From contig CP170459.1 of the NCBI GenBank assembly GCA_047947115.1, forward strand, positions 1,856,001 to 1,920,000: a stretch of 64,000 bases of DNA, in the 5' to 3' direction. Positions 1-64,000 of the stretch are shown piece by piece. The DNA comes from Verrucomicrobiota bacterium (GTDB taxonomy: Bacteria; Verrucomicrobiota; Verrucomicrobiia; Limisphaerales; AAA164-E04). The notes under the pieces were generated by a model, which saw nothing but the letters and a program-made list of their open reading frames with translations, was not told the origin of the DNA and did no database searches. The translations under genes and the position numbers were made by a program. Numbering within the stretch: position 1 is the stretch's first letter; each line of letters starts with the position of its first letter.

Positions 1-62
1 ATGTTTAAGAAGACCATGTCTGTCCTGGTTTCCCCCGCAGATATGATCAAATGGAATAAAAT

Positions 63-1556
63 ATGAATGAATCTGAATCAAATCAAACATGGCTCGGACA
101 CCCTTTGAGCCTTTCCACTTTGTTTTTTACCGAGCTTTGGGAGCGGTTCAGTTATTACGGGATGCGGGCGCTACTCGTGCTCTTCATGGTGGATAAGATT
201 CAGAATGGCGGCATGTCACTATATGATGAGATGGCTACCGCGATTTATGGCCTTTATACCGCATTTGTGTATCTTGCCTGTTTGCCGGGTGGATGGATGG
301 CAGATCGATTGTTGGGAGCCCGGAAGGCGGTTTGGGTAGGCGGCTTAGTGATTGCGGCAGGACATTTTACCCTGGCCATTCCAAATCAAACGGCGTTCTT
401 CAGCGGTTTGATCCTGGTGGTTCTCGGCACCGGGTTGTTGAAACCAAATGTCAGCGCCATGGTGGGACAACTCTACCCGGAGGGAGGAGCTCGACGGGAC
501 GCTGGCTTCACTTTGTTTTATATGGGCATCAACATGGGAGCGTTCCTCGGCCCGCTTGTCTGCAGCTATTTGGGAGAAAATGTGAATTGGCACATGGGCT
601 TTGCGGCCGCGGGTGTGGGGATGATTTTTGGCGTTATCCAATTTTGGCGGACGGGGCATCGGTTGGGAGATGCCGGGTTGATCGTCAAACGATCAGGTGA
701 TTCCAACATTTCCGGTTCCAGGTTCGATCGGGCCTGGTTCCCGGTGGTAGGGTTTTTGGCTGCGCTGGTTCTATTGATCGTCCTGATTGTTTCGGGTGCT
801 TTGCAGGTGAATGCTTTGTCCCTGGCTCAGCACACTACCTATGTCATTGTTGGTTTGGCTGTCGCCTTCTTTGTCTATTTATTTGTCTTTGGCAAACTGA
901 ATCCGGCCGAGTTCAAGCAAACTCTGGTCATCGTCGTTTTGTTCATTTCCTCAGCTGTTTTTTGGTCAGGCTTTGAGCAGGCAGGTTCGTCGTTGAATCT
1001 GTTTGCCGAACGTTACACGGACCGTCTGTTTTTTGGTTTTGAAATACCGGCTGGATGGTTTCAATCCTTGGGCCCGCTGTTCATCGTTACTTTGGCTCCC
1101 GTTTTTGCTTCGTTATGGGTGCGCTTGGCAACGAGACAATTGGATCCTTCCATGCCTGCTAAATTTGCGCTCGGTCTCCTGCTTCTCGGTCTAGGTTTTC
1201 TGGTGATGGTTGGTGCGGCAAATTTCGTCGTGACCGGACAAAAAGCCGCGCCTTATTGGTTGGTTCTCACTTACCTGATTCACACCATGGGAGAACTCTG
1301 TGTGAGTCCCGTCGGCTTAAGTTCGGTTACCAAACTGGCGCCCAAGCGTTTCATGGGCCAAATGATGGGAATCTGGTTTCTGGCAACCTCATTGGGAAAT
1401 CTGATCGCAGGGCTGATGGCCGGACGTTTCGATCCTGAATCCCTCAACGAAATGCCGGACATATTCCTGCAAATTGTCCTGACAACATTAGGGGCGTCGG
1501 TGATTCTGTTCGTGTGCAATCGACCCATTAAAAAACTGATGGCCCATGAGGGTTGA
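63..1556 (+). CDS. POT/PTR-family proton-dependent oligopeptide transporter (MFS)
   Basis: ExxERFxYY motif (ELWERFSYYGM), PTR2-type GGWMADRLLG, FYMGINMG, FEQAGSS and GELCVSPVGLS; many hydrophobic helices. Confidence 0.95.
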   Translation: MNESESNQTWLGHPLSLSTLFFTELWERFSYYGMRALLVLFMVDKIQNGGMSLYDEMATAIYGLYTAFVYLACLPGGWMADRLLGARKAVWVGGLVIAAGHFTLAIPNQTAFFSGLILVVLGTGLLKPNVSAMVGQLYPEGGARRDAGFTLFYMGINMGAFLGPLVCSYLGENVNWHMGFAAAGVGMIFGVIQFWRTGHRLGDAGLIVKRSGDSNISGSRFDRAWFPVVGFLAALVLLIVLIVSGALQVNALSLAQHTTYVIVGLAVAFFVYLFVFGKLNPAEFKQTLVIVVLFISSAVFWSGFEQAGSSLNLFAERYTDRLFFGFEIPAGWFQSLGPLFIVTLAPVFASLWVRLATRQLDPSMPAKFALGLLLLGLGFLVMVGAANFVVTGQKAAPYWLVLTYLIHTMGELCVSPVGLSSVTKLAPKRFMGQMMGIWFLATSLGNLIAGLMAGRFDPESLNEMPDIFLQIVLTTLGASVILFVCNRPIKKLMAHEG

Positions 1557-1673
1557 ATCGTATGTCGACCCACAATATCTCCGTACCAAGTGTATTGATT
1601 TCAGGTATCTATTCGTGTCAATTTGGAACACCTGCGGATAAACTTTTTGGTTCTTCCGTGTTGGGTGAATGTT

Positions 1674-2939
1674 ATGCGTAACTCAAAATTAAAGAACACC
1701 ACGCGGCGAGATTTCTTGCTCCAATGCGCCACCGCCGTTTCTTCCACTGTCGCTTTGGGGGGATGTCATGGTATGGGGCGAACGGCGCATGTGACCGCCC
1801 ATTCCACAAAGTTATTGTTCACTTCACAAGGTCGTACCGGGATGATCCGGTCCGATGGGTCCGGCCTGCATTATTTCGACTTTAAAGTTCCGGATCAGGT
1901 GACTTGGCAGCCGGGGCCCGTGATTTCGGGTGGTCGTCGAATGATTTTTCTGAGCATGGAGGCACGTCGTGACGGACCGGGACGTCCTTTTGATCAATAC
2001 TATCACCACACTCCGACACACATCTGGCTTTATGATTTCGAGACCGATGACCTGACGGAAATTTGCACGCGTAATCGGTTGAGTGTCTTTTACACCCCAG
2101 CGCTGGTGTTATCTGACGAGCGGTTGTTGGTGCAAGTGGTCAGGGATTCGGGGGGGCAGATTTTCAGCATGAACTATGATGGTTCGGATGAGCGTGAATT
2201 CACCCGGCTCGGTGAAGGTTTGCCCTACGGTCTCAGTCTGCATCCGGATGGTCAAAGGGTAGCCTATCATTTGGCAAGTCCAAAGGGATATCAGATCTGG
2301 ACCAGCGATATTGATGGTGTTAATCGGGTGCAAGTCGCCGCTCATCCAGATTACCTTTACTTCGGTCCTACCTGGTCTCCTGATGGTTCGTGGTTGGTTT
2401 TTCAGGCTTGTCGGTTCAAGGATGACCCGGGGCACGACTGGAGCGATGTGTGTGTGGCTCGGACGGATGGCAGCGAATTTCGTATGTTGACCAAAGGGCA
2501 GTCCATGTGGTTCGGGGCCACTTATGGCTCACCGGAAAATCGAGGAGGTGGTTCGAATCTTGCAGGATGGACCCGGGACGGAAAGATTCTATTTCCGCGC
2601 CGATTGCCTGACTCGAAAGTGCCCTGGGAGTACCAGTCCCAACGACCGGATGTAGATCATTTTAATCGTGACTTCCGACCCGATCTCGCCCGGGGAGGCA
2701 CCGAGATATGCCGCCTCGATCCCGCAACTGGTGCGACTGAATCGCTCACCCAAAGCCATCCTCCCGTCTGGGATTTCCGCGCCAGCGAGTCACCTGATGG
2801 AAAGCGGATCGTTTTCTGTCGAGCCGGGACAGGCGGAGTTCCGGCGCTTTTTAGCTCGGATGCTGACGGGAGTTCGCCCCTTTTGTTGACAGGCGGTTGG
2901 GAGGAACTTGGTGTCGATCATCCACGCTGGCTGATGTGA
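1674..2939 (+). CDS. Tat-exported TolB-like/PD40 beta-propeller protein
   Basis: Twin-arginine signal TRRDFLL followed by a possible lipobox (LGGC); repeated PD40-like motifs (HPDGQRV, WSPDGSWL, SPDGKRI). Start set at ATG 1674. Confidence 0.75.
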   Translation: MRNSKLKNTTRRDFLLQCATAVSSTVALGGCHGMGRTAHVTAHSTKLLFTSQGRTGMIRSDGSGLHYFDFKVPDQVTWQPGPVISGGRRMIFLSMEARRDGPGRPFDQYYHHTPTHIWLYDFETDDLTEICTRNRLSVFYTPALVLSDERLLVQVVRDSGGQIFSMNYDGSDEREFTRLGEGLPYGLSLHPDGQRVAYHLASPKGYQIWTSDIDGVNRVQVAAHPDYLYFGPTWSPDGSWLVFQACRFKDDPGHDWSDVCVARTDGSEFRMLTKGQSMWFGATYGSPENRGGGSNLAGWTRDGKILFPRRLPDSKVPWEYQSQRPDVDHFNRDFRPDLARGGTEICRLDPATGATESLTQSHPPVWDFRASESPDGKRIVFCRAGTGGVPALFSSDADGSSPLLLTGGWEELGVDHPRWLM

Positions 2940-3013
2940 GGTGCGGACTACACATCAAACTTCCTATCATTGCAGGTTTGAAAATATCTCAAATCAAATT
3001 TATCTTTAGTTCG

Positions 3014-4045
3014 ATGCTTAAACGAATCAACATTGAATGTTACCTCGCAGAAGTAGGCTTATTGCCTGTTGTGGATGTGCGTTCGCCGGCTGAATATGCA
3101 AAGGGGCATATCCCGAACGCCGTCAATATTCCAATATTCAGTGATGAAGAACGGGCGATGGTGGGAACTGCCTATAAGCAAGTGTCCAGGGAGCGGGCCA
3201 TCGAAATTGGGATGGAATTCGTTCAGCCCAAGCTTCAACGTTTTATTGATGATACACTTCGCATTGCTCCGAATAAAACGGTTGTCGTGCATTGCTGGCG
3301 AGGTGGCATGCGGAGTCAATCATTCGCGCAGCATCTGTTGGACAATGGGTTCGAGCAGGTTTACGTCATTGAAAAAGGTTATAAAGCTTACCGGACTCAA
3401 GTCCTGAATGGATTCAATAACGATGCTCAGTTGGTTGTCATCGGGGGGTTCACTGGGAGCGCTAAAACTGACTTGCTCAAACACATCAAAAATTCAGGGG
3501 ATCAGCAGGTGATTGATTTGGAATGTCTGGCCAATCACAGGGGGTCCGCCTTTGGGGGGATTGATCAAGGCCCTCAACCTACTACAGAGCAGTTTGAAAA
3601 CAACCTGTTCTGGGAATGGAAGGATTTGGACCTTGATCAACCAATATGGATTGAAGATGAAAGTCGAGCGATTGGTTCCGTTGTGATTCCGCAAGGTTTA
3701 TTTGAAAATATGAGAACATGTCGTTTGTATTTTCTGGACATACCTCTCCAAGAAAGGGCCAAGCATCTAGTAAAGGACTATGGTGGGGCCGATAAAGCGG
3801 CGTTGGAGGATTCAATTATTCGGATCTCATCTCGGTTGGGAGGTTTGACGACTCGTCGTGCATTAGATTATCTGGAGCAGGGAGATATGTATGAAGTGGC
3901 AAAAATCATGCTTGTCTATTACGATAAATATTACTCCAAAGGTGTTGCCAATCGAGATCCTGAAAGGGTGACAACCATCCCCTTGAAAACAGCCAACCCC
4001 ATGCAAAATGCCGCTGAAGTCAAGAAATGGCTCAATGGGTTTTGA
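3014..4045 (+). CDS. mnmH: tRNA 2-selenouridine(34) synthase
   Basis: N-terminal rhodanese domain (DVRSPAEY..GHIP, CWRGGMRS) plus P-loop-like GGFTGSAKT, LANHRGSAFG, IEDES and YYDK motifs. Confidence 0.93.
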   Translation: MLKRINIECYLAEVGLLPVVDVRSPAEYAKGHIPNAVNIPIFSDEERAMVGTAYKQVSRERAIEIGMEFVQPKLQRFIDDTLRIAPNKTVVVHCWRGGMRSQSFAQHLLDNGFEQVYVIEKGYKAYRTQVLNGFNNDAQLVVIGGFTGSAKTDLLKHIKNSGDQQVIDLECLANHRGSAFGGIDQGPQPTTEQFENNLFWEWKDLDLDQPIWIEDESRAIGSVVIPQGLFENMRTCRLYFLDIPLQERAKHLVKDYGGADKAALEDSIIRISSRLGGLTTRRALDYLEQGDMYEVAKIMLVYYDKYYSKGVANRDPERVTTIPLKTANPMQNAAEVKKWLNGF

Positions 4046-4171
4046 TCAAATATTGGCGACGCCAACAACACGGTCACGGAATATCGCAGCGTCAGGTATG
4101 GAATGCTGCAGAATCCCCGTTGGTAACAAATCATGACTCCCTGGCAGCCAATCAAAGGATTCTTTAACCTT

Positions 4172-4274
4172 TGCCAAATGCAATTTCAGAAAAGCTTCTG
4201 CGTCACTGCGTCTGGCGCACCGGCCTTGAGAACGAGAAGCATCAGCGAGCCCTTATTCGTCAGTACTTTTGCCA
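4172..4274. repeat. MITE-like dispersed repeat, copy 1 (decayed termini)
   Basis: Aligns along its length with 18744-18848; shared core AGAAGCATCAGCGAGCCCTTAT. Confidence 0.7.
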
Positions 4275-4417
4275 ATCAGTATAACAAGCAAATGGTTCGC
4301 CTTTCAAAGTCGTTATCCGAGTCACCTTGAGCATGGACTCTTCAATGTTCCCGAAAAATTCTGCCGGCACCTTGGCAAGGTCTCCTGCATTGGTTTGCTG
4401 TTGTCGCCCAAACGCTC

Positions 4418-5560
4418 CTACCGGGTCACCAAGTAACCGGTAATGCGTGGTGCCAATGTGAGCGTTGGCCCACTTGATAATTCATCCGTGGCGTGACCGT
4501 TCAGGTTGAGTGGTGTGAAGTTGGCTTCTTGTTGGAACCGGACAAATCCTTCTAACCCGCGAACACATCAAGAATCACGTCCAATATTGATGATTCGATG
4601 TAATCCACTTTCCGGGGTTCAGTTTTGAATTGAGTGGTTTTTCCTCGTTTATGATCTGTACTATCATGCGTTTGCTGTCGGAGATTGGGCGGTTATCCAG
4701 GGAAACGAGAACAACATGAGCGAGATTCATGGGGGAAACAATGCTGATATCGCGCAGTGCAATCGATTGACCAGAAGCCAGGTTCCCGGAAACGCCTTGG
4801 ACCTTGTCGGCGTTGATCAATAGAAGACCGTTCTAATAATCGAGATCCAATTGAGGGTGGCTCGAGGTAACCGTTTTCCGAGGTCGCTGGTGTACTCCTG
4901 GAAATTCTCAAGATGCACTTCACCGGCCTTGTCATTGAACTCGACTTTTGTGCGCCCGACAAAATGAATCAGCGGATCAATCACCGTATCCGACGGAAGA
5001 GGGGAGGCATCCGGGACGTCCAGAAGGCGGAGCACGTCGAAAGAACCGTCTTGAGGTAGTGGGGTTCCTTCAAGCGAAAACAAATCATCACGCGACAAGT
5101 GAAGCTCTGCCATCACCTTGCCTGGATCGATCAGACCCTTCCGATAAATCAGGGCGGCAGCCGAAAACTCTCCTGCCATGGTGGGTGCCATGAGGGTCCA
5201 GTGTTGTATCCAAAAACCTGGCTTTACAGACCGCCTCGAACCGTCAAAAGCGAAATGGACGATGGCGTTTGTCAGGGATCCATATCGTTCGATGAGCGAT
5301 CTGGCAAATTGTCCTTCCAGCACGGCCAGCTGTGGTTCCGGAATATTTTCTTCGGGAAATGTCCAGAAAAAGAACGAATCCTTATTTTGAATTACAGCGC
5401 CAAAGAGTGCTGGTTCATCAACGAGTCGTCTGCCAGTCTCAGGACTCGGGGTTTGAAGGAGCACGCGCCACCATTCCCGGTATTTTTCCTGAAAGGCCTC
5501 ATTGAGCATCAAAGCGGCAAATGGATGTTTGTCTCCGTTGTAACCTTTCAACCAGTCCTA
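4418..5560 (-). pseudogene. Fragmented large hypothetical (glycoside-hydrolase-like) gene
   Basis: Protein-like sequence continues across three frames (5551-4817, 4820-4575 and a tail ending LVTR* at 4418); no 5' end; VSLDNRPISDSKRMIVQ-type C-terminal segment. Confidence 0.55.
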
Positions 5561-5942
5561 TGAATGTGGTTTCCATGTCATCTGTGGCATCATCCTGACT
5601 TTTACGAATGTTTCCAAAAATTTCTTTCAGACCATGCTCCATTGTAAAACTTGGATCGGTGATGCCTGTTTTCGATCTCAAGGGTGAATCCAGGCCATTT
5701 TCGAAGCCATTCTCGGGGAGATATGGGGCTTTAAGCATCACGGCCGCCATCACTACTTGTCCGGGAGAGTCGGGGTGTAGTGAATCCTGATACTGGGTCT
5801 TTCGTAGCAAGGACTGAGGATTCCGCAAAAGGACAACAGTTGGTGAAAGGATCTCATGACACGACCTTCGCCTGGTGGGTCTGACTTGTTGATTTCGAAC
5901 GGAGGCACTCTTGAATGTGCAAGCATCAGGATGCGGGGTAAC

Positions 5943-6332
5943 TCAATCCCTTGAGTCCATGCTGCGATTGAAGGCCTTGCGTAACCGCTCAACCCGGCGT
6001 CGGTTCGTTCCCAAATCCCAATAGCCTACTCTTGAGGCTGATCGAATGTGTATCAACTGATGGGATGAATCCAATCGGCTTTGGAAGTCATCCTCAAATT
6101 TAAGGAGCGGAGTTCGAAACGTAGCTCGCAAAGAGGCATCGTTGCTTTCGATGATCGTCCCCGTTTTTTCTTCCTTGATGATGTTCAGCCACTTTGCCCA
6201 GGCAACTTTTGCGGATCCTGTAAAACGAATGGGAGAAATCCAATGACCGTTCTGTTGCCCATCACTGCATACGCAGTTGGGTGAATTGGGGCAGGGCGGC
6301 AGCTCATTGAGACTATTGGATGTTTGATTCAT
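5943..6332 (-). CDS. DUF1499 family protein
   Basis: LPPCPNSPNCVCS, F.DD and RSASRVGYWDLGTNRRRVE motifs; start set at ATG 6332. Confidence 0.85.
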   Translation of the reverse strand: MNQTSNSLNELPPCPNSPNCVCSDGQQNGHWISPIRFTGSAKVAWAKWLNIIKEEKTGTIIESNDASLRATFRTPLLKFEDDFQSRLDSSHQLIHIRSASRVGYWDLGTNRRRVERLRKAFNRSMDSRD

Positions 6333-6604
6333 TTTTTTTACCTTTGGATTGATTGATAAGTAACCAGAGCGGTTCCTACGCATGGAAACACGCAGTTCCG
6401 AGCAGGTCCCACGATGGGCTACCGTTTGGAATGAAATGAGATGCATGCAACCTAGCAAATCCCAACCATTCACTCTTGCCAAGTTCATTGCTTAGTCTTT
6501 AGCATTTGAGTTCAGCTTGAGGTTACGGGGTTTCGGCCCGCCTCGTTGTATTACAACAGATTGAAAACATTGTAAATTTATCAACTCAACTAAGATCATC
6601 GCCC

Positions 6605-7933
6605 ATGGCTGCTTCATCGTCAATTCTCCCGGATAAACTGCACGAGTACCCTCAACAAGATGTGATCGACGGATCCGGTGTAGGACCGGATTCGGTTCTC
6701 GATGATTGCATTAACAAAAGCGGTGGGGTATTGCAACTTCTGCACCGTTATGCGGGACGGACATTTTGTACGCCCGGTAAGCGTATTCGCCTTGATGCGG
6801 AGTCATACTATCCGGATTACATGGGCGGGACGGGGCTGGATGAGCTTTGGATGTGCTGCACTGTGCCCATCGTGACCGGAGTCATTGATACCCGCACGAA
6901 CAAGGCGCCGTTTCGCGAAGGGGAATCGCATGTCCTCACCCCGAATGGCCAGGTCATTTCGCTGCAGGATTTGATTGTCGCCAGCCCGGAAACGGTCATT
7001 GGAGAGAAAATGACGGCTTTTTCAAAATCGATGTTTGGTGATCCGACTTGGCCGATCGTGTCCAAGAAATTCGACAATCTGAATCCAATTCCGCATCATC
7101 TCCATTGGGCAAAGTGGGAAGTGTACGACATCAACTCATACGACAACCCCGGAGTCAGTCCGTCGCATTATCACACCACGGCCATGGGGTTGTACCCGTT
7201 TGTGACAAAGGATCAGTTTCTCGCCTGCATGAAGCGCTTCGGGCAGGGTGAGTATAACGGCGTTCGGCATTTGTCGCCGCATACGATGATGCACATTGAT
7301 AACGGCTTCGTGATGCCGAATGGCGTGCTGCATTCACCGACCGACCTTTGCACCCACGAACTGCACGTCACGATGGACGAGCACTTCCTGGCTGAAGATC
7401 TGACACTGGATGGACGTATCGGAGCAGCCGATGCGTTTTACGCCTGCCGGGAAGAAGACTATCCCAAGGCCAAGCACGAAGATTGGGAATTCCTGGTGGA
7501 TACCTTCGACTTCGAAGCGAATCAGGATCCTGACTTCGTGATGAAGAATTCACGTCCTGCCATCACTGCCCAGGAATTTACAGGCGATGGAGTGGACGCT
7601 AAGTGGATTGTATACGGTGATTTCCTTGGCGACCAGAAGTGTTCCATTCTTCGTCTCATCGTGGCGCCCGGAGCCAAGACGAATTTCTGTCCCGAAAGTC
7701 CCGCGCTGTTCCACACGAATGGCGGAAATGGCCGTGTCGGACAACTCGAGGTGCGCTATCACCAGAATATGAAACTCGGTGAAATCTATCCCGAGATTGG
7801 ATTCATCACACAGGCTGCACTTAACAACGGCGGCGTCGAAATCAAGAACACGGGAACCGAACCCCTCGTCCTGACCTTCGACTTCCCGCAGCAGGCGCAT
7901 TCTCAAACGCCCGGTGTTGTCGTTGCAAATTAG
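6605..7933 (+). CDS. Hypothetical cupin-like protein (mannose-6-phosphate isomerase type I-like fold)
   Basis: Long ORF with strong codon bias; ELWM, SKKFD...PHHLH and GVLHSP motifs resemble PMI-type cupin metal sites. Confidence 0.55.
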   Translation: MAASSSILPDKLHEYPQQDVIDGSGVGPDSVLDDCINKSGGVLQLLHRYAGRTFCTPGKRIRLDAESYYPDYMGGTGLDELWMCCTVPIVTGVIDTRTNKAPFREGESHVLTPNGQVISLQDLIVASPETVIGEKMTAFSKSMFGDPTWPIVSKKFDNLNPIPHHLHWAKWEVYDINSYDNPGVSPSHYHTTAMGLYPFVTKDQFLACMKRFGQGEYNGVRHLSPHTMMHIDNGFVMPNGVLHSPTDLCTHELHVTMDEHFLAEDLTLDGRIGAADAFYACREEDYPKAKHEDWEFLVDTFDFEANQDPDFVMKNSRPAITAQEFTGDGVDAKWIVYGDFLGDQKCSILRLIVAPGAKTNFCPESPALFHTNGGNGRVGQLEVRYHQNMKLGEIYPEIGFITQAALNNGGVEIKNTGTEPLVLTFDFPQQAHSQTPGVVVAN

Positions 7934-8009
7934 GGCACTTCCCAGGGCGCTTCTGTTGAATCTTAGCCAGCCTACCGGGGCGTGTTTGACGTCAGTCAAA
8001 AGGTGTGGA

Positions 8010-8933
8010 TCATCTTTTTATTGGGCCGATATAGCGGTTTGCAATCACCAGGTTGTCGAAGTAGACGATGTTGGTTGGATTCTTTGTCCATCGATCGGTC
8101 ACGTAGCTTTCAAGTGTCAGTGCATTGGCACGGAGCTCCGATGAAGTGCGCCATTGAAAGCCCTTCCAATGGCCTCGCAACTCGCCATTGATCCAGAAAG
8201 CCTGTTCTCCATCCGCTTTGCCGGGTCTGTTGTGCTTCAGCATGAACTCGGCGCAGATCCATTCGCCCTTTGGGATGTTTGGTTGTGAGTCGGGACGGAA
8301 ACTGTTGCCCCAGAATTTTCCGTCTCCGCTCGCTTTCATTTCGTGCCAGTAACTGTAGAAGTTCCATCGTCCCGGAGCTTCCCATCTTCCCCAGTTACCC
8401 CAGGGCTCCAATGCGGTCGAAAATCGTTCGTTGCCTTCAGGCTTGAGTCCGGCGCCGCCAAATCCTGACCAACGGTCACTGCCCGTCAGTCCTTTGTTCG
8501 CTCGCAGAGTGACAAAATGGTGTATGTAATCACTGTCCTGGTCGAAACGTACGTAAAGCCTGATGAAAAGGGTGTCGGCCGATTCGAACCATTTGGTCAG
8601 GCCGCCTCCGGTGTTTTTTCCAAGCGTGGCCGTCACTTTCAGGCTTTGACCGATGCCATTGGTTTCGTCCGGGCCAACCAGTGAGAGCACCTTGCCATCG
8701 CTGTCCCGACTTTCATCCCAGTTCTTCTTGTATGGCTCCGATTCGAAGTCTTCAGAAAAGATTACCTCCGGCGCCTCGTTGATTCCTTTATCCCTGACGT
8801 AGTCAGAAGCCAGTCCGGCTCCCTCATGTAACTGAGAGTTCTCTATCGATATGATTTCCAGGGAAAAGACTGGGTTCGAAATCGAACTCACGGCGAGTGT
8901 CAAAGCTGATAAGAAAAGGGTGCGTATATCCAT
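8010..8933 (-). CDS. Secreted hypothetical protein, beta-jelly-roll (polysaccharide-lyase/LamG-like)
   Basis: Signal peptide after ATG 8933; FSEDFE, W.C.E...K.N.PG..DG....WING and YFDNLVIA motifs. Confidence 0.6.
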   Translation of the reverse strand: MDIRTLFLSALTLAVSSISNPVFSLEIISIENSQLHEGAGLASDYVRDKGINEAPEVIFSEDFESEPYKKNWDESRDSDGKVLSLVGPDETNGIGQSLKVTATLGKNTGGGLTKWFESADTLFIRLYVRFDQDSDYIHHFVTLRANKGLTGSDRWSGFGGAGLKPEGNERFSTALEPWGNWGRWEAPGRWNFYSYWHEMKASGDGKFWGNSFRPDSQPNIPKGEWICAEFMLKHNRPGKADGEQAFWINGELRGHWKGFQWRTSSELRANALTLESYVTDRWTKNPTNIVYFDNLVIANRYIGPIKR

Positions 8934-9027
8934 GAGCGTTTTTGAAAATTTTGCGAGAACCTCCGGCCTCTGTGTTTTGATTGTAACTAAGAATTCAAAC
9001 TGTAATGACTGAAACGCGTGGAGGATC

Positions 9028-9327
9028 TTATCCAAGCCGAGACAAAGCGATGGTCTCAATGGCTTTGGCAAGATTCAAATCTTTTTCGGTCACCTTGTTG
9101 CCGGCGTCATGTGTCGTTAGTTGAATTTGGACGCTGTTGTAAACGTTGAACAGCTTGGGGTGGTGGTTCATTCTTTCACAGGCGAATGCCATTTCGGTGA
9201 TGAAGCCCATAGCTTCAGTGAAACAGGAAAAATGATATTCACGGTGAATGGCATTTTCCTCAAACCTCCAACCGGGCAGGGCGACCAAAGCCGCTTGAAC
9301 GGCATCTTCAGTTAATATTGCTTGCAT
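9028..9327 (-). CDS. phhB: Pterin-4-alpha-carbinolamine dehydratase
   Basis: 99 aa; NHHP...YN.V...LTTHDAG..VT.KD signature. Confidence 0.92.
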   Translation of the reverse strand: MQAILTEDAVQAALVALPGWRFEENAIHREYHFSCFTEAMGFITEMAFACERMNHHPKLFNVYNSVQIQLTTHDAGNKVTEKDLNLAKAIETIALSRLG

Positions 9328-9331
9328 ATGT

Positions 9332-9818
9332 CTACTCCACGTTCAAGTAACCTTCTAACCAGCCACGTGAACCCTGTGGCGATATCTTGTCGGCGATGTC
9401 ACTTCCGTCGGCGAGGGTGAACAATATGGCCAGGAGAAATTTGCCTTTGGGTGCGTCGCGTGTGTAGCGTCCTTCTCCCTTGAAATCTCCTTGGGCGACA
9501 AGATCAAAGCTTGTCACTTTCTCTCCATCAGTTTCCACGGTTCCACTGAGTTGGGCATCGAATGTTCGATCTCCCGATTCTGTAGATAGCTTAGCTTTGC
9601 CCGAAACCCTGTCTTGATCCAGTTTGAAATCCACTTCGCGCAATTCCTTTGAACGCCACATGGGTGGTTCGCCCCGGGTATTGTCAACCAGATGAAATCT
9701 GGCCATTCGGAGCTGCAGACTGCGGGGGAATTCTCCGCGAACCAGTAATTCATGCTCCTTTTTAGTTATCCAGAGATTGTCTCTGGAAATGGATTGTTGA
9801 AAGTTGAGATTCATATCA
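9332..9818 (-). pseudogene. 5'-truncated hypothetical protein (C-terminal part, HLVDNTRGEPPMW motif)
   Basis: The coding-like frame is cut at ~9818, exactly where the duplicated segment begins; the nominal start lies inside the duplicated ABC-gene fragment. Confidence 0.6.
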
Positions 9819-9938
9819 CATGCTCCCGGGCTCCAGCTCAAAAGAGACATTCTTCAAAACGCTGGTTTGTCCATATCGCATTTGAAGGCCCTTGACCCGT
9901 TCGATGCTGCTTGGTTTATCTGTGTTGTTGGATGGCAC
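9819..9938 (-). pseudogene. 5' remnant (~40 codons) of the ABC ATP-binding gene
   Basis: Matches the first 120 nt of the intact gene at 27286-27972 and stops before Walker A. Confidence 0.85.
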
Positions 9939-10442
9939 ATCGGAGAATATGCCTTATGGGCAGCAGAAGGCAACACGTGCTTGCCATTTCAACGGAGGAA
10001 AGACACTCATCCGGCTCTATTTAGAATCACTATTTTCGCGCCAGCCTTTGTTGGAATCAAGTGGTCATGTCTTGGAATACGAATCTTAATCTGGCGAATC
10101 CCGCCTGCCCGGCAGAAGTGCAAATTTCATGTTTATTACATTTTGTCCCTTGACCCGCATTCCACACGGGTGTCTTTTACTGCCATCGTCGGAAACAAAA
10201 CTAATTTATTTTTAAAAAGGACCCGCAATAAAGTATGAATGAGCGCATGCTATCAAATGATTTTTGGATATTAAGGCCAAGTTCACAATGACAGACAGTT
10301 CAGCAAAAGAAATGTTACAATTATTCTCCACGGTCACTCGCGTCTATCTCACATCAAAGCATTTAGTCACGGGGCTTCATGCTGGCGGACCCTTGGAAGC
10401 TTTCGGAGACTGACACGGATATCTTTGGCCACCAGGATTCAT

Positions 10443-11474
10443 ATGTCTGAGTTAGACTGCAAAAGAGGTGAGCGCTTCGCTTCCATGTTGTTGGGAACCT
10501 TCATCGGGGATGCGCATGCGATGCCTGCCCATTGGTATTATGATCGCAATGCTCTGCGGCAGGATTATGGATGGATAACTGATTTCCTCGCACCCCGAAA
10601 TCCCCATCCAGACAGCATTCTTTGGCGCAGTCATTACAAGCCTCTGAATGCAAAGGGAGACATCCTCCACCAGGAATCAGTTTATTGGGGAAAAAGAGGG
10701 GTACATTACCACCAACACCTCGAACCAGGAGAAAACACTCTCAGTCTTCAATTGGCTTGTCTTTTACTGGAAACCTTGAAGCAGTCAGGAAAATATGACG
10801 CGGATGCATACCTGATGCGCTACCGAGATTACATGCTCACACCAGGTAATCATCGTGATACTTACATAGAAGAATGTCATCGTCAGTTTTTTACCAATTA
10901 CGCGAGAGGTAAGAAATTAAGGTCCTGTGGTGGACCCGATAATCACATCGGAGGTCTCGCTTCCGCAGCTATTTTGCTGGTTGGAGGGAATCAGGATCTT
11001 GAAACCGCCAGAGCTGTCGTGAAAGAACACATCAGGTTGACACATCATCATGCTTATTTGGATCGTGCGGCGGATTCATACATCCAAATATTGTGGCATG
11101 TGCTGAACGGACAAGACTTGAGAAATGCCATAGAAGCGCATGCCAAAGAATTTTTTTCAAAACGAAAAGCTCAAACTTGGGAAGCTACTGAGGATGGAGA
11201 GGTAGTTGATCATCATTTCAGTTCAGCTTGTTACATCGATAAAGCCTTTCCAGCTTCTTTGTATTTGGCATGGAAATACGCTGACTCTTTTCGCGAAGGC
11301 ATCATCGCAAACACAAACATAGGCGGCGATAATTGCCACCGTGGAGCAGTAGTAGGAGCCCTCTTGGGAGCAGCTGCAGGTTTGAACAAGATTCCTGAGC
11401 AGTGGATAAATCGCCTTAAATTGAGCCCACGCCTGACAGATCTTCAGGGCCAGAAACGATACTCCAGCACATGA
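10443..11474 (+). CDS. ADP-ribosylglycohydrolase-family protein, copy 1
   Basis: G.FIGDA.AMP.HW, LTH and N.GGDNCHRGAVVGALLGAAAG...IP..W; GENT replaces the canonical TDD. Confidence 0.88.
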   Translation: MSELDCKRGERFASMLLGTFIGDAHAMPAHWYYDRNALRQDYGWITDFLAPRNPHPDSILWRSHYKPLNAKGDILHQESVYWGKRGVHYHQHLEPGENTLSLQLACLLLETLKQSGKYDADAYLMRYRDYMLTPGNHRDTYIEECHRQFFTNYARGKKLRSCGGPDNHIGGLASAAILLVGGNQDLETARAVVKEHIRLTHHHAYLDRAADSYIQILWHVLNGQDLRNAIEAHAKEFFSKRKAQTWEATEDGEVVDHHFSSACYIDKAFPASLYLAWKYADSFREGIIANTNIGGDNCHRGAVVGALLGAAAGLNKIPEQWINRLKLSPRLTDLQGQKRYSST

Positions 11475-12739
11475 AGCGAACGCTCTGCTGGAAGGTTGCT
11501 AAAAAAATAGGGAAACTGTCGCCTATCATTTTCAGAACCATCTTGGAAACAACTCAAATGCAATCGAATCATTCTAACAATGTAAAGCCGACCAGCTTTT
11601 TGCCCGAAGATCGAAAAGCGGCTGCGTTCCCCCCAACTTATCCCACCGCAAGATTGTTATCAGGTATTTCAGCAGTGGGGGTAATGAACCTCCTTTGCCT
11701 AGCCCTGTTAGCCACGGGGGTCTTCCACACTTTGATCCCAATGGTCTCCGACAACGCATTGACAGATTTACTTGTTGTTTTGGCCTTCGTTCTTGCATAT
11801 GCGATGATCATGTCGCCCTTGGATTTTATCACCGGTCATTGGATTCCCGGGCAATATGGCCGTCCAGTCACCCTGAAACTAAGAACCTATTTGAAGGGAA
11901 GCCTCCTGCACTGCCTCGTGCTGGGTAGTTCCATTTTAATTTTGCATGGAGCCGGTCAAATTGGAGGACTGTCCTTAGCTGCCCTGTTGCTGATCTTAAT
12001 CTTCATCTTTGCGATTCGTTTTCAACTGCATACCGCAATTTGTGTCGGAGTCCTCCAGAAGATGGATGGTCCTTGTCATATTCTTCCAGACTTGGAGGCG
12101 ATTTGGGTTGAAAGCAAAGATCCCTGTTTTTCGGGAGGCATTGTGGGATTGCCGGGACGAGAGCAAATCATCTTGCCGTCCAAATGGTATCATGCTTATG
12201 GTGCCGACTTCATGAGGTATCTTCACATGCGTCGCCAAAAGGCCACACACTCAGGTTGGCGCAGTCGAGGGATGATATTTGCTGGTGCTTGGGTGTTGAT
12301 GAGTTTCCTCCTTTCGGCTTACTTGGTTGGCTTTCCAGAGGGCGGGCTGATTTCCACATTGCATCTCAGTTTACTATCGTCTGTCTTTCATTTCCTGGGG
12401 CTCCTAATACTTCCCACACCCAGCCGACGTGCGACATTGGCCATCGATCACTGGATGCAACAAAGCATCGGCTCTGAACATGCTTTTAAAGATTGGATTC
12501 AGAAATTTTCCAACATGACAGATGGAGAGGTTCAGCGTGGTCGATGGATTGAAAGAATTTTCCATCCTATCCCAGCAGTGCAAAACCGACTTCATCAATA
12601 CCGATCAACTCATTTGATCGGGTGGAATTCAAATCGAATGATGCTTTACTTTTCGATTTTTTCAGGAGGTCTCATGTCTCGAGCGGTTCACTGTAACATC
12701 GGCAAGCCCGAACTGTGGATAATGGCACCAGCTGATTAA
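11471..12739 (+). CDS. Hypothetical multi-pass membrane protein
   Basis: ATGA overlap with upstream gene; several hydrophobic helices; conserved-looking FSGGIVGLPG and SRAVHCNIG.PELW. Confidence 0.75.
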   Translation: MKRTLCWKVAKKIGKLSPIIFRTILETTQMQSNHSNNVKPTSFLPEDRKAAAFPPTYPTARLLSGISAVGVMNLLCLALLATGVFHTLIPMVSDNALTDLLVVLAFVLAYAMIMSPLDFITGHWIPGQYGRPVTLKLRTYLKGSLLHCLVLGSSILILHGAGQIGGLSLAALLLILIFIFAIRFQLHTAICVGVLQKMDGPCHILPDLEAIWVESKDPCFSGGIVGLPGREQIILPSKWYHAYGADFMRYLHMRRQKATHSGWRSRGMIFAGAWVLMSFLLSAYLVGFPEGGLISTLHLSLLSSVFHFLGLLILPTPSRRATLAIDHWMQQSIGSEHAFKDWIQKFSNMTDGEVQRGRWIERIFHPIPAVQNRLHQYRSTHLIGWNSNRMMLYFSIFSGGLMSRAVHCNIGKPELWIMAPAD

Positions 12740-12853
12740 CCTCCATTCTGAGAAATACCTCTTTTCATCCATTTTGTCTCAGCTTTTGGTTATCATGCCT
12801 GCCAACCTCAAACATTCCCACTAACTCGATCTTACTCTATCATTCCTGCCAGC

Positions 12854-13912
12854 ATGTATCTTCTATCTGCATCTCACGCCGTACCTGAACGATCTTACAC
12901 ACAGGGGGATTGCTTGAAGGCATTTCAAGCGTCCACTCACTACGATCAACTATCGCGCAGTTCACAGACGCTTCTGAAAAAAGTCCTTGCGGCAGACAAT
13001 GGTATACGTACTCGTAGACTAGCCCTCTCATCCATCGAGGATGCCTTTGTTTTGAATCCGGATGTCCTTCACCAAAGATTTGTGCAATACGCTCCCAGGC
13101 TTGCCTCCGATTCGATTCTAAAAGCCATTGAGCAAGCTGGACTGCATACGGGTGATATAGATGGTTTGATCGTGAGTACTTGCACCGGATATTTGTGTCC
13201 AGGGCTGACCAGTTACATCAGTGAAAGGACCGGTATCAGGCGAAACGCCATTATGCTTGATCTGGTCGGTCACGGATGTGGTGCTGCCATACCTAACCTA
13301 CGAACGGCGCATGCTCTGATCAAATCAGGACAGGCAGCCAAAGTTGTTTCGGTTTGTGTTGAAGTCTGTAGTGCCGCATTCTACATAGACAATGATCCAG
13401 GTGTACTGATAAGTGCCTGCTTGTTCGGGGATGGGGCAGGGGCGGTTGTTTGTTCTGATGCCCCCGCGGGAGATCGGCGTCTTGTGGAGTGGGTTGATGC
13501 CTCCTCATTCCTCAGAACAGAGAAACGTGACAGTTTACGATTTGAGCATCGAAATGGAATGTTAAGAAACATTCTTTCTTCGGAGACTCCAGTTATTGCT
13601 GCTGAAAGTGCACAATATGATCTCGAGCACATGTTGGAAAAAGCAGGTCTGGAAAAGGGAATGATACAGGCTTGGATCACTCATGCAGGCGGTAAACGTG
13701 TGCTGGAAGCCTTGACGGATCGAATGGGCTTGAAGGATGCCGATCTTTCAATAAGCCGGACATTGCTGAGAGACTATGGCAATATCAGCAGTCCATTTGT
13801 GCTCCTTGCGCTGGAGCATCACCTTCAACTTCCTTCCCCCTCCGGTTTCTGGTGGATGAATTCATTTGGGGCGGGATTCAGCAGCCATGGTATCTTACTC
13901 AAAGCATATTAA
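12854..13912 (+). CDS. Type III polyketide synthase (chalcone/stilbene synthase-like)
   Basis: Catalytic triad motifs GHGC, HAGG and GNISS; VEVCS, LFGDGAGA and FGAGF. Confidence 0.95.
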   Translation: MYLLSASHAVPERSYTQGDCLKAFQASTHYDQLSRSSQTLLKKVLAADNGIRTRRLALSSIEDAFVLNPDVLHQRFVQYAPRLASDSILKAIEQAGLHTGDIDGLIVSTCTGYLCPGLTSYISERTGIRRNAIMLDLVGHGCGAAIPNLRTAHALIKSGQAAKVVSVCVEVCSAAFYIDNDPGVLISACLFGDGAGAVVCSDAPAGDRRLVEWVDASSFLRTEKRDSLRFEHRNGMLRNILSSETPVIAAESAQYDLEHMLEKAGLEKGMIQAWITHAGGKRVLEALTDRMGLKDADLSISRTLLRDYGNISSPFVLLALEHHLQLPSPSGFWWMNSFGAGFSSHGILLKAY

Positions 13913-14624
13913 ACCATTTTTCAGTCCGATACCTCGAAAGGTAGAGCCTGAAATACTCGATGAATTATCGCCACTGGATGAAGGTGCGAAACAATCGCGC
14001 AAGGATCTGGTATTGATCAATAAGATAATGGGGCATGCCCGATTGTTGAGCAATGCACTCTCCGAAGTAATGCAAAAGCGAGGTCCCATTCGAATTGCCG
14101 AAATGGGTGCGGGTGATGGAATTCTCGCAACAAGAATTTTCAAAACGTTTGGGCAAGTAAATGCCGGGAGCACACTGCATTTCATAGATCGTAGCCAGAC
14201 ACTTGCGAAGGAAGCAAGACAGCCGCTCGAGCGACAAGGGTGGCAAGTGGTCGAACATGTGCGAGATATTCAAGATTGGCTTGATGAATCCACGGAGTTG
14301 TTGGATGCCTGCTATGCGAATCTTTTTTTACATCATTTTGATGATGCATCATTAAAGCACTTGATGCATCCACTTATGCGTCGGACTCGCCAGTTTGTGT
14401 GTTGTGAACCGCGTCGTCATCGTATGGGATTACTCGGTGCGGCCGGTTTACGGCTGCTTGGTTGTCATGACGTGACTCTGCATGACGCTTATGTGAGTGT
14501 GAAAGCCGGATTTCGAGCAACCGAATTGTCCTCCATTTGGAATTCCGGGGCCAAAGAACAATGGATACTTTCCGAACGTTCTTCCGGCTTATTCTCTCAC
14601 TTTTTTAAAGCCAGTGCTCCATGA
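13887..14624 (+). CDS. SAM-dependent methyltransferase
   Basis: EILD N-terminal motif, EMGAGDG motif I, NLFLHHF, HDAYVSV.AGF; start uncertain. Confidence 0.88.
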   Translation: MVSYSKHIKPFFSPIPRKVEPEILDELSPLDEGAKQSRKDLVLINKIMGHARLLSNALSEVMQKRGPIRIAEMGAGDGILATRIFKTFGQVNAGSTLHFIDRSQTLAKEARQPLERQGWQVVEHVRDIQDWLDESTELLDACYANLFLHHFDDASLKHLMHPLMRRTRQFVCCEPRRHRMGLLGAAGLRLLGCHDVTLHDAYVSVKAGFRATELSSIWNSGAKEQWILSERSSGLFSHFFKASAP

Positions 14625-15667
14625 AATGTCGCAAAATCCACATCATTGGAGGTGGGGTCAGTGGTTTGGCACTTGGGATCAAGCTTCAGCAAATAGGAGT
14701 TGATTCACTCATATCGGAGGCTGGAACGTATCCTCGGCATCGTGTCTGTGGCGAGTTCCTCAGCGGTAAGGGAATTCAGTTACTTCACCTCCTTGGCTTA
14801 TACGACCCATTCATGACGGAAGGGGCAGTCCTCGCACACACGATTAAATGTTATACAAGCGAATCAGAATCTCCAATCTTGCCTCTTAATGAGCCTGCTC
14901 TATGCCTTTCCCGATACTCAATGGACGAGATAATGGCATCTCGTTATCGAGCGCTTGGCGGTGAGTTGAAACTCAAGCAAAGATGCCCCATGCGACTACA
15001 TACCAGAGAAACGGGCACTGTTTTTGCAACGGGTAGACTTCCAAACTTGAAACGTGAAACGGCACTTCTCGGATATAAATGGCACGTCGAAAACTTAACA
15101 CTTGAAGCGGACTTGGAGATGCATTTCACACCTCTAGGTTACGTTGGTCTATGTCGTGTGGAGCATAACAAGGTCAACATCTGTGGGTTAACGAAAGTTA
15201 AAGGCACGTCGATGAACATCAAGAAGGAGTGGAGACATTTCTTGAACCAAAACCTTCATCATAGAAGGCGAGAAGCTGTCATGAACTCAGAAATTGTTCC
15301 GACCAGTGTTTGCTTCACTTCAGGCTTGAGTTATCCGATCACCACTCCGCGCATTGCTGACGGAGCTATACAAATTGGAGATCTGGGCGCCTGCATACCT
15401 CCCTTAACGGGCAACGGCATGTCTATGGCTATGGAGTCGGCTATGATGAGTGCACAGATTCTCAAAAGCTATCATGAGGGAAGCACTAATTGGCAGAATG
15501 CCGTTTTCACTATCCAAAGACAATCCCAGAAACATTTTCGAAGACGACTTATTTGTGCCAACCCGATGCATCATTTACTCATGTCAAGCCGTCTGCATGG
15601 TTTGCGTAGGTGGTTGGTGGAACATTTGCCTTATTATCATCAACCTCTATTCTCACTAACACGCTAA
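14621..15667 (+). CDS. FAD-dependent oxidoreductase/monooxygenase
   Basis: GGGVSG dinucleotide motif, YPRHRVCGEF and IGD....PPLTGNGMSMA; ATGA overlap with the methyltransferase. Confidence 0.88.
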   Translation: MKCRKIHIIGGGVSGLALGIKLQQIGVDSLISEAGTYPRHRVCGEFLSGKGIQLLHLLGLYDPFMTEGAVLAHTIKCYTSESESPILPLNEPALCLSRYSMDEIMASRYRALGGELKLKQRCPMRLHTRETGTVFATGRLPNLKRETALLGYKWHVENLTLEADLEMHFTPLGYVGLCRVEHNKVNICGLTKVKGTSMNIKKEWRHFLNQNLHHRRREAVMNSEIVPTSVCFTSGLSYPITTPRIADGAIQIGDLGACIPPLTGNGMSMAMESAMMSAQILKSYHEGSTNWQNAVFTIQRQSQKHFRRRLICANPMHHLLMSSRLHGLRRWLVEHLPYYHQPLFSLTR

Positions 15668-15985
15668 CGCGCCTTGGTAATCGACATTGAACTGGCGGAT
15701 AACTGATAGCGGAAAATTTCCGGTGCTTCCGTCATCAACTGTTAATTTGGGGAACGTTGCCCGAGAATCCTGGTTGTGAAGGGCGGCCGAAAAGTGCAGC
15801 GGGGGGCAGTTGAAAAGTGCGGCACTTGATTGTTGTTTAGTTCCATTGGTGGTTGGGGTCAAGATTTCAGTAGGGCTACGTTCGGCTGAGGTTCGCAGGG
15901 ATTGACGGAGCCGGAGCGTAGCGGAGGCGGAGGAAAGCCCTGCGGGGCGCCCCCCCCATCTCTACCATTCGTTCCTGATTGGGAT

Positions 15986-16750
15986 TCATGATTTCCTATT
16001 CTTTCGTTTCTTGGAGTCCTTCAGGCGATAACTCTCCCCATTGGCTTCAAGGATATGAACGCGATGTGTCAGGAGATCAAGCATGGCTCCCGTGAGGCGT
16101 TCGCTTCCCATGACTTCTGTCCATTGTTCAAAGGGCAAATTGGTCGTTACTACCAGACTTGTTCGTTCGTAGGCCCGACTGACAACATCAAATAGCAGTT
16201 CGGCTCCTGTTTTTGAAAACGGGACGTATCCCAGTTCATCTAAAATGATCAAGTGGTGACGCTCCAACTGCTTTTTGAAACGCTGCAAAGTTCGTTCCTC
16301 TCGATGTTCCAGAAGCGTCGTCACCAGTCCGGCAACACTGAAAAACTTTACCTTGAGTCCCTGCATGCAGGCAGCGTGTCCCAATGCTGTCGCCAAGTGG
16401 GATTTTCCTGTGCCAGGATTGCCCACCAATAGGACATTTTCTTTACGTTGCACAAACTCACCCCTTATCAACTCTCGGACACTGGCTTCATTGATTGAGG
16501 GCTGCATCGTAAAATCAAAGCTGTCCAGGGTCTTTAAAATCGGGAACATCGCTTGCCGGATACGTCTTTCAGAAGCACGTTGCTCACGTTCGATCAATTC
16601 ACGTTCGGTTAATCGCAACAAAAACTCGGCATATCCACTACGTTCCTTCGCGCACAACTGAGCCATCGATTCATATTCCCTTAAAATCGTTGGCAGTTTG
16701 AGCGCCTTGAGATGGTGAGCGAGCAGAACATTTGGTACATCCTTGTTCAT
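15986..16750 (-). CDS. istB: IS21 helper ATPase IstB
   Basis: Walker A GNPGTGKS, Walker B IILDELGY, TTNLPF..W; the usual LDRL reads LDLL. Confidence 0.93.
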   Translation of the reverse strand: MNKDVPNVLLAHHLKALKLPTILREYESMAQLCAKERSGYAEFLLRLTERELIEREQRASERRIRQAMFPILKTLDSFDFTMQPSINEASVRELIRGEFVQRKENVLLVGNPGTGKSHLATALGHAACMQGLKVKFFSVAGLVTTLLEHREERTLQRFKKQLERHHLIILDELGYVPFSKTGAELLFDVVSRAYERTSLVVTTNLPFEQWTEVMGSERLTGAMLDLLTHRVHILEANGESYRLKDSKKRKNRKS

Positions 16751-18244
16751 CGTTCACCTCCCACCAATTGGGCATACTCACTCAAGTCCGGTGCTTTGAC
16801 CCAAACATGTTTCAAATGAGGATGCCCATCCAGGTTGAAGGTTTGTTCACACCATGTCTCTTGAGGATAAAAAATGAGCCACCGCATCTCGGGTGATAGC
16901 TCCATACTCCAGAGCCTTGGATAATGCGCGCACCAACGCTGGCATGGAATGCTTCTCCAGTAAGCGAAGGATTTTGATATACTCTCGAACACCTTCACCC
17001 CCGTATTGGTTTTCCAGGCGTTTTCGCAGAGTGGTGAACGTTTCCGGTAGTTCCCATTTATCCAGCGGTAACGCGTGATCTAATGCACCAGGTTTACGTT
17101 CCAACAACGCCAAGTAATGCACTGGTTCAAACTTAACTTTTTCCTTGTCCCAAATCCGCGAATGACGAGCAACTTCTTGTCCTTGTGCATAAAGGAATAC
17201 TTCCCAGCAAAATCCTTTGGCAACGATGGGATGATGCGCCCAGCAGACCGGAACAGAATAATCATTGCAATCAAAACGCACCAAAGACAGGGAATTAGCT
17301 GTGGTAGACACTTTTCGAGCTGCTTCAAATGGGCTGGCAGGCAATGGAATCATGGCTGCCTGATCTTCAGTTAGGAGAACCTCTTTAGAATCGGATTTAC
17401 CCCTGAGTCGACGTTTAAGTTCTTCCTGACATTGTTGCCTGAGTTGTGCATTGAGCTCTTCAAAATCCCGCACTTGAGGCACTGGAACCATGAAGTTGAG
17501 TCGAGTGTATTTGACCAATCCTTCCACCACACCTTTTTCATTACCACGAGCCGGAAGGCAAAAGTGATGATCAAAAAGATAATGGCTTTTGAGTTGGAGA
17601 AAACCATGTGTCAGACGCCGTTGTCTCGATCCGATAATCTTGGATACAGCAATCCTGGTGTTGTCGTAGGTGATGCGTTTGGGAACACCGTTGAAAAACT
17701 CGAAAGCTTGAACATGCCCTTCTTGGAATGTCTCTGTGTTCTCACGCTCAAAGGCCATTACAAAAACGGCGTCACTGTGAGGCAATGACATCACAAAGAA
17801 TGGGATCTTTCGAAGCTGGCCTCCTACGCAAGCAAGAGCATGCCCAAAATCGACCTGAGCCTCTCCAGGAGGATGTTTGAGGGGGATGAAGACTTCCTGA
17901 TTCTTTTGGGTAAGACGTCTTACAGCCTCCCTGACAGTAGAATAGGCCCCTTGATAACCATTTTCATCTCGAAGCCGCTCCCAGATGCGCTTGGCTGTGT
18001 GCCTCTGTTTTTTGTGAATTTTGAGATCATCCTCAAGGATTTGCTTAATCCGGTCCTCAAAAGGACCAATTTTGGGACGTTCACGCGGTTTGGTTAATTG
18101 ATAACCAGGAGGTTCACTATGAGTTAGGATCTTGTTCAGGGTTCGCCAATGCATCCCTGTTTCCCGTAGTATGCTGCGCTTGCTGACTCCATCAACAAGC
18201 ACCCTTCTTCTTATGTTATTCCATTGTTCCATATCGGCATACAT
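16747..18244 (-). pseudogene. istA: IS21 transposase IstA, frameshifted near the 3' end
   Basis: PGEAQVDFG, YDN and NEKG.VE DDE motifs. The ORF stops at 16847, but a natural C-terminus (YPQETW...APDLSEY...) continues in another frame to an ATGA overlap with istB. Confidence 0.8.
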
Positions 18245-18743
18245 GCTCCTTTCTTAGCATGATGCCGCACTTTTCGACTGTCACTTTCCTGACCCCAACC
18301 CGCCGCACTTTTCGACTGGCGCCCACACATATTGTTGCGCAGTGCAGCTGCTTGCACTGAAGGTTGGGGAGTCGCAAACAGGTTAAGTAAGGAAACGTTT
18401 TGCATAAGCAAGGGGCACGCCGTTGATTTCACTGAATTCCATAAACCGATTTCAATCGTGCGGTAGAAAATCAGTTCAAAAATCATGGCATTTAAGGTGG
18501 ATGTCTGATTGCTTTCAGGGCTCATATTTACTTCCTTCCATGTTCAAGAGAAGCTTTTTCTTCTGCCTTTTGCCAAACTCCATGTTTAGGATTACGACTT
18601 GACCTTGTTTGCAGGAAAATAGTTGGAATGCAATGTATTAGCTTTTTGAATTTCCTGCATTATGGCGTTTTCCAGCAGCGCATCGCCACTCATGATTAGC
18701 AAGGGACTCTTGCCGCGGGATAACTGGGGATGGTTATGACGTT

Positions 18744-18848
18744 TGCCAAAAGTAATTTCAGAAAAAACTCTGCGTTACTGCTTCTCTAGCGCAGCGGGCG
18801 TGAGAATAAGAAGCATCAGCGAGCCCTTATGCGCAAATACTTTTGGCA
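18744..18848. repeat. MITE-like dispersed repeat, copy 2, with 11-bp terminal inverted repeats
   Basis: TGCCAAAAGTA ... TACTTTTGGCA; homologous to 4172-4274. Confidence 0.72.
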
Positions 18849-19249
18849 GCACGCAACCATTTGTGATTCATCAGGAGATAATACAATTCCAGAAACAGGG
18901 CTCGTGAAGCTATGGAAATGTTTATCTTCTTGGCCTGACTCAATATCAAATCGAGTGAGTTTTGCATGATTGCTTCCAACATAAAGATGAGTCTTTCGTC
19001 TGCGAACTCTAAAGTCGTTACTAATCGACCAGGTGTCGCCAAGACCTGAATAGGGTGAAGACTCTCCGTATTTAATATCGCGATTCTTGCTGTGTCAAAA
19101 ATCGCCAAAAGGTTGGTCTCTGGATTCACTGAGAACGTTCGAAGATCGGTTGTAAGTGGGATCTCGGTTTCGAGGAATCCTGTCAATAGGTTCCAGGTCC
19201 GAATAGCTTTTTTGAAGTCCTTTAAGGATGGGGTTCCCGTTTCATTAAC

Positions 19250-19450
19250 TGCAGTGTCCCATGGAAATGCCTCTATGGTCTGCTGAGTTGTCCAAGTCTC
19301 ACTCGGATTTTCTGTCACATTAAAATGAACATCTCGACGCCGTTCGTGGATCAGGACAACAAAGACATAGAGCGCGCGGAAGGTGGCTGTAGGAACTGTG
19401 AAGAAGTCGATGGATGCCACCACTTTGGCTTCATTGGTGAGAAAGGCTTC
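19250..19450 (-). pseudogene. Integrase-core (rve) transposase fragment
   Basis: ASIDFFTVPTATFRALYVFVVL.HERRR.VHFNVTENP..WT.QQ..EAFPWDTA embedded in a chimeric ORF (18827-19495). Confidence 0.75.
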
Positions 19451-19511
19451 AGCTTTGTTGAGTTCTTGCTCATGGCGGGCCATTCTTTTAATCATTTGTG
19501 AGTTGGTAAAC

Positions 19512-19793
19512 TCATGTTTCTCGTTCTGAAAGGCGATGCAACTGATCGAGGTTTCTTTCGGCCAAGGCGAGATTCTTTGCCCGGGACCATTTTTTGAGCT
19601 GGCGTTGCCTGAGTATGGCCGACGACCAGTCGGGGTGGGATTCGGAATATATCATGGCTACGGGTTTTGAATCCCGCGTCGTTTTGCATCCTGTGCCGTT
19701 AAAGTGCTCCTGATAGCGTCTTTGCAGATTGTCTGTAGAACCGACGTAGACTTGGTCATTCTGCAATCGAAGCATGTAGGAGAAGAATTCCAT
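19512..19793 (-). CDS. GIY-YIG nuclease family protein (small, YhbQ/UPF0213-like)
   Basis: YML...VYVGST.NL.RR..EH..G.G..TT and A..R.RQLKKWSRAK; the usual RE reads RQ, so possibly inactive. Confidence 0.8.
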   Translation of the reverse strand: MEFFSYMLRLQNDQVYVGSTDNLQRRYQEHFNGTGCKTTRDSKPVAMIYSESHPDWSSAILRQRQLKKWSRAKNLALAERNLDQLHRLSERET

Positions 19794-19867
19794 GAGGTTT
19801 GAAAAATGGTTTTCAATAATGGCCTGCCATGAGCAAGGCGCTGAGCAAAGCGAAGGGCCGAGTCGAA

Positions 19868-19888
19868 TGGCGCCAGTGGTTGGGCTTG
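19868..19888 (-). other. Degenerate tRNA 3'-end fragment (att-like), copy A
   Basis: Reverse complement CAAGCCCAACCACTGGCGCCA; direct repeat of 30858-30879 with 3 mismatches in 21 nt. Confidence 0.55.
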
Positions 19889-20064
19889 TGCGAATTGACT
19901 TCAACATTACCAATAGTTTACAAAAAAAACTCTGGTAATATTCAAGCGTAATCTCCCAATACTAGCGCGTACACCCCCGGTAGTTTTTAAGTTGCTGTTT
20001 TCGTAATGCTGAACGATAGATCTAATATTGATTTAATCCATTTCCAACACTCGCATGCAGAGCA

Positions 20065-20187
20065 GAATGCGTCGTCAGAATTGACTGTCATTCACAGTTG
20101 ATGGCAGAAGCACCACCCTAGAAACCAGCATTTGCTTCATCATTTTAATCTTGGCAGGTTGAGTGCTTTGGTTGGCGTGTTAAGTTC
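20065..20187. repeat. Two-block repeat in order A-B
   Basis: Block A 20065-20115 matches 33750-33800; block B 20119-20187 matches 33672-33742. Confidence 0.8.
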
Positions 20188-20524
20188 AATCTCATGATGC
20201 AAAGCAAGTCTGCTGGCCGCTGGCTCAGCCTTGAGGAGCGTAATTTTGATGCATCTTTAGAAACAGCAATCAACTAAACTCGATGTTATTCGGGCTTCGA
20301 AGTCCGCTCTTTAAATTATTGGCTCACATAAAATGTCTAACTTATGGCTGGTTATGTCTAAAATTTAGAAAAAGTATGTTTTAATGGGTTTTTGCAAAAA
20401 ATTAGTTTTATTGCGCGTTGGAGATCATCATTATTTCACGAAAATTTTATCAATCTCTACCTGGGAGCCATTTTAAGGATACTTCGGCTCAAGAAAGCTG
20501 CGCCAAAAATAAGTAAACAAAACG

Positions 20525-20552
20525 TTGACAAAAAGGCTACACGCAGTAGGTT
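20525..20552 (+). promoter_or_regulatory. Putative sigma70-type promoter
   Basis: TTGACA-16 bp-TAGGTT about 100 bp upstream of the small ORF at 20657. Confidence 0.35.
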
Positions 20553-20656
20553 TCAGTCAACAATGATGTCGCTCATTTAAATGTGGTCAGTATCTAACAC
20601 AGTCTTGAGACGGTTCTCAACTTCATTACCCAGATCAAACAAAACAAGAACGCACC

Positions 20657-20881
20657 ATGGAAAAAGAAAGAGTTTCGCCTCTAAACGACCAGCTACCATC
20701 ATTTAGAAGCATCGACATACCATTTGGTGTTGCAGCCTTCGCCAGCCTGGTCGTTAGCGTGTATCTGTGGTTCCTGGTGGATCGAAATGCCGGCCTGTTT
20801 GTCGGAATGTGGGTTCCAAGCATCATTGGGTTGTGGGGCGTGGTTCGTCTCATACTTCTCACCCATATCATACGAAATTAA
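20657..20881 (+). CDS. Small two-helix membrane protein
   Basis: 74 aa with two hydrophobic segments; GLFVGMWVPSI resembles a widespread small membrane-protein family. Confidence 0.65.
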   Translation: MEKERVSPLNDQLPSFRSIDIPFGVAAFASLVVSVYLWFLVDRNAGLFVGMWVPSIIGLWGVVRLILLTHIIRN

Positions 20882-20893
20882 TAATTAACGTTT

Positions 20894-21106
20894 ATGACAC
20901 TATTCCCAATATTCGCTTTCGGACTCGTCATCACTGGCATCGTCATCAAGGGTATTCTCAACGCTCGGTTGATGTTTCAAGCGGAAATACACGCTCAAAC
21001 CATTCGTCAACAACATCAGCTGAAATGGAGAGAGCATTCCGAAAACCTGGCTCTTAACCCCGTATATCTGGAGCCGCGCCGCCGTCGCCATTCAAAGGCA
21101 TCCTAA
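20894..21106 (+). CDS. Small protein with N-terminal transmembrane helix
   Basis: Follows the previous ORF by 12 nt; hydrophobic N-terminus (FPIFAFGLVITGIVIKGIL). Confidence 0.55.
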   Translation: MTLFPIFAFGLVITGIVIKGILNARLMFQAEIHAQTIRQQHQLKWREHSENLALNPVYLEPRRRRHSKAS

Positions 21107-21367
21107 CACACCCTCACATGATTCCTCCCACAATTTCAATGCATGGTCATCTAATTTGGCCCCCCACAATTAAATATGGTTTGCACCTCCGGGATGTGCG
21201 TTTCCGCAGTATTTCTTGGAGTTGATTGCATGAACAGTTTGGCTGTTTTATCGCCGATTAGGAGTATTCTTTTACGGTCCACACAATGAGCTCTTGATTT
21301 ATCGGGTTTGTTGATACCATTCGGTTACTCTGCGTCAGGGGTTTGTTTGAAAAGCCAACTTGTGAAG

Positions 21368-22363
21368 ATGAATAAAAAAATTGCAATTTTGGGCGCTGGG
21401 ATTGCGGGTGTTTCGACTGCACGGTTATTAAGTGGTGTCGCAGACACGGTTCTCTTTGACAAAGCGCGTGGAGTTGGCGGCCGAATGTCTGTTCGGCGCA
21501 CAGAGCCCTATTGTTATGATCACGGCGCTCAGTACTTTACAGCCCGAACCGTCGATTTTCAGAATTTCATACGGCCTGCCATTGACTCAGGTTTGATCAA
21601 ACGATGGGATGCCAGACATGTTTCATTTGATAGGGACTCTATCGTTTCCAGAAGAAATTGGCTCGATGATGAGCCGAGATATGTCGGAGTGCCCGGCATG
21701 AACAGCTTGGTCAAGCACCTTTCTGAAGGTTTGACCATTCATACAAAAACCAAGATAACCTCACTGAAGCGGCAGAAGGAATTTTGGGAGCTCCTGGACG
21801 AACAAGGCAATATTCACCGAGGTTATGACTGGGTCATCACCACCGTGCCCTCGCCCCAAGCGGCGGAGCTTCTCACCCCGTTTTTCAAGCATTACGAAGA
21901 TATACGAAGCATACAGATGCGCCCCTGCTTTTCATTGATGCTGGGTTTTTCCGAGAAATTCCCTCTTGAATTTGACGCTGCACACGTTGCTAACACCGAT
22001 GTCAGTTGGATTGGTGTAAACAGCTCCAAACCCGGGCGATCGAATCTTCCAGCGCTCGTTGTACATTCAACAGAACGCTACGCTGAAGAACATCTGGAGT
22101 CAGACCGTGATCTCATCATGAAAGCCCTATGTGCCGAGACCAGTCGTATCATCGGGCGAGATGTCAGTGGAGCGGACTCAAAGGTCTTACACGCATGGCA
22201 TTTTGCAAACAATCACAGACATGTATCGTCGCCTTGCTTTATTGATCAGGGACTTAAACTTGCTGCATGTGGCGACTGGTGTCAGGGGGGGCGCGTTGAG
22301 GGCGCTTTCAGCTCAGCTGCCAACCTTGTGGTCAAATTAAAAGAATCCCTTAAAGAAATTTAA
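21368..22363 (+). CDS. NAD/FAD-dependent oxidoreductase (renalase-like)
   Basis: GAGIAG, DKARGVGGRMS.RR, DHGAQYFT and CGDWC.GGRVEGAF.S. Confidence 0.92.
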   Translation: MNKKIAILGAGIAGVSTARLLSGVADTVLFDKARGVGGRMSVRRTEPYCYDHGAQYFTARTVDFQNFIRPAIDSGLIKRWDARHVSFDRDSIVSRRNWLDDEPRYVGVPGMNSLVKHLSEGLTIHTKTKITSLKRQKEFWELLDEQGNIHRGYDWVITTVPSPQAAELLTPFFKHYEDIRSIQMRPCFSLMLGFSEKFPLEFDAAHVANTDVSWIGVNSSKPGRSNLPALVVHSTERYAEEHLESDRDLIMKALCAETSRIIGRDVSGADSKVLHAWHFANNHRHVSSPCFIDQGLKLAACGDWCQGGRVEGAFSSAANLVVKLKESLKEI

Positions 22364-22554
22364 GAGCACCAAACTGTTGTGGTGGGAATGATGGTCTGAA
22401 ACTGGTGTAAAGCGAATCTTAAACAACGAAAAGATTTCGAAGCAAATCATCAGCCATCATTTCAGGATTGTGGGTAACTATTGAAGCAAAGGTTGGCTAC
22501 GCAAACTCTGTGACCCCGTTCCGACATTTTTTCAAAACGTTTCAACTTTTTAAT

Positions 22555-23274
22555 ATGCTAAAAAACATATCAGTCATCGGTGCTTCTGGCGCCATTGGTA
22601 GTGCTTTCATAGAGCATCTGCCATCATTTTTTCCAGATGCAATGGTGCACGCGTTTTCCCGTCAACCATCCCGGAACTCTACCCCCAATGTGGAGTGGCA
22701 TATAATGGACTACCAAAGCGAAGATTCCATTCGCTCCTGCGCCGAGCTTGCTTCCCTGGGAGCCCCACTCGATCTGGTTCTTGTGGCTACCGGAATGTTG
22801 CATGACACAAATTTAAGACCTGAAAAGTCTCTGCGTGAATTGTCATTTGAAAAATTCCAACGTTTATTTGCGGTCAACACTATTGTGCCTGCTTTGGTCG
22901 CAAAGCACTTCCTGCCCAGGTTAAACAGGGACACACCTTCATTGTTTGCCACTCTTTCGGCGAGGGTGGGTAGCATCAGTGATAATCAACTGGGAGGTTG
23001 GTATGCTTATCGGATGTCAAAAGCGGCGCTCAACATGTTCATCAGGAATTCAGCGATTGAAATTGCGAAGCGTAACCAGCAGGCCATCATCGTCGGCTTG
23101 TATCCGGGCATGGTGGATAGTTCGTTATCAAAACCGTACCAGAAAAATGTTCCCAGATCTAATATCCTTTCCCCAAAAATGGCGGTTCTAAACATGGTCG
23201 CGGTCTTGAAATCCTTAACTCCCGAGCAAACCGGCAGGTGTTTTGATTGGGATGGACAAGAAATACTTCCTTAA
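22555..23274 (+). CDS. Short-chain dehydrogenase/reductase (C-factor/CsgA-like)
   Basis: GASGAIG, PEKSL, SARVGSISDNQLGGWYAYRMSKAALNM (YxxxK). Confidence 0.92.
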   Translation: MLKNISVIGASGAIGSAFIEHLPSFFPDAMVHAFSRQPSRNSTPNVEWHIMDYQSEDSIRSCAELASLGAPLDLVLVATGMLHDTNLRPEKSLRELSFEKFQRLFAVNTIVPALVAKHFLPRLNRDTPSLFATLSARVGSISDNQLGGWYAYRMSKAALNMFIRNSAIEIAKRNQQAIIVGLYPGMVDSSLSKPYQKNVPRSNILSPKMAVLNMVAVLKSLTPEQTGRCFDWDGQEILP

Positions 23275-23495
23275 ATGCAACTAGTTTGGTTTTGATTTAA
23301 ATACTGCCCGTCTCGACGGAGATCAATACTGTTCGAATTTACAATCCAATCAAACAATGCATGGATCCTTGCCATGGGAACTCCGAAATTTTCAAAAGGA
23401 AGTGTGCACTCCATTTGGAGTGGTTGCCCTCATTTCTCCGAATGGTTTCCCGCCAACCCACGTATTCAACCCTGAAGCACCGACTCAGGTGTGCA

Positions 23496-24671
23496 TTACT
23501 TCAATGCGCTCAAATCGCTCTCCCCGCCGTATCCTGTCAATTCCATGTAGGCTTCCCCGATTTGATTGCCCTCCGGGTCGAGTACCTCACAGGCTCCTTC
23601 CCAGTATTCAATACCACTGATGTGCCCCAACATTTCCTGGTTGTCAAACAGAGGTACCAGATGGGCCCGGAATACAGTGTTCTCTTTTTGATCAGGAAGA
23701 GAGAGTTCGATCTCAACAGGGTAGGTGTTTTTAGTTTCAGGGCTGGTCCAGCGCCTTACGACACGCCACATGTCATCCTGCAAAGGTTGATGTGAGGCGT
23801 TTCCTTTGATGTCCACCCAGGCTACGGTCGAATACGGATCCGCCTTTTCATCGGAAGTTCTCATGCGATAGGCCATGATATCTCTCCCGTCATTCAGTCG
23901 TATGCTTATCCAATCCCAGCCGACTTGGTCTTGTTCAAGTTGGCTCGAACTGACTTCATGATCCATCCACGACCATCCTTGAACCTGAAATGACTTTCCT
24001 TTCAGTCTCAGCGTCCCCGTTGTTTGCAGCCGTGTAAATGTCATGTAATAACTGGCCGCTTTTGGGTCCGCCCCTTTTCTGGAATAACCATTTTCACCAA
24101 AAAGTGTGAGGGGTTTCACCGCGGCCAGCTTCAGATCCAGACTGACGTCTGCAAGAATGCTGCCCTTTAATTCAAATTCAGGTGTCTTGATCCCTTCCAG
24201 GCGACGTAGTTTCCAGTTGCCGTTCTTCAGATCCATGTCTCCTGTTTTTGCAAAAGCCATCCAGGGACTTCTTTGCAAACGTTCCTGATGGGAAAATGTT
24301 TTGTTCTTCAGATCCAGTAATGCCATATGCGCCAGGTGAAGGTCTCTAGAAGCATGCTGGTAGCTATTGGTTGGAGCTTCCGGATCAGGTGACAATCGAA
24401 AAAATGTAGCCTGGTAACCATATCTATGCCCGTCTTCTGATGTCAGGTGACCGGTGATATACCACCATTCGATTTTGAATTCCGGGTGACTTCCGAAATC
24501 GCGCGGATACTCGAACTGATGCCCTGCCTTGGGTATCGCGTGGTCCTTGATCGCCCCCTCCACTGCCTGAAAACCGTGCAGCAGGCAAATCATCAGTAAG
24601 GCCACGGTGCATGGAAAGATCCTTCTTCCACTGGGTAGCTTTTTCAACCTAAGATCTGATTTTCCGTTCAT
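23496..24671 (-). CDS. Secreted lipocalin-like / carotenoid 1,2-hydratase-like (AttH/CrtC-type) protein
   Basis: PRDFGSHP....EWWY.TG.L, GYQATFFR, ASYY, G.SWMDHE, GWDW, YWEG and YMELTGY motifs; signal peptide. Confidence 0.88.
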   Translation of the reverse strand: MNGKSDLRLKKLPSGRRIFPCTVALLMICLLHGFQAVEGAIKDHAIPKAGHQFEYPRDFGSHPEFKIEWWYITGHLTSEDGHRYGYQATFFRLSPDPEAPTNSYQHASRDLHLAHMALLDLKNKTFSHQERLQRSPWMAFAKTGDMDLKNGNWKLRRLEGIKTPEFELKGSILADVSLDLKLAAVKPLTLFGENGYSRKGADPKAASYYMTFTRLQTTGTLRLKGKSFQVQGWSWMDHEVSSSQLEQDQVGWDWISIRLNDGRDIMAYRMRTSDEKADPYSTVAWVDIKGNASHQPLQDDMWRVVRRWTSPETKNTYPVEIELSLPDQKENTVFRAHLVPLFDNQEMLGHISGIEYWEGACEVLDPEGNQIGEAYMELTGYGGESDLSALK

Positions 24672-27289
24672 TCTTCCTTATGCATGCGTTTTGTGGAAAC
24701 CCACCATCCGACCGGGATCGTGCTTGCCAGAACAAACAGCGAAAGAATCACAAGCAAACTGACATGATCTTTCCACGGGATGGCGCTTTGGAGGGTCCAT
24801 CCAAAGGCCTGTTTGTTGATGACCACGACCAACAACCATCCCAGGCATGCACTCAGGATGGTTCCAAAAATAAATCCTGTCCATGCACATGCCAGCCCTT
24901 CCATTCCCGTGGCCATTGCCATTCCAAACCTCGTCATACCCAGATTCTTCATCACTTGGAATTCAAGCTGCCTTTCAACCAGAGAGGTGATCATTGCCAT
25001 GGTTAATCCAGCAATGGCCACGGCTATTGCGATCCATTGCAGCACATGTGTCACCGAAAATGTCTGGTGAAAAATTTCCAGCACTTCTTCCCGCAAGACA
25101 CGATTAGTACGTATTGAAATGCCCGTTTGACGGCTCAAGATTTCGTTGCGAACCTCCTCGGGATCCGCTCCGGGGTTCAGATATACTGCGATGTTGACCG
25201 CGCGTTCATCCTGAAACCAATCGCTGACATGATTCCGGTCAACCGCAACCGTTCCCTGTTCATTTCCATATTCAGCAAATACTCCCGCAATTCGCACTGT
25301 CTTATAACCTTTGGGTGTTGGTATCTTGATTAGGTCATCGATTTTTACATCAAACCTGGATTGGAAACTCTCGTTCACAACAGCCACTGGCATGTTCGTA
25401 TTCGAGCTCGCAGATGGACTTGACGATGGTTTCTGGATCCACAGGGCATACTCCCAGTCCAATGGATTCGAGACGGGCATGCTGGTGAGAAAGGTTTTTC
25501 GGCCCTGATAATCAATGGGGAAAATCTGCCCTACATCCGCTCGCTTGATATCAGTATGGTTGGAGATGCTCTGCCAGGTAGCTTTTGACATTCGGTTTTG
25601 ACTGGAAGCGCTGCCAAACCCCTGGCTGGCGACGTAAAGATCTGCATTGAGCGATTGTGAAATCCAATGGATCATGGTCGTTTCAAAACTGTGGATCATG
25701 AAGGTCATGCCTCCAGCCATGCCAACGGCGACGGTCAATGCCGCTACGCTCAGCAGATGGCGTCCCGTAGGACGTCTAAGTTGACTGAAAGCATACATGA
25801 ACACAGCATGGTAACCTGTCAAAGGTTGTAGGAGAGGGGCCATCCACCGAAGGCCTGCCGGCGCAATGAGAGTGGCTGCCAATACCCATAGGAATGCCGC
25901 AGTGTAACCGCCCAAGGGAATCCATCCATGCTCATCCGGATACGGCGGCATATAGGCGGCCACCCAGCCCATGATTGCAATACCGGCACCGAGCAGGGGC
26001 TTGTTCAGCGCCGTCATAAACCCTCCCTGTCTTCCCTGTTTGAATATTTCAGCGGGTTGTGTTTCGGCACTTTCACGCGCGGGAAACCAACCAGCCGCCA
26101 GACTGGCCATGCAGCCAAGACTCAAAGCAAGGACAGCTTCTGAGTGATTCCAGTCGGCCGATTCCGATGCGCTTTGAAGGTAAAGTGCATTCACCGTGGA
26201 GGCGACCAGCCGCACCGCCCATTGTGCCCCGGCCCATCCCAGAATCAATCCGCCACCACTCCCCAGCAATCCATACCAAAGGCTTTCCAATAACCACGCT
26301 GTTTTCACTGCTCCCGGTGTGATTCCCAAAGAACGCAGTGTCGCAATTTCCATTCTTCCCCTGACAATCGCAGCATCCATGCCCTGCATGATGAGATACA
26401 TGCCAACGACCAGTGCCAACATGGAAAGAATGGTCAAATTCAGGCGGAACGCGCGCGTCACGGAAGCGTTGCTGTTTAGTGATGTTTGAGGAGTATCCAC
26501 TGTCCAGCGCTGGTTGTTCTCCAGGTTCCCTTGCGCCTTGTCCATGAGGATTGACTTGTCCCGTCCCGGAGGAAAATAGAGTTCCACACGATGACTCAAT
26601 CCGGTTTGTTGCATGGCGCGCTGCAGGTCGACGATGTTCATGAACAGGATTGTTGACGGATGTGATACTTTGAAAACCTCGTCTCGACTCACATGCAAGA
26701 TTGAAAGAATGGTGTTGCGATCATCCATGATGACTTCCATTTGATCACCGGTTTTCAGATTGCGCTTGTTTGCCAGTGCTTGGGACACGACGACTCCGTA
26801 GGAGGCTTCACCGGGCTCTCCCTGTGAATGATGGGATGTTTCCTTCCATGCGTGATATGCTGATTCATTGCTGCTGTCCGGGTCATAATAAATCAGATTG
26901 GACATGGCGAAAGTATCGAGGCCCACCACGAGGAATTGATGCAGGTTGAGGCTGTCTCCTTTTTGAGCGGCGTCCGTGGCGGTAGTCTCCAGCACTGGTG
27001 CCATGACACAAGGAATTGAATCTAGCTGGTTTTGAATCGAGTAAAGGTCTTCCTCTGAGAATTGACCTGATGGAGACGTCAAGACCAGATCCGGACGAAG
27101 TCCCAGAGTCCGGTCAAAGTAGGTGAATCCACTGATCGCGGCGCGGTTTGCCAGTCTGATGGAAAAAAATGCGGCAACACCCACCGCAATGATGCTGCAG
27201 AACGCCAAAGTAGACAACGGATGACGTGTCCAGTGGCGCATGTGGATAATCCTCAACAGGATCAGGACTTGTTGGATATGATGTTTCAA
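24668..27289 (-). CDS. FtsX-like ABC transporter permease (two-repeat)
   Basis: Two MacB/FtsX-type halves, EIATLRSLG and VINKQAFGWT; TTG start at 27289 overlaps the ATPase stop. Confidence 0.88.
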   Translation of the reverse strand: MKHHIQQVLILLRIIHMRHWTRHPLSTLAFCSIIAVGVAAFFSIRLANRAAISGFTYFDRTLGLRPDLVLTSPSGQFSEEDLYSIQNQLDSIPCVMAPVLETTATDAAQKGDSLNLHQFLVVGLDTFAMSNLIYYDPDSSNESAYHAWKETSHHSQGEPGEASYGVVVSQALANKRNLKTGDQMEVIMDDRNTILSILHVSRDEVFKVSHPSTILFMNIVDLQRAMQQTGLSHRVELYFPPGRDKSILMDKAQGNLENNQRWTVDTPQTSLNSNASVTRAFRLNLTILSMLALVVGMYLIMQGMDAAIVRGRMEIATLRSLGITPGAVKTAWLLESLWYGLLGSGGGLILGWAGAQWAVRLVASTVNALYLQSASESADWNHSEAVLALSLGCMASLAAGWFPARESAETQPAEIFKQGRQGGFMTALNKPLLGAGIAIMGWVAAYMPPYPDEHGWIPLGGYTAAFLWVLAATLIAPAGLRWMAPLLQPLTGYHAVFMYAFSQLRRPTGRHLLSVAALTVAVGMAGGMTFMIHSFETTMIHWISQSLNADLYVASQGFGSASSQNRMSKATWQSISNHTDIKRADVGQIFPIDYQGRKTFLTSMPVSNPLDWEYALWIQKPSSSPSASSNTNMPVAVVNESFQSRFDVKIDDLIKIPTPKGYKTVRIAGVFAEYGNEQGTVAVDRNHVSDWFQDERAVNIAVYLNPGADPEEVRNEILSRQTGISIRTNRVLREEVLEIFHQTFSVTHVLQWIAIAVAIAGLTMAMITSLVERQLEFQVMKNLGMTRFGMAMATGMEGLACAWTGFIFGTILSACLGWLLVVVINKQAFGWTLQSAIPWKDHVSLLVILSLFVLASTIPVGWWVSTKRMHKEE

Positions 27290-27972
27290 ACGATCAGATT
27301 TCCATCCTGCATCTTCCAGGTTGTGTTGCAAATGGCAGATGCTTCCTGGCTGTGAGTGACAAGCAGCAGAGCAATTCCCTTTGCGCAGATAAGATTTTGC
27401 ATCAGATCCAGAATACGTCGGCCGTTCTGACTATCCAGATTACCGGTCGGTTCATCTGCCAGAATGACTTTCGGGCTCGTGATCAAAGCTCTTGCGATGG
27501 CGGTTCGCTGTTGCTCGCCTCCACTCAATTGGTTCGGGAATGCCTGCTTCCTGTTTGTCATGCCCACCTGTTTCAAGATAGAGGCCACACTGTCCCTGCG
27601 TTTATCCTGCGGTATTGATTGAATTTGAAGAGGGAATTCGATGTTTTCCTCTACGGTCAAGGTTGGCAGCAGGTAGAAAAACTGAAAAATGGAAGCGATC
27701 TGAGTACGTCTCAACCCGGCGATTTCACTGGGAAGCATCTGCATCATATCACGTTCACGAAAAAATAATCTTCCTGAATCAGCTTTGTCGACACCTCCCA
27801 GGCAATGGAGCAGGGTGCTCTTGCCGGAGCCCGAGGGCCCCATAATGGCGGTCATGCTTCCGGGCTCGAGCTCAAAGGAAACATTTTTCAAAACGCTGGT
27901 TTGTCCATATCGCTTTTGAAGGCCCTCGACCCGGTAGATGCTGCTTGGTTTATCTGTGTTGTTGGATGACAC
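27286..27972 (-). CDS. ABC transporter ATP-binding protein (LolD/MacB-like)
   Basis: [27 protein letters not shown] and VTH. Confidence 0.95.
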
Positions 27973-30391
27973 ATCCGAGAATATGCCTTATGGGCAGCGG
28001 AAGGCAACACGTGCTTGGCATTTCAATGGAGGAAAGACACTCATCCGGCTCTATTTCGAATCATCCGTTTTCGCGCCAGCCTTTGTTGGAATCAAGTGGT
28101 CATGTCTTTGAAGGAGAATCTCAATTTGGCGCATCCCGCCTGCCTGGCAGAAGTGCGAATTTCATGTTCATTACATTTTGTCCCTTGACCCGGGTTCCCC
28201 ACGGGTGTCTTTTACTGCCATCGTCGGAAACATAACTGATTTATGTTCAAAATGACCGCTAAAAAAGTATGAATGAGCGCATGCTTTCAAATGATGTTTG
28301 GATATTAGGGCCAAGTTCACAATGACAGATAGATCAGCAAAAGAAATGTTACAATTATTCCCCACAGTCACACGCGTTTATCTCACATCAAAGCATTTAG
28401 TCACGGGGCTTCATGCTGGCGGACCCTTCGAAGCTTTGGGAGACTGACACGGATATCTTCGGCCATCAAGATTCATATGTCTGAGTTAGATTGCAAAAGA
28501 GGTGAGCGCGTTGCTTCCATGTTGTTGGGAACCTTCATCGGGGATGCGCATGCGATGCCTGCGCATTGGTATTATGACCGCAATGCTCTGCGGAAGGATT
28601 ATGGATGGATAACTGATTTCCTCGCACCCCGAAATCCCCATCCAGACAGCATTCTTTGGCGCAGTCATTACAAGCCTCTGAATGCAAAGGGAGACATCCT
28701 TCACCAGGAATCAGTTTACTGGGGAAAAAGAGGGGTACACTACCATCAACACCTCGAACCAGGAGAAAACACCCTCAGTCTTCAATTGGCTTGTCTTTTA
28801 CTGGAAACCTTGAAGCAATCAGGGAAATATGACGCGGATGCATACCTGATGCGCTACCGAGATTACATGCTCACACCAGGGAATCATCGTGATACCTACA
28901 TAGAAGAATGTCATCCTCAGTTTTTTACCAATTACGCGAGAGGTAAGAAATTAAGGTCCTGTGGTGGACCCGATAATCACATCGGAGGTCTCGCTTCCGC
29001 AGCTATTTTGCTGGTTGGAGGGAATCAGGATCTCGAAACCACCAGAGCTGTCGTAAAAGAACACATCAGCTTGACACATCATCATGCTTATCTGGATCGT
29101 GCGGCGGATTCTTACATCCAAATATTGTGGCATGTGCTGAACGGACAAGACTTGAGAAATGCCATAGAGGCACATGCCAAAGAATTTTTTTCAAAACGAA
29201 AAGCTCAAACTTGGGAAGCTACTGAGGATGGAGAGGTAGTTGATCATCATTTCAGTTCAGCTTGCTACATCGATAAAGCATTTCCAGCTTCTTTGTATTT
29301 GGCCTGGAAATACGCCCACTCTTTTCGCGAAGGCATCATCGCAAACACAAATATAGGCGGCGATAATTGCCACCGTGGAGCAGTAGTTGGAGCCCTCTTG
29401 GGAGCAGCTGCAGGTTTGAACGCTATTCCTGAGCAATGGATAAACCGCCTCAAATTGAGCCCTCGGTTGGCAGATCTTCAGGGCCAGAAACAATACTCCA
29501 GTACATGAAGTGAACGCTTTGCTGCAAGTTTTCTACAAAAAAACAGGGGAACTGTGGCTTTCGTTCAGGCATATGCGATGATCATGTCGCCTCTGGATTT
29601 TATAACCGGTCATTGGATTCCCGAGCAATATGGCCGTCCAGTCACCCTGAAACTCAGAACCTATTTGAAGTGAAGTCTCATGCACCGCTTCGTGCTGGAA
29701 AGTTCCATTTTACTTTTGCATGGAGCCGGTCAAATTGGAGGACTGTCCTTAGCTGCCCTGTTGCTGATCTTGATGTTCATCTTTGCGATTCGTTTTCAAT
29801 TGCATACCGCAATTTGTGTCGGAGTCCTCCAGAAGATGGATGATCCTTGTGATATTCGTCCAGACTTGGAGGCGATTTGGGTTGAATGCAAAGATCCCTG
29901 TTTTTCCTGATGTATTGTGGGATTGCCGGGACGATAGCAAATCATCTTACCGTCCAAATGGTACCATGCTTATGGTGCCGACTTCATGAGGTATCTTCAC
30001 ATGCGACGCCAAAAGCCCATACACGCAGGTTGGCGCAGTCGAGGGATGATTTTTGCTTGTGCTTGGGTGTTGATGAGTTTCTTCCTTTCGGCTCACTTGG
30101 TTGGCTTTCCAGAGGGCGGGCTGATTTCCACATTACATCTGAGTTTACTATCGTCTGTTTTTCATTTCCTGGGGCTCCTATTACTACCTACACCGGGCCG
30201 CCGTGCGACATTGGCCATCGATCAGTGGGTGCAACAAAGCATCGGCTCTGAACATGCTTTTAAAGATTGGATTCAGAAATTTTCCAACATGACAGATGGA
30301 GAGGTTCAGCGTGGTCGATGGATTGAAAGAATTTTCCATCCTATCCCAGCACTGCAAAACCGACTTCATCATTACCGATCAACTCATTTGA
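27853..30391. repeat. Segmental duplication, copy 2
   Basis: Direct match to 9819-12617, with an internal deletion of roughly 260 bp near 29555. Confidence 0.95.
28477..29508 (+). CDS. ADP-ribosylglycohydrolase-family protein, copy 2
   Basis: Near-identical paralog of 10443-11474; intact frame with few substitutions (e.g. ECHR to ECHP). Confidence 0.88.
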   Translation: MSELDCKRGERVASMLLGTFIGDAHAMPAHWYYDRNALRKDYGWITDFLAPRNPHPDSILWRSHYKPLNAKGDILHQESVYWGKRGVHYHQHLEPGENTLSLQLACLLLETLKQSGKYDADAYLMRYRDYMLTPGNHRDTYIEECHPQFFTNYARGKKLRSCGGPDNHIGGLASAAILLVGGNQDLETTRAVVKEHISLTHHHAYLDRAADSYIQILWHVLNGQDLRNAIEAHAKEFFSKRKAQTWEATEDGEVVDHHFSSACYIDKAFPASLYLAWKYAHSFREGIIANTNIGGDNCHRGAVVGALLGAAAGLNAIPEQWINRLKLSPRLADLQGQKQYSST

Positions 30392-30396
30392 ATTGA
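29505..30396 (+). pseudogene. Degraded copy of the membrane protein gene
   Basis: ATG AAG TGA at 29505, internal deletion, further stops near 29671, 29908 and 29935; truncated before the C-terminal SRAVHCN motif. Confidence 0.92.
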
Positions 30397-30857
30397 CACT
30401 ATTGGCCAGTGTCATAACATCAACGTTATCAACTGCTGAGAGTTTTCAGGAACGAATAGTGTAACAAGAGAGTTATTCCAATCGTATGCAAAAAATGGCG
30501 GTTATGACTCCTCTGAATCATGACCAACGTAAACCCATATGAGTCTTGAACTGCCTGGTGTCAGGGAGAACGATCGGGAACACTTGGCAAGCGTGCAATA
30601 TCCTCAGAATGGGGACGTCTGACTTTTGAGACACTACGCCAATAGCGTGTCTTCATTGTCTTCTGTCATTTTGGAGCAGAATAGAAGACTCGAGTCGGTA
30701 AGTGTTAGGGTGTACTGGCGGAGTACTGAAGGAGTATGCACGATTAGTGAAAATAAACCTTCGAAAACAGGGTGTACACTGGCAGTTTCCCTGGCACTTG
30801 GGGTGTTTTATTGGGGGCGTGAAGTTATAAGCTATTTGCAATCACAGTGTTTCAAAA

Positions 30858-30879
30858 TGGCTCCAGAGGTTGGGCTCGA
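30858..30879 (-). other. tRNA 3'-end fragment (att-like, tRNA-Asn-like), copy B
   Basis: Reverse complement TCGAGCCCAACCTCTGGAGCCA has correct T-loop/T-stem/acceptor/NCCA spacing; no 5' half of a tRNA is present. Confidence 0.7.
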
Positions 30880-31029
30880 TTTTTTTACCCCGGTTTTTCG
30901 GCCGAATTTGGGACAAAATAACCCATATCTTCAAGTCCCTCAAGCCAACTCTTCGCGAGCTCGAACCAGCTCGCCTTCTCCTGGTACCTGACAGTTAGCC
31001 TGACAGTTGTGAGCGTTGGTAAGAGATGC

Positions 31030-31212
31030 TCAGCTTGATGCTGCTTTGGTTTCCGGTGGTAAAAGGATGGTCCTTCCGGATTTATTTTGGTTTTCAATCG
31101 CAGAATCGATAATGCGATCGATATCAAAATCAAAGCGCTGCCCTAGCGTTTCTTTGATTCTTCTGGTTTCTTTCAGGACTTCGTCCGTTGTTTGTTCTTC
31201 AATGGTTTTCAT
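31030..31212 (-). CDS. Small putative antitoxin
   Basis: 60 aa, ATGA overlap with the PIN gene; DEVLKETRRIKE.L...FDFDI pattern typical of small PIN-partner proteins. Confidence 0.6.
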   Translation of the reverse strand: MKTIEEQTTDEVLKETRRIKETLGQRFDFDIDRIIDSAIENQNKSGRTILLPPETKAASS

Positions 31213-31691
31213 GATTGAATACCCTCCAACAGTTCATCAGGTGTACACAAAATTGGCAAGTCACATTGGAATCTGCCAACAACTTCCTCAAGTTCCTTCA
31301 TGATAGCTGCATTGGCAATGTGTTTGCAGTTCCATGTTAACAAAATGTCCACCTGATGCACGGCAGATACGGCGATATGGATGGCATCTTGAGTCGCTTT
31401 TTCTGGCAGCAATCCTGAATTCATGATGCCCTTGGTAATATCTCGCGCTTTGTCTGTGAGGCTTAAGAGTGGAATGCCATTTACAAATTCTAATCTCCTT
31501 CTGGCTGCTTCTGGATCGCCTTCACTTATTTCCTCGAGGACAATTTCGGAAATACACATTTCATACTGATGCCGCGATTTTTCCCACCAAGTATGAGTGA
31601 GTTGTTGACGGGCCATTTGGATTAAATCGCGACAAGGCCTTGCCGCGAGATAACTGGGGATGGTTGTCTCAATGTAAACGCGTTTCTTCAT
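31209..31691 (-). CDS. PIN-domain (VapC-like) toxin
   Basis: VYIETTIPSYL, DAIHIA, LLTWNCKHIAN and CTPDEL motifs. Confidence 0.88.
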   Translation of the reverse strand: MKKRVYIETTIPSYLAARPCRDLIQMARQQLTHTWWEKSRHQYEMCISEIVLEEISEGDPEAARRRLEFVNGIPLLSLTDKARDITKGIMNSGLLPEKATQDAIHIAVSAVHQVDILLTWNCKHIANAAIMKELEEVVGRFQCDLPILCTPDELLEGIQS

Positions 31692-31964
31692 GATTGGCAG
31701 TGGCATCAGGAGTTGTCATGCAATTTGTGCCCATGACTCCCTTCATACTTATAGATGATTGGTTCCCAAATTAGAATAACAAAATGGTTGGGCCCACAGC
31801 ACAGGATTGAAGGCTGGGCTGATTCGTGATCAAAATACTTGGACATCGCAGTGTTGGTCGCATTCATCACCCAAGTTGAGAGAAGGAGAAGGTTCCGGTG
31901 TGAACCTGATTCTCAGGTTAACGGGGACATCGCCACGAGGAGGGCAAGGCGTTTGAATGTTTAG

Positions 31965-33545
31965 CCCGGATATTTCATTAAATTAAAAAAAATTAGCGAA
32001 GTTTTTGGGATAATCCCATATGGTTGTTGGTGTTGAAACAAAAACCAGTAAAAACTCCGCTAATGACAAAGTGTAACCAGATTTCTTTTGAGTTTCCAAG
32101 CCTTGAACGACGAAAAATTGAGGCTTCTTTCAGCGGTGGTCACATTTCCTCGGACGGTGGTGCTTTGTTTTTAAGGCAGGCTGATCGGTTACTTGGTCTT
32201 ACCAAATCAATTTCCAAGGTGATGACCGATCCTCGTCAATCTGGCCGGACGGCTCATTCCACTCTCGATTTGTTGCGTCAACGCATTTACGGCCTGGCCT
32301 TGGGATACGAAGATCTCAACGATCACGATTGCCTCCGAAAGGATCCACTCATTCAAAGTGCTGTGGAACGTTCTGATTCGCTTGCCAGCAGTCCTACTTT
32401 GTGTCGCTTTGAAGCTCGGGCAGATCGCCAAACAGCGATGGATTTTTCGAAAGTCTTGATTGAAACTTTTATCAACTCTTTCAAAAAAGCTCCGGAAGAA
32501 CTGATTCTGGATTTTGACGCAACTGATGATCGAGTTCATGGCGGCCAGGAGAGACGCAGTTTTCACGGGTATTACGATTGCTGGTGTTTCCTTCCTCTTT
32601 ATGTCTTTTGTGGCGAGCAACTCTTGGTCAGTTATCTACGCCCAAGCAATATTGATCCTGCACGTCATGCATGGGCCATTCTCAAATTGCTAGTTCAACG
32701 CCTGCGCCAAAAATGGCCCAAAGTACGCATCATCTTCCGGGGAGACTCCGGGTTTTGTCGTTGGAGAATGTTGCGTTGGTGCGAACGTCATGAAGTGAAG
32801 TATGTTGTTGGAATCGCCAAAAACCCACGATTGCTTGAACAAGGACAAAACCTTATTTCAGAATCCGCTGTTCTCTTTGAACAGACTGGTGAAAAACAAC
32901 GCCACTTTGCCTGTCTCCAATACAAGGCACATTCCTGGGATCAGGAAAGAATGGTGATCATTAAAGCGGAACATAATCGACAGGGCAGCAATCCCAGATT
33001 TGTGGTGAGTAACCTTTCGGGCAATGCCCAGCATATCTACGAGAAGATTTATTGTGCTCGGGGAGAAATGGAAAACCGCATCAAGGAACAACAGCTTGGA
33101 TTATTCGCCGACCGAACCAGTTGTCATAAATGGTGGAGCAATCAGTTTCGACTCCTGCTCAGCAGTGCTGCCTATGTGCTGATGGAAACCATCCGCCGAG
33201 TTGGATTGAAAGGAAGTGAAATGGCTCGAGCCCAGGTCAGCACCATCCGACTGAAACTGTTCAAAATTGGAACCATCGTCCTGAAAAACACAAGACGCAT
33301 TCGATTATTGATGAGTCAGGCATACCCCTATCAAAAACTCTTTGCACATGTTCACGCCAAACTGAACACAGGATAACATGCCCAGAGTGCTGCCCCGGCA
33401 CGTCGAAAAACAATGGGGGATTGGGGGAGTGTATCCTCAATTCGAAAAGAACCTTAAAAAGGTGCGTCTGACCTCTCCAAACTCAACCTTGAGCTACAAT
33501 GAAAACCAATTTGTGGGTATTTCTGGTTTTGATGAAATATCCGGG
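31965..33545 (+). mobile_element. IS1380-family insertion sequence
   Basis: Terminal IRs CCCGGATATTTCAT / ATGAAATATCCGGG; 4-bp TSD TTAG at 31961-31964 and 33546-33549. Confidence 0.96.
32063..33376 (+). CDS. IS1380-family DDE transposase
   Basis: SSDGG, GYEDLNDH, LDFDATDD, RGDSGF and Y..RGEMENRIKE; intact frame. Confidence 0.96.
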   Translation: MTKCNQISFEFPSLERRKIEASFSGGHISSDGGALFLRQADRLLGLTKSISKVMTDPRQSGRTAHSTLDLLRQRIYGLALGYEDLNDHDCLRKDPLIQSAVERSDSLASSPTLCRFEARADRQTAMDFSKVLIETFINSFKKAPEELILDFDATDDRVHGGQERRSFHGYYDCWCFLPLYVFCGEQLLVSYLRPSNIDPARHAWAILKLLVQRLRQKWPKVRIIFRGDSGFCRWRMLRWCERHEVKYVVGIAKNPRLLEQGQNLISESAVLFEQTGEKQRHFACLQYKAHSWDQERMVIIKAEHNRQGSNPRFVVSNLSGNAQHIYEKIYCARGEMENRIKEQQLGLFADRTSCHKWWSNQFRLLLSSAAYVLMETIRRVGLKGSEMARAQVSTIRLKLFKIGTIVLKNTRRIRLLMSQAYPYQKLFAHVHAKLNTG

Positions 33546-33671
33546 TTAGTCATAGTAGATGAGCTTTCCTCGCTGAAGCATCTGCCATCAGGTTGCCTGG
33601 CCTTTAAAATCATTCCAAGCCTCAGAAAGGGATAGGCAGTTGAAGTTGTTAGATGGAGAGGGTTCGTAGTC

Positions 33672-33800
33672 GAGAAGCCGGCATTTGCTTCATCTTTTTT
33701 TAATCTTGGCATTTTGAGTGCTTTGGTTGGCGCGTACAGTTCTCACGTGGAGTGCGTCGCCAAAAACGGTCGATTTTCACACTTGATGGCAGAATCACCA
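33672..33800. repeat. Two-block repeat in permuted order B-A
   Basis: Same two blocks as 20065-20187 but swapped. Confidence 0.8.
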
Positions 33801-33840
33801 ACATTTTGCTGTAGATGCGATCGTTGTCCCGACAACCAGT

Positions 33841-34629
33841 TCACTTACGCACGGAACTCAGACGATCGATTTCCGCGATAATTTTCTCCAAATGATCTGT
33901 CACAAAAAAATGGCCTCCAGTAAAAGTTTTTACTTGAAAGCTGCTTCCAGTGTGTATCTTCCAGGCTTGTAGCATTTCGGTGGTTGCCTCTTCATCGCTC
34001 TCTCCGCCAAATGCCGTTATCGGACATGACAAGGGGGCCTCGTCCATATATTTGTATGTTTCATTAAGTGAAAAATCCGCCCGCAGACATGGCAAGAAGA
34101 GCTCCATTAACTGCTGGTTTTCCAGGACATCCGAAGGCGTGCCATCGAATCGTTTAAGTTCCTGGATGAGTTGTTGATCGGGGAGTTGGTAGATTGGTGG
34201 GTGGCGAAGCGGCAAGTGAGGAGCACTTTTAGCGCATACGAATAAGTGCTCTGGAGCCTTCTTTCCATGTTGCTGGAAGTGTCTCGCCACTTCAAAGGCA
34301 ATGAGCGCGCCCAAGCTGTATCCGAAAAAGTAAAAAGGCAAATCCAGTTGCTTTTCGAGTTCCTTGCTCAGCATGGGAACGAGTGTATCAAGATGATTAA
34401 TGGGTGGACTCGTGATCCGAAATTCGTGGCCGGGCAGGCTTATGATTTGAAGCTCTAGGGGTGAATTTCTCTTATCAAATGCCTCTGGCCATTGGCGAAA
34501 ACTTGATGGACCACCTCCCGCGTAAGGAAAACAGAACAAACGGCCTCTAGCGTTAGCTTTGGGATTGGGAGTGTAAAGCCAACTTTCTTTTAGCGAGGTT
34601 GTGGAGGATGTAATTCGAGTGGGTGGCAT
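33841..34629 (-). CDS. Type II thioesterase
   Basis: LFCFPYAGG, GxSxG (GYSLG), LRADF and GGHFF. Confidence 0.93.
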   Translation of the reverse strand: MPPTRITSSTTSLKESWLYTPNPKANARGRLFCFPYAGGGPSSFRQWPEAFDKRNSPLELQIISLPGHEFRITSPPINHLDTLVPMLSKELEKQLDLPFYFFGYSLGALIAFEVARHFQQHGKKAPEHLFVCAKSAPHLPLRHPPIYQLPDQQLIQELKRFDGTPSDVLENQQLMELFLPCLRADFSLNETYKYMDEAPLSCPITAFGGESDEEATTEMLQAWKIHTGSSFQVKTFTGGHFFVTDHLEKIIAEIDRLSSVRK

Positions 34630-34638
34630 TCTGTTAAA

Positions 34639-34869
34639 TTATGACCCTATGTATTTGGCAATGGCGTCAACGGAACAGAAGTTTGCCAGCTTTAAGTCAA
34701 CGTCCGGAACATCTCGATTGAATTCGTTCTCAACAAAGAGGACGAGTTGCATCGCAAACAAAGAATTTACCAGCCCCTTTTTGAAAATGTCTTCATCATC
34801 TGCCAAACCCGCGACCGAGATGTGTTGGCTTAAGAATTGGCGGATACGATCTTTGTGCTCCTGTTTCAT
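34639..34869 (-). CDS. Stand-alone acyl carrier protein
   Basis: 76 aa; DIFKKGLVNSLFAMQLVLFVENEF and NF.SVDAI. Confidence 0.9.
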   Translation of the reverse strand: MKQEHKDRIRQFLSQHISVAGLADDEDIFKKGLVNSLFAMQLVLFVENEFNRDVPDVDLKLANFCSVDAIAKYIGS

Positions 34870-35139
34870 GACTCCTGATATTGATCCGTTGTTTAGTTCA
34901 CATACACTGCGGAGGAAGTAAAGCCGCTGGGCGCATCACTCCGTGGGGCGTGATCTTGCCGAAATTTGGGAGCTTATGCAAGGAAAGTTCGTTCCGATTG
35001 AGCGGGAGCCCAGGTGAAGGGACAGCGTAAAAGGAGGGGGGCTTTATTGGACTTGTGTCCGCCTCAAGGTATTTGGCAGCGGGTGAGCTATGAGGAACAT
35101 CAGTTTTTATACTCTACATGCTGACCGAGGTACGCATGT

Positions 35140-36291
35140 GTGGGGAGTTTTAACTTGCGTTCAAATACGGATCGAATAAGACTGTTACCTCGCAATTTGG
35201 CAAGCGTCATGAATCAAAACAATGACTATCGATTTGGCCACTCCGAACTCGTTTTTGGAGTGCTTATCCGACACGCTCAAATGATGGTCATTCCATTCGT
35301 TTGGGTGGTCTGCTTTTTCCTTACAACAGGAGCCTTTGCGGAGCCAACAGTGATTCTTAAAAGCAAAGATGGTCAGATTCTTAAAGGCGTCCTGATTGAT
35401 CGGGGGAAAGGTGTAATTAAGATTCATTCGGAGGTGTTTGGTCATGTTCAGGTCGAAGAAAGCAAAGTTAAAGTGCGCGATTGGCCGGAAGAGCAACCGG
35501 ATCCCCGTGGTGAAGAAAAAGGTTCTTTACCTGTTCCTCCTTTAACTGCCCCCGTATCCATCGACGAAGATACTCAGAAGGAGAAAACACGAAAATGGCT
35601 CGGTTTACCAAAGGACTTAAATGGCCAAATTGGAGTCGGATTAGGATTCATCGAGGGACATCAGACTAAATCGGAAAACTACTCCACATCGTTGCAGTTG
35701 GGATACGACCATGAACGTTATCATAACCAGATAAGGGGAGACTACCTATATAATAGGGTTAATGATCATCTTGTTAGCAACAACTATAATCTGATTGGTG
35801 AAACCTATCGCTACTTTGGTAGACCCAAGATAGGCCCCTACTATGCTCGATTGCTAGTAATGCATTCGCAGGATGAAGTTCAATTAGTCGACCGGCAAAG
35901 CGAAATCTTTTCGGGGCTGGGAAAGGACATTTACAAGTCCGCTAGTGCCACTTTTCGGGTGGATGCTGGCTATGTTTCGGAGTGGGAAGATTTTTCTCAT
36001 AATCCTGCCTTCGCCTTTTCCGATCCAGGGGTGGAACACCGTCACAAGATTTATCTGCATGAACAGGTTGATTTCCAATTGAACTCAAAATTTCAGATCC
36101 AACATGACGGTCTATTCATGATGGAGAGTAGTGATCAATTCGAAATACGCCTAAAGACTATGTTGAAATATAAGCTTTCAGATCATTTTTCCCTAAACCT
36201 TAATCACTCCTTCATTTTTGACGATACTAGCCCCGTTGGCGTGGATGAGGAATTATCTCAGACGAATCTCCAACTTTCTTACAATTTGTAA
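35140..36291 (+). CDS. Putative outer-membrane beta-barrel (DUF481-like)
   Basis: Signal-like segment, N-terminal DGQILKG domain, alternating beta-strand pattern, ends LSYNL; true start probably further downstream. Confidence 0.65.
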   Translation: MGSFNLRSNTDRIRLLPRNLASVMNQNNDYRFGHSELVFGVLIRHAQMMVIPFVWVVCFFLTTGAFAEPTVILKSKDGQILKGVLIDRGKGVIKIHSEVFGHVQVEESKVKVRDWPEEQPDPRGEEKGSLPVPPLTAPVSIDEDTQKEKTRKWLGLPKDLNGQIGVGLGFIEGHQTKSENYSTSLQLGYDHERYHNQIRGDYLYNRVNDHLVSNNYNLIGETYRYFGRPKIGPYYARLLVMHSQDEVQLVDRQSEIFSGLGKDIYKSASATFRVDAGYVSEWEDFSHNPAFAFSDPGVEHRHKIYLHEQVDFQLNSKFQIQHDGLFMMESSDQFEIRLKTMLKYKLSDHFSLNLNHSFIFDDTSPVGVDEELSQTNLQLSYNL

Positions 36292-36550
36292 TCGAGTTTT
36301 CCCCTTCAGCGTGACCCTGGATCATGTATGTGCCAATCGTATTTGTGTCGGAGTTTGGTTGCATCGTGCGAGATTCTCCCCGTGTGTGGCATCTGAGTTA
36401 GGGCGCATCAATACTTGGAAAAATGAGATTTACTCTAATAATTGCAAACCATGCGGGCCGCGTGGGGGTTATGCCCATTGGGGAATTTTAGGCTAATATT
36501 TAAGTGAATTCAGACGCTTGCCTCCTTAGTTTCAGTTAGTTATTTCGTCT

Positions 36551-36579
36551 TTGACATATCGTTTCAATAAATGTATGAA
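36551..36579 (+). promoter_or_regulatory. Putative sigma70 promoter for the DUF697-PKS/NRPS operon
   Basis: TTGACA-17 bp-TATGAA in an AT-rich intergenic region. Confidence 0.4.
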
Positions 36580-36590
36580 ATCTGTCCATC

Positions 36591-37313
36591 ATGCTAACGG
36601 TTGTGTTAGAGTCAATGTCTGGTGAGCGCGATCTGTCAAAGGAAAAGCAAGCTCAAAAGTTAATCAAAGACGGGGTTATTCTGTCGGTGGGCGGTGGTCT
36701 TCTGCCTGTTCCGATCCTCGATTTGATTGGTATAGCGGGGGGGCAGACCCTCATGCTGAGACAACTTTCCGAGTTATATAGAATTCCTTATTCACAACAC
36801 CGAGCAAAGAACATTATTGCGACTTTGATTGCGAGCTTGGGGACTGGCTACGTCGGAACAGGACTGGTTGCGAGTGTCGTCAAGACGGTGCCATTCGTGG
36901 GGAGCATGGCAGGGGTAGTCAGTTTGCCGATCATAGCCGGGGCATCGACGTATGCACTAGGAAAGGTATTTGTTCAACACTTTGAATCGGGTGGTACTTT
37001 CTTGGACTTCGAACCCGAGAAAACAAAGACTTATTTTGCGCGTCAATTCGCGGAGGGGAAGTTGGTTGTGGGAGAATACAAAGAACATTCTGCTTCGGTT
37101 ACGTGCGACAATAAGTCTGAAGAGGAATCCCTGAAAGGGACTTCCGTGTCTCAAGTGCACTCCTCTGGAGGCGATTCCAACTCTGCTGTCAGCTCCCATC
37201 AATCCGATGTGGATACACCTTCTCATCTCGTCGAGCCCCCTCATCCTTCCAAATCCAGTTCTTCGAGGAAACGATCCCCAAAAAAATCCAAAGGGAAATC
37301 GTCAAGTAATTGA
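36591..37313 (+). CDS. DUF697 (YcjF-like) domain protein with low-complexity Ser/Lys tail
   Basis: GLLPVP.LD.....Q..M...L..LY and TYALGKVFVQHFESGGTFLDF. Confidence 0.8.
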   Translation: MLTVVLESMSGERDLSKEKQAQKLIKDGVILSVGGGLLPVPILDLIGIAGGQTLMLRQLSELYRIPYSQHRAKNIIATLIASLGTGYVGTGLVASVVKTVPFVGSMAGVVSLPIIAGASTYALGKVFVQHFESGGTFLDFEPEKTKTYFARQFAEGKLVVGEYKEHSASVTCDNKSEEESLKGTSVSQVHSSGGDSNSAVSSHQSDVDTPSHLVEPPHPSKSSSSRKRSPKKSKGKSSSN

Positions 37314-37381
37314 AACAATGGAATGGTTCTTCGGGATGCCATGGAGGATTTCAACGTTCAGGTTAGGAAAGGGAGAGCAAC

Positions 37382-40300
37382 GTGAGCGATGTGAACATAC
37401 TCAAGAAGGCTTATATCACCCTCAAAGAAACCAAATCCGAACTAGCGCGGTTACGTGGCGAGCGGCATGAGCCGATAGCCATCATTGGCATGGCATGCCA
37501 GTTCCCTGGGGGTGTTGAAACTCTCGAGGATTACTGGTCCTTACTGGAGCGTGGAGGAGAAGGGATCTCTGACGTTCCGCCCGATCGATGGGCAAAGGGT
37601 GATTATTATGACACCAACGAAGACGCACCGGGGAAGATGTATACGAGGCGCGCCGGTTTTCTAGAGCGTGATGTTTATGGTTTCGATGCCGAGTTTTTCG
37701 GGCTAACCCCCAAGGAGGCGCGTGCGATGGATCCTCAACATCGACTATTTATCGAGGGATGTTGGCGCGCCATGGAGGATGCCGGGCTGGATGTATCCCA
37801 GTTAAAGGGAAGTCGGACCGGTGTTTTTGCCGGGATTTCCGGAATGGATTATGTTGCTGCCCACTTGCATTCTGGGGACTTGAATCTGGTGGATGCGTAT
37901 TCGGTGACTGGGATTGCGTTTAGCACTTTGACCGGAAGAGTATCCTATCTTTTTGGGTTCGAAGGTCCCTCAATGGCCGTAGATACGGCTTGCTCCTCCT
38001 CATTGGTGAGTTTGCATCTTGCTGTTCAAAGCTTGCGCCGCCGGGAATGCGACTTGGCCTTGGTTGGCGGCGTCAATTTAATCCTGAATCCCGAAATTCA
38101 CGTAGGGTTTTCAAAATTGAAGGGTCTCTCCCGGGATGGCCGTTGTAAGACATTTTCAAAGGATGCTGATGGTCATGGGAGAGGGGAAGGTGTTGGGGTT
38201 ATTGTTCTTAGAAGGCTATCGGATGCCCAGGATAAGCTCGATGCCGTGCGCGGAATCATTCGTGGTACGGCAGTGAATCAGGATGGACGCAGTGTCGGTT
38301 TTACAGCTCCGAACGGACGCTCCCAAGAACGCGTGATCCGCGAAGCATTACTTGATGGGCTAGTTTCGGCCGAGGAAGTCGCATACGTGGAAGCCCATGG
38401 AACGGGAACCCCTTTGGGGGATCCGATTGAAATGGATGCTTTGAATAGAACTTATTGCTCCAGTGTGAGCGGAAGGGGTGAGACGCCGTTGGTTGTGGGG
38501 TCTGTGAAGGCAAATATGGGGCACCTGGAGGCCGCCGCTGGCATTGCGGGCATCATCAAAAGTATTCTGATGCTGGAGCGACGCAGATTTGTCCCTCAAA
38601 TCAATATCTCGGCTCCGAATCCCCACATACCTTGGAGTGAAATGCCCATTCGCATCTCAGATCCGGCCATGAACTGGCAGACTCATGATGAAGGTGCCAC
38701 TTTGCTGTCCGCAGTGAGCGCCTTTGGGTTTAGCGGAACGAATGCACATATTATTCTTGAGAGTGCTCGTGCCGACTCGGGTGACAGCCTGGAGAGTGAA
38801 TCTGGGTTACTTGACAGGGATTGGGAAGTTGTGTGTTTAGCGGCGAAAAGCCGAAAGGCCCTTGCCTCGTTATCCCAGCGGCTGTCGGATCAAGTGGAAA
38901 GCGGCTCTTCTGAGGACGCCTCGTTGAAGGACTTGGCTTTTAGTTCTCGACATCGACGCACGATGCATCGGGTACGTTGCGCTGTGGCGGCGTCCACAAA
39001 AACTGAGCTTATTGAGGGATTAAGGCAGCGGGTTGGAGAGATCATGAAAATGGAATCTGTGGCTGGCGAGCTTGATTCAGAGAGTCGGCCCCAAATAGCG
39101 TTTCTCTTCACCGGCCAGGGCTCACAGTATTTCAGGATGGGGCGGGAATTGTATGAAGGTGTTCCGGTCTTTAGGGATGCGTTCGAACGTTGTGACCGAT
39201 GGCTTCGGGTTCATGCTAACCTGAGTGTGATTGAACTGGTGTATGAAGATGAGACGGAATCTTCCCTGCACCGGACCGCGAATACTCAACCCGTGATTTT
39301 CAGCATTGGTTATGCCTTGTCCGAGATGTGGCGTTATTGGGGGATTGAACCCGATGCGGTTTTGGGACATAGCATCGGAGAGTTCGTGGCAGCGTGCGTC
39401 GCTGGGGTCTTCTCTTTGGAAGACGCCTTATTAATGGTAGCGACGCGAGGAAGGCTCATTCAACAACTTCCAGAAGACGGTGCGATGGGAGTCGTTGTTG
39501 CGAATGCGAAAGCGGTGGCTGAAGTGATGGAGTCCGTTTCGGGATGCGTGACAATTGCTGCGGACAATGCTCCCGAGAATACAGTGATTTCAGGGGATGC
39601 TGCAGCGGTGGACCAGGTGCTCAAGCATTTTAAACGGAGGAATATTCCGGCCCGGAGATTAAGAATCTCTCATGCCATTCACTCACCCAAGATGGAGACC
39701 ATATTGGACGCTTTCGAAAAAGCGGTTGCTCAGGTGGCTTTTCATCCTCCCAGGTTGCCGATACATTCTAATGTCACGGGATGCCTGATAGGGGATGAAA
39801 TCGCCTCCGTCGCATATTGGCGAGAACAGATCGTTAAACCAGTTCGATTTCGTGAGGCGATTCAGCGGCTTCATGCATCGGGGTGTTCGGTTTTCCTTGA
39901 AATTGGTGGAGTGTCTACACTTTCCAGCCTTGGCGTACAGTGTTTACCCGGTTCGAAATGCACGTGGCTGCCCTCCTTGGGGGCCAATTCGTCGATGTTC
40001 AATATGCTTCCCAATCGAGAGGAGGGGCATTCCGATTGGAAATCTGTCATGACAACATTGGGCGCTCTTTTCACTCTTGGTTTGGATGTGCATTGGGCCA
40101 AAGTGGACGAAGGGCGATCGTTTTCCTTTGAGCGCCTCCCGGGGCACCCGTTTTTTCCAGTGCATTTTCGAGTGGATGCTCCGGTCCTCGCAATGCCTCA
40201 ACAGAGTGGTTTGGTGGATTCGGTTCGAGATGGACAGGTTGAACATCAAACCGAATCCAAGAGCGACGGAGGCGCGGCTCACTCCAATCCTCATAATGAC

Positions 40301-43300
40301 GAAATGGCGTTCATGAGGGAAGAAACCTGTTTAAACCTTGTCAAGCGGATGGTCCAGGAAGTGTCAGGGCTTTCCGAGTCCGCATTGACAGGAGAATTGA
40401 ATTGGTTGGAATTGGGCTTGGATTCTCTGATGATCGCTCGGCTCAGGGAACAGGCTTTGTCCGTCTTCCAGGTCGAAGTCGAAATGAGTGCGTTTTTTGA
40501 AGATGCCAGTACGCCTCGACGCTTGGCAGATTACTTGAAGTTACGAATGCCCGCGACTGCCAACAAGGAACCTTCGGTAGGTAGCCGGACGAATAGTAGT
40601 GGTTCCCTCGTCGGCGATGAAAATCGTTTCGAGCCTGGGGACGTTCCGGTCTCAAATGATCATTCAAAGATTAAGGACATTTTCGCCCAGCAACTCAAGA
40701 CTGTCCAGGATTTGATCGATCGCCAGCTTGACGTGTTAAGGCAGAGCGATACGTCTTCGGGAGGAGGGGCTGCCGCATTGCCTGACAGGGAAGCGCTTGA
40801 GCGGATGACTCGTTCCGCGAACGCTCGATCCATGGTGTTTGATAAGGATTCATTGACCACGGAACAGCAGGGCTTTCTGGAACGATTCATCCAGCGCTAC
40901 AACGCGAAAACCGCAAAATCGAAAACCTACACCCAGCAAAACCGACGAGTGTTCGTGGACTGGATCAATTCACTTGGCTTTCGCCGCACACTCAAGGAAC
41001 TGATTTATCCAATCGTTTCGGACGGATCGAAGGGGAGCAAAATCCGGGACATTGATGGGAATGAATACATTGATCTTGCTATTGGTTATGGGGTGAGTTT
41101 TTTTGGACATGGTTTTGAGCCGGTCGTCAACTCGGTCTGTGAACAAATGCAACGGGGTTATGATCTCGGGCCCCAGTCCAAAACGGCCGCGGATGTGGCA
41201 CGGCTCATTTCAAAGATTACGGGTGTCGAAAGGGTGGCCTTTGGTAATACCGGTTCCGAAGCCGTGATGATTGCCCTGCGACTGGCACGGACGGTGACGC
41301 AAAAGAATCACGTGGTCATGTTTGCCGGCTCGTATCATGGGATATCCGATGGCGCCCTTGCGCTACCCGCCCTAAATGGGAGAAGCGCGCCCTCGGCATT
41401 CGGCATTCCGCCCGAAATGGTGCATAACGTGACCGTGCTTCCATACGGAACGCAGGAAGCGATTGAGGCCATCGAATCGATGGCAGGGCAGCTGGCGGCC
41501 GTTTTGGTGGAGCCTGTTCAAAGTCGAAGACCTGGATTTCAGCCCCGAGAGTTCCTGCATCAAGTAAGAAAGATCACCGAAGAGAATGGAGTGATACTCA
41601 TCTTCGATGAAATGCTAACAGGTTTTCGAATTCAGCCGGATGGTGCACAGGGATATTTTGGAGTGCAAGCCGATCTGGTGACTTACGGCAAAGTGGTTGG
41701 CGGTGGATTTCCAATCGGAGTGGTCGCGGGCAAGGCCGAGGTCATGGATGCTGTTGACGGAGGTCCGTGGGAATATGGAGACGATTCCATACCAGACAAG
41801 GATGTCACTTTTTTTGCGGGCACCTTCTGCAAGCACCCTGTTACGATGGCCGCCGCCTACGCAGTGCTGAATCACATCGATACATTGGGGGCCGAACCAT
41901 ACATGGCTTTGCGTGAACGATCCCAAGCATTCGTGGATCGGCTCAATACTTTTTTTACAAGTGAGCGGCTCCCCTTCGAAGCGAATTGTTTTGGTCCGAT
42001 GTTTCGCTTGGAAGCTGCGGGACGATACCATCTGATGCTGCAGCCCCTGGAGTTGGATTTGCTATTCTACCTGCTCATGGAGAAGGGGGTCTATACTTGG
42101 GAAAGACGGATCTGCAGCTGGTCCTTTGCGCATACGCAAGCTGATTTTGAAGCGGTCTATCAGGCGATTGTCGATTCCGTCGCCGAGTTGCGTTCGGGAG
42201 GTTTCAAACTTGAAATTTCCTCCAAGGAGTCGGGGGCCACGCCAATGATTGATGGGACGGTTAATCCGTCGAACCAAAACCTCGCATTGACCTCGTTGCC
42301 AGCTTCCGCTGCCCAACGGCGCATTCACGCGCTGGATCATTTGGAGGATTCGGATTCCGAACCGCAGGCTTATCAGATGCAGGCTGGCTATTGGATTTCC
42401 GGAGAGATTGATTTCGAACGCATGGCTTGGGTGATCCAGGAAATTGGACGTCGGCACGAAGCCCTTAGAACGCGTTTTTATTTTGAGGACGGTCAATTGT
42501 GGCAGCGTATCGACGAGAGTGTTCCATTTCATTTGGAGAGAAAAGAGAGTGAAAGTCTTTCGCCTCAGGATTGGATTAACAAGTTTCGAGAGCGATTTCA
42601 TCTTGAGTCCGGCGGCCTGTTTCGAGCCTGGATCGTCGATTTCACGGAATCGAGAAACCAACACCTCCTGCTTTTGGGGAGCCACCATATCGTCATCGAC
42701 GGGATTTCATGGAATTTGATTGGCCAGGAATTTGCTGCGATTTACGCGGGGCAGTCACTGCCGTATCCGTCTCATCAGTACCAAGACTTTTGCATTCGGA
42801 TGAACGACCGCGCCGTCTCGGAGCAGGCTGAAAGGAGTCGTCAGTTTTGGGGGGAGCAATTTGCCGGTGAAGTGCCCGTCCTGGATTTGCCGACCGATTT
42901 TGTTCGCCCGCGTGAGAGGAGTTCCCAAGGCGGATCCGTTCATGTTACGGTGCCTGAGGAAACGGTCGCGAACCTGCGGGCCTTGGGGCGGAAGGAGGGA
43001 TTGTCAATGTTTATGATTCTCTTCGGTGGTTTCAATCTGTTGCTTCATCGATTGACCGGTCAGACGGATTTGGTGGTGGGGACGCCGGTGGGAGGACGTC
43101 CATCCATGGATTTCGATCGAACTGTCGGGATGTTTGCTAATACCTTGGCGATTCGAACCGGAGTGGATCCTGAAAACACGGTTCTCGGTTACTTGCGGCA
43201 TGTTAGGAGTGTGATGGCAAAGGCGGGGGATCACCAAGATTATCCGTTGGAACTACTATCCTCCGAATTGAATCTGGAGCGCGATCCCAGCCGGAGCGGT

Positions 43301-46300
43301 TTGGTGGATGCACTCCTGGTCTATGAACAGGGAGACGCACGCGTCTGGGAATTGGAGGGGTTGGAAGTCGAATCCTATCCAATACCGAAGATCGCAACCA
43401 TGTTTGATCTTGCTCTCGAAATCATCGAACAAAAAGGCAAGCTTGAGATCAATTTTGACTACAGCACGGCTTTGTTTGAAGCATCTACGATTGAGCGTTG
43501 GGCGGCCTACTACGTCAGGTTGCTGAGCGAACTCCCGGGATTTCTTGAGAGTTCACCGTCGGAGATAGATTTTCTATCCGACGATGAGCGAACGAAACAA
43601 TTGGAGCAGTGGTCCTGTGGGCCCAGGATGACCTTGGGACTTGAGGAGAGCATTCTAGAACGTTTGTCCGCTCACGCCTCGGCCACGCCGGATGCGATTG
43701 CGCTGGCTTGCGACCAGGAAACTTGGACCTATGAGATGCTTGAAAGGAAGTTGCACCTCATTGCCCTCAAATTGAACCGAACGGGAGTCGGTCAGGGGGA
43801 TCGTGTTATACTTTGCGGGAAACGGCGATCTTCCACTGTCGCCGGCATACTTGGCATAATGAGGGCCGGAGCGGCCTACGTTCCCCTAGACCTGGATCTT
43901 CCAAGCGAACGTCAGCGCAGGATGATCGAGGTCGCCAAACCCTCGGCAATTCTGGTTGATCCCAGCCTGGATATACGGTTCGATTACTTCGATGGCCCCG
44001 TGCTGACGATCGATTTCGAATCGGTGAGCGAGCATGATGATTCCAATGAATTGCCCCGCATTTCTGCGAACGACACTGCCTATATCATCTTCACATCAGG
44101 CTCAACAGGTGAACCCAAGGGCGTCGTCATCAATCACGGAAATCTCACATATTCGAATCAAGCGCGATGCGTTTACTATGGCGATCGTTTTGTCACAGGC
44201 ATGATTTCTGTTGCTTCGTTCGGCTTTGACATGGCCATCGCCTCGGTGTTTTGGCCTCTCTACGATGGAGGGATCCTGATTCTGCCAAGAGACGGAGGCC
44301 AAAGCGACGTCCATTACCTGTTGCAGCTAGTGAAGCGCTGGCGTCCGTCTCATTGGCTGAGTGTACCTTCGCTGTATGCATTGCTTTTGGGGGAAACGGA
44401 TCTGAATGCGAACTCAGGGCTCAAGACGGTTGTCGTCGCGGGGGAGATTTGCCCCATCGACCTGATCAAGCTCCACAATAAACGGTTGCCAGGAGTGCCT
44501 GTCCACAATGAGTTCGGCCCAGCGGAAGGAACGGTTTGGTGCAACGTGGAACGCGTGGACCACCTCGACTACGGCAAATTGCGCTCCGTTCCTATCGGTA
44601 AGCCGATCGCTGAAACACGGTGTTATTTGCTCAATCATCGGCAAGCCCTGATCCCTCAGGGGGCTGTAGGCGAGCTTTGCATTGCCGGACCGGGAGTTGC
44701 TCAAGGTTACTTAGACTTGCCGGAGATAACCAAACACCGGTTCCTGGAGAATCCCTATCACCAAGGAGTGTGGCAGCGCCTTTATCGAACTGGAGATCTG
44801 GCAAGGTATCGACCTGGTGGAAGTATCGAGTTTGTAGGGCGCATGGAGGGTGTTTTGAAGGTTGGTGGGAGGCGCGTGGAGATTTCCGAAATAGAACGAG
44901 TGATGCTTGCTGTCGAAGGCGTGGAGGAGGCCATTGTTATTCCCAAGACATCCGGCGACAACATCGATCAGGCGTCCTTGGTAGGCTTCGTCACATTACG
45001 AGACAACAACGGGTCGATGTGTCCGACCGAACAGGCCATGGACCTTTTACGAGAACGATTGGAACATTTCCTCCCGAATTACATGGTTCCATCCGAGCTT
45101 ATCGTGCTGGATACGATTCCCCGCAACCTTAACGGAAAAGCTGATCGCAAGCGGCTCGCCCAAATGGATTGTGCCAACGCGAAACCCACCTTGGCAACGG
45201 AGGCGAGATGGCATCCTTCGACTCCGAAGGAATTGGCTTTGGTAGAGGTTTGGCAAGACGTTTTGGGCGTTAAAGAGGTGGCCTCAACCGACAGTTTTAT
45301 CTCTCTCGGAGGGGACTCCATCAAGTCTATTCAAGTGGTCGCGCGATTGCAGAGCAAGGGATATCGATTGACGGCCTCCGAGCTGTTCCGAAAGCGTACC
45401 GTTCAGAAGGTGGCTGTTCAGATGGTGAGGCATTCCGATACCAACAGGGAGTGTTCTCCACTGGGTGATATTCGTTTGGGGCCGATCCATCAATGGTTTT
45501 TTGATTCTTTCCCCGAGCTCGAACAGCGTTGTTTTTGCCAAGCAACCGTTGTCCGGTTTGGATCAAAGGTCGTGTTGGAGCATGTTTCCCAGGCTTGGGG
45601 CGAAGTGATATGTCATCATGATGTTCTCCGCATGCATGTCCAACGGGATGCCGTGGGGCGGCCTGGTTTATACGTCCCGCCTTCTGTGAATCCTGAGGCT
45701 CCTTCCGTCGATTTATTTGAATTGGAGTCCGAGGCCGCTGTGGGCGAGGCGATCCCGGAACTGGCGCGTCGATTGCAGGCAAGCCTTGACCCCGCCAATA
45801 CCCCGCAAATCCGATTGGCACTTGTCCGCACCCCCAAGGAGGACCGCATGCTTGTCGTCATTCATCATATTGCCGTGGATATGATTTCATGGCCCATCCT
45901 GCTCGAAGATTTTGAATCGGCCTACATCGCCGTTTCGAAGAGTAAGCCCCTCGAATTGCCGCGGAAGACCGCATCGTTTGCGTCCTGGACTCAATTTCTT
46001 GGGGGATTGCTGGGAAGTGATTGGTTCAAGAAACAACTGCCCTATTGGCAATCGACATCAACGCCACCCCCCATCCCTAGAGAGGACCGAGCCCTCGATT
46101 CGTCATCAAAGGAAAGGAACCCGGAAGCTTTCCGTAGCGTTTCGGTTTCCTTAGACGCCGAGCGGACGCGTTCTTTCTTGGCCTTTCAAGGAGAAGATTC
46201 TCAGATCCGATCACACGAACTCCTGCTCGCTGCCTACATGCGAATCCTGTCCCGATGGACGGGGGAGGAAAGGGTGACAGTGAGTTTGGAAGGACATGGC

Positions 46301-46879
46301 CGCTCCCTGTCGGGAGGCATGGGGCCGGATATTTCAAGAACGGTCGGCTGGTTCACATGCATGTACCCGGTCGCGTCGTCGTTTCCGGCGCCAAGCGATA
46401 ACGATAGGCTGCGGCGGGATGCCATCATAGTCAGGAACGCGCTACGTTCCATTCCTGACGACGGAATCGGCTTTTTCCTGTGGCGTTGGTTTTCCGAGGA
46501 AGGACAGCAGATTGGTGAAAAGCTTGAGTCTTGGGCGACCTTCAATTATCTGGGGGAAACGGATCGTTTTCATACGGGTGGAACGGGACTATTGGCAGAC
46601 ATTACCGAATGCCCGCCTGGGCCGAACGGCATTCTTCCTGGTCGCCGCCCACAGGCATTGGAGTTGGTGGCTTCGGTCGAGAAGGGTGTTTTGACGTTGT
46701 CTCTCCTCTACGATCCCCTTCATTTTTCATTCGAAACAATAACGGAGCAAGCGGGAGCAATTAGGGAAGACTTGGATCAAATGATTTCGGATTTCGAACG
46801 CGAGGCTGACCTAAACATTGAAATACCGAAGCAGCACGCACCAGATCCCCTTATTCAGGAACTCTTAGAGGATGCTTAG
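37382..46879 (+). CDS. Hybrid PKS-NRPS: docking-KS-AT-ACP-aminotransferase-C-A-PCP-E
   Basis: DTACSSS/HGTGT/GHLE (KS); GQGSQ, GHSIG, HAIH (AT); LGLDSL; class III AMT FDE..TGFR and GKVVGGG; HHIVIDG; TSGSTGEPKG; GGDSI; E motifs HHIAVD, EGHGR, RTVGWFT and FNYLG. Confidence 0.96.
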   Translation: MSDVNILKKAYITLKETKSELARLRGERHEPIAIIGMACQFPGGVETLEDYWSLLERGGEGISDVPPDRWAKGDYYDTNEDAPGKMYTRRAGFLERDVYGFDAEFFGLTPKEARAMDPQHRLFIEGCWRAMEDAGLDVSQLKGSRTGVFAGISGMDYVAAHLHSGDLNLVDAYSVTGIAFSTLTGRVSYLFGFEGPSMAVDTACSSSLVSLHLAVQSLRRRECDLALVGGVNLILNPEIHVGFSKLKGLSRDGRCKTFSKDADGHGRGEGVGVIVLRRLSDAQDKLDAVRGIIRGTAVNQDGRSVGFTAPNGRSQERVIREALLDGLVSAEEVAYVEAHGTGTPLGDPIEMDALNRTYCSSVSGRGETPLVVGSVKANMGHLEAAAGIAGIIKSILMLERRRFVPQINISAPNPHIPWSEMPIRISDPAMNWQTHDEGATLLSAVSAFGFSGTNAHIILESARADSGDSLESESGLLDRDWEVVCLAAKSRKALASLSQRLSDQVESGSSEDASLKDLAFSSRHRRTMHRVRCAVAASTKTELIEGLRQRVGEIMKMESVAGELDSESRPQIAFLFTGQGSQYFRMGRELYEGVPVFRDAFERCDRWLRVHANLSVIELVYEDETESSLHRTANTQPVIFSIGYALSEMWRYWGIEPDAVLGHSIGEFVAACVAGVFSLEDALLMVATRGRLIQQLPEDGAMGVVVANAKAVAEVMESVSGCVTIAADNAPENTVISGDAAAVDQVLKHFKRRNIPARRLRISHAIHSPKMETILDAFEKAVAQVAFHPPRLPIHSNVTGCLIGDEIASVAYWREQIVKPVRFREAIQRLHASGCSVFLEIGGVSTLSSLGVQCLPGSKCTWLPSLGANSSMFNMLPNREEGHSDWKSVMTTLGALFTLGLDVHWAKVDEGRSFSFERLPGHPFFPVHFRVDAPVLAMPQQSGLVDSVRDGQVEHQTESKSDGGAAHSNPHNDEMAFMREETCLNLVKRMVQEVSGLSESALTGELNWLELGLDSLMIARLREQALSVFQVEVEMSAFFEDASTPRRLADYLKLRMPATANKEPSVGSRTNSSGSLVGDENRFEPGDVPVSNDHSKIKDIFAQQLKTVQDLIDRQLDVLRQSDTSSGGGAAALPDREALERMTRSANARSMVFDKDSLTTEQQGFLERFIQRYNAKTAKSKTYTQQNRRVFVDWINSLGFRRTLKELIYPIVSDGSKGSKIRDIDGNEYIDLAIGYGVSFFGHGFEPVVNSVCEQMQRGYDLGPQSKTAADVARLISKITGVERVAFGNTGSEAVMIALRLARTVTQKNHVVMFAGSYHGISDGALALPALNGRSAPSAFGIPPEMVHNVTVLPYGTQEAIEAIESMAGQLAAVLVEPVQSRRPGFQPREFLHQVRKITEENGVILIFDEMLTGFRIQPDGAQGYFGVQADLVTYGKVVGGGFPIGVVAGKAEVMDAVDGGPWEYGDDSIPDKDVTFFAGTFCKHPVTMAAAYAVLNHIDTLGAEPYMALRERSQAFVDRLNTFFTSERLPFEANCFGPMFRLEAAGRYHLMLQPLELDLLFYLLMEKGVYTWERRICSWSFAHTQADFEAVYQAIVDSVAELRSGGFKLEISSKESGATPMIDGTVNPSNQNLALTSLPASAAQRRIHALDHLEDSDSEPQAYQMQAGYWISGEIDFERMAWVIQEIGRRHEALRTRFYFEDGQLWQRIDESVPFHLERKESESLSPQDWINKFRERFHLESGGLFRAWIVDFTESRNQHLLLLGSHHIVIDGISWNLIGQEFAAIYAGQSLPYPSHQYQDFCIRMNDRAVSEQAERSRQFWGEQFAGEVPVLDLPTDFVRPRERSSQGGSVHVTVPEETVANLRALGRKEGLSMFMILFGGFNLLLHRLTGQTDLVVGTPVGGRPSMDFDRTVGMFANTLAIRTGVDPENTVLGYLRHVRSVMAKAGDHQDYPLELLSSELNLERDPSRSGLVDALLVYEQGDARVWELEGLEVESYPIPKIATMFDLALEIIEQKGKLEINFDYSTALFEASTIERWAAYYVRLLSELPGFLESSPSEIDFLSDDERTKQLEQWSCGPRMTLGLEESILERLSAHASATPDAIALACDQETWTYEMLERKLHLIALKLNRTGVGQGDRVILCGKRRSSTVAGILGIMRAGAAYVPLDLDLPSERQRRMIEVAKPSAILVDPSLDIRFDYFDGPVLTIDFESVSEHDDSNELPRISANDTAYIIFTSGSTGEPKGVVINHGNLTYSNQARCVYYGDRFVTGMISVASFGFDMAIASVFWPLYDGGILILPRDGGQSDVHYLLQLVKRWRPSHWLSVPSLYALLLGETDLNANSGLKTVVVAGEICPIDLIKLHNKRLPGVPVHNEFGPAEGTVWCNVERVDHLDYGKLRSVPIGKPIAETRCYLLNHRQALIPQGAVGELCIAGPGVAQGYLDLPEITKHRFLENPYHQGVWQRLYRTGDLARYRPGGSIEFVGRMEGVLKVGGRRVEISEIERVMLAVEGVEEAIVIPKTSGDNIDQASLVGFVTLRDNNGSMCPTEQAMDLLRERLEHFLPNYMVPSELIVLDTIPRNLNGKADRKRLAQMDCANAKPTLATEARWHPSTPKELALVEVWQDVLGVKEVASTDSFISLGGDSIKSIQVVARLQSKGYRLTASELFRKRTVQKVAVQMVRHSDTNRECSPLGDIRLGPIHQWFFDSFPELEQRCFCQATVVRFGSKVVLEHVSQAWGEVICHHDVLRMHVQRDAVGRPGLYVPPSVNPEAPSVDLFELESEAAVGEAIPELARRLQASLDPANTPQIRLALVRTPKEDRMLVVIHHIAVDMISWPILLEDFESAYIAVSKSKPLELPRKTASFASWTQFLGGLLGSDWFKKQLPYWQSTSTPPPIPREDRALDSSSKERNPEAFRSVSVSLDAERTRSFLAFQGEDSQIRSHELLLAAYMRILSRWTGEERVTVSLEGHGRSLSGGMGPDISRTVGWFTCMYPVASSFPAPSDNDRLRRDAIIVRNALRSIPDDGIGFFLWRWFSEEGQQIGEKLESWATFNYLGETDRFHTGGTGLLADITECPPGPNGILPGRRPQALELVASVEKGVLTLSLLYDPLHFSFETITEQAGAIREDLDQMISDFEREADLNIEIPKQHAPDPLIQELLEDA

Positions 46880-49800
46880 ACAAGAACAGATCGCGGAAAC
46901 TTACCCGCTGACTCCTTTGCAGGAGGGAATGCTTTTTCACGAGCGTGAAGGGACATCCGGGCAGGCTTATTTTGAACAGTTTGCCTTTACCTTTGAGGGC
47001 GAGCTGGATATCGATCTCTTTTTTTCCAGTTGGAATGAGGTGATTCGCCGACATCCGGTACTTCGGACGATATTTGCTTTCCAAAAAGCGGCGCGACCGA
47101 TGCAACTCGTCTTGAAAGAGTGGGAGGCCAAACCGGAAATCCTGGATTGGCGATCAATGGATTCCCATCGCGTCGATTCGGACTTGGAAACTTTGAAACG
47201 GGACGATCGTCAGCGCCCGTTCCAGCTCAACAAAGAACCCCCCACCCGGTGGACGCTTGTGATGCTGCCGGATCGGAAGATGGTGGTGCTTTGGAGTCAT
47301 CACCATATTATTCTCGATGGCTGGAGCGGAGGGGTTTTACTGAAAGAAGTCCTTGAGGTTTATCAGTCCAAACTTTTGGGGGAAGTCCAGGAATGGAAGG
47401 CTCCACCGAGTTTTAAATCTTTTGTTGAGTGGCTTGAGCAGACGGACTCTTCTGTGGGGTTGGAGCATTGGGATCGTGTCATGGCGACCATGGATGAGAT
47501 ACCTCAATTGCCTCGCGCGGTAGAGCGATCGGAGGACGGAACGTATGTCTTGGAAACGATCAAATTTGAACTTACGCGCGCGCACTCTCAAGCCTTGGAA
47601 CGGCTGGCGCTGGAGTGCGAGATGACCTTGGGGAGTCTGACACAGTTTTTATGGGGGATGGTGGCGGCTCGTTGCGCTGGCAATCTACATACGGCTTTCT
47701 TGACCATTGTTTCAGGCAGAAGTCCGACTTTCCCAGGAATTGAAGATTCCGTGGGCCTCTTTATCAACTCCGTACCTGTCGTTGTCGCAGCTGAGGCCGA
47801 GGATTCCCTGAAAGCATTTGTGGAGCGCAGCTACGATGCATGGCTCGACTCGGAGCAATACCATCACGTTTCGCTGTCTGAAGTTCAGGGAAGGTTGGGT
47901 AGGGGGAGGCATTTCGATCACCTATTTGTGTTTATCAATTATCCCATGGACAAGATGTTGGATGCGTTTCAGCAGAAGTCTTTGGGCTTTCGGCTTGTCA
48001 AAGTGGATGTTTTTGAACATTCGAATTATGATTTGGAAGTGATCGTGCACCCCGGCGATCGAATCCGTTTTGATTTCAAATATAATTCCCATGTTTATTC
48101 CAGCGAGATTGTGTCCGGTTTGGCCGAGGCCATGAGGATTCTTCTTGAACAGGCGGGTTCAAGTCCGAACCCCTTGGTGAGTGATTTGGAGTTAGTATCC
48201 GAGGAAACCCGTTTGCGTTTAATGAATTGGGGAAAGGTGCGTGCGCCGAAAGAGGGAGTCCCTTCCATCATACGGCGCTTTCATTCGACCGCGCTGCAAT
48301 TTCCCGATCGAATGGCGTTGATTTCCGAAGAGGGGAATGTGAGCTACCGCGCGTTGTGGGCGGCAGTCACTTCGTTGGCTGAGGAGATGAGGGAAAAGCA
48401 CGGCATAGGGCCAGGAGACCGGGTGGGAGTGTGCATGCATTCTGGGCGGGGTATGGTGCTGGGCATTCTGGCAGTGCTACATGCCGGAGGAGTTTATGTC
48501 CCCCTTGATCCGAACTATCCTTTGGAGCGCTTAAGATGGATGGTGGAAGACAGCCAAATGCGACTGTTGATTTTGGAGGATGAACTGCAAGCCCGTTTCG
48601 AGGTAATGGGAGTTCGTGCTTTTTTGATTCAGGTATTTCCGAATGCTCAGGGAGAAACCCTGGAGGAATCCGAACCGGGAATTGAAGTTGGGGACGATGA
48701 TCCTGCTTATGTGATTTACACATCCGGTTCTACGGGAAACCCGAAAGGATGCGTTGTTTCGCATGGTAATGTCGCCAAATTGTTCCAACATGAGGGGTTT
48801 CAGTTTGATTTCAACGAGAAGGATGTTTGGATACTTGCTCATTCATTCTGCTTCGATTTTTCAGTTTGGGAAATGTATGGTGCACTCCTTTTTGGTGGGG
48901 TTCTTGTATTGCCCCCTCAAGAAGCCAGGCGCAATCCTGTTCAAATGGTCCGCCTGGTGCGCGAGCATGGCGTATCCGTTCTGAACCAGACTCCGGGGGC
49001 CTTCCTTCAGTTTGTGCAAGCGCATTTCGATGAGCATGAATGTTTGTCCCTCGGGGCGCTTCGATGGGTTATCTTTGGTGGCGATCGTTTGGAGCCAAGC
49101 CGTTTGAAGTTGTGGATACGGCGTTACCCACTTGAGCGCGTGCGTTTGGTGAACATGTATGGGATCACTGAAACAACGGTTCATGTTACCTTCTACCGAT
49201 TGACTGAAACTGACGTGGAAGCCGGCTTAGGAGGGCGCAGTCCGATAGGGCTACCTCTTCCGCATATGGAAGCCTATCTTTGTGATCCATGTTTAAAACT
49301 TGTTCCGCCAGGGATTCCTGGCGAATTTTATATAGGGGGGAGCGGAGTCAGTCTTGGGTATCTGAACCGTCCTGAGTTAACCGAACACCGATTCCTTCAC
49401 AGTCCATTTCGCCACGGAGAGCGTGTTTACCGCACGGGTGACCTCGGAATTTGGCATCCCGATGGTCGGCTTGAATACATTGGCCGGAACGATACACAGG
49501 CCCAGATACGTGGTTTTCGTGTTGAGATGGGCGAGATCGAGGTCCGTGTGCAGCAATTGCCCGGAGTACGCGAAGCTGTTGCAATGCCGGTTTCAGTCGG
49601 TTCAGGTGAAGATGAAGCGATCGCTGCCTACCTTTTGTTGGAAGACGAGGTGAAACGTCGAGGCGAGTTTTCGTCGGAATTCGCCAGAAAATTCCTTGCC
49701 GAGAGAATTCCGACCTACATGGTTCCGAGCTTCTTCATCGTCCTGGATTCGTTCCCGTTGAATCACAATGGAAAAATCGATCGGCATGCGCTTCCTGATC

Positions 49801-52800
49801 CCAGGGTAGCCGCCGCCAGGGCTAGCACGGAAGACATGCCGCGCACGGAGGAAGAGCGTGTTATTTCCAAAATCTGGGCGGAAGCATTGGAACTTGATCA
49901 GGTCGGAATCCGCGACAACTTTTTTGACCTTGGGGGGCACAGTCTTGTGGCGACCCGTATTGCCTCAAGGATTTACAAACAACTTGGAGTTTCGGTGCCG
50001 ATTCGAATGTTTTTCGAGGAATCGACAGTGGAGGCAATAGCCCGAGAGGTTGAGCACGGAAAACCTCTGCCCGAGGAACCTTTGGTGGCGGTGCCTCGGC
50101 AGGATTCCTATCCTCTTTCGAATGCCCAGCGCCGTATGTGGGTTGCAGATCAAGTGAAGGGTGGGGAACCTGCTTACAACCTGGTTGCGCGATACAGACT
50201 CCAGGGATCCTTGAATGTCGAAGCACTTCAAAAAAGCATCTCCTGGGTGGTTGATCGACATGAATCGCTTCGCACATCCATTCATCAGATCGACGGTGAA
50301 CCACGTCAGGTTATCAGTCCGCGAGGTATATTTTCACTGAAAGTTCATGAACGAACCACGGGTGAAGCAGCGGAGGTAATGATTGCCCAGATGGGAAAAG
50401 CCCCTTTCGATTTGGCGGCAACTTCTCTTCTTCGGGTCAGCCTGTTTCCGCTTGGTGCTCAGGAGTGGATACTTGTTTTTTGCCTCCACCACATCATCAC
50501 CGATGGCTGGTCCCTCAGTCTGATGGCCTATCAAATCGGAGTGGCCTACGAGTCATTTTCCGCCGGTCATGCACCAGGGCTACCCGATCTGAAAATCCAT
50601 TACAAGGAATACGCCGATTGGCAGGGACGGGTCATGCGGAGTGGCAAGTTGACACGAGATCGCTCCTACTGGCTCGAACGATTTGGAGAGCATCCTGAAC
50701 CGCTCGATTTGCCTTATGACCATCCGCGTCCGATCGAAAAGTCCTTTGTAGGACAGCACACTCGATTTCAAATGGATAAGGTGCGTCTGGTTGCCCTTCG
50801 AACCCTGGCTGAACGAAACGGAGCGACCTTGTTCATGTCCCTCACCGCTGTCGTCAAGGTTTTGCTGGAACGATTGAGTGGGAATCAGGATATCGTCGTT
50901 GGGACGCCGATCGCCGGCAGGGACCATCCTGACCTGGAAGATCAATTGGGGTGTTATCTGAACACTCTTGCCCTACGGACGACCATTTCAGGCAGAGCCT
51001 CATTCCGGGAAGTATTGCGTGCGGTGAGGACCACGGTGACCGACGCATTCGAACATCGTGAATATCCTTTTGACGTGCTGGTGGATGAATTGCAACTGAG
51101 GCGGGATACTGGACGAGCTCCCTTGTTTGACGTGCTCCTCGGGCTTCAAAGTCAAGCCCCGGTCCTCTTTGGTTTGTCGGGTATTCAGGTGAACTCGGAA
51201 CCCGTGGAAACGGGAAGCAGTAAGTTCGATATTACGTGGAGTTTCGAAGAAGCCGAGGATTGCTTAATGGTCGATATCGAGATCAATACCGATTTGTGGG
51301 ATTCGGAAAGAGCGGGGGATTTTTTCGAACAGTTCCAGCGAATTGTTTCTTTCGCCGTAGAGCATCCGGATGCCGATTTGTCGGAGTTATCCCTGGTGAC
51401 GGATCTGGTCAGAAGGCAAATAGAATCGGAATGGAATCCGGGATGCACACCGTTTCCGGACATGACCGATGTGGCGTCCATGTTTGAAGAACGCGTGGAG
51501 GAATCGCCCGAGGCTATTGCGCTTTGGGATGCCGGCACAGAATTAAGTTATCTCGAATTGAACGGTCGGGCTAACGAGGTGGCTATGGGGTTGCGATCGA
51601 AATTCGAGATCCATCCCGGTGATCATGTTGGCGTGTGCGTTTCCCGCGGAACGGAAGCCATTGTGGTGATCCTGGCGATCCTGAAATTAGGTGCCGTTTA
51701 TGTGCCGATCGATACCTCGTTTCCCGCAGAACGGGCAATTTACCTGGCGCGTGACGGGGAATGCCGCTTGATTGTGAGCGATGAAAGGCAGATGGCGCGA
51801 TTGAGCGAAGGGTTACCGTTCGATTCAGATATTCGCTTGGTGCCAGTCGACCGCTTGTTCGCTCAACTGGAGATGGTTTTCAAAGTGGATGCACGTCGAC
51901 CGGATAACCTCGCATATATCATGTACACCTCTGGATCAACCGGTCTTCCCAAGGGAGTCGCGGTGACACACCGATCGGTTGTGCGTCTGGTTTGCAATAC
52001 AAACTACATCGATCTGAAACAGGGAGATCGTGTGCTGCAGTTCTCGAATATTGCTTTCGATGGTTCCGTGTTTGATATTTTCGGTCCTCTTCTCAATGGA
52101 GCCGCCTTGGTTCTTGTTGACGAGGAAAGTGCTCGGGATCTGGTAAGGTTGCGGGATTTGGTTATGAAAAGCGGTGCGAATATCTCCTTTGTCACGACCG
52201 CGCTTTTCAACCAGTTGGTTGACTTTGATCTCAATTTGCTTGGCAAATTTCGTGCCCTGCTCTTCGGAGGGCAGGAAGCGTCTGTGGATCATGTGAGAAG
52301 AGCCCGTGCCGGCTCATCCGGACTTAAGGAACTGATCCATGTTTATGGTCCGACCGAGACGACGACCTTCGCTACCTTCTATCCTGTCATGAAACTGTCT
52401 GAGGGGTGCCCTCGCGTTCCGATTGGGCGCCCGATCAGCAATACATCGGCCTATGTCTTGGACGCCTACCTGAACCTTCAACCTCCGGGTGTTCCAGGGG
52501 ATCTTTATATAGGAGGACCAGGGTTGGCTAGGGGGTATTGGCGTCATGAGGAGTCAACTCGCGCCCAATTCATTGAGCATCCCTTTCTGAAAGGTGAACG
52601 TCTCTACGCGACCGGGGATCGAGCCATGTGGAATAGGGAAGGCCAGTTGGAATTCCTTGGGCGACGCGATGGTCAAGTCAAGATCCGTGGCTACCGAATC
52701 GAGTTGAGCGAGATCGAGAACGTACTCCTAGGGTATCCGAATTTGTTGCGAGTAGCTGTCACGGCGCGCTCCAACATGTTGGACGGCACGAAGGAGATTG

Positions 52801-54653
52801 TTGCTTATGTTGTCGCGGTGGATGCGTTGGCGCTTGTAGTTGAGGAATTACGGACTTTCATGTCGAGGAGACTTCCAGATTACATGATCCCTGCCCACTT
52901 CGTCGCGTTGGAGGAACTTCCGATAACGCCTAATGGCAAAGTGGACACGAAAGCCTTGCCTGATCCCGATGGGGTCGGTTTAGGGGGCGGCAAGGGCGGT
53001 ATGGAGGCCCGCAACGATCAGGAAAGTACCTTGTTGGCGATTACCAGAGAGATCCTGCGGCGGACAGACATGGGGATTTTCGATAATTTCTTCTCCATGG
53101 GTGGAGATTCGATCAAGGCCATTCAGATTGCCGCTCGTCTGCATGAAATGGGGTATCGGCTTGAGGTCAGGGACATCTTTCTGCATCAGACGATGGAAGA
53201 ACTCGCCGCCGTGCTTCGTCCGGTCGACCCACCGGTGTCTCAGGAGGCCGTTCGCGGCGTGGCGCCGCTAGGGCCGACTCAGAAGTGGTTTTTCGATAGG
53301 ATTCAGGATCAAGCAGGAGGTCATCACTTCAATCAAAGCGTGCGATTGCGATTCCGTGTGCGCATGAAGCTAGAGTGGATCAAACAGGCGCTCGAACAAC
53401 TAGTGATTCATCATGATGCGTTGCGGTGCCGTTTTCGAACGAGTGATCAAGGAGATGTCATCCAGGATTATTCCGACACAACCGTTCGTTTCCGGTTGGA
53501 GACCTTGAGGTCCGTCGAGGAGGGATCTGGCTGTGATGTTCATTGTGTCCAAGCACTTCAGCGTTTGCAGGGTGGGATGTGTCCTGAAGATGGCATGTTG
53601 CTGGGGGCTTTGTTGATTCATGGGGAAGTTTACGATGAAATAGTCATTTCAATTCACCATCTCGCTGTGGATACGGTTTCCTGGAGAATTCTGGCTGAGG
53701 ATCTTGAAGCCTTATTGAACGCGGCTCGCATGGATCAATGCGTTTCGTTGCCCGAAAAAACCACATCCTACATGCAATGGGCCAGTGCGCTGCGCGAAAC
53801 CATCTCGCGGCGGCAACAGTGGTTGACCGAGGAAGAGTCCTTCTGGGAGGCGAGCATTCCCCAACAAATACCCCACTTGTTTGAAGGCCATTTGATGGAG
53901 ACGCCCGGATCGGTGGCCAACGACAGTGCGTTACGACAGGAGTTTCCGGAAGAATCAACCCAGGGCTTGCAGGCGCATGCCGCGAATCGTCCAGGTATCG
54001 GGATGATGGCCCTTTTACTGACAGCCGTCTCAAGGGCGCGCGCTACTCTGGGGGAAGTCTCACCCTTGTTTTGTGCGTTGGAGGGACATGGTCGCGACTT
54101 GTTCGTCGGGGAATCCCTTGAAGTGAATCGTACAGTGGGCTGGTTTACCCACATATACCCTATCTCGATACGACCTGATGAGTCTGGGACAGAGTCGTTC
54201 GGCGACGGATTACTGCGAATCGCCGAGGAACTTGCGCTTGTTCGAAGCAAGCAAATGCCTTTTGTCTTGACCCAATTTGGCAGGAGCTCGAGATTTCCGT
54301 TGAGCGTTAACTACCTCGGGGAGTTTGAATATTCCGCCGAGGGTGGGCTTCTTCAAAGGATCAACGGGGAAGTCGGGCTTTTGGTAGATAAACAGCTTCC
54401 ACGATTTCATGAAGCCGACTTGGTCGCAGAGATTGTCAATGGGCGATTGGTGATAACTCTCTCTTACTCGGTCGTTCAATATGAACCCGGACGTTTGAAT
54501 GATTTTTTCCGTCGCGTCATTGATGAATTGGAAACGGCCGCAAAGGTGACATCGTTCGATTGGGGGAAAAACAGTTCCGTTGCAAGTAAATTTGATGTCG
54601 AGTTCCAGGATTCGGAATTGGATGCGCTGCTGGATAGCTTGGGATCGGATTGA
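46872..54653 (+). CDS. Bimodular NRPS: C-A(Thr)-PCP-C-A(Ile-like)-PCP-E
   Basis: Two C domains (HHIILDG, HHIITDG); A codes read by eye DFWNIGMVHK and DGFFLGVTFK; GGHSL and GGDSI; E motifs. Confidence 0.96.
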   Translation: MLRQEQIAETYPLTPLQEGMLFHEREGTSGQAYFEQFAFTFEGELDIDLFFSSWNEVIRRHPVLRTIFAFQKAARPMQLVLKEWEAKPEILDWRSMDSHRVDSDLETLKRDDRQRPFQLNKEPPTRWTLVMLPDRKMVVLWSHHHIILDGWSGGVLLKEVLEVYQSKLLGEVQEWKAPPSFKSFVEWLEQTDSSVGLEHWDRVMATMDEIPQLPRAVERSEDGTYVLETIKFELTRAHSQALERLALECEMTLGSLTQFLWGMVAARCAGNLHTAFLTIVSGRSPTFPGIEDSVGLFINSVPVVVAAEAEDSLKAFVERSYDAWLDSEQYHHVSLSEVQGRLGRGRHFDHLFVFINYPMDKMLDAFQQKSLGFRLVKVDVFEHSNYDLEVIVHPGDRIRFDFKYNSHVYSSEIVSGLAEAMRILLEQAGSSPNPLVSDLELVSEETRLRLMNWGKVRAPKEGVPSIIRRFHSTALQFPDRMALISEEGNVSYRALWAAVTSLAEEMREKHGIGPGDRVGVCMHSGRGMVLGILAVLHAGGVYVPLDPNYPLERLRWMVEDSQMRLLILEDELQARFEVMGVRAFLIQVFPNAQGETLEESEPGIEVGDDDPAYVIYTSGSTGNPKGCVVSHGNVAKLFQHEGFQFDFNEKDVWILAHSFCFDFSVWEMYGALLFGGVLVLPPQEARRNPVQMVRLVREHGVSVLNQTPGAFLQFVQAHFDEHECLSLGALRWVIFGGDRLEPSRLKLWIRRYPLERVRLVNMYGITETTVHVTFYRLTETDVEAGLGGRSPIGLPLPHMEAYLCDPCLKLVPPGIPGEFYIGGSGVSLGYLNRPELTEHRFLHSPFRHGERVYRTGDLGIWHPDGRLEYIGRNDTQAQIRGFRVEMGEIEVRVQQLPGVREAVAMPVSVGSGEDEAIAAYLLLEDEVKRRGEFSSEFARKFLAERIPTYMVPSFFIVLDSFPLNHNGKIDRHALPDPRVAAARASTEDMPRTEEERVISKIWAEALELDQVGIRDNFFDLGGHSLVATRIASRIYKQLGVSVPIRMFFEESTVEAIAREVEHGKPLPEEPLVAVPRQDSYPLSNAQRRMWVADQVKGGEPAYNLVARYRLQGSLNVEALQKSISWVVDRHESLRTSIHQIDGEPRQVISPRGIFSLKVHERTTGEAAEVMIAQMGKAPFDLAATSLLRVSLFPLGAQEWILVFCLHHIITDGWSLSLMAYQIGVAYESFSAGHAPGLPDLKIHYKEYADWQGRVMRSGKLTRDRSYWLERFGEHPEPLDLPYDHPRPIEKSFVGQHTRFQMDKVRLVALRTLAERNGATLFMSLTAVVKVLLERLSGNQDIVVGTPIAGRDHPDLEDQLGCYLNTLALRTTISGRASFREVLRAVRTTVTDAFEHREYPFDVLVDELQLRRDTGRAPLFDVLLGLQSQAPVLFGLSGIQVNSEPVETGSSKFDITWSFEEAEDCLMVDIEINTDLWDSERAGDFFEQFQRIVSFAVEHPDADLSELSLVTDLVRRQIESEWNPGCTPFPDMTDVASMFEERVEESPEAIALWDAGTELSYLELNGRANEVAMGLRSKFEIHPGDHVGVCVSRGTEAIVVILAILKLGAVYVPIDTSFPAERAIYLARDGECRLIVSDERQMARLSEGLPFDSDIRLVPVDRLFAQLEMVFKVDARRPDNLAYIMYTSGSTGLPKGVAVTHRSVVRLVCNTNYIDLKQGDRVLQFSNIAFDGSVFDIFGPLLNGAALVLVDEESARDLVRLRDLVMKSGANISFVTTALFNQLVDFDLNLLGKFRALLFGGQEASVDHVRRARAGSSGLKELIHVYGPTETTTFATFYPVMKLSEGCPRVPIGRPISNTSAYVLDAYLNLQPPGVPGDLYIGGPGLARGYWRHEESTRAQFIEHPFLKGERLYATGDRAMWNREGQLEFLGRRDGQVKIRGYRIELSEIENVLLGYPNLLRVAVTARSNMLDGTKEIVAYVVAVDALALVVEELRTFMSRRLPDYMIPAHFVALEELPITPNGKVDTKALPDPDGVGLGGGKGGMEARNDQESTLLAITREILRRTDMGIFDNFFSMGGDSIKAIQIAARLHEMGYRLEVRDIFLHQTMEELAAVLRPVDPPVSQEAVRGVAPLGPTQKWFFDRIQDQAGGHHFNQSVRLRFRVRMKLEWIKQALEQLVIHHDALRCRFRTSDQGDVIQDYSDTTVRFRLETLRSVEEGSGCDVHCVQALQRLQGGMCPEDGMLLGALLIHGEVYDEIVISIHHLAVDTVSWRILAEDLEALLNAARMDQCVSLPEKTTSYMQWASALRETISRRQQWLTEEESFWEASIPQQIPHLFEGHLMETPGSVANDSALRQEFPEESTQGLQAHAANRPGIGMMALLLTAVSRARATLGEVSPLFCALEGHGRDLFVGESLEVNRTVGWFTHIYPISIRPDESGTESFGDGLLRIAEELALVRSKQMPFVLTQFGRSSRFPLSVNYLGEFEYSAEGGLLQRINGEVGLLVDKQLPRFHEADLVAEIVNGRLVITLSYSVVQYEPGRLNDFFRRVIDELETAAKVTSFDWGKNSSVASKFDVEFQDSELDALLDSLGSD

Positions 54654-54684
54654 TTGGATTAACACTGAGTAGTTTTTTTGCCGG

Positions 54685-57600
54685 ATGAAAATCAAGAAAG
54701 AGCACATTCAGAACATCTGCAAATTAACTCCGCTTCAGGAGGGGATGCTCTTTCATGCCCTCTTGGACCCGGATTCAACTGCATATATAGAATTGACCCG
54801 TTACCATCTATCGGGGAATTTGGACCTGGATGCGTTTCGCTCCTCATGGGAGCAGCTGGTCGCTCGTCATGAGGCCCTGAGGACGGTGTTTTTGCACAAA
54901 AACACCCCAGAGCCGGTTCAGGTCATCCTCAAGCATCGTCCAATCGAGTTCTCATATGAAGACCTGTCTGTGTTGGATCCCGAGATTCAGGACGAAGCCT
55001 TAAACTCGCGCATGATTCAGGAAGGATCGCATAGGTTCGATCTCAGCCAAGGCCCATTGATGCGTCTCTTCGTGTGTGGGCTGTCTTCAGAGTCGCATGA
55101 GGTGTTCTGGACATATCACCACATCATTCTTGATGGTTGGAGTCTTGGGGTGTTACAGAAGGAATTCTGGGAGATATATCATGCGCTTGCAAACGGAGGG
55201 GGAGCGCATTTGAGGAAACCGGCGCCTTTTTCAAACTACGTCAAATGGTTGCGCTCCCAGTCAGTGGAATCAGCCGAGACCTATTGGAAGCATCGCTTCG
55301 CGCATCCATTGCCGCCTCCGTCATTCCAGCGGTTCGTCAAAAGGTACCCCAAAAAACCATTTTCACGTGACTCCTTTGAAGTTTTTTTCTCTAAGGAAAT
55401 ATCCGAGGGTGTTCGGTCCTTTGCCAGAAGGAATAGAATTTCCTTGAATGCGGCCTTACACGCTGGTTGGTCTATTACCCTCAATGCTGTTTTGGGAATT
55501 GAGGATGTGGTCTTCGGAGAGACCGTGTCCGGACGACACCCGGAGATCGCTGGTGTGAACGGGATGGTCGGATTGCTGATCAATGCCGTGCCTGTCCGTG
55601 TGACATTACGCCGCCAGGAATCATTGAGAGACCTCGCGCTACGGGTGCATGGGGATGCTGTGGAAGCCGAACCTTACCAATTTGCAGCCCTTCCACTCAT
55701 TCAGTCGACGGTGGGAGCGAATGGCTCCCTCTTTGACCATATTTTGGTTTTTGAAAATTATCCGGAAGCCGAGGAAACAGAGCATGCCGACTCCAGGCGT
55801 CGTTTGGTCATCAACCGATTTGAGCACGTGGATCATACGAACTACGGATTAACGGTTCAGTTCATGCCTGCGGAACAATTGGGAATTCGATTCATCTTCG
55901 ACAATAATACTTACGAACCATCCTTGTTGCACCGTGTGGCTGAAACATTCCAAAAGGCGATTAATGGTTTTTGCCACCATGGCGATTTAACGGTGGAAAA
56001 ATGGTTGCTCGAACGTGGGGGGGCAAGCCTTGTAGTCGAAAACGAGTTTTCCGTGGTTTTGACCGCCACCTTTACCGCGGATTTCTTTACAACGGGACTT
56101 GCGGCGTTCGGTCGGCTGTTTGGCCTGCCTATCCGTGTCAAGATCGCCCCCTATCATCAGGTGTGTCAGGAGTTGCTCAATCCCGGAAGCCTTACGGCAT
56201 CCAACCAGGGCATCAACATCCTGCTGGTACGGTGGGAAGATTTTCTTCCCGAGACGGATGCCAAGGAGGCGGTCACCTCCACTTTGGAAAGGGCCTTTGA
56301 GGATGTTTGCCATGCTGTGTTGGCGAGACGGGGGGCTGGGAGGTATGCATGCGTGTTGCTGCCGGTTGATCCGGGATCCTCGGAATGCGTCCAAAGGATA
56401 CAGCGTCAGTGGCGTGAATTCCTTATCCGGGAGACCAATCTGGAAGTGATCGATGGAACTCGGTTGGAACAAAATTACGCCATTGATGGAGTATTTGATT
56501 CGCAGTCTTACCGAGTTGGGAGAATACCTTTTTCCGATCAATGGTTCGCTGCGGCCAGTGCGCTGTTGTTCCGTTCTCTGATGGCTTCGAAGAAGTCCGA
56601 GTTTAAAGTGATCGCCGTCGATTGCGATTATACCCTTTGGGACGGTGTATGTGGTGAATTGGGGCCGACGGAAGTCCGGATTGGACCTTCCCACAAGGCT
56701 CTTCAGAATTACCTTGTTGAAAAGGCAGCCGAAGGTTTTCTAATCGTGCTGGTTAGTAAGAATCGGGAATCAGATGTGTGGGGGGTATTCGAGAAACACC
56801 CAGACATGCAGTTAAAACTCTCCGACTTGGTAACGACTCGAATCAATTGGAACGCGAAGTCGGATAATTTATGTTCTATCTCCAAGGAATTGAATGTTGG
56901 CTTGGATAGTTTTGTTTTTATTGATGATTCACTCGTCGAATGTTTGGAAGTGCTCAATCATGTTCCGGAAGTGCTTGTTGTCAGGGCCCCGGACGCGGAT
57001 ATCGCTGATCCGGACCTCTATTTTTCCCACGTTTGGGCTTTTGATCGATTTCGCATCACCGAAGAAGATCGGCAACGGGGAGAGATGATGCGGGCAGAGC
57101 AAGCACGGAAGCAAGCATGCAGCGAGATGTTGGTTTCCACGGATGACAACAGGAGCGGGACGCAACTGGATCGATTCATCCGCTCCTTGGAGGTCGAAGC
57201 AGACCTGCGACCAATCGCCGAGCATCAATGGGCTCGAGCGGCTCAACTGACTTTGCGCACGAATCAGTTCAATTTGACAGCCCACAGAATGTCCGAACAT
57301 GAATTGCGGGCATGGGCCGAGAATGAACAGAGTTTTGCCTGGATCGTTCGAGTGCGGGATCGCTTCGGTGATTACGGCGTTACGGGGTTGATTTGCGGTC
57401 GCGTCGAAGGTTCCGATCTCATCTTAGATCAATTCCTGTTGAGTTGCCGCATCCTTGGTCGTGGCGTTGAGGAGGCTATCTTGAAAGGGTTGAGCCAACA
57501 CCTGGATAAGAGGATCATAGGCGCCTTACGAGTTTGCTTTCTTCGGACGGAAAGAAACCAACCCGCACTGGATTTCCTCGAACGCTCGGCTTGGAGCTTG

Positions 57601-60600
57601 GTAAGGGACATGGGACAAACGGCCGAGTATCGCATAGAATTAAAATCTATCAGTCAACTCAAGATCTCGTCCAAGATTATCGTTCATCAACACCCTGAAC
57701 CGGAACAAACAGTCGAACTCGACGTTCCAATGAAATCTCCGGGCATGGCCGTAGACGAGAAACCGAATACCCAGCGCATACAAGATTGGTCGAACTGGAT
57801 CAACTTACCGGAGAGCAAGGATCCCCGTAATCGAGCCTACAGTGAAATGCTTCGATTGACTCACGCATCGTCCCTTCTTGCGTTGATAAATCAAATTTCG
57901 AACACGGACAATCCGTCTGTTTCCGTGGGAGGAAAACTCCCTCGTTCAGGAAATCGGAAAAGTCGGCCGAGCTTCGCACCTGCAACAACAGGAACTGAAA
58001 AGATACTCTTGTCGGTCTGGGAGGATTTGCTCGGATTGAACCAGATTGGAATCGACGAGGATTTTTTTGACATTGGAGGACATAGCTTAAAGGCAACGAG
58101 AATGGTATCTCGGATTCACAAGGTCTTTCAAAAGGAGATCAGTTTGAGTTCCGTGTTTGAAGAAAGGACCATCCGCCAATTAGCCCGCAAAATCGATGGA
58201 GGGCGGAACGATTGGGAAAAGATTCCGAAGCTTGCGAGCGGAGTTGAATTTGTTCTTTCACATTCCCAGCACAGGATGTGGGCCCTCCATCAGTTGGAGC
58301 AGAACTCTATAGCCTATAACAGTACGGGTTTTTACTGGATCAAAGGCGACGTTGATGTCGAACGGTTGCGAAATGCACTGGTCTCCGTTATCCAGGAACA
58401 TTGCGTCCTTCGTGCAGTTTTTCAAGATACCGAGCAAGGTCTTCGCATGATCGTTCGGGATTATGACGATTCTCAGGTTGTCATTATCACTGAAAGTGAA
58501 AGAGGCCGTCCCTTGTCGACACAGGACTTGGAACTTTATGCGAACGATATTACCCGGAAATCGTTCCGCTTGGATTGCGGTCCTCTTTTCTTGGTAAGAG
58601 TGTTGGTGATGGATTCTGGACGCATCCTGCTCGCCTTGCATATGCACCATATCGTCAGCGACGGAGGATCTCTCGATCTTTTTCAACGGGAAGTAATGAC
58701 GCGTTATTCCACAAGTCTCACGACTGATGAAAGCAGCGGTTTCGAAAGAACCAAAAAAGGAATTAGTTATCCCGATTATGCCGTTTGGCACAATCAATGG
58801 GTGGTGAGCGAATCCGGCCTTCGATCCCGTGATTATTGGATACGTCAGTTGACGAAGTTGCCACCACCGCTTCCTCTGCCGACGGATCGTACTCGACCAC
58901 CTGTCCAGTCCTTTCGGGGTGCGGCCGTGAAAATACGTTTGGCGGCACCCGAATGGGAACGTTTAGTCGAGCTTTCATTGAATGAAGGAGGTACTCGGTT
59001 TTCCGCGTTCGTGGCGATTGTTAAGATCCTGCTTCACCTGCACTCTCGGCAAGAGGACATTTTGATAGGCACTGTGGTAAGTGGGCGAGACCATCCCGAT
59101 TTGGAATCGGTCGTAGGTTTGATCGCTAACACGATCGCTTTGCGAGACATGTTGGATGAGGCATCCACCGTGAACGACGTGTTCAGTCAAGTAGCCAAAA
59201 CTTGTCGAGAAGCTTTTTCCCATCAGGGATATCCTTTTGATTTAGTGTTGGAATCCTTGAATTTGGAACGGGATCTCAGTCGTTCGGCGCTGTTTGATGT
59301 CATGGTCAATTACCATGGTGATGTTCCAAACTCCGAAGAGAATCCGATTGTCTTCGAAGAGTGGGAAATCGACTCACCTTTATCCCGCTTCGATTTGACG
59401 TTCAATGCCCTTGAATCCGAATCCGGGCTCATCGTCAAGCTCATCTACAACGTGGACATATTTGATCGGGAACGGATGGATCGGATCGGACAGCGTCTGT
59501 GCGCCTTGGCCTCCAATGCCAGTCAGGATCCTTCCGTGAAGCTCATGGAACTGAACATGCTTCCCAAACAGGAAATAGCATGGTTGCATAGCCGATTCTA
59601 TCCAGAACGCGTTGATTACCCGACTCATCTAAATCTCACGGAGATATTGGATGAAGTGGCGACAGCCCATGGCTCGACCCTGGCATTGGCATCGAACGCA
59701 TTGAGACTTACCTATTCCGAGCTGGTGACGGCGACCGTCCATATCGCGGATGCCCTTGGAGAAACGCTTGGTGACTGCCGTCGACAGATCGTAGCCGTAT
59801 CCATGACATCGCGTCCTCTTTCGGTGGTGGCAATGTTGAGTGTGATGAGGGCGGGCGGATGTTATTTGCCTGTTGATCCTTCCTATCCCAAGGAGAGAAT
59901 CGATTACCTTTTGAATGATTCTGGAGCTTGCGTGTTGATCACCGATACGGAGCGACATGAGATAGGAGACTTGGCTGGAGAACTCAAAGTGATGACGGTG
60001 GATCTTTCCTTCCTTGCCGAAATCACCGCCGGTGGGGCTTCAACTCCCCTATCGAGACGGTCTTATGCGGAGGGCTCTGATCCGGCCTATGTCATCTATA
60101 CATCGGGCTCGACCGGACGGCCCAAAGGAGTCAGCGTGACGCATCAAGCCTTTGTCAACATGATCACCCAACAGATAAAGACCTTTGATGTGCGGCCAAA
60201 TGATCGCGTTGTAATGTTCGCTTCATTGTCTTTCGATGCATCTTTGTCGGAGATTTTTATGGCGCTATTGAGCGGCGCAACACTTTACTGTCCGTCGCGG
60301 GAATGCATTCTGGACGGACGCCGACTGGTCGAATACATCCAAGACGAACAGATCACCATAGCCACCTTACCTCCACTGTATCTCAGGGCGCTGGGGCAAC
60401 CGGATCTAGGAACACTGAAAACACTGATTACAGCTGGTGAATCCGCGGTGCCCAAAGATGCGGCACATTATTCCAAGGATGGACGCCTGCAATATATCAA
60501 CGCTTACGGTCCCACAGAATGTTCCGTATGCACGAGTATGTTTCTTGTTCCTCGGGGATGGCGGGGAGAAAAGGTTCCCATTGGCAAACCTCTGGACAAC

Positions 60601-62787
60601 CTGGGAGTTTGTATCGTCGATCAGCAAGGCCGATTGGTGCCTGTCGGGCATCCGGGCGAAATTTTAATTCGCGGCGACGGATTGGCGGAAGGATACCTCG
60701 GCCAACCGGAATTGACGGTTCAACGATTTGAGACTCGGCCCCAAATACCTTGGATACATGGGAGACTGTATTCAACGGGAGATCTGGGGCAATGGACGGA
60801 AGAAGGCGATTTGCTCTACTTAGGTCGGATCGATGATCAACTGAAAATTCGGGGTCATCGGGTCGAGCCTGGGGAAATCGAACAAATTCTTTCTTCCCAT
60901 GAGAGTGTCACTGAAGGCTGTGTCATTGGGCATCAAATGGGCACCGGCTCCCAGGGGCTTGTAGCATTTTACGCAGGAACAACGACTCAAGCTGATTTGC
61001 GGGCTTACCTCAGAGAACGTTTGCCCGGACACATGGTTCCAACACAAATCGTGCGCGTCGACAAGTTGCCTGTCACTCCAAATGGCAAGATCGATAAATC
61101 CGCATTAAGTATTCCCGAAGCTGAGTTCGCGGAAGCTCCCCGGACTCCCACCCAGAAAGAGCTTCTTTGGATTCGCATTTGGAAAAACGTGTTGGGTGTA
61201 GCCGAGGTTCGTTTGGACGATTCATTCTTCGAGCTTGGAGGGGACTCCATAAAGGCAATTTTAGCCGTCAATCAAATGCTCCGTCAGGGATATCAGGTGG
61301 AAGTGCGCGATCTTGTGTTGCACCCAACTATACATGAATTGGCTCCTATGCTTCGGACAAATGTAAAGAGAGACCATGCTGCCAACCATGCTCGAAGCGT
61401 ATCGAGTGAAGTCGTGCCTCTGACGCCGATCCAGCACTGGTTTTTCAGGGCATTCGGAGACGAACGGGATCATTTTAATCACTCGGAAATGCTCCATTCT
61501 GTCGAGCCATTCGATAAGATTTTACTTGAGCAGGCTATCCAGTCACTGTGGAAGGAACACGATCAGCTGCGCGCTCGATTTCGAATGAAGGCAGAGACTA
61601 ACAAGGATCGGACAGTCTGGGAGCAATATATCCCTGAGGCCAGAGAAGAAAATATTTTACGTGAATTTGACTTAACGAAAGAGGACCAGCCTGATTCCCG
61701 TTTGCTACAATTCGCCAATCAACTGCAATCAAGTTTCCGCCTATCTGAGGGACCTTTGATGGCCGTGGGATTGTTTCGGTGTAAGGACGGGGATCGATTG
61801 CTTTTCGTGATTCATCATTTGGTCGTCGATGGGGTATCCTGGAGGTTGTTGCTGGAGGATTTTCAAGAAGCTTATCAATCCTTGAAAGCTGGTTTCGGTT
61901 GGGAACCGAAAGCGAGGAGCGCGTCCTATTCGGAATGGGCGCATGCTTTGGTTAAACTCTCTTCCCGAGAGAATCTTGCGAGGCAGCGTAGCTATTGGAA
62001 GAAGGTATTAAGTTTTCGCGGACCGGATCTCCCTTTGCGTGGGGTTTCCCTTGGAAGACTTCGATCCGAACAAACCTTTCGTTCCATTGAACTAAGTGCG
62101 GAGGAAACCAAGCATTTGTTGAATCATGCCGACTCGGGGAGTCAAGTGGTGGATTTCATTCTCGTGGGGCTGGGCTTGGCACTACACAGCTGGTCCGGCA
62201 TGAAACAATGCCTCATTGCCTATGAAACCCATGGGCGGCATTGGATAGAAGGGATGCCCCGGATAGATGTTTCCCGCACTGTAGGTTGGTTTACAAATGT
62301 GTTTCCGATGATACTTGATATCCGGCCCGAACAATCGTTGCAGAGCAATGTCAGACGCATCGCTGAGGCTAGGGAGTCTGTTCCCGGACATGGAATGGGA
62401 TTTGGCATCCTGGCCTATTTGGCAGGCGATGCGAATACTGCCGATGCGGGGCAACAGCCAAGAATTAGCTTCAATTACCTTGGGCAATATGAAAAACCAG
62501 CTGAAGCGACTTTTGAGGTTGGATTGGATGCGGACGGTGAATCCGTCAGTTCCAAAGCTCGACTGAATTATGATTTGGAGTGGAATGCGATCTTGCTGGA
62601 TGGCCGATTGAAAATCGTGGTGGCGTATGCTGAGGGGGCTTTGAGCGAGCCTGATGTAGAGTTATTGCTCAGATGTTTGTGGGAATCCATGGTGAGTGGA
62701 GCGGAAGTTGATGAAATCGAAGGTTCAAGTTCGGCGCTCGAACATATAGGGTCAAATTATGAGGAAAACACGACAACCAGGAGGTAA
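54685..62787 (+). CDS. NRPS with embedded FkbH: C-FkbH-carrier-C-A(Tyr/Phe-like)-PCP-E
   Basis: HHIILDG; FkbH motifs DCDYTLW.G, SKN, INW..KS, FIDD, RTNQFN, DRFGDYG, LSCRILGRGVE; GGHSL; HHIVSDG; A code DASTIAAVCK; GGDSI; E domain; no TE or R domain. Confidence 0.96.
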   Translation: MKIKKEHIQNICKLTPLQEGMLFHALLDPDSTAYIELTRYHLSGNLDLDAFRSSWEQLVARHEALRTVFLHKNTPEPVQVILKHRPIEFSYEDLSVLDPEIQDEALNSRMIQEGSHRFDLSQGPLMRLFVCGLSSESHEVFWTYHHIILDGWSLGVLQKEFWEIYHALANGGGAHLRKPAPFSNYVKWLRSQSVESAETYWKHRFAHPLPPPSFQRFVKRYPKKPFSRDSFEVFFSKEISEGVRSFARRNRISLNAALHAGWSITLNAVLGIEDVVFGETVSGRHPEIAGVNGMVGLLINAVPVRVTLRRQESLRDLALRVHGDAVEAEPYQFAALPLIQSTVGANGSLFDHILVFENYPEAEETEHADSRRRLVINRFEHVDHTNYGLTVQFMPAEQLGIRFIFDNNTYEPSLLHRVAETFQKAINGFCHHGDLTVEKWLLERGGASLVVENEFSVVLTATFTADFFTTGLAAFGRLFGLPIRVKIAPYHQVCQELLNPGSLTASNQGINILLVRWEDFLPETDAKEAVTSTLERAFEDVCHAVLARRGAGRYACVLLPVDPGSSECVQRIQRQWREFLIRETNLEVIDGTRLEQNYAIDGVFDSQSYRVGRIPFSDQWFAAASALLFRSLMASKKSEFKVIAVDCDYTLWDGVCGELGPTEVRIGPSHKALQNYLVEKAAEGFLIVLVSKNRESDVWGVFEKHPDMQLKLSDLVTTRINWNAKSDNLCSISKELNVGLDSFVFIDDSLVECLEVLNHVPEVLVVRAPDADIADPDLYFSHVWAFDRFRITEEDRQRGEMMRAEQARKQACSEMLVSTDDNRSGTQLDRFIRSLEVEADLRPIAEHQWARAAQLTLRTNQFNLTAHRMSEHELRAWAENEQSFAWIVRVRDRFGDYGVTGLICGRVEGSDLILDQFLLSCRILGRGVEEAILKGLSQHLDKRIIGALRVCFLRTERNQPALDFLERSAWSLVRDMGQTAEYRIELKSISQLKISSKIIVHQHPEPEQTVELDVPMKSPGMAVDEKPNTQRIQDWSNWINLPESKDPRNRAYSEMLRLTHASSLLALINQISNTDNPSVSVGGKLPRSGNRKSRPSFAPATTGTEKILLSVWEDLLGLNQIGIDEDFFDIGGHSLKATRMVSRIHKVFQKEISLSSVFEERTIRQLARKIDGGRNDWEKIPKLASGVEFVLSHSQHRMWALHQLEQNSIAYNSTGFYWIKGDVDVERLRNALVSVIQEHCVLRAVFQDTEQGLRMIVRDYDDSQVVIITESERGRPLSTQDLELYANDITRKSFRLDCGPLFLVRVLVMDSGRILLALHMHHIVSDGGSLDLFQREVMTRYSTSLTTDESSGFERTKKGISYPDYAVWHNQWVVSESGLRSRDYWIRQLTKLPPPLPLPTDRTRPPVQSFRGAAVKIRLAAPEWERLVELSLNEGGTRFSAFVAIVKILLHLHSRQEDILIGTVVSGRDHPDLESVVGLIANTIALRDMLDEASTVNDVFSQVAKTCREAFSHQGYPFDLVLESLNLERDLSRSALFDVMVNYHGDVPNSEENPIVFEEWEIDSPLSRFDLTFNALESESGLIVKLIYNVDIFDRERMDRIGQRLCALASNASQDPSVKLMELNMLPKQEIAWLHSRFYPERVDYPTHLNLTEILDEVATAHGSTLALASNALRLTYSELVTATVHIADALGETLGDCRRQIVAVSMTSRPLSVVAMLSVMRAGGCYLPVDPSYPKERIDYLLNDSGACVLITDTERHEIGDLAGELKVMTVDLSFLAEITAGGASTPLSRRSYAEGSDPAYVIYTSGSTGRPKGVSVTHQAFVNMITQQIKTFDVRPNDRVVMFASLSFDASLSEIFMALLSGATLYCPSRECILDGRRLVEYIQDEQITIATLPPLYLRALGQPDLGTLKTLITAGESAVPKDAAHYSKDGRLQYINAYGPTECSVCTSMFLVPRGWRGEKVPIGKPLDNLGVCIVDQQGRLVPVGHPGEILIRGDGLAEGYLGQPELTVQRFETRPQIPWIHGRLYSTGDLGQWTEEGDLLYLGRIDDQLKIRGHRVEPGEIEQILSSHESVTEGCVIGHQMGTGSQGLVAFYAGTTTQADLRAYLRERLPGHMVPTQIVRVDKLPVTPNGKIDKSALSIPEAEFAEAPRTPTQKELLWIRIWKNVLGVAEVRLDDSFFELGGDSIKAILAVNQMLRQGYQVEVRDLVLHPTIHELAPMLRTNVKRDHAANHARSVSSEVVPLTPIQHWFFRAFGDERDHFNHSEMLHSVEPFDKILLEQAIQSLWKEHDQLRARFRMKAETNKDRTVWEQYIPEAREENILREFDLTKEDQPDSRLLQFANQLQSSFRLSEGPLMAVGLFRCKDGDRLLFVIHHLVVDGVSWRLLLEDFQEAYQSLKAGFGWEPKARSASYSEWAHALVKLSSRENLARQRSYWKKVLSFRGPDLPLRGVSLGRLRSEQTFRSIELSAEETKHLLNHADSGSQVVDFILVGLGLALHSWSGMKQCLIAYETHGRHWIEGMPRIDVSRTVGWFTNVFPMILDIRPEQSLQSNVRRIAEARESVPGHGMGFGILAYLAGDANTADAGQQPRISFNYLGQYEKPAEATFEVGLDADGESVSSKARLNYDLEWNAILLDGRLKIVVAYAEGALSEPDVELLLRCLWESMVSGAEVDEIEGSSSALEHIGSNYEENTTTRR

Positions 62788-62927
62788 CTTAATAGCATTG
62801 ATAAATAATGAAATTCTAATTATTATTTCGCAATCTATTAAGAAGTTCGGTGGTCTGAGGTCGCTAGAGAATTTTTTGTAGGCGTGTTAAGACAGCTAGA
62901 AACTCAATATTAAAAAAGGAAAATATA

Positions 62928-64000
62928 GTGAAAACATTAATCACCATCTTGTTATTAATGGCGGCTTCATGTGTGATGACCTCCATGGTCGAGGCTCAGG
63001 ATTTGAGTGTCCAAAGGGCAATTCAGGTCGAATTCCCAACGGAAGCCGGTAAGAAGTATCAACTGCAATTTGGGGGAACGGTCAATGGACCTTGGTTTGA
63101 TTGGGGGGGGGCATTTGAAGGGACGGGCGGAGTGGCGCAGCGCGTTTCGGTGACCGTTGGGCAAGAAGCGGGCTTTTTTCGGCTTCAAGTGTCAGGCGAG
63201 GTCGTTCTTACACAATTTAAAAAGGATGCTATCAACGCCCGACTGGCTCAGGCAATTGACGATTTCGGTATCCCTGGCATTGCTGCAGGGATCTGGGTTG
63301 GGGAAGAGGAACCGTGGTTGACCGCGCGAGGGCTTGCTAATCTGGAAACAAAGGAACCACTTACCCCGGATCATCGCTTTCGAATCGGAAGCGCTTCCAA
63401 GACATTTGTTGCGATGGCGGCGATGCAACTGATCCACGAAGGCAAGGTAAGGTTCGACGATGTGATTACTCGCTATCTGAATCAGGAGGAGATGGATGCG
63501 CTAAGCGCCTACAATCTGGACGCGATCACGGTTCGCATGCTGTTGCGGCACACAAGTGGTTTTGCCAACTACACTTCGGATGTGCCAACTTGGTTTTTGC
63601 CCTATATTACTGATCGCACCCGGGTATGGAATAATTTGGAATTACTCAAGATAGCGAATGCGCCTGCAGGGCCCGATGGCACGCCGGAAACGGTTCCATT
63701 ATTTACACCGGGCATCGCATGGAGTTATTCAAATACCAACTACGTGTTGCTTGCCATTGTTGTCGAGCGCGTCACGGGTGAGTTCATTGGCACTCAGTTG
63801 GCCAAGCGCTTTTTTGAACCGCTCGGATTGATGCAAACTCGTTACCCGATTCCCGGTGAGTCGGAGATCCAAGGTGACAAAGTTTCCCGTGGTTATATGA
63901 ATTGGCGCAATATGCTCAATGGCGAGACTTCCGTACCTGCCGGGCTTATTGATGTGACTCAGTACGATCCATCCGGAGTTGGACCGGCTGGCCCATTGAC
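62928..64000 (+). CDS. Exported serine hydrolase, beta-lactamase class C / D-peptidase fold (runs off the window; not in the ORF track)
   Basis: GTG start after AAAGGA; my translation gives signal peptide MKTLITILLLMAAS...VEA, then FRIGSASKTF (SxxK), LLRHTSG and WSYSNTNY (YxN). Confidence 0.88.
   Translation, partial: MKTLITILLLMAASCVMTSMVEAQDLSVQRAIQVEFPTEAGKKYQLQFGGTVNGPWFDWGGAFEGTGGVAQRVSVTVGQEAGFFRLQVSGEVVLTQFKKDAINARLAQAIDDFGIPGIAAGIWVGEEEPWLTARGLANLETKEPLTPDHRFRIGSASKTFVAMAAMQLIHEGKVRFDDVITRYLNQEEMDALSAYNLDAITVRMLLRHTSGFANYTSDVPTWFLPYITDRTRVWNNLELLKIANAPAGPDGTPETVPLFTPGIAWSYSNTNYVLLAIVVERVTGEFIGTQLAKRFFEPLGLMQTRYPIPGESEIQGDKVSRGYMNWRNMLNGETSVPAGLIDVTQYDPSGVGPAGPL

Follow-up and report, generated by a model that had tools for sequence, protein, structure and literature searches.

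Known glycerate-incorporating assembly lines

In the cystomanamide assembly line, as tabulated in a review, an E domain is followed by C-FkbH-PCP and then by C-A(Tyr)-PCP-E (PMC9581180). The same review lists cystomanamide A without and cystomanamide B with glycerate and Tyr, a difference that fits a cut at the glycerate ester; the ester position in cystomanamide B is based on two reviews. In the starts of vioprolide and corramycin FkbH likewise replaces the A domain and, in the sections of the reports bearing on these starts, the C domain esterifies glycerate with a fatty acyl donor, and the ester is tied to the idea of precursor cleavage (PMC8949500, PMC10099666). Here we describe an FkbH-bearing non-ribosomal peptide synthetase (NRPS) protein, ORF3, in a 64,000-nucleotide stretch of a Verrucomicrobiota genome (the window), for which a D-peptidyl rather than a fatty acyl donor is predicted.

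Domain organization of the FkbH-bearing protein

ORF3 is a single open frame of 2700 aa (54685-62787, + strand, as are all of its domains) with the domain order C-FkbH-T-C-A-T-E, all motifs being intact according to Pfam and the motif positions. The first condensation domain, C1 (54685..56004; HHIILDG at 55117), is a putative ester former, was recognised by Pfam and was assigned to the DCL type by solved relatives, tree and profile scores. It is followed by the FkbH domain with an N-terminal extension (56050..57714; TIGR01686 core at 56602-57588), by the carrier T1 (57985..58200; GGHSL at 58075), predicted from domain and motif calls to carry the glyceryl unit, and by C2 (58249..59574; core HHIVSDG at 58645), which is of LCL type in the C-domain tree and profile scores. 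An A domain (59635..61110) and, by motif and domain calls, the carrier T2 (GGDSI) with a terminal E domain (61150..62679) complete the protein, which lacks an in-line thioesterase (TE), as the frame stops 35 aa past E.

A sequence-only reading had placed a complete FkbH where an A domain is expected, and this was borne out: residues 640-968 score 252 bits on TIGR01686, above the curated cut-off of 146.65, and the HAD DxDxT (DCDYT, 56620), DD (FIDD, 56917) and SCR (57442, Cys at 57445) motifs are all present. Module 1 has no A domain, the sole Pfam AMP-binding domain lying at aa 1656-2005. Motifs and Pfam also agree with that reading on the flanks, an intact C domain on one side and the GGHSL carrier followed by a second C domain on the other. 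The code of the A domain, DASTIAAVCK, is identical at nine of ten positions to that of a homologue from Cystobacter fuscus, P0241. All A-domain codes given here are substrate predictions, and the reading of this one as Tyr is in part our assumption. It also leans on module 5 in the review's table of the cystomanamide line (PMC9581180).

The architecture is not an assembly artefact, since a short-read contig (run X3, which may itself be the source of this DNA) covers 46000-64000 with six substitutions and no gaps. All seven domains recur in the orthologue from genome G018, with identities of 54-61%. With a GC content of 0.506 for the cluster and 0.511 for the genome, there is no compositional sign of recent transfer. 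In three metatranscriptome runs, short contigs were found across the ORF3 gene, which, with no silent stretch for comparison, are not taken as a sign of expression.

Neighbouring assembly-line and cluster genes

Upstream lie two further synthetase genes on the + strand. ORF1 (37382..46879) encodes, by domain and code analysis, KS-AT-ACP-aminotransferase-C-A-T-E with a His-like code that agrees with a published signature at eight of ten positions, and is predicted from its sequence to build a β-amino acyl unit and then add D-His. ORF2 (46872..54653), the predicted donor to ORF3 by domain, code and tail analysis, has the order DCL-A(Thr code)-T-LCL-A(Ile/Val code)-T-E. Acidic docking-like tails end both proteins; no such tail is present on the ORF3 copy of G018 or on the fused forms described below, which stop directly after E.

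The cluster also encodes two dehydrogenases, an ABC transporter and an acyl-adenylating starter protein of the adenylation-methyltransferase-PKS type, whose adenylating domain feeds a PKS module. A broken cluster was ruled out, as none of the four short-read contig sets has either of the two frameshifts seen in the starter gene; the G018 starter is intact (3632 aa). On the + strand, a DUF697 protein (36591..37313; Pfam, cluster comparison) recurs in related clusters. On the - strand, a stand-alone thioesterase (33841..34629; Pfam, GYSLG motif) is the candidate release enzyme, and a small carrier protein with an LVNSL motif (34639..34869) has a weak carrier-profile match (E 0.63), no Pfam match and look-alikes in genomes G018, G148 and G307. 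The small carrier likely pairs with a stand-alone FkbH and the dehydrogenases outside the window, which together we take to be the usual extender-unit cassette.

These genes bear on whether the glyceryl unit is altered on its carrier (oxidised, aminated or doubly acylated as a branch point) instead of forming a simple single ester. Two dehydrogenases and an aminotransferase domain are encoded in the cluster and glycerate has two hydroxyls; however, these enzymes are accompanied by a stand-alone FkbH and a small carrier of their own, tailoring domains are absent from the module, and its cystomanamide homologue gives plain glyceric acid according to the review (PMC9581180), which makes such alteration very unlikely.

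Class of the condensation domain

C1 scores 375 bits on the after-E profile (n=8), 173 bits on the after-T profile (n=8) and 45 bits on the starter profile, which consists of two sequences only. Its best solved relatives are BacC, McyB, TycB and SrfA-C (E 1e-79 to 1e-67), and CDA C1 matches it with an E-value of only 5e-4. In the C-domain tree it falls into the DCL clade with ClbB and after-E domains (FastTree support 0.999), with ClbN and EntF apart from it. By these sequence comparisons C1 is of the D-donor (DCL) type and not of the starter type, and the objection foreseen in the sequence-only reading, that C1 might group with starter domains, falls away.

This class also bears on the idea that a separate chain, glyceryl-Tyr, begins on ORF3, in which case C1 would be idle or would act as a fatty-acyl starter like those of vioprolide and corramycin. 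Such a start would suit the position of C1 at the protein N-terminus, the presence of an acyl-adenylating starter protein in the cluster, and FAAL-ACP-C-FkbH-T starts as outlined in published accounts (PMC8949500, PMC10099666). We nevertheless regard it as highly unlikely: C1 is a DCL domain with an intact motif and is as conserved as its neighbours (56% identity to the G018 copy), whereas the pre-FkbH C domain of P0280 (Cystobacter sp.), a presumed vioprolide-like protein, scores as LCL; fused E-DCL-FkbH chains are known; and the adenylating domain of the starter supplies a PKS module. ORF3 has no FAAL-ACP directly before C-FkbH-T, C1 being N-terminal, of DCL type and preceded by an NRPS that ends in E. 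Beyond the C domains of the cluster, the genome has no NRPS C domain.

A C domain stands before FkbH in 110 of 119 homologues. Some of these domains lie in the DCL clade and others in several LCL groups, with after-E amide-type domains nested among them. Since they form no clade in the tree and share no ester-specific motif in the motif comparison, sequence cannot prove ester chemistry; an ester rather than an amide is expected because glycerate has no amine.

Position of the module in the assembly line

Three genomes of the same phylum (G307, G148 and G203) encode C-A-T-E-DCL-FkbH-T-C-A-T-E as one chain, with Ile-type and then Tyr-type codes that match the substrate codes of the window, and an E-DCL-FkbH fusion was found in two of 95 further proteins. 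Because the three chains are fused in this way, the FkbH module is placed mid-chain; the proposal from gene order that it acts after an E domain is supported, ORF2 itself ending in T-E. In the FkbH tree, the domains of the fused relatives fall into another clade than that of the window, so these are analogous lines and not nearest kin.

An assembly order that departs from gene order, ORF1 passing to ORF3 first and ORF2 acting last, would accord with the DCL domains that open both ORF2 and ORF3 and the E domains that close all three proteins. In the fused relatives, however, Ile-E stands immediately before DCL-FkbH and His-E before DCL-Thr, and a donor-like tail is present on ORF2 but not on the ORF3 orthologue, so that we give this order hardly any credence.

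Comparison with cystomanamide and the proposed product

C. fuscus P0241 (UniRef A0A068FHE7), which we infer to be CtmD (cystomanamide modules 4-5), has the same order as ORF3, DCL-FkbH-T-LCL-A(Tyr code)-T-E, with 33-42% identity per domain, and the two FkbH domains share one clade (support 0.87). ORF3 thus has the cystomanamide-type terminal cassette order, C-FkbH-PCP after an E module and then C-A(Tyr)-PCP-E, and both lines have a β-amino acyl head group and an FkbH module downstream of an E module. They differ in that P0241 has an in-line TE, to which the stand-alone TE of the present cluster is 30% identical; in the upstream codes, His-like/Thr/Ile-Val here and Asn/Asn/Phe in cystomanamide; and in the adenylation-methyltransferase-PKS starter. 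The present cluster also has a D-peptidase-like hydrolase with a signal-peptide-like N-terminus, a feature compared on the side of this cluster alone.

The search for like architectures that the sequence-only reading had suggested thus found both the fused chains and P0241. Its mechanism, a D-peptidyl chain esterified onto glycerate, is favoured by the DCL class, the intact HHxxxDG and the fused chains; the implied novelty is lost to the cystomanamide line. The supposed rarity of the route did not survive either: the module design is not new, because the same arrangement is tabulated for the cystomanamides and C-FkbH with upstream modules is common.

Domain order, motifs, DCL class, the mid-line place in fused relatives and homology to C. 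fuscus are observed, and we are confident in the following reading. On the precedent of vioprolide and cystomanamide, FkbH would load glyceryl from 1,3-bisphosphoglycerate onto T1; C1 would then join the D-Ile/Val peptidyl chain from the upstream epimerising module to hydroxyl 2 or 3 of glycerate, and the predicted Tyr module would add and epimerise the final residue. The stand-alone thioesterase would release the product from the last carrier and the ABC transporter would export it. The product predicted from sequence, with probable residue identities, is a polyketide β-amino acyl-D-His-Thr-D-Ile-O-glyceryl-D-Tyr.

Companion hydrolase

Directly downstream begins a gene for a β-lactamase-family, D-peptidase-like hydrolase of 539 aa (62928..64000, + strand, continuing beyond the window end; Pfam, homology). 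Among 401 genomes, strong matches occur in four, and these are the very ones that carry the module pair. A hydropathy heuristic alone gives signal-peptide-like N-termini in 54 of 65 family members, this one included, which argue for likely export of the hydrolase. No membrane anchor was found in it, nor the C-terminal transmembrane helices expected of a ClbP-type peptidase, the best 19-residue hydropathy window being 1.29 (below 1.9 in 64 of the 65 members). The PBP-fold motifs SxxK, YxN and HxG are present in this stand-alone protein, which lies next to a line that lacks a TE and finishes with a D-residue; the protein matches alkaline D-peptidase, R61 DD-peptidase and DAH with E-values of 1e-57 to 1e-45, and SurE with 9e-17.

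The PBP-type thioesterases SurE, PenA and WolJ likewise have a stand-alone β-lactamase fold and serve TE-less lines ending in a D-residue; in a review table, SurE-type enzymes require a C-terminal D-residue and are used with 'EG' leaving groups (PMC11735501). Unlike them, the present hydrolase has a signal-peptide-like N-terminus, is nearer to D-peptidases and has no lipocalin-like domain at its C-terminus (Pfam gives PF00144 only, and the predicted model ends in a low-confidence tail). SurE-type on-line release was marked down on the signal peptide and the absent lipocalin domain. ClbP-type peptidases and the Lip3/Lip7 S12 DL-peptidases are, in the portion of the source that treats them, also exported S12 serine hydrolases that cut beside D-residues and alter product activity (PMC12903863). 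The hydrolase differs from the ClbP type in having no membrane anchor, a cluster without an N-acyl-D-Asn start module and an ester as the candidate bond.

The hydrolase could cut the ester, which would make the product a prodrug, or could cyclise the peptide through it. A prodrug is a plausible reading, with the hydrolase as candidate enzyme, whose likeliest role would be trimming after export; plain hydrolysis of the ester is a tentative assignment, likelier than cyclisation. It is doubtful, and at best a minor prospect, that the tail of glycerate and D-Tyr serves as a built-in leaving group with which the exported PBP-like enzyme closes a 13-membered ring onto the β-amino group, the exported D-Ile-O-glycerate ester mimicking D-Ala-D-lactate as acyl donor. 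If true, a non-ribosomal peptide would be macrocyclised outside the cytoplasm, with an ester rather than a thioester as the driving force.

Distribution and significance

A scan of genome contigs returned five loci, of which four encode a stand-alone FkbH protein that lacks NRPS domains and the fifth is a close relative, and in a plasmid search one of 281 matching records, unannotated, spans 80% of C-FkbH-T. No description of this cluster family was found in the titles and abstract openings of the literature searched. The family recurs across several aquatic lineages, and it is this surrounding family, not the FkbH module itself, that is distinctive.

The module is one more case of a published, widespread design. 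The lead is an uncharacterised cluster family with a specific predicted depsipeptide, in which a D-amino-acid ester is combined with a dedicated, likely exported and putatively D-specific hydrolase. A DCL ester-forming C domain would serve as a part for depsipeptide engineering, and the family allows a direct test of mid-chain glycerate esters as designed cut or transfer points.

Domain organization of ORF3 and its place in the assembly line

ORF3 (54685-62787, + strand) encodes a 2700-aa NRPS in which Pfam recognizes three stretches of the condensation family, a single AMP-binding domain and two carriers, arranged as C-FkbH-T-C-A-T-E; a gap-free short-read contig from run X3, possibly the source of this DNA, covers the region. 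FkbH (NCBIfam TIGR01686) spans aa 640-968 and scores 252 bits, where the cut-off is 146.65. The sequence-only reading had described a complete FkbH between a C domain and a carrier, followed by a second C domain. Every motif it listed lies where it placed it (DCDYT at 56620, SCR with its cysteine at 57445, GGHSL at 58075), the domain order agrees, and both observation and reading are correct.

Upstream on the same strand, ORF1 (37382-46879) is organized as KS-AT-ACP-aminotransferase-C-A-T-E and ORF2 (46872-54653) as C-A-T-C-A-T-E. Both end in acidic docking-like tails that are kept in G018, a genome with an orthologous cluster, where ORF3 stops just past E. The AT of ORF1 carries an unusual HAIH motif. 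FkbH exceeds the cut-off in 55 of 401 genomes of the phylum, four of which, beyond the window's own (G000), place it within a frame of more than 4000 aa. Three of these four (G307, G148 and G203) have C-A-T-E-DCL-FkbH-T-C-A-T-E in one protein, and these fusions settle an order seen in the window only as gene order. The mid-chain position proposed after an E domain is thereby borne out, with the caveat that the FkbH domains of the three genomes branch separately from that of the window.

The codes in the line are DMALVAEVWK, DFWNIGMVHK (Thr), DGFFLGVTFK, which we take to be an Ile/Val code, and DASTIAAVCK (Tyr). The first equals the His signature DSALIAEVWK (PMC12283262) at 8 of 10 positions. 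G307, G148 and G203 have Ile-type and then Tyr-type codes with a Thr module upstream. A His-like module also occurs in G307 and G148; its counterpart in G203, the first NRPS module (G203:C1:1280886-1289045, aminotransferase-C-T-E), has no detectable A domain and may therefore be loaded in trans. The starter A-domain code of G148 (G148:C6:477481-484584), VGSWVAASGK, is similar to those of starters that load phenylpropanoids, McyG among them, which is a hint of an aryl polyketide head.

Class of the condensation domain preceding FkbH

The closest solved structures to C1, the first C domain of ORF3, are domains of bacitracin synthase 3, McyB, tyrocidine synthase 2 and surfactin synthetase (E 2e-79 to 5e-67), all of which we take to sit after D-residues, compared with E 5e-4 for CDA C1. 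In a tree of 104 domains, with LCL rows as a random subset, C1 falls in a 0.999 clade with ClbB and C domains directly after E, while ClbN and EntF lie outside. Profiles made without any pre-FkbH domain (8 after-E, 8 of 26 after-T and 2 starters) score C1 at 375, 173 and 45 bits, respectively. The phylogeny that the sequence-only reading had proposed thus assigns C1 to the DCL side, apart from the ClbN and EntF starters. No single clade of pre-FkbH C domains was seen in the trees; this scatter indicates that C class follows donor handedness and is no direct sign of ester chemistry.

Precedents and abundance of the module

The cystomanamide and vioprolide lines are named as having FkbH in the stead of A, and the vioprolide C domain is reported to form an ester, in PMC8949500; the corramycin line starts as that of vioprolide does (PMC10099666). 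A table in PMC9581180 sets out the cystomanamide modules as (C-A-PCP-E)3-(C-fkbH-PCP)4-(C-A-PCP-E-TE)5, giving Asn-Asn-Phe-glyceric acid-Tyr, and the same paper describes cystomanamide B as having an extra Tyr and glyceric acid relative to A. The Cystobacter fuscus NRPS P0241 (DCL-FkbH-T-LCL-A-T-E-TE, code DASTVAAVCK) shares 33-42% identity with the domains of the window, and we infer it to be the last protein of the cystomanamide line.

Among the best 119 of 1022 homologues, with domains labelled by nearest seed, C directly precedes FkbH in 110, of which 47 have an A-T module and 27 a KS module upstream in the same chain, and 18 each begin with DCL-FkbH and LCL-FkbH. Within this same sample, DAST(I/V)AAVCK is the next code in 11 of the 16 scorable proteins among the 18 with N-terminal DCL-FkbH. 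The architecture search recovered C-FkbH-T with modules upstream and did not support the supposed rarity of the route, which the cystomanamide line also follows: this kind of module was described in 2014 and is widespread among genomes.

Several homologues show further variation. P0003-P0006 have two C-FkbH-T modules per chain, suggesting two consecutive glycerate esters. Six NRPSs of ~4055 aa from Bacillus, Paenibacillus and Brevibacillus (P0060, P0071, P0072, P0081, P0104 and P0116) have ~500 additional residues separating C from FkbH, as well as KR and MaoC Pfam matches, and may turn glycerate into lactate mid-chain. Cystobacter sp. P0280 (FAAL...C-FkbH-T-E) has an E domain after the glyceryl carrier.

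Gene content and distribution of the cluster

Upstream of ORF3 the window also holds a DUF697 gene, a small carrier (34639-34869) and a stand-alone thioesterase, and a transposase (DDE_Tnp_1_4, 32024-33376) lies at the cluster's left edge. Past the window end the genome continues with a beta-lactamase-family protein, a starter of adenylation-methyltransferase-PKS type, an ABC transporter, another FkbH that stands alone beside two dehydrogenases, a PPTase and an SPFH gene. The starter (G000:C1:1920634-1931629, equal to L001:1835-12830) is broken into three frames in the assembly. All four short-read contig sets, from four studies, have one additional base at each break, and G018 encodes a single 3632-aa protein within a cluster of the same genes; the starter is one gene. 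Its PRMT-like methyltransferase domain is 89% identical to that of G018, well over the cluster mean.

The stand-alone FkbH, dehydrogenases and PPTase (G000:C1:1934313-1938382) with the small carrier probably make up a cassette for a hydroxymalonyl extender, and glycerate may therefore enter the product twice; both types of FkbH are also present in G307 and G148. Recurrent companions of the cluster are its SPFH-domain gene, a neighbour of 519 aa and DUF697 genes (G000:C1:1938546-1941185; L049, L056, L067).

No further NRPS condensation domain was found outside the cluster in this genome. Among 41 related genomes only G018 gave a full-length match, and none of 7 same-genus genomes (completeness 75-94%) matched. 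A close relative in a named collection, the Limisphaerales record L013, reaches 56%, which makes Verrucomicrobiota the probable phylum of the host. Among the matches listed, 14 of 24 runs contained half or more of the sequence words sampled; the labels of these 14 are aquatic, marsh, estuary, seawater, urban or simply metagenome.

Release and the companion hydrolase

FkbH would, by precedent, put glyceryl onto the first carrier of ORF3, and C1 very probably accepts the D-Ile/Val-ended chain from ORF2 and makes the ester; Tyr would then be added by the second C domain and epimerised by E. The lines of G000, G018, G307, G148 and G203 all close with a terminal E lacking a TE. The stand-alone TE shares 30% identity with the in-line TE of P0241, and its scores for that TE type are far above those for other tails, which weakly suggests release in trans, such TEs being alike in general. 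The linear acid would probably leave by this enzyme, a step less secure than the ester. The stand-alone TEs of G307 (G307:C8:152290-153288) and G148 (G148:C6:484914-485879) have an N-terminal extension that, by motif, looks MbtH-like.

The beta-lactamase-family hydrolase (from 62928, + strand) has SxxK, YxN and HxG motifs, a predicted model with mean pLDDT 77.7, and as closest solved relatives alkaline D-peptidase, R61 DD-peptidase and D-stereospecific amidohydrolase. At E 1e-25 or better it matches 7 of 401 genomes of the phylum. Four of these are strong (E 3e-77 or better), namely G000, G307, G148 and G203, each within or adjoining the cluster; the remaining three have 33-34% identity, and G390, with a C-FkbH line of another type, has none. 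In metagenomes, with incomplete matches L072 and L077 excluded, 16 of 21 strong loci have another gene of the cluster (the NRPS end itself in five, DCL-FkbH visible in two), the other five being contigs of 1.3-4.9 kb, and none of 11 weak loci has one. Clustered at 90% identity, the 21 loci reduce to 12 groups, of which 8 include a marker, and related loci do not count as independent. A hydropathy heuristic finds a signal-peptide-like start in 54 of 65 members of the family, and no strong membrane segment in 64 of them. In this family (alignment A1, P0121-P0185) a low-confidence linker leads into a conserved terminal PLxEY tail; N-terminal accessory domains vary.

A candidate role would come after export. 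Cleavage of the ester there is a tentative proposal; cleavage of an amide beside a D-residue, for trimming or self-protection, is somewhat more doubtful, and compares with Lip3/Lip7 (PMC12903863). Transfer of the acyl chain to the beta-amine, closing a ring, is improbable. It draws on the acceptance of D-Ala-D-lactate by DD-peptidases. PBP-type thioesterases also need a C-terminal D-residue and have been used with EG leaving groups, read as ethylene glycol esters (PMC11735501). However, the hydrolase has no lipocalin domain and resembles SurE weakly, and the nucleophile would be a beta-amine, not an L-amino terminus. With its companion hydrolase, for which post-export ester cleavage is tentatively proposed, and its TE-less end, the cluster family is a fair genome-mining lead.
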